A stretch of 64,000 nucleotides of DNA from positions 104,532,001 to 104,596,000 of the forward strand of contig NC_043003.1 in NCBI RefSeq assembly GCF_006345805.1, in the 5' to 3' direction. Every line of letters begins with the position of its first letter. Position 1 is the first letter of the stretch. The stretch comes from Octopus sinensis. Taxonomy: Eukaryota. Under the pieces are notes generated by a model that searched no databases, was not told the DNA's origin, and saw only the letters and a list, made by a program, of their open reading frames with translations. Below, one piece after another: positions 1 to 64,000 of this stretch. The position numbers were made by a program, and so were the translations under genes.

Positions 1-580
1 CAAACCAGTACAGCCTTCTCTCTTGCACACAGCATCGAATTCCTCTTGTGCCCTAAATTCTCTCATTCCTTTCTAACCTTCACATGTCCTCTGCATTCAT
101 GTAGAATTGCTGTTCATATATATATATATACATCATACAATCTTCCTTTCACTCAGAGAGAAACCTTTTGTGGCCAATAGAGGTGAGAGCTCTCTGAATT
201 TCCTCCATCATATTCTTATTTTAGCTATCACACTCGCCATGCATCCTTCCCCACTACTAATTTGGTCCCCTAGGCAGCAGAAATTTACTACCTCCAATGA
301 GCCACCAGGGCATTTCAAAGAAACAATTTCCCGAGTCTCTAAAGTTTTTATGGACCCAGTGCATCTTATATTGTGTGTGATAACAATGAAGTACCAAGAG
401 ATCAAAGTGGAAAGAAACTATAGAAGACCAATGGAGACATGGGCAAAGAGGATGAAAGCTGATCTGAAGATGATCATGGCCCTTGCAAAGTAATACAAGA
501 AGTAGTGGGAGGTTGTATTGGAAAGGACCTATCCAACCCAGGCAAGCATGCAAAAGTGGGCATTTAAATAAGGACAGGGA
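1..580. mobile_element. Degenerate RTE with opposite-orientation halves (about 1-365 minus, about 365-580 plus)
   Basis: Minus part is similar to 31130-31550; plus part is similar to the ORF end and 3' tip. Confidence 0.6.
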
Positions 581-1643
581 CATACTCATGTATTTACAAA
601 TGAGGGAAAAGAATTACTCAACATGAAGCAGCTCCTACATGTGCAGAGGTATATTGCTTACTTAATCAGAATGTGAAAGTATTACTACTCATAAATTTTG
701 CATACTGGACAAAATGCTTAGTGGCATTTCATCCTTCTTTACAGCTTTAGTTCAATTTCTGCCAAGGTCAACTTTCTGCCAAGGTCATCCTTTCAAGGTT
801 GATGAAATAAGTACCAGTTGAGCATCGCAGTTGATGAAATCGATCAGCTTTTTCCTCAAAATGTCTGGCCTTGTGCCTATAGTAGTAAAGTTTATTACTT
901 ATGAATTTTGTCAAACTTAACAGATAAGGACATGGATGAAATGCAAGCTACATAGAACAGCTTTTCTCTACTTTCCACCTCACCAAGGTGGAGTGGGGCT
1001 TTTAGCATCATCCCCAACTCTTTCCCAACCTTGTAGACCTTAGATTACCCCTAGTTCCTAAAACTTATGTTCATCACTAGATAAGCAAAATAATGTTCTA
1101 TACTTACATTTTGTTCTTTAAAATTCTCATTAATACTGTGAAAAATGCCTGGCACTGTGGTAAATATATCTCCCCAACCTTCAAAAACTAAGGCCTTAAG
1201 CCTACATTAGAAGCATTTATTATAGCAAAGACACAGTGGAATTATAACATGTGGATGGATGAAAGCAAATGTCCCAAGGTGCTGTGGTGAATTTGAAATT
1301 GATCAAATAAACACCAGATGTGATTTTGAGTTGTTTTCATCAATTGTATTCTGTTACAAATGTTTAGCTCTGTGACAGAAACAGCAAAATGCTGGACTAA
1401 ATATGTTAAGTATTTCTAGCTCAAGATTAGGAGTCTAAAATCTGACCAATGTTGTATTTGCCTTTCATTTCTCTAAGGTCATTTAATTGGTTCCAGTATG
1501 TATGACTGCTGAGTCAATCAGTTATATATCCCCTCTCGTGTTTTGAGTTCTATTTATTCTGTTAGTACTACCAAACCTATCCTCTCTGGTAAATTTGTGG
1601 TTCTGTACTAACGTAAGAAATTGTCTTAAATTATAATTTTCAG

Positions 1644-1808
1644 AAACATCAAGTGTTGAGCTGTGAGTTATTTCCTGTTGGTTGTCCCCAGTGTGGTCAG
1701 AAAGGTATCCGAAGAAAGGACATTGCTCAGCACATTGACCAAGCATCTGGCCATTGTCCTCTTACACTTATTCTTTGTCACTATCAGCCATTTGGCTGCA
1801 CACACATG
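1644..1808 (+). CDS. TRAF-like exon (zinc finger)
   Basis: ttttcag|AAACAT...CACATG|gtatgt; 165 nt, KHQVLSCELFPVGC...FGCTHM. Confidence 0.85.
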
Positions 1809-4800
1809 GTATGTAAAGTCATTCATTATTTTGACTCTTTCTCTTATACTCCCATTTCATAACATCTCTTAACTCTGTTCTGCTTGTCCAGCTTGCCTGT
1901 CCATCATTCAGAACCTCTGAGATTAGCCACTAAATATTTACTCCAGCAGCAAAATGTCTACATTTGTAGATCTATTCAACTCATCTCAATCATTGATAAA
2001 ACTCTCTATAAAAGGAAATTAAAAACATCCCAGCATTAATGATGGTAAATCCTTTAGTTGCCACAAACAATGCTTCACTGAGAATTAAAAACTGAAACTT
2101 GTCTGGAGTTATCACTATATGACCTCTCAGTCATTCAATTAAAATTTTCAGGTTATTTTCATTTTTTTTTTAACTACTGATATAATTAAAATTTTTTACA
2201 TCAAATATGTTAGTGCCAATTTTACTGTGGTCTCTGTTAATGTAATTTTCTAGGACTACCACAAATAATTTTTCCTGTTAGTATAACTTTATAGGACTAC
2301 CATAAATCATCATCATCATCGTTTAACATCCGCTTTCCATGCTAGCATGGGTTGGACGCTTTGACTGAGGACTGGCGAACCAGATGACTGCACCAGGCTC
2401 CAGTCTTGATCTGGCAGAGTTTCTACAGCTGGATGCCCTTCCTAACGCCAACCACTCCGAGAGTGAAGTGGGTGCTTTTATGTGCCACCGGCATGGGGGC
2501 CAGTCAGGTGGGACTGGCAACGACCTCGCTTGATTTTTTTCTTTCTTTAAATTTTTTTTTAATATATTGTCAATATCATTTTCTAGGACTATCGTAAAAA
2601 CATGTCTTACCACATATCACATGCTGTTGAGTATCATAATGTTCTGTTGATGAAATTTCTGCAAAATCTTGAGAAAAGACTTGAATCCATCGAACAAAAC
2701 TTCGACTCCAATATCAATCTGTCGTCAAACATCACCAATAAGATCGAACAGATGCAACGGTAAAAAAAAAACCTTTCTGCCTCCCTTTTTTTTTTTTTTT
2801 CAGCCTCTAATAATGTGTGTGCTCAAAAAAGAGGTTGGGGAGAAAATTTAGCAAAAACACGGTATTTAGAAATAAAAACAAATTTTCAATTGAAGCAGGA
2901 ATCTTAATACTCTAAAATTCTGTTTGCTTTAAATATTAAAATTGAATAAATTAGAATCAATATAAAATTTTTAATTTAGTTTTTGGTGGCCACTTTGCGA
3001 AAGAAACCTGAGAAGAGCTGTGAGGTTATCACGTGACCGACCAGACCATCAGATATTGCTACACATCGCTGGTCACAATACGTTTGCATTGTTTTAGCCT
3101 TTGAATGACACCACCCCGCTGGCTAAGCGAGCAGGCCAACAGAAGAAAGAGTGAGAGAAAGTTGTGGCGAAAGAGTACAGCAGGGATCGCCACCCCAACC
3201 CCCTGCCGGGGCCTCGTGGAGCTTTAGGTATTTTTGCTCAATAAACCCACACAACGCCCGGTCTGGGAATTGAAACCGTGAGTCTGCTGCCCTAACCACT
3301 GGCCATTGTGCCTCCACAAGGTTGAGTTATGAATCACATAATCAATTTTTCCAATAAAAACTGTTGTGATTTTGATGTCTCTCATCCTTTCTACTTCAGC
3401 TTTGCCCACAGGAGACTGAGTTCTCCACATTACACACACTTTTAATCTTTTAGCATTTAAACAGGACATATCTGATCCAAATACTGTACCTGTTTTATGT
3501 TCAAACTGGCCATATCCAGCTTGTCATACCTACTCTACAATGTCATTCTAAAAATTAAGTTACCTCATCAAAACCTCAAAACTTCGAAATAATGCAAGAT
3601 TAATTCAAAACATGTGAATAAATAATTACATTTGACCGAATAATGTGAACACTAAAGGGTTAAAGCACTTGTTGATTATAGTTTTTCCTGCCACCTACAG
3701 TATTAATCTGCAACCTGAAACCAATTGAATATCCTGTCTGTGGTCACATGGTAAAAGTCAAAAGCAATGGGTCAAACCCCACAAATCAGCTTTGCATCAG
3801 AAGAATTATAGTATGGAGATTGTTTGAATCCCCACTCCAATTCCTTCTTAATTGAAAACCTTTTATAAATTCCCCTAATCCTAAAGACACCAGTGAGTTT
3901 AACATGATAGGTTGAATGACAATATGGTAATTCCTTGCTAACTCTTTTACCATTGCTATGGATTCACCAGTTAAATTTAATAACAGAACTTGTCTTTGGA
4001 TATTTCAACTTGTAAAAAAAAAAAAAAAAGTTTCCTGTTTTATATTTGGGTGCATGTATGGCTGTATGGTAAGAAATTTGCTTTCCAACCATATAGTTCT
4101 GGGTTCAGTCCCACTGCATGACACCTTGAACAAGTCTTTTACTATAGCCTCAGGCTGATCAAAGCTTTGTGAGTGGATTTGGAAGATGGAAACCCATTGT
4201 GTGTGTAATCTGTTTCCCATCACCTCCTGACAACCAGTGTTGGTGTGTTTGTTTTTGTAACTTAGCAGTTTGGCAAAAGAGACTGATTGAATAAGTACCA
4301 GGCTTTAAAAAAATATAAGTACTGGAGTCAATTTGTCCAACTAAAATTCTTCAAAGTGGTGCCCTTGCATAGCTGCAGTCAAATGACTGAAACAAGTAAT
4401 TTAGAATTGAAAGATTAAAATGGTAAATATGTTGGTCCAATCAGGGAATCAATTGTTTCAATCAAAACTACGCATTAAACCAATCACCATAGTCCCACTG
4501 TCTTATCACTGAAACACAAATATCACTTTTGTGATGGGAGAGAGGAAATGATAACCTGAATATATTATATTTTACACAACGATCATGGTGGGAGTTGAAT
4601 TGAGGAAAACACAAGTTATCTGATTCAGCATAATTATGTTGGTGCTGTATTGTTTGTCACCTGTCTTTCTATTTTTCTTTTTAATCCCAAATCTTTTCAC
4701 TTCATTCCAGGGCCATCAGTATGAGAGATGCTGTTCAAAACATCTTCAAAGAGAAATATTCTGGCTGTCTTTTATGGCAAATAGACCTAAACTCAAACGG

Positions 4801-5248
4801 GTGTGTTTTCATCAGTCCATCATTCTACACAGCAAATCCTGGATACAGAATAGAGGCACAGCTGGATATTTCTGGTTGTCAAGATTCCATTCTGTATATC
4901 ACTTTCTCCCTATCCTTAAAGGAGGGTATGTATGATGATGTATTAGTGTTCCCGTTCTCCGGAGCGTGTCTTGTCACTGTTTTTGACCAGATGGCCTCCA
5001 ACGGCAAAGAAAATTACAGTCTGTTCATTGAATGTTCACAATTGCAACGATACAATGAGAACTGTCCTGGTTCCTCCCCATTCCAAGTCTGCCATAAATT
5101 AATGAAGGCTGACGACTTCTTCAGTCCACGTTACATAAAGAATAAAACTGTCTTTTTAGAAGTGAAGGTTATGCAAGCTGTTCAATCACAAAGTCAAGGG
5201 AAATATAGTCTCACGAATCAAAGGAGTCACTCCTACTTGGGGCAATAA
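1644..5248 (+). CDS. TRAF-family protein (TRAF zinc finger, coiled coil, MATH/TRAF-C domain); 3' part of gene, upstream exons outside window
   Basis: Exons 1644-1808, 2587-2759 and 4711-5248 join in frame (phases 0, 2) at GT-AG sites. Zinc finger CPQC..H..CPLTLILCHYQPFGC; MATH motifs LLWQI, SPSFYT..PGY, GMYDDVLVFPF, VFDQ. Paralogue not assignable. Confidence 0.85.
2306..2532 (-). mobile_element. RTE 3'UTR fragment
   Basis: (CAT)n + GTTTAACATCCGCTTTCCATGCTAGCATGG. Confidence 0.85.
2587..2759 (+). CDS. TRAF-like exon (coiled coil)
   Basis: ttttctag|GACTAT...CAACG|gtaaaa; 173 nt open, DYRKNMSYH...KIEQMQR. Confidence 0.75.
3003..3318 (-). mobile_element. tRNA-derived SINE, family E
   Basis: Homologous to 14913-15170. 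Confidence 0.78.
3446..3659. mobile_element. piggyBac-like MITE (same family as 8142-8352)
   Basis: TTAA flanks; ends CTAAAGGG|TTAA; colinear internal similarity with 8142-8352. Confidence 0.75.
4048..4400 (+). mobile_element. SINE family C, diverged
   Basis: TGGCTGTATGGTAAG...GGTTCAGTCCC...GACTGAAACAAGTAA. Confidence 0.7.
4711..5248 (+). CDS. TRAF-like terminal exon (MATH domain)
   Basis: cattccag|GGCCATCAGTATG; same frame as ORF 4721..5248; TAA stop. Confidence 0.88.
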
Positions 5249-6049
5249 GGGGTCAAGATGTCAGCCGAAGGCTTAAAGGTCTATATCCTGTTTCACACAA
5301 AACAGTTTTCATGGTTCTCGTTGGTTTGCATCACCTAGCACTGAATTAGAACCATAGGTATGTAGAGATCATTATTATAAGCAGTGTAATCCTTGAATAA
5401 TTATTTTAATTAATAATGTTGAGTTCATCCTCCAAAAGACTTTGGGAATGCAACAGAAGAAACGACTTCAAGGAATTCTTTATTGTATATGTTTCACTCG
5501 CAGAAAGAATTGTCAACAACTTAATGATTCATTTCTTTACAAAAGAAAAGCAACCTCTTAATTTATCTACTCTTGGCAGGATTTGAATTTTTATCCATTA
5601 AAAACAACAAAAATCCACTTTTCTACCCCACTGTAACTATGTAGTATCATAATGAACAAAGCCATTTCAAAGCTAAGTGTAGATGTAGTTCCTTGTTTCC
5701 AAACTGACAAGAATTTTTGCTTTCTAATTTTTAATTTTTTCTTGTATATTATTTATTGTAATTATTTTTCATAGAATCAATGTATGAGAATTTTTAAACA
5801 ATCTCTTTCACTTATCAGCAACAATTTTTATTTTCTCATTAATTTATGCTTTTATCAACCTCACTTTATACCTCAACTTAAAATGTTGAATGATTAGTTT
5901 TAAATTTTTGTAAAAGAAGCCACAATGTTATAAACTACAGAAACAGAATAAAATGATATACTACCACCTTTACCCAAAATTTGTGAATTAATTGCTTGTG
6001 ATCGTAGCTCTCTTGTGTGTGTGTAGGAGGGGGGGTAAGAGAGATGACA

Positions 6050-6500
6050 GGAGCTATAAGATGTCATACTCCGGCGTCTGGCGATGGACTTGGTAAACAC
6101 CCACAAAGTTATCAACCACCTCACCAACAACAACACTGAACACCTTTTTGATCTCCATGTGTCCAACACACGTGGACATGCCTACAAAGTCAAAAAACAG
6201 CACAGCTCCCACGACTTTCGGAAACATTTTTTCACACTCAGAGTTGCTGAAGCATGGAACAAAATGCCTGCGTCAGTTGTTGACTGCCATGACACTGCAT
6301 CCTTTAAGGCCCTCATGCTTTCCGAAATCTGCCGAAACTACACCTGATTGTCCCCCTTCCATACTCATACACATATGTGTATGTCATGACTCATGCACTG
6401 TTCTTTTCCTGACGCTTGTACATTACCCTATGTACTATACATACACTTTAGATGAGTTGTAGTGCACCTGAGCACGGTACACAATGTTTTATTATTATTA
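6050..6500 (+). mobile_element. CR1-clade LINE 3' fragment
   Basis: DLVNTHKVI...NTRGHAYKV...RKHFFTLRVAEAWNKMPASVV...FK; ATT-rich tail. Confidence 0.85.
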
Positions 6501-6709
6501 TTTTTATACACAGTTGTTTATAACAAAAACAGTTGTAAGCTAATGAAGTTAATTAACTTCTGTTCTTTTGTCATTCGTTCATTTAGTTATATTCAGTACA
6601 GACTTTCTGGTTTATATGAATCTTGAGTAGCAGAAGTTTAACCAATTCACACCTCCTTCTTACTGGACCTTATACTGCGAAGAACTTAGTTCTTAGAGTT
6701 GGTTATAAG

Positions 6710-6923
6710 TACCTATTTCTTTACTACCCACAAGGGGCTAAACACAGAGACGACAAACAAGGACAGACACATGGATTAAGTCAATTATATCGACCCCAGT
6801 GCGCAAATGGTACTTAATTTATCGACCCCTGAAAGGATGAAGGCAAAGTTGTCCTCGGCGGAATTTGAACTCAGAACGTAGCGGCAGACACAATACAGCT
6901 ACATATTTCGCCCGGTGTGCTAA
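6710..6923 (-). mobile_element. tRNA-derived SINE, family B
   Basis: B-box GAGTTCAAATTCC; tail TTTAGCCCCTTGTGGGTAGTAAAGAAATAG. Confidence 0.85.
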
Positions 6924-7189
6924 GTGGAACTACAACACCAAACACGCACACACACACACACACACAGAGTATTACAGATCCATTCCAGCTGATTTTTTTT
7001 TAACTAATCAGTTTGCAGGTATTGCCACTTATTGGGTGAATGTATGCTGGAGAGATGGGGGGGGGGGGGGATGGGCTGGATTGTCAATCTTAAAATCATA
7101 CAATGTATACAGGTGTATATGAGTAGCAAAACTTGAACTGTCACGGTGATGATGGGAAGACTAGGGGTGGAAGCTCTAAAATTTATGTT

Positions 7190-7389
7190 CTTGGTGCGGT
7201 CAGCCAGTATCCAAGCACACATTTCCTTTCATGTGGACAGGATCAAAAGTTTGCTTTTACAGTTCAGGTAGGTGTCCTGGTGAAAATGGTTCTTTAGTAC
7301 AATTCTTTTCTCCATCAAGCATAGCCTGCTATCGAGGTAAGGCTTGCACTTCTCCAGTTGGTGCTGTAATTCATGGCACTTTCTTTCAA

Positions 7390-7393
<4 letters not shown>
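7190..7393 (-). mobile_element. Penelope-like GIY-YIG C-terminal fragment
   Basis: LEKCKPY..SRLCLMEKRIVL...LNCKSKLL resembles the recalled C-terminal CxLCLxEK motif. Confidence 0.5.
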
Positions 7394-7435
<42 letters not shown>

Positions 7436-7444
7436 AAAATAAAT

Positions 7445-7860
7445 CATCGTTAATGTCCGCTTTCCATGCTAGCATGGGTTGGACGATTTTGACTGAGGGC
7501 TGGCGAACCAGATGGCTGCACCAGGCTCCAATCTTGATCTGACAGAGTTTCTATACCTGGATGTCCTTCCTAACACCAACCAGACCGAGAGTGTAGCTTT
7601 TTATGTGCCACCAGCACAGGGGCCAGTCAGGCGGTACTGGCAAGGACCTCGCTCGAATCTTTTAACACCTGCCACCAGCACTGGTGCCAGTGATGCGATG
7701 TTGGTAACGATCACGCTCGAATGGTGCTCTTTTATGAAGCCAGTTGGCGGCTCTGGCAACGACTACGCTTGGGTGGTGCTCTTGGCACCCTACTAGCACA
7801 GGCACAAGTGCCAGTAAGGTGTCGTATGGTGCCCTTTTATGTGCCACTGGCACGGAAACA
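7445..7860 (-). mobile_element. RTE 3'UTR fragment
   Basis: Family 3' tip plus repeat units. Confidence 0.85.
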
Positions 7861-8141
7861 GGTTAAATATACACACACACCTAGCTAGGGCTATGACATT
7901 TCACCTCTCCTGATATTAAAGGAGGACTTATTAAATCATTGTCATGCCTACATATTTCTGCATGTCCATTTGCCTGCTGGGATCTTTTGACATCTCCCTT
8001 ACATATGTCTCATGTTGCATTGGCTGTTAAGTGGACATGCAGTGTTGCATCTGCATAAAATCCTGTCTCAGGTAGTCTTACCAACTTAAATTTTCTTTGT
8101 ATTCAGTGCACCACTAAAAACTGTAAAGGTGTGTCTATTAA

Positions 8142-8352
8142 CCCTTTAGCATTTAAACCGGCTAAACATATTCTGCCTATTGTATGCTCAAACTGGCCAG
8201 ATCTGGTCTCTCACACCAACCCTACAATATCGTTTTAAAAATTAACAGCTACCTCATCGAAATCTCATAGCACCAAGATAATGCCTGATTAGTTTAAGGC
8301 AATGTGGATAAAAAAGGATTAATTTAGGCAGAACAATGTGAACACTATAGGG
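8142..8352. mobile_element. piggyBac-like MITE
   Basis: TTAA|CCCTTTAG...CTATAGGG|TTAA; related to 3446-3659. Confidence 0.8.
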
Positions 8353-9088
8353 TTAAATGTTTTTCTGAATTTGTGGGTTTGGGAAAAGTGTTTATCAACT
8401 AAGCTAAGAAAGATCTTACCTACACAAGTTTTTACACTTAGTGAGAAGTAGGGTATGAATCAAAACTTTCTGGTGGCATTTTCTCTTGGTGGTGTTAAAA
8501 CATTATCTTCAATTTTTTTCAGCTCTTACATTATTTTTTCATTATTTTACTTTAGCATTGAAATTTCCAATGATTTTTGAGTATAGGTATAAATTTGGTA
8601 AATGATTACCATTCCATCAATCATATTGAGATGTTCATAATTCTGAGAAACAAATGTAGAATATTATGCAGTTTGTATATTCTTTCTCTACTCTCAATAC
8701 CATTCCTTGTCTTTTAGTGTTTTAATGAAATTTATTCTACAAGAAAGGATAATAATGTAGAATAAGTTCACTTTCTTCTTTAAATATAGTTCCAAATAGA
8801 TGAGACCAGATGTAGAGATGTCTCCTTGTCACATGATCTGAAACAGGTTAGGTACAAAGCCCCTATTTTCCCTAGTTGCAATCTACACCTTGAATGTGTA
8901 CCCTAACATCTGAAAAATGCAGTAGTCTGTATTAGAGATACTAAGAGTCAATGTAGAAACACTTCTTAAAACAAGTTCTTCACCATTATCCATACACATT
9001 TATGTATTCATATACACATCACGAACAACGTAATAATGAGACACTGAAATAATTTCGTTATGGTAATAAGGCCACTGAATAACTATAT

Positions 9089-9299
9089 ATATTTCTTTAC
9101 TACCCACAAGGGGCTAAACAAGGACAGACAAACAGATTAAGTCGATTACATTGACCCCAGTGCGTAACTGGTACTTAATTTATCAACTCCAAAAGGATGA
9201 AAGGCAAAGTCGACCTCGGCGGAATTTGAACCCAGAACATAACGGCAGACGAAATACGGCTACGCATTTCGCCCGGCGTGCTAACGGTTTTGCCAGCTC
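9089..9299 (-). mobile_element. SINE family B with 18-bp TSD
   Basis: TSD GCCACTGAATAACTATAT at 9071-9088 and 9300-9317. Confidence 0.9.
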
Positions 9300-9688
9300 G
9301 CCACTGAATAACTATATAGCATCGGTATTCTGCTGGGACTTCTCAAACCCCAGACTGTCTGCTAGACAGAGGAGAGGAAGACTTCTCAGATATGTGAACA
9401 GTGAAAGGTTGAGTATTTGACTGAAGCAAGTGGACAGGGCCAATGAAACTCCAGAGAGAACTGAGTAGCAGCAGCAGCTAACATAAATTTTACTGTTTTG
9501 GAAGGTTAAAGTTAATTCCAAACAAGATGAAATTGCTATCAGGACCCATCTGCTGCCACACAGATGCTCTTCTGAAGAGGATGATGTGTTCAACCACTTC
9601 ACAGTATACAACGTCCTAGTCCCCAGCATTCTTTTTATCAGTTTTACTATTTCTGAAATACTTTCTTGTATTGTCTACAACTAAATAT

Positions 9689-10085
9689 TACTCTTTTACT
9701 TGTTTCAGTCATTTGACTGCAGCCATGCTGGAGCACCGCCTTTAGTCGAGCAAATCGACCCCAGGACTTATTCTTTGTAAGCCTAGTACTTATTCTATCG
9801 GTCTCTTTTTGCTGAACCGCTAAGTGACGGGGACGTAAACACACCAGCATCGGTTGTCAAGCAATGCTAGGGGGACAAACACAGACACACACACATACAT
9901 ACATATATATATACATATATACGGCAGGCTTCTTTCAGTTTCCGTCTACCAAATCCACTCACAGGGCATTGGTCGGCCCGGGGCTATAGCAGAAGACACT
10001 TGCCCAAGATGCCACGCAGTGGGACTGAACCCGGAACCGTGTGGTTGGTTAGCAAGCTACTTACCACACAGCCACTCCTGCACCT
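9689..10085 (-). mobile_element. tRNA-derived SINE, family C
   Basis: Head GGAGTGGCTGTGTGGTAAG...GGTTCAGTCCC, internal (CA)/(TA) tract, tail GACTGAAACAAGTAAAAGAG; nearly identical to 59307-59703. Confidence 0.9.
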
Positions 10086-10439
10086 ATTACTGATATTTGT
10101 GATCTGTTAGGGAAAACCTGCACCTCTCATGAGACACTTGTTTCTTTTTCTGGCAGAGCTACAAGATCTCTCTCTCTTTTTTTCTCTCAACATCTGCAGC
10201 TTCAGAGGTCAATCTTTTCTTATAATCTCTGTAATGTCCATGGCCATAGTCATTCTTAGCTTTCTCAAAACCAAATCAAGGATCAGTTTCTGTCATGGTT
10301 AGGCTTCCCATGTCATGCTCTCTGCCAATATCAGCTGACAATTTCTTGTCTTTGACTATCCAGTCTTTTCATGTTTGCCCACTCATAAGGTTGATTGTAA
10401 CGACTCCACAAGTAACTTTAGGTTTAACATCCCTGGTCT

Positions 10440-10745
10440 CATCATCATCATCATCGTTTAACGTCCGTTCTCCATGCTAGCATGGTTTGGACGGTTCGAC
10501 CGGGGATCTGGGAAGCCAGAAGGCTGCACCAGGCTCCAGTCTGATCTGGCAGTGTTTCTACAGCTGGATGCCCTTCCTAATGTCAACCACTCCGTGAGTG
10601 TAGTGGGTGCTTTTTACGTGCCACCTGCACAGGTGCCAGGCGAGGCTGGCAACGGCCATGATCGGATTGGTGCATTTTATGTGCCACCGGCACGGAAGCC
10701 AATCAAGGCGGTGCTGGCATCGGCCACGATTCGGATGGTCTTGAT
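10440..10745 (-). mobile_element. RTE 3'UTR fragment
   Basis: Family 3' tip plus repeat units. Confidence 0.85.
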
Positions 10746-11201
10746 ATTTAAGGGTGGAAAATGTGTTGTTAGGCAACAGATGTAGTCAGCCTCTTTATCT
10801 GATCTAGCTTACTGTTTGATTTTCAATTTGCGAAATGTGCTGCGGGGAAGTGTAAAGATCAAAGTAATTCAAAAATTCTAAGAGTTTCCCCAGTTTTTGG
10901 ACGCCAGAGGTAGGTACAAATTATGTAATAGACATTTATAAGTAGTTAAGAGGGTCACCAAGTAACAGAGTGGGCAGAAACCTGTATTTAGCTATGTACT
11001 AATTATGTTTGATGATGTACTGTTATATCTTGAGCTACAATTTAATTTGCATTCTATGCAACAACAAATTCATTAGATTCATAACTTCTGTTGTGTGTTT
11101 AAAGAAACAATGTGTAACAAAACCTTATGAAAAAACAGCATTTGTTTCCAAATTTTCTTATCAATTTATGCTGTGAATATAAAATACATTTTTTTGAAAA
11201 T

Positions 11202-11963
11202 TTAATAACAATCCAAAACGTTTTCATCGTCTTCTTCACTCATCTCTCCTTCATCACAATCAGCAAGTATGTCTTCGATTAAAGATAGTGGGTTCTTTAT
11301 GTATAGATCGCAGTTCATTTGACAATCCTGTAAATAACTACTTACATCAAGCTCGGAAAGCATTTCCACAAAAGCCACGCCTTTATGTTTTTTTGCAGAC
11401 CTTTCGCAAGAACGACAACAATCTTTACTACAACACTGGTACAAGTCCTGTGCATCTTCCATATTCACAGTTTTAACAAGACATTGCCCAATGTCCTCCA
11501 ACTTGATATGTTCAGCTAAAAATTTCTTCAAATTAACAAGGACACGGCCAGCTTCTTCTTGCACACTGTAGTCACAGTCTCGATAGGCTAAGAGTAAAGA
11601 ATCGATGCAGTTGATCTGCTGAAGTTTAGAGAGCATCTTAAGTATCTTACAATTTGTACAAGCTTTACATATTTCCCCTGACATGACTAACCCAGCTGCA
11701 TAGGATGGAACATTAGTTGTACTTTGTAATGTCGATTGCTCTTCAGAAATGATGATACTCTCCCAATATTCGATGCTAACCTTCTTCACTTCCCAATCCA
11801 AGTCATCCTGCAACACATTGTACATCGCTTTATGAAAAACTGCAAGTTGATTCCTGCCGTGCACAGTTTTTGACAATTTCAGAAGGAATTTTGCAGCTGC
11901 CCGCCGTGCAAAGGCTTCACTGTCCGTTTCAAGAATATTCATAATGTCTTGCTGAATATCAGC
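11202..11963 (-). CDS. BRAT1: BRAT1 exon 11 (terminal)
   Basis: tttttcag|GCT GAT ATT; ends EEDDENVLDCY-TAA. Confidence 0.9.
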   Translation of the reverse strand, partial: ADIQQDIMNILETDSEAFARRAAAKFLLKLSKTVHGRNQLAVFHKAMYNVLQDDLDWEVKKVSIEYWESIIISEEQSTLQSTTNVPSYAAGLVMSGEICKACTNCKILKMLSKLQQINCIDSLLLAYRDCDYSVQEEAGRVLVNLKKFLAEHIKLEDIGQCLVKTVNMEDAQDLYQCCSKDCCRSCERSAKKHKGVAFVEMLSELDVSSYLQDCQMNCDLYIKNPLSLIEDILADCDEGEMSEEDDENVLDCY

Positions 11964-12315
11964 CTGAAAAAATATTTTCACAAAATACTGGATTAGAAAA
12001 TGTTCGTTTGTTTTTTAAAATTTAATATTAATATTTTTAAAATTAAATATTAATAAGTGATGAACAGAAATGTAATTTGGAATATTTAGTTCCAGGAATG
12101 ATGAAACATACAAGTAAAGTACTGTTGTTAGTTCAGTTTAATCTGTCCTACACGTATAGTAAAATCTCATTTAGATATAAGCAGAGCAATAATTTGACAG
12201 AAATGCATTTAGACACAAGCAATTTTTAAATTCATTTTTATGTTTTATTTAATTCCTATGTTTTTTATTTTATGTTGATAAAATAAATATCAAGAAATAC
12301 CCTGGGTGAATTCAG

Positions 12316-12371
<56 letters not shown>

Positions 12372-12408
12372 ACCCATGCTAGCATGGAAAGCGGACGTTA
12401 AACGATGA

Positions 12409-12457
<49 letters not shown>

Positions 12458-15400
12458 AAAGTAAGGTAGGGGTTATGGGTGTAACCCACTATGAGGTATC
12501 ATTTATCCAATATACTGTTGGTAAATAAGTATTATATTTTTTTTAAATGCCTACAACCCTAGTATGTTGACATCTATAGGCAAAGAAAAATGAGATTCAC
12601 TGTTGACCATAGGTTGAAACAGCTGTAAGAAATAATTTCTGGATTTCGATAATTTATAATATGACTTTTAATAACTGTATTTGTATTATTATATTATCTA
12701 TTGATTTATATAATATTTTGTATGCTTTTGATGTTTTCATTTGTAATATGAATAAATAATCCAATATTTTAATATCCGTAAGTTGATAAACAAACTGAAT
12801 TTGTTTCTCCATTTTCTTATTTGTATCATATATCATCATCGTTTAACGTCCGTTCTCCATGCTAGCATGGGTTGGACAGTTCGACCGGGGATCTGGGAAG
12901 CCAGAAGGCTGCCCCAGGCTCCGGTCTTATCTGGCAGTGTTTCTACAGCTGGATGCCCTTCCTAACGCCAACCACTACGTGAGTGTAGTGGGTGCTTTTT
13001 ACATGCCACCTGCACTGGAGCCAGGCGAGGCTGGCATCGGCCACGGTCGGATTGGTGCATTTTACGTGCCACCTGCATATATATATATACATCACTTCCT
13101 CACAATAAACTCATTTCTGATTTTAGGCACAAGATTATCAATCAATCAATCCTAATACTTACCTGGTACTTTATTACATCAACCCTGAAAAGATGAAAGA
13201 CTTAGCTGTCTTCAACAGGGATTGAACTCAGAATGTAAAGTGCCAGAACAAATAGTACAAGATTTTTTTGTTTTAAATCCTACCAGTTTACCACCTCCCA
13301 CCCCGCTCAATAACGTTTTATAAAGAATGGTAAAAGCACAAGATGTTGAAATTGTCTGCCTGCAAACATTTTTCTGAACTAGTTACCATAGGTTCAGTGT
13401 TGTGGGTCAATAAAATATTCAATATTAGTAAAACCTGTGGAAATTCCACAGAACAAAAAAGATTAAGAGAAGCTATTTAAAAAAAAAAAAGGATGATTTG
13501 CATTTTTATTTTGCTAAGTTATTTCATGTCTAGTAACAATAATATATTATATGATTTTAAAATGTCCCTCTGCTAAGCACTTTATATTTCTCTCTTCAAC
13601 AAACTTTTTAACCATGTAACCCCCTTCTTCATGTCTTTAACATTTCCCTCTTTCTCTTCACCTCACATTTCCACTAACCACATGAGTGACAGCATAATGC
13701 ATTGGCTGGCTATCTGCTCTCTCATTTGCTAACATTTCATCTTCATCTCTTCATCTCCACCTTTTCCTCCTCCTCTCTAACAAACTAAAGTGTAAAGTGT
13801 GAAAGAACAGGTAGAAGAATAATATTATAGATTTAGTTCAATAAAAAATTCTTTGCACTATCAACACACCACCACCACCACCATAGTTTTCAGTAACAAA
13901 ACTCATTTCATTTCCTTTTCGTTTAGTTGTTTGTTTATATCTATTTTTTCTTGCTGTTGCTGTTTCTCTATTCTGATAATACAAACATTATCTCTCCTTC
14001 TCTCTCAATATAACTGCTTCCACTGTCTCTCTCTCTCTTTATCTTCCTTTCTTTAACCTCACTACCAGAACATCACCCTCTGCTAAATATTGTATCTCAA
14101 ACATATCTTTTTCTCTTTACCTTTCCCTCCCTACCCTACAGCACATCATTAACACTTCTCTCTCCCTCTTTTCTCTCACTGGCTTTTTCTCTTGCTCTTT
14201 GCCTTTCCCTTTAACTAACTAGGTGAAGCATTGGGCCTTTCTCTACTTCTTCCTCAATTCTTTCTTCTTTACTCACACTCTTCCCCTCCTCTCACTTTTA
14301 CTCCACCTCCATCTCTCTAACTAAAGTATAACAGGCAAATGAACAAGCAGATTATTATATAGCTACTGTGTCAATTTAACTGTTTATTCATTGTATCTTA
14401 CAAGGTTTGAACTTGTTCCCAATGAAAAAAATCAATGATGATGATGGCCAAAAAATAATATACACGATAAACAATTTGCTCGGTGCTTATAATACTAAAG
14501 ATATTGCAGATGAGTCAGCTATATTATTAAAACCTCACTTAAGTAAATGAAATCAGTATTTCTAATAAATGTATAAAACTAGTTTTAAATACACCAAATG
14601 GCTTCATTTTTTTAAACCTGATCACACAGCTTATCAAAAGTCATCAGCTGCCTTACCGTAAATAGTGAAACATGCATGATATCAGTAGATTAGAAATGAA
14701 GTTTTTTTTATTTGTCTTAAGCATTTTTAAAAGTGGAATAGTTAATTGAAGCCCAATATATTACTGATACCTACTTTATCAATACTGGAGATTCAATATT
14801 GATGATAAAGACTAAATATCGAAAGTTTTGATATCAGTGCTTTCTTATTTCTACAAATTTGCAACCTAGTATCACCCAAATGAGACATACTTGAATGAGA
14901 TATGTTCCTTCTCAAGTCACTCCTGGCTCATAAGGGCCAGTTTCCTTGGCGTAGATGCCAGTCCGTTGCAGGTGAGCTACAAGATGCAGGAGGAAAGAGT
15001 GAAAGTTGTGGCGAAAGAGTCAGCAGAAGTTCGCCATTACCTTCTGCCGGAGCCACGTGGAGCTTAGGTGTTTCACTCATAAACACACATATCGCCCAGT
15101 CTGTGATTCGAACCCACGATCCCTCGACCGCGAGTCCGCTGCTCTAACCATTAGGCCATGTGCCTCCACAATGAGATATGGACTCTGCAAGACACAGCAG
15201 ACTACCAGTCTATGAGAGTAGTTATTCCAAAGAGGAACTGAAAATGAATGAAAAGGAGTCTAGACTAACTGTAGATAACCACTCTTAGCACCAGTGGCAT
15301 GACAAAATTTATCCAGTCCACACCGTAATATACAAACAACAAAACTAACGAGTTACTCAGTGTTGTAAGAGAGATGGTGTTGAGCAAGATGCTATGAAAC

Positions 15401-18400
15401 CAGTTCAAGGAAAAATAATCATATAATGACATTTGCTGAAACAAAATAAAAATATAAATTTAAAACTGACCGGAGATTTTTCAACAGTTGAAAGAAAATT
15501 TGACCAGAGATCATCAATATTAAGCAAATGTAACAGGGCTGATATACAAGTGGCACGGACATAACTTTCGCCATCAGATAAGCTGGAGTAAGCTAACGAA
15601 TGAAGTTTATTCTCCTGTACCCACGACTGAAGTTCAGGTGCTGTTAAAGAGAAGTGAAGTGAAATATAGAAATGGTGATTTTTCTTGTGTCAAAGACAAA
15701 TGATTTTTTTATAATTAGGTAGAAAATCAACTATCATCATCATCATCATCTTAATGTTCATTTTTCCATGCTCCTGTGGGCCAGATGATATTTATTGAAG
15801 CAGATTTTTTATGCTTGGATACAAAGTGTACTGGGTACTTTTTATGTGGCACCAGACATATAAAAGAAGGGAGGCCACAAAGTGTTGGCACTCTGTCCGT
15901 TATGACGACGAGGGTTCCAGTTGAACCGATCAACAGAACAGCCTGCTCGTGAAATTAATGTGCAAGTGGCTGAGCACTCCACAGACACGTGTACCCTTAA
16001 CGTAGTTCTCGGAGAGATTCAGCGTGACACACAATGTGACAAGAAAGGGACAGAAGCATGTATCATGCTGAAGAGGTAATGGGGAGAGAGAATAGGGATA
16101 GAGAAACAGAAAGGGTAGGCAAGTGTGCAAGAGAGAAAAGAGTAAAAAAGGGGATTAGCAACGGGGGTAGGAGTGAATGCAGTGAGTGTGCTGGAGTGAA
16201 AAAGAGTGACAGATAATGAGGAATGAGGTAAATAGAAGTAAATGTCAGTTTAAGGGGAGAGAAGTGAAGGAGAGGAAATTGAAGTGGGTCAGCAAGGAAG
16301 AGGAGGAGGTAAAGTATGGTAGTATGGATGCAATGTGAAGTGTAGGGGGATCATTTAGAGCATTTAAGTGAACAGTACTACAGTTGGAAGTCACATGTTT
16401 GTCAGAAGCAGAGATCCCCAAACTTTTTACACAATCGACCCCTTCATGGAATCCTTGACCCCCCCTCACCAACCCCCAGGCATGTACAAGAGAATAAATA
16501 AATAATAATAATAACTAAGTAGCTGTGCAGTTTCCATATTCATTAGTGAGGGAAACTGCATGCCAAGCCCTGCAAAAGTGTTGTTCTCTATCCCCATCCC
16601 TTGTGAATATCTCTCAAGAAATATAGGGAAACAAAAAGCAAACATTGCTTACTGTCGTTGTGGAAATCATGAGAAATCATCACCACCATCATCATCATCG
16701 TTTAATGTCCGTTCTCCAAACTAGCATGGGTTGGACGGTTTGACCGGGATCCGGGAAGCCAGAAGGCTGCACCAGGCTCCAGTCTGATCTGGCAGTGTTT
16801 CTACAGCTGGATGCCCTTCCTAATGCCAACCACTCCGTGAGTGTAGTGGGTGCTTTTTATGTGCCACCAGCACAGGTGCCAGGCAAGGCTGGCAACAACC
16901 ACGATCGGATTGGTGCTTTTTACGTGCCACCGGCACGGAAGCCAGTCAAGGTGGCGCTGGCATCGGCCACGTATGGATGGTGCTTTTTACGTGCCACCGG
17001 CACATGTGCAAAATATTGAATATAAATGTTGGAATTCAACATAAAGTGTTCAAACTTATTGAAATATGTGGAAATGCAAATTGATAAAATTAATATGTTG
17101 CATGAAATATTGGATTGATCAATAAAAAGAGAGGAGAATCTGTTTGCTGTTATTTGGTGCCTAATATTAAATACATTAAAAAAAATTAATGTAGCTTTTT
17201 ATTGAATTGGTTGACATCATTAATGGGAAGATTGTGTTTGATGAGCATTAGAAAGGGCATTGATATTCGGTTGGAGATTGGTGAGTTTTAATCATAAGTC
17301 ACCATTCTCTTCCAGGGTCAGTCTGTTTCTCTGCTTTGTTAGAAATGCATTTGCATGGCTAAAACCAGCTTCAACCATGTACGAATTTGGGAATGCAAGT
17401 AAAAATAGCTCAACCGCTGCACAAAGCTTGGGATATTTAGCAGCAGTATTTACATTGCTCCAATAGTCGCCGAGACTTTTACTTCTGAACAATGATGTAT
17501 CTTCGAGATTCACACACATATCAAGTTCATCTTCTAAGTGAGATTCAATGTCTGCATTTTCTATTCCCAAATGAAATGGTGCAACAATCCAGCTGGGTAC
17601 ATGCATTTTCTCCAGGTCCTTGAAACATACTTTAAAGTCTTCTCTTAATTTTTCAAGGTGCTTTATGTATATATCTAAATCATAGTCTGAAATATTTTCA
17701 TCTTCCAATTGCCACAAGTTTGAAAAATATTTAAAATTTCTATGCGCCAATGAAGATTTAAGTAGCCCCATTTTGACTCGGAAGCCTATTAGGATTGAAC
17801 AACTGTAACATCTTTACCTTGCGTACGATTCTGTATTTCATTAAATTTTGAATATAGGTCTGCCAAATAGAACAGGTGGTTCTTACACATTTCCAACTCG
17901 TCACATAGTGATGGGTCTACACCTGTAAGAAGCTTCACAGTTGAGCCATAGAGGTCAACAAGTCTTTGCAAGCTGTCACCACTTGCCAACCACCTTACCT
18001 CAATGTGCAAAAGTAATTGGTTCAAAGTTTCATCATTTTTTTCACATCATCATCATTTAGCATCCGTTTTCCATGCTAGCATGGGTTGGACTAACATAAC
18101 ATTGCAAATATTTGTGAATTGAGAGGATGAGCTTTAATTTTATTGACTGACCTGATACACACTTTTAAGGCACCATGCAGTTCACCACTAAGTCTTTTGG
18201 CTACAAGACGGTGACTGTGTAAAACACAGTGAACAGTATGTACATTGGGAACCTTTTCCTTGAGTAAGGTGGCAAATCATTGTTGGTGCACCATCAGTAG
18301 CCACTGCAGTAATATTCCTGAGGGGAACATTGCGTTTCTTCAAATAATCCTCCAAACACAGGAAAAAATTCTCTCACCTTTCGTATCACCTTTAATGTAC

Positions 18401-21400
18401 TTAGCAAACAAAAACTTGTCAACAATGTCCTTTAGGCTTGGACTATAATACCTCACATAGGCCATGAGAATATTTGAACTGCCAAAAGTTGATTCATTGA
18501 GTTGAACAGAAAACTTGCAATGTTGAAGCTCAGATGCCAAGGTTCTCTCCACATCGTTGGTCATCTCATCAATGCATTGTTGCACTGTATTTGCACTTAA
18601 TGGTATGCATTTTAGAACAGGTTGAGAGACTTTCTTCATAACATTTTCAATCATCATCATCATCATCGTTTAACATCCGCTTTCCATGCTAGCATGGGTT
18701 GGACGATTTAACTGAGGGATGGCGAACCAGATGGCTGCACCAGGCTTCAATCTTGATCTGGCAGAGTTTCTACAGCTGGATGCCCTTCCTAATGCCAACC
18801 ACTCTGAGAGTGGGTACTTTTACGTGCCACTGGCACGGGACCAGTCAAGTGGCACTGGCAATGACCTTGCTTGAATCCTCGGCACAAGTGCCAGTAAGGC
18901 GATGCTGGTAACAATCACGCTCGAATGGTGTCTCTTATGTGCCACCAGCACGGAGGCCAGATAGCCGCTCTGGCAATGATATCGCTCAGATGGTGCTCTT
19001 AATACCCTACTAGCACGGGGCTTGAGTGCCAGTAATGCGACACTGGTAACGATCACACTCGAATGGTGCCTTTTAAGTGCCACTGGCATGGAAGCCGGTT
19101 AGCCGCTCTGTCAATGATCACACTTGTATGGTGCTCTTTGCACCCCGCTAGCACGGACGCCAGTCATCAAATTTGATTTTGTGCTGGTATTGTGATCTCT
19201 TCACCAAGGGTATATGATTTTCCTTTCTTTGCTATATTAAGGGAGATGCTGTATAATGTCTTCAGTCCTCTTTCATTATCAGCACTGGCAGATGCTTCAA
19301 AAAATTTCTTGAAATTTGGTTGATTTCTAAATTTTTCTTTCAGCGTCTTAAAAAAAATCAAGATCTTTGTTTGTCTTAACAGAATGGATCTTTCCAAGGT
19401 GGTCTTTCAATTTTGTGGGTTTCACGGCCGCATTACTGAAAGCCTTTTCTCATAACAGGCACATCAGCATTGTTTCATTAGTAAATGAAGGTAAGAATCC
19501 AAATTTCAAAAACTCTTGTGAATATTGTCTGCACTTCTTAGCGTTAGTGGCTATCATTGTGCTTACTAGAAAATGGGTAAATTTAAACAGTAAATGCACA
19601 GTTATCAGTTCACTGACACCAATCCAATAGCTATGGGTGTCCCTGGACTAGTTGGCTCCAATGGCCATCTGATGGTGGCTCTGGCCAGCAAGCATGTGCT
19701 ACGTATCAGGCACTCAGTTGATCTATGTCTCTCTTTCCCTGTATGTATGTGTAGTGGTTGGAATGTTTGTGTGTATTTGTATGTTTACACACCACCATTC
19801 TACACTCAATTGGGTTCTGTCTCTGCAATGTTTGATGTTATTGTAAGTGAAAGAATTGTCAATGCTGCTTCTGTGTGACTGTAGGTTTGTATGGGCACCA
19901 ACCACGTTGGAGAGTCAGCAATAGATGTATCAGAAAGTTGTATTTTATGTATTTGTAGTCCTTATACGAATGTCAGCTTTCAATCCCAAAAGTTCAATTG
20001 ACCCCACTTCTGACCCTCAGGCACTTATCAACCCCTTGAATAGTCCTATTGAGCCTTAGAGGTCAATATCAACCACTTTTGAGACCCTTGGTCTAAAGTT
20101 TTAAGCTTTGTAATAGGAAGTAAATAGAAAAGATAGGAAACATTTAGATATTCTAAGTGTTTTTATCTAAAAGCTATAAACCTGTGTTCCATACCCACTC
20201 AGGAAAGCTGTCAGTGGTGAAAGTTGATTCAAATAGTGTTTAATACATTCTTAATCTTTCAGTAAACATAATCACTGGATAGACAAAAGTTCAGGGGTGA
20301 CCAACACAAACTTATTCCAAGGATTACCTCACTGTGGAATTAATTGTCTTTAAGTCCTGTAATCATCTGCCCAGCCTTACTCATCTCTCTTTCTTTTTTA
20401 CATTCATGTATACCTATTTCTTTACTACACACAAGGGGCTAAACACAGAGAGGACATACAAGGACAGACAAACGGATTAAGTCGATTATATCAACCCCAG
20501 TGTGTAACTGGTACTTATTTAAACGACCCCGAAAGGATGAAAGGCAAAGTCAACCTCGGCGGAATTTGAACTCAGAATGTAATGGCAAACGAAATACCTA
20601 TTTCTTTACGACCCACAAGAGAGACAAAGTGGACCTCGGCAGAATTTGAATTCAGAATGTAACAGCAGACGAAATACCGCAAAGCATTTCGCCCGGCGTG
20701 CTAACGTTTCTGCCAGCTCGCCACCTTTATATTCATGTATACCAATGTGAATATTGTGAAGTGTTTATGTTCTTGTAAAAGGGAGGAACTTTCTAAATAA
20801 GAGATGTATGTTACATTAATATTTACCTTTAAATGTAGTGTCCCACAAAATAGCAGGAAGTCTAGTGACATAAAACCAGTAAAAAAAGACAGAAGAATTT
20901 TGAAAAATACAGACAACAGAAACAAGACAACTTACTGTTAGAAGCTGCAAAACTTTTAGAGAGAAACTCCATAGCAGAATCTCTGATTTCCCACTGAGGA
21001 TGACACAGACAATACTTAATGACACTAGACACTTTGCTTGGTAAGTCTTTTACTGTGGAGTCAGTCATGGTATTGTTGGTGCCTTTGTCTGTTGAATCGA
21101 TGGCATCTTTCATCTTCAGCACTGGCAGCATGTATAACCAGAGACAATCAAAAGATTGACTGACAACCTATTGTAAAAACACATTGGTGTAATTCTTCAG
21201 ATATATCTCAGACTCTCTTATGACATTTATATCAATTATCTTGTGCTTGCATGGAATGAATTATCTTTACAGTTGAATATCCTTGCTTCTGCTAATAACT
21301 CAACTGTGAAGTTGATGTCTAATTGTGTATCCAGACACCCAAACTAGAATAAGAAAAGCTGTGTCTTTCACAAGACCTGTTGAGGCAAGTGAAATCGAAA

Positions 21401-24400
21401 TCGATCAAAAATCAATGGAAATTGTAGTTGTGATACCAGTGCCAGTGGCACGTAAGGGAACCATCCGAACGTGGCTGTTGCCAGTGCCGCCTTGACTGGC
21501 CTCCGTGCCGGTGACACGTAAAAAGCACCAACCGATCGTGGCCATTGCCAGCCTCGCTTGGCACCTGTGCCAGTGGCACATAAAAAGCACCCACTACACT
21601 CTTGGAGTGGTTGGCGTTAGGAAGGGCATCCAGCTGTAGAAACACTGCCGGATCAAACTGGAGCCTGGTGCAGCCTCCTGGCTTCCCAGACCCCGGTCGA
21701 ACCATCCAACCCATGCTAGCATGGAAAGCGGACGTTAAACGATGATGATTGACAATAACATTAGGTTCAGTATGTTAATCTTACAGCAATCGTATCTCCA
21801 TGGATATCATACCTTAGATTTCCTCTTCTCACTATCTCTATTGAGTCTTACTTTTAAATACTCTACTAAACTTTCCTTAAGACAAGAGCCTACACAAGAT
21901 GAAGCTAAACATTTATCTCACTAGCCTGTACCACCTCATCAGACTAAAGAACAAGTGTAGAGCTGCAGTAACTCTCCCCAAGAGTTGAGTCTAAACAAAA
22001 GAGTTAGCTAACAGTACTTACAATCAATTACCTAACAATACTCACCCACTTTGGAGCATAGTAAATGGGTGACCTTGTGTTTAGGTTAGAAATCATTATT
22101 TTTGGCTCTACAATGGCAAGTATCATAGAGCAAGAAGAAAAAGACTCCTGTTGTGTCAAATCTGAACCAGTTTTGATTTCTGGTTGAAAGTAGCTCTTGA
22201 GAAAGATAGCAGCATCAATTAATCTCATCTTCCTTGAGGCGTGTATGTGTGTGTGTTGTAAAATAACTATTATCCATATATTGGATAAGTTTGAGGTATG
22301 TGCCACAGTATGGCACTAAGTTCTTGGCAAACTTTATAATTTGGCTGAGACTCTCACCTGAAGTCACTTAATACATAACACTAATGCTCTTTACATAAAA
22401 AAAAAATCCCTCTCCATCTTTCTTCCAACATAAGAAAAGTTACAGGAATTTATTTTGATCAGGGACCCATCTTGGCCTGAACGGTCAACTTTTGTAGAAA
22501 AGAGGCATTATCATCTCTAATATATTACTGATACTTCGATACTTATTTTATTAATTCCAGGGGTATAAAAAGCAAAGCTGATTCTAGCAGGATTTAAACT
22601 CATAGGTAGAGAGACTAATCTAAAGCTATCTTTTCCCATTTCTAACAGCTAAATGTTCCAAGAAATGCTATAAAATTCATTTCTGATATAAGCAGGAGAG
22701 TTTCAATTAAATTCGCTCCAATATTTATTTTAGTGAATTTCTTGAAATATACAGAACAAAATTGACTGCATAGGAATTGAACTCAGAAAGAAGAGATGTA
22801 ATTAATTACCACAAGCCATTAAGTTAGATGCTCTATCATCCACTGCACTCAAAGAAATTCTACTATCTACCACACTCAAAGAAATGCCATAGAGGTTTAT
22901 TTTCAATGAAACACCAAGAATGAAGCTGAGTCAGCACCACTCACCAAAAGATTCTGGCCAATTTCTTGCACAATGTTCACTAAAATATTGATCAACATAA
23001 CTTGGCAGTCTTGACTGATAAGAAATTCTGATTTGTTGCCTGCAAATAGAACACATACAAGGGAGTAAGTAATACAACAGAGCATGGCAGGCAGATGTGA
23101 GGATATACAGGGTGGGGCAGAGAGGACAGACGTTTTTGAAAAATTTACAAAATTATTTATTTTAGCTGCAAACAAATTTTATTGACATCAATGTGGTCAT
23201 ATTGAATTAGCATTTGTCAAAATCAAGTGTGGAAAACAACATCCATCATGTGGTGTCTGTTTCCATTGATGCATTTCTGAAGGCGTTCTTGGAAGTTGGC
23301 CTCTCTCCAGCATTGCTCTGTCAATTTGGGTGACTTCCATGCAAATAGCTTCCTTCAAATTGTCCAATGTACAGGGCTTATGCACATAGACATGTGCCTT
23401 AAGGTTTCCACACAAGAAATAATCACACATGGACAAATCAGGGGACTGAGGGGGTAAGAAATATCAGCAAACCTAGAAATGAGGTGGTCACCGAAGAGAG
23501 GGCGAAGAACATCCATTGATGCTCTGGCTGTCGCCCTGTCCTACTGAAACCACACACATCGAATAGGCATGCGCTTTCATCATAATTCAGGCAGAAAGAA
23601 GTTGCTTATCATCTCGATGTAACACTCAGAGTTCACAGTAACAGCATTTCCATTATTGTCTTCAAATAAGTAAAGACCAATGATGGCAGCTTTTCCATTA
23701 GCACATCAGACCATCACTTTTAGGCTACGCAACGGTCTTTCATGCAGTTCTCTTCGATTTTCAAGAGCCCAACAGCGACAGTTCTGTTGATTCACTATGC
23801 CATTGAGATGAAAATGAGTTTCATCAGTCATTAACAAAATGAGGTTATCATTTGCCTCAAAAACTGCTTCCATCTGATGTGTGAAGTTAAGCTGCTGTAC
23901 ATAGTCCCATAGTTTTAACTATAGTGCTCATAGTCGACAGAGTGTAAGTACCTTGAGAGAAAAGTTGGACCTAAGAGGAATCAGATGTTGTGTGCAAGAG
24001 AGACGATTGCGCTGGTATGGTCATGTGGTGAGAATGGATGAAGATAGGTGTGTGAAAAAGTGCCACACCCTGGCAGTTGAGGGGACCTGTGGAAGAGGTA
24101 GACCCAGGAAAACCTGGATCGAGGTGGTGAAGCACGACCTTCGAACTCTAGGTCTCACCAAGGAAATGACCAGAGACCGAGACCTATGGAAGTATGCTGT
24201 GCGTGAGAAGACCCGGCAAGACCAGTGAGAACAATCAAAATCAAATCATATATCAGAAAGCAGGGGTTAAGTGACCCATCTGTTCGTGTCCGCTGTCAGC
24301 CTCGTCTGGCACCCGTGCCGGTGATACGTAAAAGCACCATTCGCTCATGGCCGTTTGCCAGCTCTGCCTGGCCCCGTGTCGGTGGCACGTAAAAGCACCA

Positions 24401-25097
24401 TCCGTTCGTGTTCGTTGCCAGCCTCGCCTGGCCCCGTGCCGGTGACACGTAAAAGCACCGTCCGTTCGTGGCCGTTGGCCAGCTCTGTCTGGCCCCATGT
24501 CGGTGGCACGTAAAAGCACCATCCGTTCGTGGCCATTTGCCAGCTCTGTCTGGCCCCGTGTCGGTGGCACGTAAAAGCACCATCTGTCCGTGTCCGTTGC
24601 CAGCCTCGGCTGGCCCCCGTGCCGGTGACACGTAAAAGCACCGTCCGCTCGTGGCCGTTTGCCAGCTCTGTCTGGCAACCGTGTCGGTGGCACGTAAAAG
24701 CACCATCTGTTCGCGTCCGTTGCCAGCCTCGGCTGGCCCCCGTGCCGGTGACACGTAAAAGCACCATCCGTTCGTGGCCATTTGCCAGCCCTGTCTGGCC
24801 CCGTGTCGGTGGCACGTAAAAGCACCATCCGTTCGTGTCCGTTGCCAGCATCGCCTGGCCCCGTGCCGGTGACACGTAAAAGCACCATCCGTTCGTGGCC
24901 GTTCGCCAGCTCTGTCTGGCACCTGTGCAGGTGGAACATAAAAAACACCCACTACACTCGCGGAGTGGTTGGCGTTAGGAAGGGCATCCAGCCGTAGAAA
25001 CACTGCCAGATCTGACTGGGCCTGACGAAGCCTTCCAGCTTCACAGACCCCAGTTGACCCGTCCAACCCATGCTAGCATGGTAAACGGACGCTAAAC

Positions 25098-25134
<37 letters not shown>

Positions 25135-28100
25135 GCCCAATCACCAATTTGTACAGGTGGAAATGCAGGTCTTCATGCAAAATATGCCTTACCAATGCTA
25201 AGTTCAGTGGAATGCCTCTGAGCAGAGCAATTTGGAATCCATATCAAAGCTTGCTTGATGCGTTCCACATTTTCTGGGGTCTGTACCATTTGTGGTGCAC
25301 CCACCAGTCTACTATTCATTAGTGTATCTTGTGTATGAAGTGCATTCACTGAATGTGAGATTGTGTTATGGGTGGGAACTGCCTGACTTTGGTGAATGTT
25401 GAAGTGGCACTGAAACTCATGCTGAACTGCTGTGACAGACTTGTTATTCTTTACATAACTGTCGTAGGCAAACATGCAATGCTCTATTGTCCACAACACC
25501 ATTGCTTCACCTGAAAAAGAAAATGCTAAGAAACTACGGACTGAATGGTACCTGTTGGACATATGTCCCTCTCCCTGGGGCTGAGTAATAGCCATTTCAA
25601 AAACGTCCACCCTCTCTGTACAAAGAGAGATAAATAGGGAGATTAATAGATTAAGTATAGAACACAAAGATAGATCAAACATTGTTTTTACATTGCCCAT
25701 TCTTTACAGGAAATGGAAAGTGAGAAACTTCTAAAAATATTAAATAAAATGTAAAAAACACAAAATCATAATTTTGTTAAATAAATATGAACCCAAAATT
25801 GAAAGAATGATCAAGAATAAAAAAATCTTGATGCTTGGCATAGTAAAGACCAAAATACTAATTAGTAACTATACTTTTAGAGTACATATACATATATATG
25901 ATGGGCTTCTTTCAGTTTCTGTCTACCAAATTTACTCACAAGGTTATGGAGATCTTTTCGGTTTGAACGGCAGTTTTTTCTAGCGGTGTCATATAAAATT
26001 GTCACCCATAATTATGACCCTAGTATTGATCTATTGCATTTCAATCTGTTTTAGGGTTAGGGTTAGGGGTGGGGGGAAGGGTATCTTTTTTTCTTCACAA
26101 ATGTAAATAAACCCAATCTGTTTCTTAAACAAGGGACATATTCATAGGGCACAGAATGTTTTTCACCTCAATAGATGTCAGTGATTGGTTGATATTTTAG
26201 AAATTGAAGAAAAAAAACAACAAATATCTTACAAACTATAGAATTTTCTCAATAAAGCCAAGAGAAAAAGATGTTTTATAAACACATTCTACCAGTATAC
26301 AAAGTTTAAAATTTTTTAGTTACCTAGAAATTATGTTAAAAACTGCCATTCAAACCGAAAAGATCCGGTTTTGGTTCACTCCAGGCTACAGTAGAAGACA
26401 TTTGCCTGAACCCAAAATCATATGGCTGGGTTGCAAGCTTCCTACCACACAGCCACACCTGTGCCTAGCCATACCTGTACTCCCAACACACAATGACTAC
26501 TTTAAAGCTAGTTTCACTGTTAAAGCAAGGTTTTGTTAAGAATTCTCCCATTATATACAACTGTATTTTAGTTATCATCATAAACATGGAAAATAGTAAT
26601 TACATGCCAACTTTTGGAAGTAGTGCAGCATTTTAAGTAATAATTTGGTGGAATTGGAAATGACTTTGAAGAACTGGTAATATTCTGATGTCTGCAAGGA
26701 CTCTGTGTCAGTAGTCTTGTGAAAGAACTTCAAGAAACATGTTGTGGATAATTGGATTGTAGTTTTTATGATGTCTTTCTGAAAGAAAGATCACACGTAA
26801 ATTACATACATAACAGTACATATCACATTATTTACATTATATATATACACACACACACAGATATATACATATATATATAAATACACACACACACACACAC
26901 ACACATATATAAAGAGAGAGAGAGAATATATATTCCTGTATGTCTATGTGTATACAAAACTGTATAAAATGGATGTTATCCCTTATCTAGTGGTCAGATA
27001 TCTAGGGATAGACAAGTGGTTGGTGAGAGCAGAGCTGGGTGTATAAGTCATGTACAGGGATACAATCAGTAAGGTGAGGGTTGGCAATGAGTATAACGAA
27101 GAATTCCAGGTAGAAGTAGGGATTCATTAAGGATTAGTCCTCAGCCTCTTCTTGTTCATCATAGTCCTCCAGGCAATAACAGAGGAACTCAAGACAGGTT
27201 GCCCCTGGGAGCTCCTCTATGCTGACGACCTTGTTCTTATAGCTGAATCACTACCAGAACTAAGAGAAGTAGTTTCAGGTGTGAAAGAAAGATCTAGAAT
27301 CGAAGGCTAATACAAGTATAATTTTCATATTCGTAAACTCACGCCAGTAAGCTACCAGCAAAATATGAAGAATCTTTATTAGAAATCGTTTTTCGGAACC
27401 CTCCTATTTAAAGGACGAAATGTAACTCAATGTTTTCAGACACACACACACACACACATATATATGTGTATTTGTGAGTAGGTGGATGACTGGATTTAGT
27501 TAGGTAAGAAGACAGACAGCTAATAAACACGAGTATCATTTGCCACATCTTAGTTCATCAAAAATTAGGTAGTTATTACAAAAAATACAAAGAAATTACA
27601 TTATTCAAAACTATGACAATATATAAATGAACAATGAAACAAATTTAATTGAAACAAAGTTAATTGACAAATTCTTTTATTTGGATAGAAAAGTTAATGA
27701 TTTAAAGTAAGTTTATCTACCTGAAGTAATTTAGGGTCCACAAGTCTCTCCAGGCACTCAATGGTATTACACAGGCGTGCCTCACATTCTGGTGGGTTGA
27801 TGTCATTTAAAGATATTTGCTTGTTACAGCCAGTGGAGTTGGTGATATAATTAAAAAACTTCAATTTAGGTTGGTAGTATTTCTCCATCAATTCAGAAAA
27901 CAATGCATCATCGGGGTATGTAGATAGGAAACTGCTATTAAAAAACATTAATTCCATTGTGTAAGAGGTATAATATAACTCTGCATGCTTTGAATACAAC
28001 ACAATATAAAACAATATACCTTACACAGTCAAATGTTGCACTCGGAACACCTACATAACTCAAAACAATCAATACAGATTCGGGTTAGAAAAACACACAT

Positions 28101-31100
28101 AAACTGTTAATAAAGTTTTAACCATTAAAAACTGGGCAAACAAAACTCATACCAAACATACTAACCTTTTCATTAGTTTCTCTACAAAGCTCCTCACTCT
28201 GTCATCCTCTTCTTTGCTATCAATTTGATGAAATATTACCAGAACTTTCTCTATCTTCTCATTTTTAGAAACTCTTGATTAAAAATGAGACGCATAAAAG
28301 GAAACATTAGCAAATTGGCAACCAATAGGCTGTAGTGTGGAAGAAGAGTAGCTGGCATGACATTATAGGGGGCAACCAATGTAGAATTGTGGGATAACAG
28401 GAGAGGCTACAAGTTACAGACATTATATGGGTAATGCAGAATTGCAGGATAACAGGAGAGGACATAAGTTATAGATATCAAAATTGCTGTCTTCTGTGTA
28501 AATGCTAAAATTAACAGACACATAAAACCCATGTTAACAGGAAAACAAACAAAACACAAAAGAATGTGAGCCAACAGCTGGTAAGATCACAGCTGAAACA
28601 TCTCTGATTATAGATGTTTCATTAGTGATGACCTGTGAACTAAACCAGTGCTCGACGAACTTATTAATATCAGGCTTCATTAAAAAGATATTAGTAAAAT
28701 CCTCCCAGCTTTATTTATGAGAACTCAAAATAAGAGTCTATCGCATTGTTATCATCATTATATGATAAGTTTTCCTTTGAACAAGTTTAAAATAATTTAA
28801 TTTTATTAAGCATAGCAATTCGTCCAATCCTCATAACCCAACTCTCAGTAGTGGGGGGGGGTCTGGCCCCACCCAATGAGAAACACTGGGCTACAGATTT
28901 GAACCAGCCAGAAAACCTCCTATACAGTCAACTTATTACAAATAACATTCAAATCTCTCTCTAATCTTATAAACAAAAGAAATAATGTAATCAAATATAT
29001 GCTATGTTTAAGGAAAAGAAAAAAACAGACATGGTGGTCACTGTTGAATGCCTATCACCAGGGGTCTGCTGGATTAGCTATGACTTAGGGAGTATATAAA
29101 ATAAAAACCCAACAAAACTTACTGATGATTAAGCAAAAGACAGAGGTATAAGTCTATTGCAACATCCCATGATTGCGATGTAGTTATCAGCTGATGAAGT
29201 TCTGAAAAGCTATCTTTATGGTTCACTGTCCAATTCCAAATATATTTGCAAGTACCTCCAGCATCCTTAAGGATATCAAATAAGAGTTCTTTGGAATGCT
29301 TGGATTTAGGATTGGAGCAATTGGGTGTGTTGTGGCAGATGACATCCCAGAAAGTGTCTAAGAGGTTATCTCGCATCTGAAGCACCTCGGGTGAAACATC
29401 ATTGATTTGGAAACTTTGAATCAGGAGCTGACTGAGGAATTTGCTGGCTTCTTTGGTGAGGAAGATGCTTGATTCTTTATAAATCACATCTAAAGCTTTG
29501 TTTGGAACACCTGAAAAAATATAAAAAATTAAAAATGGCTAAGATACTGAGAAGAAGCAAGTATTGATCTACCGGCTCGTTAGTTGAAAGTTGGAAACTA
29601 ATGAAAATATTTTATTGTCTCTTTTTTTATATTTTATTAATATTTAACATTTAGTATATTTCTTTACTACCCACAAGGGGCTAAACACAGAGGGGACAAA
29701 CAAGGACAGATAAAGGGATTAAGTCGATTACATCGACCCCAGTGTGTAACTGGTACTTAATTTATCGACCCCGAAAGGATGAAAGGCAAAGTTGACTTCG
29801 GCAGAATTTGAACCCAGAACGTAATGGCAGACAAAATACGGCTACGCATTTCGCCCGGTGTGCTAACGATTCTGCCAGCTCACCACCTAATTTAACATTT
29901 AGTATGGCACAACACTGCCTCCACTGGTTAGGACACATCATACATATGCCTAAAACGTGCCTCCCCCATCAACTCCTCTTTGTGGAGGTGGCTTCAGGCA
30001 CTGAACCATGCAGAGCCTCCAAATTCCATTTCTGAGACCAATTCAAGGACACTCTCCTCCACAGCTCCATTGACCCAAATATCTGGGAAACAATTACCAA
30101 GAACCGCCAACACTGTTGGCATGCCATCGTTAAGGGAATGGACCAGATGGAAAATAACAGACATCAAGCCGTAGAGATCAGAAGTCAAAGACACAGAGAG
30201 CGGCTCACACTTTCTCATCCCTGGATTGCTAAAAAGTGTATCAGTGAGTATCGACATACAGTGTGTACGGATGGATAATGGTATGCTTGCACTTAGTGAT
30301 GTGGACAAGAAAGAGGCATGGTAAAGTTACTCTGCAAGACTGTTGAATATAGAGAATGAATGGGATAAAGGGATTCTCCCTCATGTGAACCCAACAGAGA
30401 GGCCAGCTATCCTAGTGAACAGCAGTATGGTAGATGAGGCAATTAAAGACATGGAAACTGGGAAAGCCCCAGGTCCATCCGGAATCATGGCTGAGATGCT
30501 CAAAGTATACAGTAAGGTGGGATACTGGCTATTTACCTGCACAGTTAATCAGGTCATTCAGAAAGATGTAATACCAGTGACTGGTGTAGCAGCATTATTG
30601 TTAGCTGTTACAAGGATAACGATGATGCTTTAGACAGAAGCAATTATAAAGGCATCAAGGACCAGATGATGAAAATTACAGAGAGAATTATAGACCAATT
30701 AATTAGGCTAAATGAAATGCAGTTCAGTTTCATCGAGGAAGAAGCACTACTGATGCAAGAGAAGTATTTAGCTAAGAATAAACCATCATATTTGGCATTT
30801 ATTAATCTAGAGAAAGCCTTTGATAGAGTAACCTGATATAGTGGGCTCTGAGGAGGCAAGGAGTAGACGTGTGGCTTGTGGAAGCAACACAAGCCATTTA
30901 CAGAGACACTCTCAGTAAGGTGAGAGTTAACCATGAGTACAGTGAAGAATTTGGTGTACAGGTAGGTGTTCATCAAGGCTCAGTCCTCAGTTCCTTCTTT
31001 TCCATCATTGTCCTCCAGGCCATACACACTGTAAGCTATGGATACACAAGAGATGCTGTGGATTAATAGAAAGGTTATCAGAGAAAGTAGTGTTTGTATG

Positions 31101-34100
31101 TGGAAGATGTACAGGCTCCATAAAAACTAGAGACTTGGGAGATTGATTCTCTCAAATGCCCTGGTGGCTCATTAGAGGTAATAGATAATTTCTGCTACTT
31201 AGGGGATCAAATTAGTCGTAGAAGGAGGATGCACGGAGAGTGTGATAGCTAAAATAAGAATAGGATGAAGGAAAGCCAAAGAGTTGTTCCCTTTGTTGGC
31301 TATGAAAAGTTTCTCTCTCCAAGTGACAGGCAGGTTGTATGATGCATGGATATGAACAGTAATTCTACTTGGTAGTGAGACACAAGTCCTGAATGCAGAA
31401 GACATGCAAAGGTTAGAAAGGAATGAGGCTAGCATGCTCTGCTGGACGTGTAGTGTAAGTGTATAAGTTTGACAGAGTGCTAGTGTTTTGAGGGAGAAGT
31501 TAGGCATAAGAGGAATTAGGTGCAGTGTGCAAGAGAGAAGACTGTGCTGGTTTGATCATATGATGCAGATGGATGCCAACAGCTCCATAAAGAAGTGCTG
31601 ATCCCTCAAAGTAGATGGAACATGTTGAAGTGGGAGATCCAGGAACAGATGGGATGAAGTATTGAAGGACGACCTCGGGATAACGAACCTTTCAGGTGAG
31701 ATGACAAAGGACAAGATGCCTGGCACCTTGCTGTACTCAAGAAGACCTGTACTCCACAGCAGAAGTGTTAAGTGTGGTCCCCTTGGTAAAGAGAACTGGC
31801 CTGCAAGAGTCCTGCGTTGGTTCCATGTAAAAAGCACTCTTGTCAGTGCCTGTAAAAGCACGCAGCACACATGGTAAAGTGGTTGGTGTTAGGAAGAGCA
31901 TTCAGCCATAGAAACTATGCCAAACCACACAGGAGCCTGGTGCAGCTCTCCAGCTCTGGTTAAACTGTCCAACCCATGCCAGCATAGACAACAGACATTA
32001 TGAAGATGATGTATAAAAATAATGTTCGGATTATAACTATTGGAGCTGCCAATCAAACAATCTCATCATCATCATTGTTTGACCGTGGGCGAGACAATGG
32101 AATTTACTATGTTACGCCAGACTTCATGGTCCATCATAGCATTACGGAGGTCCTGTTGCTGGATGCCTGTATCCCTGGAGATTACATCAGGGTAGGAGAG
32201 TGTGCCCTCTGGTATCGTGAGCAGATGGCTTCCAGAGGAGAAGAGTAGAAATTACCAGCTGTAGAAACACTGCCAAATCAGACTGGAGCCTGGTGCAGCC
32301 TCCTGGTTTCCCAGACCTCGGTCGAACCGTCCAACCAATGCTAGCATGGAAAACGGACGTTAAATGATAATGATGATGATGATGATATTTCATATTTCAG
32401 ATCTGATGATCAGAGACTTACTACATGTATGCAACTACAATCTGTATATAGTCAGGCTGATGGCAACTAAATAAGCAACCCTGTCCCCTTCTCACTAAGC
32501 CTGCTTAGTAATGAAGATGATTTTTAAGACTCTGTAAGATGTAAAAATCTGTGAAAGAACAGATGAACTCACATAAGTGAATGGCCGTCTAATTGTGCAT
32601 GGAAACACAAGAAGATATTTTTCCTGAACCCTTTGGTGTTTTGAGGTCTCTGGGGCTATGTTGCTCTTTTTTCTTTTCTTGTTATTAGTTTAATGACTTC
32701 AAACTTTTAGAAAACAGAACTTGTGCCACACAAACATATTTCTCTACAAAATTTGATTCATTGGTACTTTTTGTGCTTCATTTCTTTTCTCCCTTTCTTT
32801 CCCAAGTGCAGGTGAAAACTAGAACCTTTTGGAATCATAAGTGGTTGACCTTTTTGTTATGGTGGTTGAGGTATCACAAGTGTCTGCAGCAATTACATAT
32901 CACAGTTTCCATAGTTTCTCGCTCGTGAGGGAACGCAGAAGATGCAGCATAGGCGGAAGCAGTCCTGACTCTCTAGCTGCCTGTGTAATCGTGTCCCTCA
33001 TCGAGGTGGTGTTGGTGTCTGAGAGGTGGAACATGCATTGATTTATAGCTTTGTCCTTATGAGAGTTTGCAATCATACTCAGTTGTGAACTGACATCTCC
33101 CATAACCCACTTCTTGTCTCTCATTCTCCCTCATACTCTTGCAAGCTCTACCCACTTCCACTTCTGGTGCTTCTGCCCTCATCCACTTCTACTCACCTCA
33201 TACCTTTAAGGTCCACACAGACACATCATCACCATTTTATCTCTTCCCTGTTTCACCCTGATCACCACCACCCTCTCTTTAAAATTGTGGGCAGCCAAAT
33301 AGCCCCAGCACAGCAAGAAACCTATTCTACTCTGGACACTTCTTTCAAACTTTAACTCCACATCAAGCAAAAAGCTTCTCTTAGGTTTGTAGTCTTGTAA
33401 GCTACATAGTGATGTTCACTAAAACTGGTGACACAAAAGTACAAATGTTGAAAAGTGGCTGGCATCAGGAAAGGCATCCAGGTATAGAACACATGCCAAA
33501 GTAGACAGCTGAGCACAATGCAGTCCTTGAACCCATCGGATCCTATAAAACCATTCAACTCATACCAGCATGGAACATGAACAGTAAATGATGATGATGT
33601 GAGTAATGTGTTGTTTGTGAGTGTTTATGTCAGAACAGAAATACTATTTCCAGCCTCTTGTCTAGAATGAGTAAAGGAAAAGGTAAAATAATCTCTTACC
33701 TGGAAATGTACGAGTTACAGAAGAAAAACCAGGAATGTGTTGGATTGTTTTGCGTAATGTTGTAAACAAAGCAGTCTTTAAGGAGACACATTTTGACCAA
33801 TATGTTGAATTAAAAACACTGCTGTAGAACTCAGTAAACACTTTCTCATAGTGATTGAATATAACTTCATTCTGAGCTAAACTGCCGGCTATTTGTGTGG
33901 CAAACAGGAGTGAGGCATTGCTTGTGTTCAGTTCAATAACTGAAGCTTTCAGGAAGTCATCAGCCCAGCATAACTTGACTGCTTCAATAGTGGTCACTGG
34001 AAAAATAAGAAAATAAACAAAAATATATAAAACATGTGTATATTCATCATCATCATTGTTTAACATCTGCTTTCCATGCTGGCATGGGTTGGATGGTTTG

Positions 34101-37100
34101 ACTAAACACTGGCAAGCCAGAAGGCTACACCAGGCTCCAATCTGATCTGGCAACGTTTCTACAGCTGGATGCTCTTCCTAACGCCAATCACTCCAAGAGT
34201 GTAGTGGGTGCTTTTTATGTGCCACCGGCACGGGAGCCAGTCAGGCAGCATTGGCATTGACCATGTTTGGATGGTGCTTTTTACGTTCCACTGGCATGGG
34301 AGCCAGTCAAGGAGCGGGGGGACACTGGCATTGATCACATTCGGATGGTGCTTTTTATGTTCCACCGGCACGGGGAACCAGTTAGGCTGCACAGGCATTG
34401 GCTCACACTTGAATGGTGCTTACTATGTGCCACCAGCATTGGTACCAGTCAGGTGGCTGTGGCATCGGCCACGACTACGATTTCACTTCACTCAACAGGA
34501 CTTGTTTACAAAAATTATGCGATGTCAAGACAGGGTGACACACACACACACATGATGATCTTTGAATTTCTGTTTACCAAATCTATTCATAAGGCTTCAA
34601 TCATCCTGGTGCTAATACCAAAGACACTTGCCCAAAGTACCACATGGTAGGACTGGTTGGGAAGCAAGCTTCTCAACCATGCAATCACACCTGCACATAT
34701 GTATGTTACTGATATCTGATTTAATAAACTTTGCAAAGAAGCGCTGTTTCTAACTCAAATTATGTTAAGTAATGAAGAAGTGAGCACTAGTAGAAGATTA
34801 TGTGACTGGTGCTTTACTGAATTGCTTTTCACATTCACCTGTCTTTCTGCTCCCTTTTTTCTGTTATAACTTGTTTCAGTCATTGGACTGTGGCCATGTT
34901 GGGGCCCTGCCTTCATGGGTTTAGTCAATCAAACTGACCTCAGTTCTTATTAAATCTGGTACTTATTCTATCAGGTGCTTAATTTCTTCAATATTGTTCA
35001 GGACATAAGGTGTCATCTGTCATTACGTTCTGAGTTCAAATTCCACTGAGGTCGACTTTGCCTTCATCCTTTCGGGGTCGATAAATTAAGTAGCAGTTGT
35101 GTACTGGGCTCAATCTAATTGACTGGACCCTCCCAAAAAAATTTTGGACCATGTTCCAAGAGTAGAAAAGAATATTGCTCAGGACACTGACCTCCTAGAA
35201 ACTGTCCAGAGACGTGCATCTACCATACTCTGAATGCCTTGTTTCCCTGGGCATAGATACATCAAAGCTCTGACATTTGGCAACTGATTTGGTAAACCCC
35301 CACAAAATTATTAAATATTCTGCCAACAACCACCTTGAGTACCTTTTTGAGCTCCATGTGTCTAACACATGTGGGCATACCTACAAAGTCAGAAAACAGC
35401 ACAGCTACCAAGACTTTTGGAAACATTTTTCACACTCAGTGTTGTCGAAGCACGGAATAAGCCAAGACATTGCATCCTTTAAAACCCCCATGCTTCCTGA
35501 AATTCGCCAACACTACACCTGATATCCTTCCCTCCATACACGTGCACACATGTATATCATGACTCATACACTGTTCACTTCCCTGACATTTGTACATAAT
35601 TCTATGTACTTTTTCTGGTTGAAATACACCGAAAAATGGCGACACAGCAGTAAAAAAATCGTAAAAAATAGGGATTTTCGTAGGAAAAAAAATGAACCTT
35701 TTTGATGTAAATAATTTTTGGTTCTAACATGGCCCAATTTGAATTTTATCTTCTACGGGATGAAGAGCAAGCCTTCTTCTGTCATAATATCAATTTTGGT
35801 CAACTTGCGCCGCAGGGTCTTGGAGGAAATAGTGTTAGTTGAAGGCTACCAAACCCGCCATACACACAGACAACTTCAGCTTTATATATATATATATATA
35901 TATTAATCAAAATAAAAACATGATACCAAGGATTCAGCGGTACATGTGTTTCGGGCCTTTGTTGGACGGATTTATAACAATGCATAATGTACGTACGTAT
36001 ATACATACACGCACATGCGTCGGTTCGTGTACCCAACTACATGCGCGTTTTTCCATATATATCTGTATGTTTACACGAGAGTACATATGTATGCTTGTAT
36101 GCGTGTGGTTGCATATGCGTGCGTATATGTACGCGTGTATATGTGTGTATGTATCCATGCGTGTACGTATGTACATGCTGACCACTTGACACGTTACGAG
36201 GAACTAGATAAGCGGTTTAACCAGACAACTCTGTCTGGCCCCTGTGTCGGTGGCACGTAAAAGCACCATCTGTTCATGTCCGTTGCCAGCATCGCCTGGC
36301 CCCGTGCCGGTGACACGTAAAAGCACCATCCTTTCGTGGCCGTTTGCCAGCTCTGTCTGGCACCTGTGCGGGTGGCACGTAAAAAGCACCCACTACACTC
36401 ACGGAGTGGTTGGTGTTAGGAAGGGCATCCAGCCGTAGAAACACTGCCAGATCTGACTGGGCCTGACGAAGCCTTCCAGCTTCACAGACCCCAGTTGAAC
36501 CGTCCAACCCATGCTAGCATGGAAAGCGGACGCTAAATGATGATGATGATGTACACGTACCTTTGATGAGTTGTAGTGCACCTGAGCTCTATACACAACA
36601 ATTTCATTATCATTATTATTATATTATAAATTAAATATATAATATTTAATAAATGACACAAGCTACTTGAAAGATAACTGATAGATTCCTCATTAGATGA
36701 GTTACAAAGATACTTATGACAACACATATTAATAATCTTCCAGAAATAAATTCAAAAGCTAATAAGTAAAAAGGAAACTGGTCACAAATCTAAACTTTAA
36801 AAAAAATATTTTAGGTTCAGGCATAACTATTTGGTTAAGAACTTCACTTTGTAACCTAGGGGTTTCAGGTTTAGTCCCACTAGATGCCACCTTGAACCTC
36901 TTTACTATACCTCCAGGTTGACCAATGCTGCATGAGAGAATTTGGTAATTGGAGACTGTGAGGAAGCCTGTTTGTGTGTGTATTCATGTTGTGTTTCTCC
37001 TTTCTCCCTACCACTTGACAAATGGTTTGGCAAAAAAGATAAAATAAGTACCATACTTAAGATTAATAATAAGGGTGATTTAAAGTAAAGGCTATTTGCC

Positions 37101-38567
37101 AACCTAATGTGGTTGTCCTGGATGGGATGATTATTACTGCTGTCTAGCCCCAGGAAACAAGATCAATAATTTGGGGAGAGGGGACAGAGATATTGTGTCA
37201 TATAGCCATATGACACAATATATGTGTCCTTATATTTTCAAACAGGGAGCCCAGCACCCTATCCAGCACAAAGCAACATTTGGTTTATTGCTCTTTATCA
37301 GCACAGAGTAGCTGCTTGGCTAGGTGGCAATACAGATATCGTGTCGTATGGCCAGCTGGAAACAATGCTTCTCAGGGCCAAACAACAGTAACAACTGTCC
37401 CATACAGGACAGCCACATTATGTTGGCAAATAGTCTTTACTTTAAAGTACTGTAACTGAATATCTCTCTTTGAGAGATTTAGAAATAATGATATTTCTAA
37501 GGGTGATTTGTTTGACTAAAACCCTTCAAGGTGGTGCCCAAGCATGGCTGCAGTCCAATGACTAAAACAAGTAAAAGATAAAAGTCTAGTATATTTGTAC
37601 TGTTTATAACAACTGAGAACTACCCTTATCGTAGTTCTAAGGGAGATTCAGCATGACACAGAATATGACAAGGTTGGTCCTTTGAAATACAGACGCAAGT
37701 CATTTTTGCCAGCTGAGTTGACTGGAATAACGTGTAATAGTCTTCTGCTTAAGGACACAACGCACTGCCCGGTATCGAACACACGATCGTGAGCCAAATA
37801 CCCTAACCACTTGGCCACACACCTTCACCACAGCCAGTATACAACTTTAGGATGTTTTCCTTCTTTAGTTTCATAAGCGTTAAACAGACACTAGTGACAT
37901 TTCCCGTTTGATCCGATATGTGTTTCTGACAGATAAGAGGCAAGTACGGATGTATGTGTTCTGCAGAGAGATTGAATTTAGGGAAAACTTGTTTTCATCA
38001 AATACCAACTGAGAAACTAATGTATTATCACTCAGTTTGTTCGTTTAAAATGTAAGAAGTAAAACAAACAAAAAAACTTGGCGAACATTCGGTATATGTA
38101 CCGGTGTAAGTACCGGATACATTTCAAAAAAGTGTTGTTTTTTTTTATATATGGGGGTTAGGGTTTGTGTTAGGGTTAGGGTTGGGAGAAAAGGGTTTCT
38201 GTTATCTTCAGAAATGTAAACAAAGTCACGTGTGTACATATACCGAAGCATCGCCAAAAACTTAAGTCAAGGAAAGTGGATCAATAAAATAAAGTACCAT
38301 AAAATATGGTTGATGTGAATGGAATTCTAACCGAAAACCCTTTAAGGGTTCTCTTCTGTACACGGATAGAAAATAAAAAAAAGACTCAAGATGCTCACCA
38401 AATTCCGGGACAAAATCACATAATTTCTGTAAACTTGTATCGTCTGTAATTGGTTTTTCTCTTTTCAATAACTTTTGGAAGACACCTTTAAGACCCACAT
38501 TGAAAGTTTCGGCAAATTTCTCCGGGGTTTCCATTCCTTCGTTTATCGAGCATAAAGCAAGTGCCAT
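11202..38567 (-). CDS. BRAT1: BRCA1-associated ATM activator 1 homologue (Integrator INTS11/INTS9 partner), 11 coding exons, 2760 nt / 919 aa
   Basis: Exons 38567-38399, 33996-33700, 29510-29123, 28273-28166, 27934-27721, 26778-26604, 23039-22945, 22195-22046, 21167-20936, 15640-15471 and 11963-11202 give one continuous frame with GT-AG sites. Motifs PITDDTSLQKL, LCHPQWEIRDSAMEFL, DGESYVRA, DDLDWEVK and terminal DCY match recalled BRAT1 sequence. Confidence 0.88.
12320..12452 (+). repeat. (AT)n microsatellite containing a ~46-bp RTE 3' tip
   Basis: (AT)n - CCGTCCAACCCATGCTAGCATGGAAAGCGGACGTTAAACGATGATGAT - (AT)n. Confidence 0.9.
12832..13078 (-). mobile_element. RTE 3'UTR fragment
   Basis: Family 3' tip plus repeat units. 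Confidence 0.85.
14913..15170 (-). mobile_element. tRNA-derived SINE, family E (related copy 3003-3318)
   Basis: TGGCCTAATGGTTAG A-box; GGTTCGAATC B-box; shared body AAAGTTGTGGCGAAAGAGT. Confidence 0.8.
15471..15640 (-). CDS. BRAT1: BRAT1 exon 10
   Basis: ctttaacag|CA CCT GAA...TCT CCG|gtcagt; contains SDGESYVRATC. Confidence 0.85.
16680..17006 (-). mobile_element. RTE 3'UTR fragment nested in hAT
   Basis: Family 3' tip plus repeat units. Confidence 0.85.
18650..19185 (-). mobile_element. RTE 3'UTR fragment splitting the hAT transposase
   Basis: Transposase ...EITIPA / IENVMK... resumes on either side. Confidence 0.88.
20415..20727 (-). mobile_element. SINE family B, partial dimer
   Basis: TSD ATTCATGTATACC; internal second tail near 20597-20620. 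Confidence 0.88.
20936..21167 (-). CDS. BRAT1: BRAT1 exon 9
   Basis: tacaatag|GTT GTC...AAC A|gtaagt; contains LCHPQWEIRDSAMEFL. Confidence 0.85.
21371..21749 (+). mobile_element. RTE 3'UTR fragment
   Basis: CAAGACCTGTTGAGGCAAG ... (GAT)n. Confidence 0.88.
22046..22195 (-). CDS. BRAT1: BRAT1 exon 8
   Basis: ctttctcaag|AGC TAC...AAG TGG|gtgagt; 150 nt. Confidence 0.72.
22945..23039 (-). CDS. BRAT1: BRAT1 exon 7
   Basis: tttgcag|GC AAC AAA...CTT TTG|gtgagt. Confidence 0.75.
23933..25133 (+). mobile_element. RTE-clade LINE 3' end: ORF C-terminus, 3'UTR tandem array, (GAT)12 tail
   Basis: RRLRWYGHVVRMDE...RGRPRKTW...DRDLW; tail 25098-25133. Confidence 0.92.
24278..24950 (+). repeat. About 11 x 61-bp tandem array inside the RTE 3'UTR
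   Basis: ACGTAAAAGCACC recurs ten times at about 61-bp spacing between ~24326 and ~24890, plus a variant near 24935. Confidence 0.92.
25951..26365. mobile_element. MITE with 28-bp TIRs and internal TTAGGG repeats, inserted in a SINE
   Basis: GATCTTTTCGGTTTGAACGGCAGTTTTT / AAAAACTGCCATTCAAACCGAAAAGATC (1 mismatch); host SINE continues on both sides (~25885-25950, ~26367-26465). Confidence 0.85.
26604..26778 (-). CDS. BRAT1: BRAT1 exon 6
   Basis: ctttcag|AAA GAC ATC...GCA T|gtaatt; 175 nt open, bridges phase 0 to phase 1. Confidence 0.7.
26990..27310 (+). mobile_element. RTE RT-domain fragment
   Basis: LFIIVLQAITEELKTGCPWELLYADDLVL. Confidence 0.85.
27721..27934 (-). CDS. BRAT1: BRAT1 exon 5
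   Basis: tttaatag|C AGT TTC...CTT CAG|gtagat; tandem TAG/CAG acceptor. Confidence 0.72.
28166..28273 (-). CDS. BRAT1: BRAT1 exon 4
   Basis: aatcaag|A GTT TCT...AAA AG|gttagt; 108 nt open, phase 2-2; not in the ORF track. Confidence 0.7.
29123..29510 (-). CDS. BRAT1: BRAT1 exon 3
   Basis: tttttcag|GT GTT CCA...CAT CA|gtaagt; contains ESSIFLTKEASKFL. Confidence 0.85.
29658..29889 (-). mobile_element. SINE family B with 16-bp TSD
   Basis: TSD ATTTAACATTTAGTAT at 29642-29657 and 29890-29905. Confidence 0.9.
29906..30180 (+). mobile_element. RTE-like LINE C-terminal fragment (distinct family)
   Basis: LHWLGHIIHMPKTCLPHQLLF. Confidence 0.55.
30180..32010 (+). mobile_element. Degenerate RTE LINE (RT domain to 3' end, internally deleted)
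   Basis: KAPGPSGI, NLEKAFD, VGVHQGSVLS; many stops; 3' end similar to the other RTE copies. Confidence 0.85.
33700..33996 (-). CDS. BRAT1: BRAT1 exon 2
   Basis: ttttccag|TG ACC...CCA G|gtaaga; 297 nt, phase 1-1. Confidence 0.85.
34046..34505 (-). mobile_element. RTE 3'UTR fragment, about 50 nt from the BRAT1 exon 2 acceptor
   Basis: Family 3' tip plus repeat units. Confidence 0.85.
35612..35900 (-). mobile_element. Truncated copy of the 46591-46948 Helitron-like element
   Basis: High colinear identity to 46675-46945; CTAG end missing; sits inside a CR1 fragment. Confidence 0.75.
36200..36550 (+). mobile_element. RTE 3'UTR fragment, same subfamily as 24278-25133 with about 3 repeat units
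   Basis: Shares GCCTGACGAAGCCTTCCAGCTTCACAGACCCCAG with 25020-25053. Confidence 0.88.
38078..38257. mobile_element. MITE-like element with 24-bp imperfect TIRs and TTAGGG repeats
   Basis: TTGGCGAACATTCGGTATATGTAC / GTACATATACCGAAGCATCGCCAA; the TTAGGG block and following sequence resemble 26051-26115. Confidence 0.65.
38399..38567 (-). CDS. BRAT1: BRAT1 exon 1
   Basis: ATG at 38567; MALALC...DDTSLQKLCDFVPEF; donor G|gtgagc. Confidence 0.85.
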
Positions 38568-39258
38568 GACTGGGTTTAACTAAAACATGAAGTCGTGGAT
38601 TATTTCGTTTCGCCTAATAAAAAAGTTTTAAATAATTATTTAGAATGTTTTCTTTTAATCTCACATTCATAAAAATTAGTGAATTTTCATATTTATTACG
38701 CAAAACTTTTATTTTCAATTTCAGTAATAATGAATGTACATTAAGATTAATATATTTTAATAACATTATTTGACTTCATATTCATAGTTACAATGTTTTT
38801 GATAAGCTAAATTCACTCATAAATTTTGACTATATTCTAAATTCAAAGTATTCTGAGTAGTGAAAAACCAGCCAAATTTGGTACACATTGATCCAGCGGT
38901 TTGGCTGTGCACAGAGAAAACACACAAACAGGGAATTTTATAGATATACAGGGTGTCCACAAAGTCTGGGTACATGGAGTAAATAAAATCATAGCATAAA
39001 CAATTAAATATAAGAAATAATAATTTCATAAAATATGTATTAGTCCCCATGTACCCAGACTTTGTGGACTCCCTGTAGATACCTTAAGTTTATTTCATTT
39101 AAAAAAAAAACCCAAAAAGCTTTCAAACTATTTCGTTTCAGCCAATTTTAGTTGTTGAAGTTTCCTTCTTCAGGTCTTAACTTCAGGGGAGATAACCGAA
39201 TAGGTCACGTGGTCTTCCTTTCGTCGATCCGAAGAACTTGGTTATTTTTCCACCCAGA
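38568..39258. promoter_or_regulatory. Putative bidirectional promoter / 5'UTRs of BRAT1 and UQCRC2
   Basis: Divergent ATGs about 690 bp apart; CCAAT at 39142-39146; GTCACGTG E-box at 39204-39211; pyrimidine run ~39214-39221. TSS positions are not determinable from sequence. Confidence 0.65.
38949..39075. mobile_element. Tc1/mariner-type MITE (127 bp) within the bidirectional promoter
   Basis: 29-bp TIRs CAGGGTGTCCACAAAGTCTGGGTACATGG (1 mismatch); TA on both sides. Confidence 0.9.
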
Positions 39259-39300
39259 ATGGCTTCGAGGGTTTATCGGAGTCTTATCCACCCCGTCAGG
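39259..39300 (+). CDS. UQCRC2: UQCRC2 exon 1
   Basis: ATG...AGG|gtaagt; MASRVYRSLIHPVR, presequence-like. Confidence 0.75.
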
Positions 39301-42300
39301 GTAAGTCGTTTTACTTTTTTAAAGTTAAACTGATGAAATTATATCCATGAAAACCAATACAACGCCTTGTTGCCTCTTCTGCTCTTGATAGTCTTCTTTT
39401 TCCATCTGTACCGACCACCAAGGTCGTTTGTTTCAGGCAGCAATAACATTTAAAGATGTCTATTTTTTAAAGAATTTTCCATCATTCTCTGTCCTGCGCA
39501 GTTTAGTAATTACTATTTAGTTTCAACAATAAAAGAAAGGCGAATTAAATAATCGAAAATTCAAGCACTTCATATTCCTTTCATGAACAGAAATCGTAGC
39601 TTTGTCGGTCGTTTGTTATTGACAAGGACAGTGCCCTCGACCCACCCGACTCACCTTTAAACCTTGTCCACCTTCAGATCAATGATATATTCCTATTAGA
39701 GATGCTATTATAATTATTAATTATTGTTGTTAGTTTGTTGGTTTGAAACATTTTATTATGTTCTGTTCTTTTTGTCGACCCACACCTTTGTGAAGGGTAT
39801 GAACGTCTCATAGTCCAAATTTTGAAGTCATCATGCTGAGAAAGAACGAATCGTTATTCACCTATAGCTGCTATGGAGATAGAATAAATGAAACGGTTGA
39901 TGTTTACATCTTGACAATGAAACTAATCCCTTACTACACTTGCCAAAGTTATGCCTTTCGGGCAAAACTACAGGTTTCTGCCACCCCATCCCACCCCCGA
40001 TTTTTGATGATCACAACTTTCAGAAAAATGGATATTTTTGTAGTGAGACTTTCTACAAATATCTGTTATATCATGTAGATTCCGAATATACAAACTTTTG
40101 GCGGAGAACGTGTTTTAAGAGGGGGAGAATTTCCGAAAATTCACCGGAGTCCACTTCAATTCGTCTTAACTTTCAAGAAAATGGATATTTTAAAATAAAA
40201 TTCTCTACAAATATACCTCGGACTATGTAGATTCCGAAGACATAAGAATTTTTGGGGAAAACAATTGGGGGTTATTTTTAAGAACTGTTCCCCACTCGGG
40301 GGTGTTTCGGAACAAAGCGTCCATATTTTTTTTTTCTTTCAGTTTTGTGCGTCTGTGCATCCGTAGATTTCTACCACTTGCGCGCGCGCGCAAACACACA
40401 CATGCAATTAGAAACGTTCAAACGGGGAAATTATTCCATTTAATATGTTTATTAGAGAGATTATGCAACAAATTATACTTTACACTTCTAGAATTTAACT
40501 GTGCGTTTATATATTCCTTATTTTTGCTTCTGGTGTCTTCTGCCTTTCAGTGCAACGGGTGTAAAAAAAAAGGCGTCGGAAACGAATATGAAAACAAAAA
40601 TGCCTGGAAAGCAACGGGTTGGGAGAGCCCCTACCTACCATGACATCTGACCTCAGGGAAGAACACAACCCACAAAGCCTGTTCCGTGAGCAGACAGAAT
40701 TGTTAGCATGCCAGGTGAAATACTGATCAACATTTTGCCTTGTCTTTACCTTCTCGGTTCAAATTCCACCAAGGTCAACTTTGCCTTTCATCTCTTTGAG
40801 GTCGATAAAATAAGTACCAGTTGAGCACTGGGGTCAATGTAATCTACTTACCCCCTTTCCCTGAAATTGCTGGCCTGCCAAAATTTGAAACTAATATTGC
40901 TAAAATATATAACACCACTCCCACATTTCATATATAGCCATCATCATCATCACCATCATTTAACATCCATTTTCTATGCTGGCATGTGTTGAGCAGATTG
41001 ACAGGAACTGGCAAGGCCAGGGCCCATACCAGGTCCCATAGTCTGTTTTAGCTTGGTTTCTACAGCTGGATGCCACCCTTCCTAATGCCAACCACTTTAC
41101 AGAGTTTACTGGGTGCTTTTTAGGTGGCACTTTGGTTTTAGGATATCAATTTTGTTGTGGTTAGTAATTTTCTTGAGTACAGCAATGAAACACTATAAAA
41201 ATATTTTGTTTTTACTGTGTATATCAGTGAGGATGGAGTCATGATGTTAGGTAACTCCTCATTGAAAATTTCTGGAAGAAATAGTTTGTCTACAGTTTGG
41301 TGATTACTTGGATGTTATGGCATATCTCACAGAAGGATCACATGGATGGTTTCTGTTTCAACTAGTTATAGTTTACACTGGATATAATACTTGTGGTGAG
41401 GGTAAACTCAAAGCGGTTAGTGATATGGAATTGGGATTAAGGTAGAGTTATGAGCATGCAGGAGATAAAGGGACAAGTGCAGCATATAGAATGGGAGCTT
41501 TTAAAAGTGCTGGGATGTTTATTACAAGGAGAAGGAAGCTTCTATAAAGGGGTCACAAAGTTTTTGTCTCTTTTGAAAGACATGAGGAGAGGATTGGCAA
41601 AGGTAAGAGTGGTTAGGGGCTCACAGAAAAAGAACAAAGTTGGAGAAAAATAGTTTAACCCATTTTGGCACTGTGTTTCTATTGAAATACTATGCTTCTG
41701 TTTCAGTTAATTTTTTTAAGTAACAAAGAATTTAATTAATCATTAAACTGGTGTTTGGAGCATGAATTAGCATGAAATTTTGATGGGAGATTTTAACTAT
41801 AATCAGTTTGTATCATAGAATTAAGGCAGCTTCAGATAGGTTTGTTTCAAAAGAGTTAATGAAGTGGCTGGGCAAATGGGTGAAAGGTGGTAGAAAAAGG
41901 AAGTATATCTACAGGTGTAGATATACTCGTCAGGCAAAGTGAAATCATAGTTTTGACCATTGCCAGTGCGATGTAAGTATCACATGTGAATCATAGTCAT
42001 GGCTGTTGCCTGTACCATGGCAGAAACATTAGCACGCCGGGCGAAATGCTTAGCAGTATTTCGTCTGTCGTTCCGTTCTGAGTTCAAATTCCGCCAAGGT
42101 CAACTTTGCCTTTTATCCTTTCGGGGTCGATTAAAAAAGTACCAGTTACGCACTGGGGTCAATATAATCGACTTAATCCGTTTGTCCTCTCTGTGTTTAG
42201 CCCCCTGTGGGTAGTAAAGAAATAGGTATCCATGAATCGTAGTCATGGTCACTGCTAGTGCCACGTAAATGGTACCCACGGATTGTAGTCATGGTTGCTG

Positions 42301-45300
42301 CCAATACAATGTAAACGGCACCCATGAATCATAGTCATGGTCACTGCTGGTGCCACATAAATGGTGTGTGTGTTTGGAGTGCTGATTTCTGACATTGGCC
42401 TAGTATTGATGGAGTGTGCTGTGATTGAGTACAGGTAACTGAATATGAGGAAGAACTAGAACTCAGATTTGGAAAGAAAATTCAAGTTTTTATTGTTGGA
42501 TTTGAAGTGTGTGTAGGCTGAGAAGACCAGAAGTTGAGGTAGGGGTCAGTAGAAATGTAAAGGTTATCAATGTTGATGTTCAGAAAGGTAACTCAAATGC
42601 TGAAGATGATAAATTCAAAAGCAGGTGGAAAAGTGTTGATGATGGTGATAAGCCTAAGATCTGCACTAAGTGCCAGTCTGATTTGGCATGGTTTCTATGG
42701 CTGGATGCCCTTCCTAAAGCCAACCAGTCTATGAGTGTAATGGGTGATTTTACATGCCACCAACATGGGTGCCATTTACATGGCACCGGCAGTGATCCTG
42801 ACTATGATTCATGGGTGCCGTTTACATTGTATTGGCAGCAACCATGACTACAATCCGTGGGTATCATTTACGCGGCACTAGCAGTGACCATGACTACGAT
42901 TCATGGATACCTATTTCTTTACTACCCACAAGGGGCTAAACACGGAGAGGACAAGCAAGGACAGACAAACGGATTAAGTCGATTATATCGACCCCAGTGC
43001 GTAACTGGTACTTATTTAATCGACCCCAAAAGGATGAAAGGCAAAGTCAACCTCGGCGGAATTTGAACTCAGAACATAGCGGCAGACGAAGTACCTATTT
43101 CTTTACTACCCACAAGGGGCTATACACAGAGAGGACAAGCAAGGACAGACAAACAGATTAAGTCGATTATTTCGACCCCAGTGCGTAACTGGTACTTATT
43201 TAATCGACCCCGAAAGGATGAAAGGCAAAGTTGACCTTGGCGGAATTTGAACTCAGAACGGAACGACAGACGAAATACTGCTAAGCATTTCGCCCGGCGT
43301 GCTAACGTTTCTGCCATGGTACTGGCAACAGCCATGTACCATGGTTCACGTGTGCTACTTACATCGCACTGGCAATGGTCAAAACTATGATTTCACTTGG
43401 CCTGACGAGTTTTCTATGTACAGCATATTTTGTCATCATCTCCATGGTGAGGCCCAACATTTGAAGAAATCTAACCCATACAAGCACAGAAGTTAAAATG
43501 GTGAGGGTGACATAATTGTCTTACAGGAGTAAATATCAAAATTTTGCTATTCATTTCTTTAATATCATTAACATACACTCAGATTCTTATAACCCTGTTA
43601 AACATCAAATAACCATATTCAGCCTCTGAATTAGATATGTCTTTTTGAACATAAAAGAGCACAATATTTATCTAATTATCTTCTTCTCCCCTCAAACCTT
43701 GACCATTATGCTATTGTTGCTTGACCATCATCCCTACCAATAGTTACAAAATATATTTTAGCTATTCTTTATATTCCACAGGGACGTCTTTTGGCCAGCC
43801 AAGCTGCAGCAGCACATGATGTGGACACCTCTAGCTCTCTACAACCAGCTACAAAGGTAGGTTGGCTTAGCTACGTATTTGATATTAAGGAATTACGCGT
43901 ATATGCGTGAAGGTAAATATTATTTTCTTTTAAATGTATATTTGAAATTAATGAAATTTGATTTTTATGTGGTTTGATATGGAGAATGAGTTTTTTTCCA
44001 TAACATTTTGAGGTACTTCACTGTCAATTGATAGTTCAACAACTAGTGTACCATATATAGTGGTAGCTCTCTCGTTGTACTGTGAATCTGCTACCTCATT
44101 AACAATACATTACTAATACTCAAATTTATAAACGAGAGACTATCTGCTTTTGATGCTTAAAATTTCACATTACAATCTCTTGTATCCTTTGCCTGAAAAT
44201 CCATAACTTCAAGCTTATGGATCTTTGTCAGTGAACAGGTCGCAGTCTTAAAGCAAGGAAAATATTTTGACAAATTAAACTTAAATGTTGAAGTGAATGA
44301 AACGGTTTTTGTGTGTTTCTTAAATGGCTTACAAACACCTTCCACGCCGCAATTGTTTTCGTTCCAGCACACGATCTCAGATCAAATCACTTCCTATGCA
44401 GGTACATCTCCGTTATTAATAAGTTTTTTGTAAATATACTTCTTTGTTGCTGTGAAATGGTTTCTGTGTTGAAGCTCACTTAAAATATTCCAGTGTGGTG
44501 AAAGACAACAAATTGGACTCATATAAATATTATGGCCAATTTTATCATTGTTACTTTGTTATAAGTAAACAAAATTTGTTACTGTAGTTTCATTTGCATA
44601 ACATTGAATAAAATTGCATCCAAAGATTTGGTTTCCTTTTTAGAACCAGAAATTACTTTGATTCTGTTGTTGAACTTCTGTAAGGACAGTGATCTTGTGG
44701 CACACACTACCAATCTATATCACATCCAAAGACAAAACCTAAAATGATGATGATGATACGTGTGTGTGTGTGTGTGCATACCTATAATATATATATACCC
44801 CACATTTTATTGTTTTATTTTATTTGTGATTGCTAAATGTTTGCTGTCTTTCAGTTGAGGATTTGCAACCAAATTTACTTCATGCCGAGCCTAGCTATAT
44901 TTTCATGTAAAGAATTCATTTTAATTCGTATACAGTATGGTGTTATAGTTAATTCCTGTCACTTATTTATTGCCAACCATATACCCCTATCAGAAAAAGG
45001 ACAAAATTCCATAAGTTGTGTTTACTGCTAGTGAAAGAATACAGGAGTATGTAAGATCGATAACATTAGAACTTGTGCATATTCTATGTAGTATTGAAAC
45101 CTTGATTCTCCACTTTGAGAAAAATTAAATTTTTTTCATCTCCAGAATTTATTGATTTAAAGTTAACAAAGTTTGTTGTTACTGCTTAAATTTTCAGGTT
45201 TCCAAGTTAGGAAATGGTATAACTGTGGCATCTTTGGAGAATTACTCTCCTATATCGCATGTGTCTATTGTGGTTAAAGCTGGCTCCAGGTATGAATCAG

Positions 45301-48143
45301 GAGATAACTTAGGAATTAGTCACCTCTTGAGAAATATGGCTGGAATGGTAAGTAACTTCCAAAAGACTTTTTATCCTATTTTCTACACTGTAGTCTATGG
45401 TGTTGTACTTGTTATACTGTGGTGTATTGTGTTGTGACATTTACAATGTATGGTGCTGTGATATATATGCACTGTGGTGTGTGGTGTCATGATATCGGCA
45501 CTGGTATAGACATTGTGGTGTTTGGTATTCTTTTGGGTGGATAGATGCGGGACTATTCCAAAATCTCTCGTGGAAGCATCATCCAACCAAAGTACAAATA
45601 TATGGGAAACTACCACCTGTATCATCTCTTGTGAAAGGTAGGAGAGTCCAGTTTGCTGGACATTGTTGTAGAGCTGAAATCGAGGTAATTTCTACTCTTC
45701 TACTCTGGAAGCCCTCTACTCGCAATGCCAGAGAGCGCATACTCTCCTACCCTGATGTAATCTCGAGGGATACAGGCATCCAACAACAGGACCTCCGTAA
45801 TGCTATGATGGACCGTGAAGTCTGGCATAGCATTGTTAAATTCCATTGTCTTGACCACGGTCGAACAATGATGATGATGATGATTCCAATATTGAGTCCT
45901 GATTGAATCTCATTAATCATCCTCTACCGCTTAGTTTCTTATTGATGTTTTCTCTCTTTGAGAATTGTCCTTACATTCCTGTTGTAGCCTCTTGCACCTA
46001 GCTACACAATGAAGCAGTTAAGAAACATTGCTGTTCTTAGCTTGTTCCAAGCATATTCTTCACCATTTTCTTCTTTCTTCTCTTTGACAGGGAACAAAGG
46101 AGAGCACAGCATTTGGCTTGACTAGAACCGTGCAGCAATCTGGTGCCAATTACACGTAAGTTTGGTCTTTGTCTTCACTTCTCTCCTAACACATCTCTCA
46201 TCCATAAAATTGTTTTATATATATATATACTAGCACTATGACCTGGCGTTGCTGGATCATAGTGCTTAGTGCATGCATATACAGCTGTGTGCGTGCACAC
46301 ATACACACAAGTACTGTCCAAATCTCCGACCAATCACACAGCCAGCTGGCATTCAATTGGTGTATCAAGTTTCGGAGATTTTGATTAGGTTTTGGACAGA
46401 AAATTCACAAAAAAGTCACTTCTATTGATTTTTTAATGGCTTTGCGGGGTGACTGGGGAAATGTAAAGATGTGCACGACCACCCTTGGACGGTTTAGAAT
46501 GACCATAGAAAGTGCAAGCCCTCCAACTGAAAAATTGTGGATTTGTATAAAGGACACAGACAGACAGACATTTTGCCTTTTATATATATACTAGCAGTAT
46601 CGCCCGGCGTTGCTTGGGTTTGTTTCGACCCGCTGGAATTGTAATTTTGAAAAGTAAAAATTTTGTGAACATTTTTCTGGTCGAAATATACCGAAAAGTG
46701 GCGACACAGCAGTGAAATAATCGTAAAAAATAGGGATTTTCATAGAAAAAAGCAGCTTTTTGATGTAAATAATTTTTGGTGTTAACATGGTCCGATTTGA
46801 ATTTTATGTTCTATGGAAGGAAGAGCAACCCTTCTTCTATCATACTCTCAATTTTGGTCAACTTGCGCCGCAGGGTCTCGGAGGAGATAGTGTTAGTTGA
46901 AGGTTACCAAACGTGGCGCACACAGACAACTTCAGCTTTATATAGAGACTAGCAGTATCGCCCGGCGTTGCTCGGGTTTGTAAGGGAAATAACTATATAA
47001 GCATTTCTAGAGAGTTATAGCCAAAAAATAGCAAAAAATGCATTAAAAAAGGAAAAAATATGATGGTAAATTTTTTTTTAAATCGTTGACTCATCGTAGA
47101 CATTTTTAGAGAGTTACTTCCCTTATATAATAGCCAAAAAATGCATTAAAATGGAAAAAAAACGATGGTAAATTTTTTTTAAATCGTAGACTCATGTAGA
47201 CGCTTTCTTAGCCATTTCTGTTTTGGTGTCTTCAAGCCATGAAGTCGTTGTTCTAAAAGAACACTGGTCTCCTTGACAACGCATTACGACGTTGATTTCC
47301 TTACACTCCCTTCCCCACAGGTGCAGGTGTGAGCGTGGATGCCAACTCCGCCGCCATCGACACACGAAAAATTATGCATTAAAATGGAATAAAAAATGAT
47401 GTTAAATTATTTTTAAATCGTAGACTCATCGTAGACGCGCGCTAATATTCAGACGGGCTCGATATGAATCACGACTATAAGCTACCCGAATTTGGTTAAA
47501 CTGCACCGCAAAATGTGGGAGTAGTTATGAATCTAAATCGAAGGGGACAGACACTCACACAACTACAGTTTTATATATATAGATATACATAGCGCAGTAG
47601 TGGTGAGATGTGACAGCAAAGAAAAGCATACATTCACTCTCTGCATGCAATTAGACTCGGAAAGTTCGTGAGGAACCCATTGACCCAATTTGCTGACTTT
47701 TCCGATAGCACACAGGTCTCAATGAATGGTTGAATGACCAAATCCAAGCTTCTCTGCTAGTTCCTCAACAGTTACGATGAGATTTTGTTCCACCAGGGTT
47801 TTCAGGATGTCCTTGTCGAGTTCTACAGATCTTTCAGGATGAGGCTCGTCTTCTAGGCTGTAGTTTATGGCTCGGGATTTCTGGAACCACCATTGACACT
47901 GCCTTACGCTTATTGTCCAATCCCCATATACTGCATTAATATTTCTTGTACTTTGCACACATTTATATTCTGTTATTCTTTTATATGTTTCAGCCTTGAG
48001 GTTGTGGCCATGCTGGATCATGTGTGTGTGTGTGTGTGTCTATCTGTCTGTCTGTATGTATATATGTATATGTATGTGTGTGAACAATAATATTTTCAAC
48101 AGATGTGTTGCAAATGTATCTGATTGTTCTCAAGCTTCAATAC

Positions 48144-48174
<31 letters not shown>

Positions 48175-51100
48175 ATATGTATGTATGTATGTATGTGTGT
48201 GTGTGTATGTATGTATGTATGTATGTATGAGTGTTTACTTTATTACTAACACAAGCCACTACGGTTATTTAATGTAAAGTCTTCCTCAAATCACTCTCTC
48301 TCTCGCTATTTACTCTCTTCCAAGAGCATTTTCACTCACTCTTAGCTCTTAGCTTCCCATACATTTTACTCATGTATCTATCAGCGTCATAGACAGAATA
48401 CTTTCAGTTTAGTCTTCCTCAAATCACTCTGTCGCTATTTACTTTCATTTTATTCGTTGCACACTGTGTGTGTGCGTTTGCGTGTGGTGTAAACCAGACT
48501 AAGAAAAGCATTTGACACACACACCAGAATGTGAGTTTTCTGTAAATTTTGCTTAATTGGAGTTTAAATTTTAAAAACTGGACCTGGCATGACGCGATGC
48601 ATTGTACTCTTAAAAATGCTAGGTAAATTGTAATTGAAGAAATCCTATATTGTAGATTTCTATAACTCCCAAAGGGAGGCAGATAAAATCTGCCTTTTAT
48701 AATAAGAGATAACACACACACATTAATACACATACATAGACACGCACACACATGTATGTATGGATGTATATATGTACATCTGTCCACTTCTTGCAATATT
48801 TTTATCCTTCACTTCCTACACACACACACACACTTACACACACACACAGACACACACACGTGCACGCACACACACACCTTCTTAGCTTACAATTTCTTTC
48901 TGTCAACAATTGACAACAGAAGTACGCTCGCCAATTAATACTACCAAAATTTAACAACAGAAAGTAAATTAAAAACCAATTTACCTTTTCTGTATTATTA
49001 TGGCAATCCGACCGTCGGTGTGTTTTTGCAAATGTGTTCGAATGAGAAGTGAGTTGTGTTTGGCGCCTTTTTTACTAATAACAAACACACACATATGTGT
49101 GTGTTTGAGTGTTTGTGTTTGTCACTGTCATATGTGTATGTGTATGCGTGTGTGTGAGGAATGGCAAACCAGATAGATAGCGCGCGAAGTTGTTTTGAAG
49201 TTCGCGCTCTGCTTGTGTGTGTGTGTGCGTGCTTTAGGTACACAGCACAACATTACTCTCTCTGTCTCTTTACACACACTAACAAAAGCACTTCACTTAC
49301 ACACCACGCTTTCTGTGTCGCACATCCCATCAAACACACACACTCACACATGTACATCAATGCTTTCGGAGTGAAATGTTAAAATATTGAGTTTTCTCGA
49401 ATTTTGTCTTAATTGGGGGTGAAATTGAAAGAAATTTTGTATGGCATGACCGAATGGAAGTACTTGTAAAAATTATAGGTAAACTGTAATTGAAGAAATT
49501 GTGTGAGGAGTAAATCGTTATGTATTTATTTGTTTCTGTTTGCTGTTTTTTTTTGTTTGAGTAGTGGTTTAAGGTACACTTCTCTCGTTTTATAGAAATA
49601 GTTTCACTTTAATCGTTGCACACTTGCAAAGAGAAAGGAGTAGAAATTAGGGTGATAGCGTGAGTGAAGCAGATCGCTCCGTTTTTGTGTGTGTGCGTGT
49701 GCTGTAGCCCACACTAAGAAAAGCACTTGACTTACACACCACAATGTGAGTTTTCTCTAAATTTTGCTTAATTGGGGTTGAAATTTTAAAAACCGGACCT
49801 GGCACGACCCGATGCATTCTACTCTTAAAAATGCTAGGTAAATTGTAATTGAAGAAATCCTATATTGTAGATTTCTATAAGAGACAAAGGGAGGCAGATA
49901 AAATCTGCCTTTTATAATAAGAGATAGAGATATATTCAAACAGATAGAACCCTCTCTAATTTACTCACTGCCCACAGTTTTTCCTGCAGACATCACTCTA
50001 CAGATGTTTAAGCTTAAGATCAGCCTCGCTTGTCAAAGGGGTCCTGTGAAAGTGTCGTGTCTACTTTCCCTCTTTCTCTGGCTGTCTTATTAAAAGTACA
50101 CAAGAGATATACAAATGAAAAATATATAGGACTATGTTGCTGAATCAAATTCTAAATGTTGGCTATTATCTTGTGAGCAGTAAAACAGTATTGAGATAAC
50201 TGAAGAGATTTCTGTTGCTAGATTTTCTAACCGTTTGGACACTGAAGATATTACGGTAATTACAATAGTTTTGAATTGATGAAAAAATTAATTCAGTCAT
50301 CATCATCATTGTTTAATGTCCGCTTTCCATGCTAGCATGGGTCGGATGATTTTGACTGAGAGCTTGCGAACCAGATGGCTGCACCAGGCTCCAATCTTGA
50401 TCTGGCAGAGTTTCTACAGCTGGATGCCCTTCCTAATTGCCAATCACTCCAAGAGTGTAGTATATTCTTCAGTATATGAAGAATATGCTCTCCCAGCTGG
50501 AACAGTGTACCATGGACTACATTATCCAATGTATCATTTCTTGAGACACTAGAGAATGATTTGAAAGCGAGATTTCACTCTTTCTAGCAAGTTGAGCAAC
50601 CACATAGAGACCCTCTCGTCAGCTTGTTCAGTCTAGTCACATGACACATTTTTTAACTTTTACAATAGGTCTGAATATTTTAAATGATGAAGTTATGATG
50701 GTTGTAATGTTGTTGAAAATTGGCTGTGATGAAAGGGAAGATGTGTGTGTGTGCATAACACGCACACACACACTGACACCACAATATAGGTGGTTATAGT
50801 GGAGTGTGTTGTACGTCTTGTCATGACAGAGTGCTATTGAGATGAAAGATGACTGTGTTATTGACAAAATAATAATGATAGTGATTGGTGAGGTGGCCGA
50901 GTGGTTAAGGCGATGGACTGCTAATCCATTGGGGCCTCCCCGCCTGAGTTCGAATCTTATGCTCGTCGATTACATTTTCTTCTTTCGCTTGCGAAGACCT
51001 GTCGAGGCAAGTGAAATCAAAATCAATCAAAAATCAATGGAAATTGTAGTTGTGATACCAGTGCCGGTTGCACGTAAAAGAACCATCCGAACGTGGCCGT

Positions 51101-54100
51101 TGCCAGCGCCGCCTCGACTGGCCTCCATGGCGATGGTACGTAAAAGGCACCAACCGATTGTGGCCATTGCCAGCCTTGCCTGGCACCTGTGATGGTGACA
51201 CGTAAAAAGCACCCACTACACTCCACCGAGTGGTTGGCGTTAGGAAGGGCATCCAGCTGTAGAAACACTGCCAGATCAGACTGGAGCCTGGCGCAGCCTC
51301 CTGGCTTCTCAGACCCCAGTCGAACCGTCCAACCCATGCTAGCATGGAAAGCGGACGTTAAACGATGATGATGATGATTGGGTTGAGGTTTACGGTAACA
51401 GCGGTGGTGGAAGTTACAGCTACTTGTGAAGTGGTTGGAAAGAGGCTGATGTACATGGGAATGGGAGCCTAGCTAAAAGGCAAGTGATGGGAAGGGATTG
51501 GGATTTGATGATCAACAAAAGAAGGGACAATAATAAAGGTGGTGGGTGTGACAGCAGTGGTTCAGGTTTTTTTCTATCAGTAATTTGTCTTGTTTATTGT
51601 GTTTTTCAGCTGTACAACCTCACGAGAATTTGTCACTTATCAAATTGATTGTCTTCGTGATGAACTGTAAGTATAACTTTAACCCTACCGTTCACTTCAT
51701 CTCCTTGATAATCCTTTTTCAGCAAAGAAACACATAAAAGCACCAACCGATCATGGCCGTTGCCAGCCTCCCCTGGCACGTAAAAAACACCCACTACATT
51801 CACGGAGTGGTTGGCGTTAGGAAGGGCATCCAGCTGTAGAAACACTACCAGATCAGACTGGAGCCTGGTGCAGTCTCCATGGCTTCCATACCCTGGTCGA
51901 ACCGTCCAACCCATGCTAGCATGGAAAGCGGACGTTAAATGATGATGATAAAATCTATTTAAGTCCCTTGGCGACTGGGAGGTTCTTTTAGGTCCTTGAA
52001 GATATTTGAAGTCACTGAGGTTCTTGTCAACTAATATTTTTAGTTGCCTCGTTGATTTTAGCCACTCATAGACCAGTGTGGTTACTTTCCTGTTGACCGA
52101 TGCCAAAAGACGTTTATCTGTTATTGAAATGTTATATAACACAAACACACACACGCTCCATTATATACATTGTGATAGTGGAGTGTTTTGCCTATATTGG
52201 TTATAAAAGAGTTGATGAGGCTCAGTGGATAGAGAACTACATGAAGCTTAATATTTAACTGTTCTACTTTCAAATCTTACCAGTATTGACTTTGCCTTTT
52301 ATCACTCTGGGTTTGATAAATGAAGTAATTGTAGTTATAATAAGATTGATTAAATGTATGCTTTTACTAAAAAAAGAGAAAGAGAATCTTTCTGTCTCTA
52401 GTGAAGAACATATTTCTACTTAATTGTTAGGATTCAGTGGGCAATTTTGTTAAACATGAGAAGGTTTACTGTTACTAATAAATCCTATGAAACTCCAACT
52501 GCTGTGGTTCTTTTCACTTGTTCTTGTTGATGGAAATCACTTACCTTAGGTTCCTAATAATTTTTTCACTTTTTATTTTAGTGATAATGTGATAGGATTG
52601 GTGAAAAGTGCAGTGACCGTACCAGCTTTCAAACCCTGGGAGATAAAGGAGGCAGCTGCCAGTATGACACTTGACAAGGCTGTCCTGAAGACACAACTTC
52701 CTCTTCGTAAGTACAATATGGTAATTAGTTTAATCACTTGCGAAGACCTGTTGAGGCAAGTGAAATCGAAATCGATCAAAAATCAATGGAAATTGCAGTT
52801 GTGATACCAGTGCCGGTGGCACGTAAAAGAACCATCTGAACGTGGTCGCTGCCAGCGCTGCCTTGACTGGCCTCCGTGCCGGTGGAACGTAAAAAGCACC
52901 CACTACACTCATGGATTGGTTGGCATTAGGAAAGGCAGCCAGCTGTAGAAACACTGCCAGATCAGACTGGGCCTGGTGCAGCCTCCTGGCTTCCCACACC
53001 CCGGTCGAACCGTCCAACCCATGCTAGCATGGAAAGCAGATGTTAAACGATGATTTATATTACATATAAATCTTGGGCAATGATTTGGTATGAATGTGGG
53101 GCTGTTTATTAGTCTAATTAACAGTGTTGCCATATTGAGGGAAATTGTTGCACGCTGGACTAAATTTTTTCTGAAGTATTTAATCTCATATTTATCAATA
53201 GAGGGTTTCAAATTTCAGTTGAAATAATGGAATGTGAGTTGGAGAGAACCCTGTCAGTGCACTCAGCAATTGAACATTGTGACTGGAAACTTTATTCAAG
53301 AGGTGAGAGACTGATAGAACCCATAAACAGGCAACTTTGGGAGGAGGTTCTCCTTCCACTTGTGGTCAAGTTTTTTGATGATGTCCAGTGCAAAATCCTC
53401 AAGGACCAGTGGCCAATGAGGTATGACAGAAAAGAGTGTGTTGATGGTAGATCTAGCCGTCAGGAGACAAAAATGTCTCCATAAATGAACAGGAGAAAGA
53501 ACTAAAGTGAAACCCCAAAACATTACTGTTAGAAAGTAGAGAAGAGAAAATTGATACACTGAGCTTTATGATAGATATTACCAAGAATAAGGGATATCAA
53601 ATTTCCCAAAATGTTTGGAAAGAGAAATTAAGAAAACATTATTTGCCACACTGAGTTCAAATCGTTCAAAATTGTTTATTTTTCATTCCTCAGAAGTCAG
53701 TAAAGTGAGAACTAGTAATATATTATATTGAATTAATTCAATTAATTGTATTTTATACTTACTAAAATAAGTCCTTATTTTCATTTCTAATAAAACTAGA
53801 AGCAGTTTTTTTTTTAATTCAGTGTGTTCCACTTTCATTTCCATCTCTGTCCATTTACCTCTTGCCTTTCATACTCTTGCAAACTTCCCTTCATACTCAT
53901 CCTGTCCAATCCTTTGTACCACTTCTATATTCACCTTCCTGAAACTTGAGGGTGCACTCTGACACCTCTTCTGCAACAAAAAAACCTGTTCTTATCATTC
54001 TATTGCACTTTAACCTCATCATTATCTGGCATAAAAAGTTTAATACAACATCCTCCTCAGTTGAGGAGTCTCGTCTTGAGAGTTACTTGATGGCCTCACT

Positions 54101-57100
54101 TGTGCTAGGGTATCTTAAGAAGCACTTAGTACTGTGGTTGGTATTGGAAGGGCATCCAATTGTAGAAACAATGTGAAAGCAGGCATTAGGGCTTGTGAAG
54201 TCCTCTAGTTCCTCCTGTCAAACCAGCCAACCCATACCAGCATGGAGCACAAACATTAAATGCTGAGGATAATAATCTTTGTTATTGAGTTATAAAAAGA
54301 TTTGTATCTGCTTTGTATGTATCAAGGACCTGTTTAAAAACCAGTGTTTAGTGGTTTCATGACATTAAGTGAATGTGAAATAAATCTTCTTTTGGGTAGG
54401 AAGACACCATTTTATTGCAAGAAACCTTACTAGATATTTTGGTTCCTTCCTAATCTTAACATTTAAGGAATTTTTTGGTGAGGTTGGGACCTGGCCAGCA
54501 GGAAGCGGCTTTACCTATATCCTTTTGCAGGTTGTCCAAGATTGGTGAGGTTAATTCAGTTAATAATGCCCTTGAAGGTAAACTGAGGCAGTTTAGAATG
54601 TCCTTCTTAGAAACAATATAACACTTGCAATAAATTTCGATTTATGACATATCAACAAGTAATCCATAATTTTATTCACTCAGTTATCAATCATCTAGAA
54701 TTCAAAATTCTTCAGTTTTGTGGCTGTCATAATTGTAATTTAGTCTTACTTTGTAGTTATATGGAAATATAGGTTCAAACCTGGCAATAATGCAAATGAC
54801 AAACTCTATTGGGTTGACTCTGTGGCTCAGTTGTTATTTTGCTTGAAGTCAGCCCTAATCTAGCGGACCTATGATCAAAAATGTTCCAGCTCTGACCATC
54901 CCATCTTTAATTTAGACTAAAGTAACCAACATGCAAGATGGTAGGTTGTAAGTTGAAGGATATTTTACAACTATTTCTAAAATGTTATGCAACTGTAAAG
55001 GGCTACCTTGTGGGCTAGTTTCAATCTCTCGTTAAACTCAACCAATTTACTATGTAAAAGCTGCAGAAAAAGCTTAGACATTGCAACTTACTTCTTCTCT
55101 CTCTCCTTCTCCACATTTATGTTACTCAAAAGAAACAAGTGTGTTCTTTTACTGATATTGGCCATTGAATCGTAGCCTTGATATTTAAAACTATAATCAA
55201 GCCTGTCTTTGATTGCAGAGGTGTTTGAGTTACTTCACTACGCAGCTTTTAGGAGTACTTTGGGTAACTCCATTTATGCATCTGACAGCATGATTGGCAG
55301 GTTTTCTCCTGAGCTTGTAAGTTTTTTAAAAATTTTCTTTCTTTCTTTCTCTCCAACACTTTAATGAATATATGCTTATAGCTGGTTTTTGTCTTCTTAT
55401 TTAAAAGCGCTTATGATTTTTAACTCTTTTTGTGAGAAGATTTCAAACAACACTAGACTGCTTGTATGTTTTAATATACTTCTTATGAAGTCAAAATTCT
55501 GTCCAAAGACTCGAGTGTTGATCTGTTGATAAAAAGAAAATGCATCTAATAAAATTAATGAAAGTTATAAGTTTCCTGTTCTCATAGCCCATAAACTCAC
55601 CTTTTTACAAATTAGAGAAATTTGCAGACGTGACTGTTCTGTGAAGAAATTCACTTCACAACTTTAGGTTCAGTCCCACTGTGCCACTTCTTGGCAAACC
55701 TGTGTCTTATTAGGGAATAGGGAATTTGGTAGACAGAAAGCAGAAGCTCATCTTGTGTATGTACATGCACAGGTGTCTGTTTACAATATACTTAGCTAAT
55801 ATTACAAACATGGTAGTATTTGTTGTCAGGAAATGTCGACAAATCATTTGTTTGCTTTGCTCTTTTGAATTCTGCTGGAGTGAAAAATCCCTTCCTTGAA
55901 AACAGGCAAAGGTTGGCAAGAGGAATGTCATATGGCCACAAAAAAACCTTGCCTCCATTTAAGCCATGCTATTGTGGAAAAAAACAGATGTTAAATACAT
56001 GACTAAAGATTTTTCTGTAAAACTGTGCTAAATTTTCTGTCTTGTAAAAATCTCATGTGTGTAATAGATTTGGGATCTTTTTAGAGTCTTTTTGTGAGAT
56101 CACCAAAAGAGCTCATTAGTGATTGTACAGTTAAGTATTTGTAGCAACTTTGAGGTTTTTAAGTACATTTTGTCTTGAGAAGGTGAGGCATGTACTTGTT
56201 TCTTTGATCTGTGCAGTGGTTGTGTTTGTGCAATTGTTTTCTTGGCAAGAACCACATTAACTAAAGAAACCTTCCTTATTTAAGATATTAGGTTGTAATC
56301 TGAAAATGGTTTCATTGCTATTGTAGCAAATCCAGTGAAGGCATAGGGGCACATTTTTCGGCTCTCATATAAATGTTGTTGATGTGGTGATGGTATTAAT
56401 GTCTTAACTCCAGCACTACTTTAGCAGATCTTATGGAGGTAACCTGCCAAACAACTGAAAGTGACTCACAGCCATAGGAGTTGTCCTCCCTCAACTGTTT
56501 ATCAACAACCATGTTGTACACTCTAACTTGTCTGATGGTAGTGATGATGATGGTGTTAATGAGAAGTTTTGGTCAGACATTTGAGAGTAACTATGTAGTC
56601 CAGATATGTCATTCTTCAGTTCCAATCAAGAACCATTTCTATGATCAGCCATCATTTTCGAGAGGGACTCATTCTTTGACTTCTTTTCATGTGTTTACCA
56701 GTTGCATCAGTATGTAGCAGACCACTACACAGCAGACCGTATGGCAGTTGTTGGCATTGGAGTTGACCATGAACATCTTCAACACTTGGTTGGCCAGTTC
56801 CAGTGCAGTCCCTCGTCTGGCATTTCTGATGCAAAGGCAAAATATTGTGGCGGTAAGTAGTGTTAATAATAGTTTCAGATTTTGACACAAGACAAGCATG
56901 TTTTAGTGGGTGGGCAATAAGCAATAACAGTGATCCCCCGTGCATGACTGGTACTATTTTATCGACTCCAACAAGATAAAAACCAATGTTGACATTAGCG
57001 TAATGGGAACTCGAGAAGTAATTCAGAGTGGCCAGTGACATGCATTTGAACAACACAGGACATGAAGTACCGTACAACATAAATTCTTTATTTATTGTCT

Positions 57101-60100
57101 CTTCTTGATGGTCTATCACAGTGTCTGCTAAACTGTGCTGTGGCACACCAATGTGCCACAAAAATATTTTGGGGATTTTCGAGAAACAACAATCCAAGAA
57201 CATTCACAAAGTTTGAGCAAATTTATAAATCTTAAAATACCGTAAATATAAATCAATTACATTTCATGATGAACAGCAGTTTTGCTACAATACATTTCTG
57301 CCCTTAAATCGGGAATGTCTGTAAGCAAATTGTTTAGTAGTCCTAGTAGTTTTAATTTTTGATTTATTTATGATTTACATAAATTAGTTTATGTTAATTG
57401 TAATCGATTTTTAGTCTTAGATTTAAATATGGACAAATTTTTATTGAGACTTCAGAAAAATGAGAAAGAGAGTCATAGCAAACAAGACAAACACCAGAAT
57501 AAAAAGTCTGCCTCATCAAAACGAAAATATAATGAAAATTATGTCCAATATGGTTTTATATTATCAGAAAAAGACAACTCAGTTCCTTTTTCTATGATTT
57601 GTTTAACAACATTCTCAAATGAAGCAGTGGTTCCCAGTAAACCTCAATGTTATGTAATAATAACAAATCATCTGCCATACAAGGACAAACCAAAAGAACA
57701 CTTTAAGATGCTAAAAAATCATTTAAAAATTTAATCAAAAAGGCTGAAGAAATTTCACTCAATTCCTGAGAAAGCTCAAATCACTAGTTACAAAATTGCC
57801 AGGCTTTTGGCAAAAAAGAAAAGACCACCTTCTGATGCCGAAAACATTATTTTCCCAGCCTTGGAAATTGCTATTGGCACAATGATTAGTCAAACAAATT
57901 AAGATTTCTCATAAAATTCAAGGCATTGATGACCAGCTCCGTGAACATTTCACTGAAACAAAAAATGAACTCAAAACTTGTGAGCCTTACAAATCGACAA
58001 AAGTACAGACATCAGCAACAAAGCTCAACTAATTTCATTTCTGCAAATCATCAGAGGTGGTAAAATCATAAGTCACTCTCACTTTTGTTGTGAATTTAAG
58101 GAAAGAACAACAGGAGAAAATGTCTTTAACTTGGTAAACCAAAATGTCGTATTGAAAGGGATGCAGTGGCCAACTTATATTAGCATTTGCACTGATGGCG
58201 CTCCATCCAAGCAGGGTCAAAAAAATGGTTCCATGGCGCATGTATTACAAAAAAATTCACAAGTTAAAACTGTACACTGCATTCACCGCAAAGTTTTGGT
58301 GTCAAAATCTCTACCTGTGATGTCTCCTAAAGGTGATGAATTACATAAAATTGCATTCCCTACACTGCAGACTTTTGCATCTCTATGCGAAACTATGGAT
58401 TCTGATTTTAAGTGTTTACTGCTTCATACAGAAGTGTGATGGTTCTCGAAAAGAAAAGTACTCACTCGATTTATCTCTTTGTAAGCTGAAATATGTTTCT
58501 TCGATGCTGAAAATTCTGGATTTGAATTAGTAAACGATGGTAATTGGTAGCTGAAAGTAGCATTTCTCAATGATCTTTTTTGAGAAGTTTCAAATTTGAG
58601 TCTGCAAGGAATGAACGAAAATATTACAATTACAAGTGAATTAAAGTCTTTCACTGACAAGTTAGAATTGTGGATAAGGAAAGTTAGAAACTCGTAGCTT
58701 GATTGCTTCTCAGGCCTAGAGGCTTTTCTAAGCAAATTTGAAATTTTGCCAGAAGTGCAGAAGACAGTAGAAAACCTCTCTCTATCATTTTCTAAGTATT
58801 TTCCATTCACTTGATTATCGAATGTAGGAACGGACCATCAATCCTTTCGCAACATACGATAGTACACACCTGCCATCAACAGAAGAAAATTTAATAGTCT
58901 TGGAAAACAATCCTGTGCACAAAGCCCCATTTTCTGGGCTAAAATTGTCAGAATTTTGCTTTGGAGCCAATATCCTCAATTAGCTGCTGCAGCCACTAAA
59001 TCTCTGTTGTTGCCCTTTGGATCAACGTATCTTTTGCAAATCAGGCATCTCTGCACTTATGGAAATGAAGTCAAAAAAACAGGAAAGATTACAAATGGTA
59101 GATGAGAGTTATGTATTTATTTAAATTAAGCGCCACATCATCATCGTTTAAGGTCCACTTTCCATGCTAGCATGGGTTGGACAATTTTGACTGAGGGCTG
59201 GCGAACCAGATGGCCGCACCAGGCTCCGACAAAATTCTTTCTCAAAATCAATTGTATCCTTCTCGCTAAAACCATTATTATTGTATTATATTAGCTATAT
59301 ATTATATACTCTCTTTTAACTCTTTTACTTGTTTCAGTCATTTGACTGCGGCCATGCTGGAGCACCGCCTTTAGTCGAGCAACTCGACCCCGGGACTTAT
59401 TCTTTTTGTAAGCCCAGTACTTATTCTATCGGTCTCTTTTTGCCGAACTGCTAAGTGACGGGGACGTAAACACACCAGCATCGGTTGTCAGGCAATGCTA
59501 CGGGAGCAAACATACACACATACATATATATACATATATACGACAGGCTTCTTTCAGTTTCCGTCTACCAAATCCTCTCACAAGGCATTGGTCGGCCCGG
59601 GGCTATAGTAGAAGACACTTGCCCAAGATGCCACGCAGTGGGATTGAACCCGGAACCATGTGGTTGGTTAGCAAGCTACTTACCACACAGCCACTCCTGC
59701 GCTATGTTCATAAGACTATGTTATTTTATTGTTACTGTAATAAGAATATATTTATTTTTATTCATACTAATAAAGTATATTCAATTTTATTGAGATTTTT
59801 ATTTGGTGTGCCGCAAAATAAATCCTCCTCGCTCAGTGTGTCATGAGGTAAAAATGTTTGGCAGACACTGGTCTATCATAATTACAGAAGTAAATTAAGA
59901 CCTGCTCTGCTTGAGAAGGGGAAATAATCTCAAGATTCAAGACTTTTCCCAAGTTGACCTGCCTTTAAGGAAAAGACCTGCTTATCGTCTGGAGATGTGA
60001 GGATATAATTCTCTGGCTCAGTTGCCATCATCAACACAACAATTGTTTGACTTTACCTCTAGCAGCCAAGGAATTTAGATTTATACAGAAAAAGAATAGA

Positions 60101-60777
60101 ACACATTTATGGCCATGATAATTTGCATAATTTAAGCAAAAAAATAGCTGAGAGGTTACACGGTGGCCAAGTGGCCCGTATTTGAGCAACATAGACAAAT
60201 ACAGGTACATTAAATAGCATACAACATAAAATTTTGATTTAGCTGTGTCCATGACTGGTATCAGTGATAAATTATATTCCAGTCTAAGGGAGGAATCTAT
60301 CTTGTTTAACATAAGTAATCCCAAACAAAATGTCTGCTCTTAAAAGTAATTTATGAGATTTAGAAGCATTTCAGAAATCTTGCTGTACCAAGGACACAAA
60401 TTACAACTGTTTCAGTTGTTCATAGATTCTGCCACTTCTTTGGACAGTCTTTCATTTTTAATAATGATAATATGCATCAACCGCGATCGGACTCAGTCCG
60501 CTGCTTCCTGCCGAGGCGTTGTCGATGAACGCGCCGGTGGCGGCCGCTCATTCTGCGGGTGATCGTCTGCCGCCTCGTCGGCGTTCGATTTCCGGTTTGT
60601 ATTTAGTCCCTTGTGGATAGTAAAGAAATAGATAATATGCATCAACATATTGCTGTGAAAACAGTGTTTCTTGGTACGATTAATCAAAAGGTCTTTTTAT
60701 TTCCTGAAAATAGGTGAAATTCGAGTGGAGTCTAAGAATGATATGGTAACTGCAGCCGTAGCCACTGAAGGACCTTG
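39259..60777 (+). CDS. UQCRC2: Cytochrome b-c1 complex core subunit 2, mitochondrial (peptidase M16 fold); 5' part, about 275 codons in window
   Basis: Exons 39259-39300, 43782-43856, 45198-45347, 46091-46155, 51610-51666, 52582-52706, 55219-55316, 56702-56852 and 60714-60777 join in frame. Arg-rich presequence; VASLENYSP, KAGSRYE, HLLR (no HxxEH), PAFKPWE, LHYAAF...LGNSIY, GGEIR. Confidence 0.92.
40014..40240. repeat. Two imperfect direct repeats, period about 154 bp
   Basis: AACTTTCA(G)AAAATGGATATTT...CTACAAATAT...ATGTAGATTCCGAA occurs twice. Confidence 0.6.
41659..41855. mobile_element. possible piggyBac-like MITE (second family)
   Basis: TTAA|CCCATTTTG...CAAAAGAG|TTAA; degenerate TIRs. 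Confidence 0.45.
42019..42228 (+). mobile_element. SINE family B (left arm of inverted duplication)
   Basis: A/B-box region and family tail. Confidence 0.88.
42908..43315 (-). mobile_element. SINE family B dimer (right arm of inverted duplication)
   Basis: Two tails, at ~42910 and ~43094. Confidence 0.88.
43782..43856 (+). CDS. UQCRC2: UQCRC2 exon 2
   Basis: ccacag|GGA CGT...ACA AAG|gtaggt. Confidence 0.8.
45198..45347 (+). CDS. UQCRC2: UQCRC2 exon 3
   Basis: tttcag|GTT TCC...GGA ATG|gtaagt; 150 nt. Confidence 0.92.
45540..45885 (+). mobile_element. Second RTE-like LINE family, 3' end (another copy ~32040-32240, minus)
   Basis: RRVQFAGHCCR...LLLWKP...DREVW followed by an (ATG)n tail. Confidence 0.75.
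46091..46155 (+). CDS. UQCRC2: UQCRC2 exon 4
   Basis: ttgacag|GGA ACA...TAC AC|gtaagt; 65 nt. Confidence 0.9.
46230..47583 (-). mobile_element. Three non-autonomous Helitron-like elements in head-to-tail tandem (46230-46590, 46591-46948, 46949-47583)
   Basis: On the minus strand each ends CTAG just after a GC-rich subterminal motif (CCCG-AGCAACGC-CGGG hairpin in the third); each starts in TC/TA-rich sequence; no TIRs or TSDs. Confidence 0.75.
47590..48020 (-). mobile_element. mariner transposase N-terminal fragment
   Basis: TRNINAVYG...QWWFQK..NYSLEDEPHPERSVELDKDILKTLVEQN...ELAEKLGFGHSTI resembles a Mos1/Hsmar-type helix-turn-helix region. Confidence 0.85.
48470..49926 (-). repeat. Two direct copies (~48470-48711, ~49690-49926) plus a degenerate third (~49385-49500) of a Helitron-like end sequence
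   Basis: About 230-bp near-identical direct repeats ending GGCAGATAAAATCTGCC (hairpin) TTTTATAATAAGAGATA. Confidence 0.6.
50296..50460 (-). mobile_element. RTE 3'UTR fragment
   Basis: Family 3' tip. Confidence 0.8.
50887..50968 (+). tRNA. tRNA-Ser(GCT), probably a pseudogene or retrocopy
   Basis: 82 nt; A-box TGGCCGAGTGG; perfect ATGGA/TCCAT anticodon stem with GCT at 50920-50922; long variable arm GGGG-CCT-CCCC; B-box GTTCGAATC. Acceptor and T stems carry mismatches and wobbles. Confidence 0.85.
50988..51378 (+). mobile_element. RTE 3'UTR fragment directly downstream of tRNA-Ser
   Basis: CTTGCGAAGACC ... (GAT)5. Confidence 0.9.
51610..51666 (+). CDS. UQCRC2: UQCRC2 exon 5
   Basis: tttcag|C TGT ACA...GAA CT|gtaagt; 57 nt. 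Confidence 0.9.
51731..51949 (+). mobile_element. RTE 3'UTR fragment
   Basis: Family 3' tip. Confidence 0.85.
52582..52706 (+). CDS. UQCRC2: UQCRC2 exon 6
   Basis: attttag|T GAT AAT...CTT C|gtaagt; 125 nt, PAFKPWEI. Confidence 0.9.
52737..53054 (+). mobile_element. RTE 3'UTR fragment 30 nt after the UQCRC2 exon 6 donor
   Basis: CTTGCGAAGACC ... GATGAT. Confidence 0.88.
55219..55316 (+). CDS. UQCRC2: UQCRC2 exon 7
   Basis: ttgcag|AG GTG TTT...GAG CTT|gtaagt; 98 nt. Confidence 0.9.
56702..56852 (+). CDS. UQCRC2: UQCRC2 exon 8
   Basis: ttaccag|TTG CAT CAG...GGC G|gtaagt; LHQYVADHYTADRMAVVGIGVDH...AKYCG. Confidence 0.9.
57119..59870 (+). mobile_element. hAT/Buster DNA transposon fossil with intact ends
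   Basis: 15-bp TIRs CAGTGTCTGCTAAAC / GTTTGGCAGACACTG; perfect 8-bp TSD GTCTATCA (57111-57118, 59871-59878); disrupted transposase RKYNENYVQYGF, CTDGAPS, VHCIH, LLHTEV. Confidence 0.92.
59307..59703 (-). mobile_element. SINE family C nested in hAT
   Basis: Same structure as 9689-10085. Confidence 0.9.
60482..60630 (+). mobile_element. 149-bp retro-insertion: GC-rich unknown 5' part plus SINE-B tail, 16-bp TSD
   Basis: GATAATATGCATCAAC at 60466-60481 and 60631-60646; tail TTTAGTCCCTTGTGGATAGTAAAGAAATA. Confidence 0.88.
60714..60777 (+). CDS. UQCRC2: UQCRC2 exon 9
   Basis: aaatag|GT GAA ATT CGA...CCT TG|gtaagt. Confidence 0.88.
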
Positions 60778-61717
60778 GTAAGTTTACTAAACAATATTCT
60801 TATGTTCGGATTAGTTGCCTTTGATCCCTATTAGTAAGATTACTAATACTGTTATCACTAAAACTGCACTAAATTCTTCTTGATTGAATTACGTCAAGCA
60901 GTAGGAGTTCTAACATACCTACCTAAATTAATTCCACATATTTAACCTTTACTAGCATTGAAAAAAACAATTTTGAAACAAAACACACACACACACACCA
61001 CAAATATTTATTGCTAATCTAGGTGGCACCACCAGTGCATTTGTGTAATTTATATATGGCGTTTTAAAAAATGATTAAGTTGAAAGATGTGCAGCCAGTG
61101 TCCATGGGCTCTGTAATTCTTTCCAGACTGTTAACAAGTGTCTGTGGTGTTAACTGTAAATCACTATCAATGATTGTCTTGGCAGGGAAGGAATTAAAGG
61201 TGGAGTTGGGTAAGTTCTAATGAAGAATGATTGGTAAAACCTTTTAGTGGAAAATGTTGTTGGGTAAGACAGAGTAGTTGTAATGTAAAAGTGAGTGGGT
61301 GTTTGGTGTATGGAAGTGATAAAAGTGTGTTATGAGGGTGGATGGTGACTAGGTTTGGATGTGAGTAGTTGTTTGGACAATCAGTGTGTTAAAGAGATCC
61401 TTGGCTGAGTGACAGAAGATTAATGGGTGAAGTCAGCTCAGATGGCCGAATTATTCACCCTATGCATCAAGAATGTGGAAGGGGTGGGAACCAAGGGTAA
61501 TTGGGTGCATTGAAATAATTGAAGTTGGTGGCTTGAGAGAAGATATGTGTATTTTCTATTTAGTATAGGGGACATTTCGTTTATGAGGACCTACTCCTGT
61601 ATTTGTCTGAGTGATGGGTCCTTCAGGTGCTTCGATAAAATGCGTATGACAAGTCAGCCCAGTGTGCCTCCATCTTGGTAGAGTATGGAGGATTGGTTTT
61701 TGTCATCAGGTTTCTTC

Positions 61718-62768
61718 ATGTATCATCTACTTTCCATGCTAGCAGGGTTTGGACGATTTGACTGAGGACTGGCGAACCTGATGTCTGCACCAGGCTCCAA
61801 TCTGATCTGGTAGAGTTTCTACAGCTGGATTCCCTTCCTAACGCCAACCACTCTGAGAGTGTAGTGGGTGCTTTTATGTACCACTGGCACGAGGGCCAGT
61901 CTGGCGGTACTGGCAACGGCCATGCTCAAATGGTGTTTTTTATGTGCCACCTGCACAGGAACCAGGCCAGCGGCACTTGCAATGACCTCGCTCAAATGTT
62001 TTTTCCCGTGCCAGTAAGGCAATGCTGGTAACGATCACGCTCGAATGGTGCTTTTTATGTGCCACCGGCACAGAAGCCAGTTGCTCTGGCAACAATCACG
62101 CTTGTATGGTACTCTTAGTGCTTCACCAGCATGGATGTCAGTTATCGAATTTGATTTCGATTTCACTTGCCTCAACGGGTCTTTGCAAGCAGAGTTTAGT
62201 GTCCAATGAAAGAAAGGTACGCATAAGTGGGCTGGTTACACCCCTGGCATAGGCCACAAGGTTATGGTCTCACTTGGCTTGCTGGGTCTTCTCAAGCACA
62301 GCATATTTCCAGAGGTCCCGGTCACTAGTCATTGCCTCGGTGAGGCCTAATGTTCGAAGGTCATGCTTCACCACTTCATCCCAGGTCTTCCTGGGTCTAC
62401 CTCTTCCACAGGTTCCCTCAACCACTGGGGTGTGGAACTTTTTCACACAGCTATCCTCATCCATTCTCACCACATGACCATACCAGCACAGTCGTCTCTC
62501 TTGCACACCACATCTGATGCTTCTTAGGTCCAACATTTCTCTCAAGATACTTACACTCTGTCGAGTATGCACACTGACATTACATATCCATTGGATCATA
62601 CTGGATTCATTCTTTGTGAGCTTACGCATGTCCTCAGCAGTCTCGGCCCATGTTTCACTGCCATGTAGCATGGCTGTTCGTACACTTGCGTCATACATTC
62701 TACCTTTTACTCTGAACAAGTGGCCCTTTGTCACTAGCAGAGGTAAGAGCTCTCTGAACTTTGCCCAG
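61718..62768 (-). mobile_element. RTE-clade LINE 3' portion with a largely open ORF remnant and complete 3'UTR
   Basis: ORF 62270..62887: KFRELLPLL, AMLHGSETW, RRLCWYGHVVRMD, GRPRKTW. Confidence 0.92.
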
Positions 62769-64000
62769 ACAATGAAAATTTTGGAAGGGAAAATATAAGT
62801 AATGAGTGGAAATCGAACTGGTGTGTTAGATAATAAGGCATTAAAACAAGATGATTCTCCCCAGACGATATATATATATGCACACACACACTTGGTGAAT
62901 GAGTAATTAATATTTAGAAGGGCATCATCATCACCATTTTACATCCATTTCATCATACTTGCACCGGTTTGATGGCTTTTCCTTGCAACTGTCTCCACTT
63001 GTCATAATCATTCGGCATCTTTGTGAGATTCAATATCGGCAGATCATCTTTCACCACTCCTACCTTGTCCTTGACCCAAGTGTCTGCTACCATATGTCGT
63101 ACATGCTCGTACTTTCAAGTCTCTTCTCTTGTACACCATATCTGATTCTTTTTTAAACTCAGTTTTCTGCATTTTCTCTCGTTTGTGCCTTGTTGTTCAT
63201 GCACACTAATGTTACCGGAAGTTGTGTCTTCCCTTTATCTCCATCTTTTGCACAACTTTCAATGACTGTGTTTTGCCACAACATCCTACCTCATTATGTC
63301 ATATACTCTTCACTTTGAAAGAGAATCTGTTTCCAGTGGCAGCAACATAACATCTCCCTAAACTTCTCACTCTGTTCATTATGCTTTTGGCACACCCAAC
63401 TCAAAGAAGCTATCATCTACTTCTATGGAGACTTCCTAACAGCCCAAAGACCTTATTTCACCAGTGATCTCACTGTTTATTGCTCCTTGCATCTGCTACA
63501 TACTTAGTTTTCCTTCTCAATCAGCTTGCTTATAATTCCACTACGCCTTTGGAATTCCTACCTGCTCTTTTACTTCATATTGTAGCGTGTAGCCATTTTC
63601 AAATGGTAGTGCCAATTTGTGGTCGCTGGCAATATGACGTAATCTCGTATTGCCGAAGAAATATGATTGTCGTTTTTCCATTGGTTAATATAACTGCTCA
63701 TATAGAAATTCTAAGAATTAGTAAAGAATATTTGTATGGGATTTCGATTCTTTTAAGTCAAGTTGAGCAGTTAAAAAAACCCTGGATTTTAGGAAAAACT
63801 TTAGTGTTTGTTGGATGTAACTAAACTCCATGACACTCACTCCTTTGAGACATTGGTGATTTTTTTATGCCATGTCCATGAAAAATCCAACAAGACTTGT
63901 TTGAATTGTTGAGATTTATAATAGCTAGAATGAGGAATTAGATAGCTAAAATATCAAGTCGTAATTCTCTACGACAAAAATTACTTTTCTTCAAAATGTA

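Follow-up and report, generated by a model that had tools for sequence, protein, structure and literature searches.

We analysed a 64-kb window of octopus DNA (the whole stretch, in whose coordinates all positions are given) that contains a tRNA-Ser(GCT) at 50887–50968 (plus strand), followed after 18–19 nt by a same-strand 392-nt LINE 3′ end at 50987–51378. The tRNA/LINE unit is intronic and sense to a host gene identified by tblastn and translation as UQCRC2-like, on the plus strand, and direct-repeat copies bracket the pair, reading TGATTGG--TGAGGT on the 5′ side and TGATTGGGTTGAGGT on the 3′ side. The locus comprises the following features.

45189–45345, 51591–51667, ~52573–52686, ~55217–55316 and 56699–56857, plus strand: exons of the UQCRC2-like gene (tblastn, translation)
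50882–50894, plus strand: 5′ direct-repeat copy TGATTGGTGAGGT (sequence; local alignment score 10–12.5, p 0.002–0.005)
50887–50968, plus strand: tRNA-Ser(GCT), 82 nt, class II with a long variable arm (ARAGORN, Rfam, translated tRNA-Ser ORFs)
50969–50986, plus strand: trailer and spacer ATTACATTTTCTTCTTTC, with the sole Pol III stop, TTTT, at 50975–50978 (T-run scan)
50987–51013, plus strand: start of the LINE part, corresponding by homology to the final ~9 codons and the stop of LINE ORF2 (alignments, translations)
51014–51057, plus strand: AATCA-type microsatellite and subfamily-specific LINE 3′UTR segment (TRF; alignment with copies w21372 and w52734)
51058–51213, plus strand: ~2.5 tandem units (~61–66 nt) of the LINE 3′UTR (self-BLAST, TRF)
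51214–51363, plus strand: unique 3′ domain of the LINE UTR, with the conserved terminal segment 51325–51357
51364–51378, plus strand: (GAT)5 terminal repeat of the LINE (TRF)
51375–51389, plus strand: 3′ direct-repeat copy TGATTGGGTTGAGGT, its first 4 nt overlapping the GAT tail (sequence, alignment)
51591–51667, plus strand: next UQCRC2-like exon (..CTTSREFVTYQIDCLRDEL), ~200 nt downstream of the tRNA/LINE unit (tblastn, translation)

ARAGORN, Rfam, self-BLAST and TRF recover the architecture that the first-pass annotation had described, with a tRNA-Ser, a gap of ~19 nt, a same-strand LINE tail, (GAT)5 and a direct repeat, and a T-run scan upholds the lone Pol III stop that it had proposed: from 50969 to 51566 no stretch of four or more T occurs apart from TTTT at 50975–50978, and the next run lies at 51567–51573. 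The intact A and B boxes that it reported are likewise present, as the A box TGGCCGAGTGG and the invariant B-box bases GTTCGAATC. ARAGORN finds a single tRNA in the window, Ser(GCT) at 50886–50969 on the plus strand, and the Rfam model RF00005 matches 50887–50968 at 39.2 bits (gathering score 29) with no second tRNA-like match in the 64 kb even at E ≤ 1. The cloverleaf is imperfect, with mismatches at 7–66 (G/G) and 49–65 (C/T) and G·U pairs at 2–71, 3–70 and 51–63; the unconstrained minimum-free-energy fold is not a cloverleaf (z = −1.07), and no CCA is encoded. Positions 1–4 read GGTG in place of the usual GACG, a substitution also remarked on at first pass and consistent with more than 100 spurious ORFs over tRNA-Ser genes in public data, which read 'DEVAEW...' (GAY GAR on back-translation) where the focal ORF reads 'GEVAEW'. 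Translated tRNA-Ser ORFs of this kind give an indirect estimate of ~5–7 differences in 82 nt between the focal tRNA and the widespread Ser-GCT pattern. The trailer that follows, ATTACAUUUU (also given as ATTACATTTT), ends in the T run. The last 8–9 nt of the spacer at 50969–50986 may be tRNA flank, LINE or filler: LINE copy w21372 shares TCTTTC[A/G]C with this spacer, and similarity of the spacer to the upstream segment of the LINE UTR is not significant (p 0.25–0.65). Homology of the spacer together with the tRNA 3′ half to the LINE UTR upstream of GCTTGCG was rejected on the same range of p values.

The LINE part belongs to an abundant family. By self-BLAST, 50987–51378 matches 23 other places in the window at 68–100% identity, giving 24 copies per 64 kb with the focal one included and occupying ~10% of the window. 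Longer copies, at 62270–62887 (minus strand) and ~23893–24228 (plus strand) in the window and on L001 and L002, run upstream into the C terminus of a LINE ORF2, which ends in ..REKTRQDQ* or ..LEKTQQAK* in the ORF-bearing copies and in ..AKTCRGK* at the focal locus. Among named proteins, the one nearest to the LINE ORF of the window comes from Octopus vulgaris (86% identity), and a Pfam search with the ORF fragments, which cover the C terminus only, gave no match above threshold. The ~61–66-nt UTR tandem unit of the focal LINE part is expanded to 10.9 copies at 24276–24943 (TRF). The terminal segment at 51325–51357, CCGTCC-AA-CCCATG-CTAG-CATGG-AAAG-CGGACG, is common to short-UTR LINEs, and the CCGTCC..CGGACG segment and the (GAT)n terminus occur in both long- and short-UTR LINEs. 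The focal LINE part diverges by 6.5% from its consensus; its first base coincides with that of w52734 and lies no more than 7 nt from that of w21372, two copies that carry no tRNA. Homology to the LINE is clear from 50987 on, 8 nt past the T run, and a short match to w21372 suggests a start near 50980. No target-site duplication (TSD) is recognisable around ~20 other copies of the family, their flanks have no motif in common, and the LINE 5′ region, mid-region and tail patterns have no match in metagenome, bacterial or archaeal genome or viral contigs. The element fits a putative RTE type, a label that rests on the literature: octopus RTE-2_OV has a ~600-nt 3′UTR, mostly microsatellite and starting at the ORF end, and compared by description the window's LINE is alike in its long 3′UTR with a microsatellite directly where the ORF ends (Petrosino et al. 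2022, PMC9115989).

The direct repeat at 50882–50894 and 51375–51389 has 13 of 13 aligned bases identical with one 2-nt gap, is the best match of the local region and has p = 0.002–0.005 by simulation. It brackets the tRNA and LINE together; no repeat surrounds the LINE part alone, where the best score is 4 and equals the null level. Yet the ~20 family copies without a TSD form the background to this result, and local repetition has produced a pseudo-TSD of similar strength near one other LINE copy (2305–2521). The last 8 nt of the 5′ repeat copy are tRNA positions 1–8, its terminal GAGGT being positions 4–8, and at the tRNA 5′ end no base is non-canonical except positions 2 and 3, both of which fall inside the repeat. 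A literature search with the repeat sequence string returned no match. Two other accounts of the flanks were rejected: the 3′ flank as a decayed second tRNA copy, from a long TSD or tandem duplication, has its best match 160 nt off and marginal (p 0.015–0.09), and the 5′ flank, considered as the tail of an older retroposon, has no repeat matches.

From the parts, their order and the direct repeat, all directly observed, we infer at very nearly an even chance that the pair originated in a single event, as a chimeric retrocopy of a pre-tRNA and a LINE RNA. The 493-nt block from ~50890 to 51378 would have been inserted as a chimeric cDNA in one target-primed reverse transcription, with the LINE reverse transcriptase taking the (GAT)n terminus of a short LINE 3′-end RNA as its priming site, reading this RNA through to a 5′ end close to the ORF stop codon, and then switching template to a nascent pre-tRNA-Ser(GCT) at its oligo-U 3′ end. 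This pre-tRNA, which would have had no CCA and kept its trailer ATTACAUUUU, would be copied as well. The target top strand, ending ...TGAGGT, would anneal to the cDNA at tRNA positions 4–8 and prime the second strand, and the outcome would be a 15-nt target-site duplication, with tRNA positions 1–3 (GGT for GAC) coming from its upstream copy. The product would be a retro-pseudogene, dead on arrival and subject to neutral decay since.

A single event is favoured by the position of the repeat, around the pair and not around the LINE alone, and by its GAGGT end, whose identity with tRNA positions 4–8 is expected of microhomology-primed second-strand synthesis. It is also favoured by the absence of CCA and by a trailer ending in TTTT, as in a nascent Pol III transcript; the gap of 8 nt from TTTT to the LINE shrinks to 1–2 nt if the w21372 match is real. 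The indirectly estimated tRNA divergence (~5–7 of 82 nt) and that of the LINE part fit an equal age. Against such an origin, a 15-nt TSD would be exceptional in a family whose other copies have none, and the pseudo-TSD at 2305–2521, of similar strength, stems from local repetition. It further requires a 5-nt microhomology, three target-derived bases that pair with tRNA positions 70–72 (~1/16) and an indel of 2 nt that struck one copy of the repeat later, it leaves the 8–9 nt between TTTT and clear LINE homology without an explanation, and known tRNA/L1 chimeras are mostly antisense tRNA halves.

The alternative that we rate as somewhat short of even holds that a resident tRNA-Ser(GCT), either a mutated pseudogene or a weak isodecoder, was joined later by an independent LINE 3′-end insertion 19 nt downstream, with the repeat a coincidence. 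The abundance of the family speaks for such an insertion, the focal LINE part would then have no TSD just as its relatives normally have none, and its start, shared with or close to that of tRNA-less copies, fits a plain insertion beside a resident tRNA equally well. A terminator 7 nt past the tRNA is what a tRNA gene normally has, and none of the ~30 other copies examined has a tRNA head. One other LINE copy has an equally strong chance flank repeat, and the locus was picked out at first reading for its adjacency, a choice that enriches for rare coincidences. Independent insertion nevertheless needs two separate coincidences: chance same-strand adjacency at 18–19 nt has a probability of ~0.4% per tRNA at 24 copies per 64 kb, which favours a single event, and the flank repeat, itself improbable, has its copies precisely where the tRNA starts and the LINE ends. 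In addition, two substitutions must by chance have improved the repeat at tRNA positions 2–3, and the two stem-breaking transversions do not obviously suit a maintained gene. The first-pass annotation had offered both a chimeric retrocopy with a decayed TSD and a chance juxtaposition, and both survive, the repeat being unusual and the family one without TSDs.

That annotation had further called the unit a SINE-birth intermediate, a description that finds no support as regards activity: the DNA searched contains no daughter copies, a T4 run separates head from tail, and the tRNA is damaged. A tRNA-related head is joined to a partner-LINE tail, as in a SINE, and a sense small RNA lies 5′ of a 5′-truncated LINE 3′ part, as in a chimeric retrocopy; dispersed copies with the same head–body junction were absent from the window, L001–L005 and the public protein sets, and TTTT at 50975–50978 stands as a Pol III stop inside the unit. 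T4 terminators may be leaky, so this stop is not decisive. No tRNA head was found on the 23 other copies in the window or on those in L001–L005 (~30 copies altogether), nor was a tRNA-headed copy found in 20 kb of O. vulgaris DNA, and the count of junction copies that had been called for yielded none beyond the focal one in the 64 kb and ~46 kb of related DNA. With the ORF that spans the tRNA/LINE junction (50842–51192) as a probe of 1.84 billion representative proteins, no protein spanning the junction was found and an exact look-up was empty; the 150 matches listed all fall on the tRNA part, and among those whose sequences were read none goes on into the LINE. One candidate for a match across the junction, P0136, was rejected because its remainder is unrelated. 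As no other tRNA-headed copy occurs in the window or in the O. vulgaris DNA, the sequence is not an amplified SINE, and the locus is not an established SINE.

Two versions of a SINE connection are improbable. We think it unlikely that the focal unit is the daughter of a rare young family with a tRNA-Ser head and LINE tail, whose master locus was read through a weak T4 by Pol III and retrotransposed by the LINE machinery. The A and B boxes with a partner-LINE tail are the architecture of a tRNA-SINE, a bracketing direct repeat is present, and many SINE families are known from octopus, with 893 'unclassified SINE' families reported in O. vulgaris (PMC13282606). However, there is no second junction in the DNA and proteins searched, TTTT interrupts head and tail, and a read-through RNA would stop at 51567–51573 and not at the GAT tail. 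Similarly doubtful is a true SINE-birth intermediate, a chimera that would still be transcribed by Pol III through the weak T4 and would have seeded at least a few daughters elsewhere in the octopus genome; if true, a mollusc would offer a direct view of how tRNA-SINEs originate by template switching. Targeted integration of the LINE just downstream of Pol III genes, a preference known from Dictyostelium TRE3 elements, is highly improbable, since it draws on nothing but the adjacency of the focal pair whereas the 23 other window copies and those on L001 adjoin no tRNA and the flanks of other copies have no common motif.

Searches for the orthologous site used the host gene and its neighbour. 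A protein search with UQCRC2 exons gave a best match of only 36% identity, and the neighbouring BRAT1 exon matches two contigs, one of 1 kb from Logan and a distant one from ENA on which BRAT1/MATH synteny is conserved; the latter carries no tRNA and ends before UQCRC2. In the sets searched, octopod orthologues of the two genes were thus either missing or on contigs falling short of the site.

Under neither of the two leading readings does the locus give evidence for an element of a new kind or for current activity. Independent insertion, if true, makes the locus an ordinary by-product of a repeat family occupying about one-tenth of the region. A single event, if true, would be a clean case, outside mammals and outside L1, in which template switching has joined a full-length sense pre-tRNA to a LINE tail, would show a step long postulated to found tRNA-SINEs, here with a LINE type that is the partner of many SINEs, and would mean that this LINE can occasionally produce long target-site duplications.

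L1 is documented to form chimeras with Pol III RNAs, tRNA among them, and human tRNA/L1 chimeras are mostly antisense tRNA halves (bioRxiv 10.1101/2025.02.02.635956), whereas the focal tRNA is full-length and sense and its single-event origin is proposed from the arrangement. U6/L1 and other small-RNA/L1 chimeras, products of template switching during target-primed reverse transcription, share with it a Pol III RNA at the 5′ side, a 5′-truncated LINE 3′ part and one flanking direct repeat, and the focal small RNA may like theirs finish at its U run; in contrast, the focal partner is not L1 but an octopus LINE with a (GAT)n tail and normally no TSD. Reportedly, Malik and Eickbush described tRNA-derived SINEs with RTE-type tails, such as Bov-tA, in 1998 (cited in PMC9115989). 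Template switching is the accepted route to new SINEs (PMC5729268, PMC4758252), which together with the L1 chimeras speaks for a single event, and TguSINE1 of passerines is a case of de novo SINE birth (PMC5729268). Like Bov-tA-type SINEs and TguSINE1, the focal unit joins an A/B-box tRNA head to a resident LINE 3′ end with a short tandem repeat; unlike them, it has no sign of amplification, has a Pol III terminator between head and tail, and has as its head a complete tRNA with trailer and not a remodelled tRNA-related region. Everything but the bracketing repeat is also as in an ordinary tRNA gene or pseudogene beside a retroposon, from which the locus differs in a repeat that is rare by chance (p ~0.002–0.005) and a tRNA 5′ end that deviates only inside that repeat.

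The tRNA-Ser(GCT)/LINE composite lies in sense orientation within an intron of a UQCRC2-like gene, upstream of the exon at 51591-51667, as the first-pass annotation had placed it, in an AT-rich window (61% A+T). The window holds only part of the gene, and a protein-to-DNA search with a human query located these exons:

45189-45345, plus strand, UQCRC2-like exon
51591-51667, plus strand, UQCRC2-like exon
about 52573-52686, plus strand, UQCRC2-like exon
about 55217-55316, plus strand, UQCRC2-like exon
56699-56857, plus strand, UQCRC2-like exon

By sequence match the window lineage is octopod, since a C-terminal LINE ORF (62270-62887, minus strand) is 86% identical to 'Hypothetical predicted protein [Octopus vulgaris]' and a Logan run holds a relative 84% identical to the BRAT1-like exon near UQCRC2. 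Upstream of UQCRC2 lie an ORF with a MATH/TRAF domain and the final exon of the BRAT1-like gene (4721-5248, plus strand, and 11202-11981, minus strand), a neighbourhood retained in a distant ENA contig (L006) in which BRAT1 is 41% identical. Sub-threshold Rfam matches to mir-297/mir-3149 (12306-12434, 26842-26965, 36095-36179 and 48020-48777) coincide with (TA)n/(TG)n repeats of low complexity and are not credible as microRNA genes.

ARAGORN and Rfam both make a single tRNA-Ser(GCT) call at 50887-50968, in agreement with the original identification of the head, and relaxing the threshold to E<=1 reveals no second tRNA-like sequence in the window. The tRNA is class II, with a long variable arm (GGGGCCTCCCC) containing a 4-bp stem; its A box is intact and the invariant bases of the B box are present, as had been described. 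CCA is not encoded, the trailer reads ATTACATTTT, and the TTTT starting 7 nt 3′ of the tRNA is indeed the single Pol III stop, with no other run of four or more Ts before 51567. The tRNA is nevertheless imperfect: two stem pairs are mismatched, 7-66 (G/G) and 49-65 (C/T), and three more are G.U; at 39.2 bits the Rfam match is modest, and unconstrained MFE folding does not yield a cloverleaf. In public data, more than 100 spurious ORFs that cross tRNA-Ser genes give the reading DEVAEWLRRWTANPLGSPRVSSNLILVD or near variants of it; the focal tRNA reads GEVAEWLRRWTANPLGPPRLSSNLMLVD. By this indirect comparison it would differ from the ORF-derived pattern by at least 5-7 of 82 nt; the same comparison upholds the reported change at the tRNA 5′ end, GAC to GGT at positions 1-3.

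In the window, 23 further copies or fragments belong to the family of the LINE part (50987-51378); together they span about 6.4 kb (10%), and the focal copy diverges by 6.5% from its consensus. ORF-bearing copies carry the tail sequence directly 3′ of a LINE ORF2 C-terminus (..RLRWYGHVVRM..GRGRPRKTW..DLWKYAVREKTRQDQ*) and supply the parent sequence upstream of the tail:

62270-62887, minus strand, ORF2 C-terminus, with UTR at 62269-61730
about 23893-24228, plus strand, ORF2 C-terminus, then a 61-bp x 10.9 array and (GAT)12
L001 (O. vulgaris) and L002 (ENA), outside loci, ORF2 C-terminus

The focal copy opens with 27 nt homologous to the final ~9 codons of ORF2 plus the stop, and its last ~50 nt, CCGTCC-AA-CCCATG-CTAG-CATGG-AAAG-CGGACG-TTAAAC-(GAT)n, are common to the related short-UTR LINEs L004 and L005, whose ORF extends directly into the tail. 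Family copies and ORF continuity thus confirm a LINE 3′ end finishing in (GAT)5. A conserved terminal segment before (GAT)n, CCGTCC-AA-CCCATG-NNNN-CATGG-AAAG-CGGACG, is kept across long-UTR and short-UTR LINEs and falls within the ORF in the short-UTR type:

51325-51357, window, terminal segment
712-758, L004, terminal segment
654-699, L005, terminal segment

The two-part stem predicted in this segment shows neither covariation nor compensatory changes. Pfam searches of the LINE ORF fragments gave no match above threshold. RTE membership is plausible by likeness to the published description of octopus RTE-2_OV, which has a long UTR opening in a microsatellite at the ORF end (PMC9115989), as does the focal family.

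Clear LINE homology in the focal copy runs from 50987 onward. Two tRNA-less window copies with unrelated upstream flanks begin at the equivalents of 50988 (w52734) and 50994 (w21372, with a 5-nt deletion beyond which homology may extend a few nt further upstream), and the copy at L001 4119 begins at about 50995; the sequence upstream of ORF-bearing copies has no significant similarity to the focal spacer or tRNA. From these matching 5′ ends and the non-similar ORF-side sequence, the focal LINE part is, on alignment, typical of the 'long' copies in a short 3′-end subfamily with 5′ ends clustered near the ORF stop codon. The 8-9 nt from TTTT to 50987 may be tRNA flank, LINE or filler. Most copies of the family are 5′ truncated at scattered points. 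Among the longest tRNA-less copies, 5′ ends fall within ~8 nt of one another immediately ahead of the LINE stop codon, and this small sample (window 50987, 52734 and 21372; L001 4119) hints at a discrete short non-autonomous 3′-end element and not random 5′ truncation.

The bracketing direct repeat also stands, TGATTGG--TGAGGT (50882-50894) and TGATTGGGTTGAGGT (51375-51389) sharing 13 identities with one 2-nt gap. It has p = 0.002-0.005 under three nulls (random window pairs; fixed tail with random 5′ side; fixed tRNA start and fixed GAT tail with random flanks), and no other stretch of the 3′ flank matches the tRNA 5′ region as well; nothing comparable surrounds the LINE part alone. We give just under an even chance to a one-event chimeric retrocopy, in which reverse transcription would have copied LINE 3′-end RNA first and pre-tRNA next, the second strand would have been microhomology-primed where the repeat end GAGGT equals tRNA positions 4-8, and the pre-insertion target would have been a single GTGATTGGGTTGAGGTTTACGG with neither tRNA nor LINE part. 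Such an event would explain the adjacency and shared orientation, the missing CCA and U-run-ended trailer, the repeat lying exactly at the outer borders and ending in GAGGT, and the confinement of non-canonical tRNA 5′ bases to the repeat; tRNA divergence, indirectly estimated, is also similar to that of the LINE part. Its costs are a TSD length otherwise not seen for this LINE, a required 5-nt microhomology, a 1-in-16 coincidence by which three bases from the target can pair with positions 70-72, a subsequent 2-nt indel and 8-9 nt of junction sequence left unexplained. The tRNA/L1 chimeras on record are mostly antisense halves (bioRxiv 10.1101/2025.02.02.635956), whereas the focal tRNA is full-length and sense.

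Independent origins of the tRNA and the LINE part, with a coincidental repeat, are a serious contender, at somewhat below even chances. They need no unusual biochemistry and agree with the typical 5′ end and TSD-less habit of the family: about 20 other copies have no recognisable target-site duplication, and the copy at 2305-2521 has, from a locally repeated motif, a pseudo-TSD even stronger than the focal repeat. Against them stand the coincidences of adjacency (~0.4% per tRNA from local copy density) and of the flank repeat (0.2-0.5%), both softened by the locus having been picked out for looking odd. Rough Bayesian odds for one event span from slightly unfavourable to strongly favourable.

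No tRNA-like head lies upstream of the 23 other tail copies in the window or of several in 20 kb of an O. vulgaris chromosome and four short contigs, and no daughter of the composite was seen in this DNA. Among the matches listed for a junction-spanning ORF in a set of 1.84 billion representative proteins, all were tRNA-Ser look-alikes, and an exact look-up gave none; metagenome, prokaryote-genome and viral contig scans for the LINE part, from its 5′ region to its tail, were empty. Within the window, the 20 kb and the four contigs the composite is solitary, so the proposed SINE-type unit is not an amplified SINE; descent from a rare SINE seems improbable, and tRNA-targeted integration very improbable. 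Nothing suggests present activity. Two stem pairs of the tRNA are broken, a T4 stop lies between head and tail, and no daughters were seen. A read-through RNA, suggested as a mobilizable transcript of ~490 nt, would be predicted to extend past the GAT tail to 51567.

At 2305-2650 (minus strand), one copy of the motif GGTAGTCCTAGAAAAT lies upstream of a LINE tail and two lie downstream, creating a 31-nt pseudo-TSD separated from the LINE 5′ end by 46 nt of A-rich sequence. In the 5′-truncated copy at 23893-25133 (plus strand), the ORF2 C-terminus ends at 24228 and is followed by an AATCA microsatellite, the minisatellite (24276-24943), whose 61-bp unit the focal copy carries 2.5 times, and the unique tail before (GAT)12. 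Two LINE 3′ ends lie side by side on the minus strand, one at 61730-62887 with a 163-aa ORF2 C-terminus, a long UTR and an ORF-end segment duplicated ~105 nt downstream, the other at ~62900-63300, a more degraded short-UTR relative ending in GATGATGATG. A long copy of the tail at 52734-53054 (plus strand), in sense with UQCRC2, starts ~48 nt past the splice donor of the exon ending near 52686. In L004 (GCA_014845345.1, JACSEG010030677.1), the ORF end and GAT-type tail of a related LINE are joined to GC-rich, bacterial-looking coding sequence, possibly marking a host-contaminated or chimeric contig in the deposited assembly.
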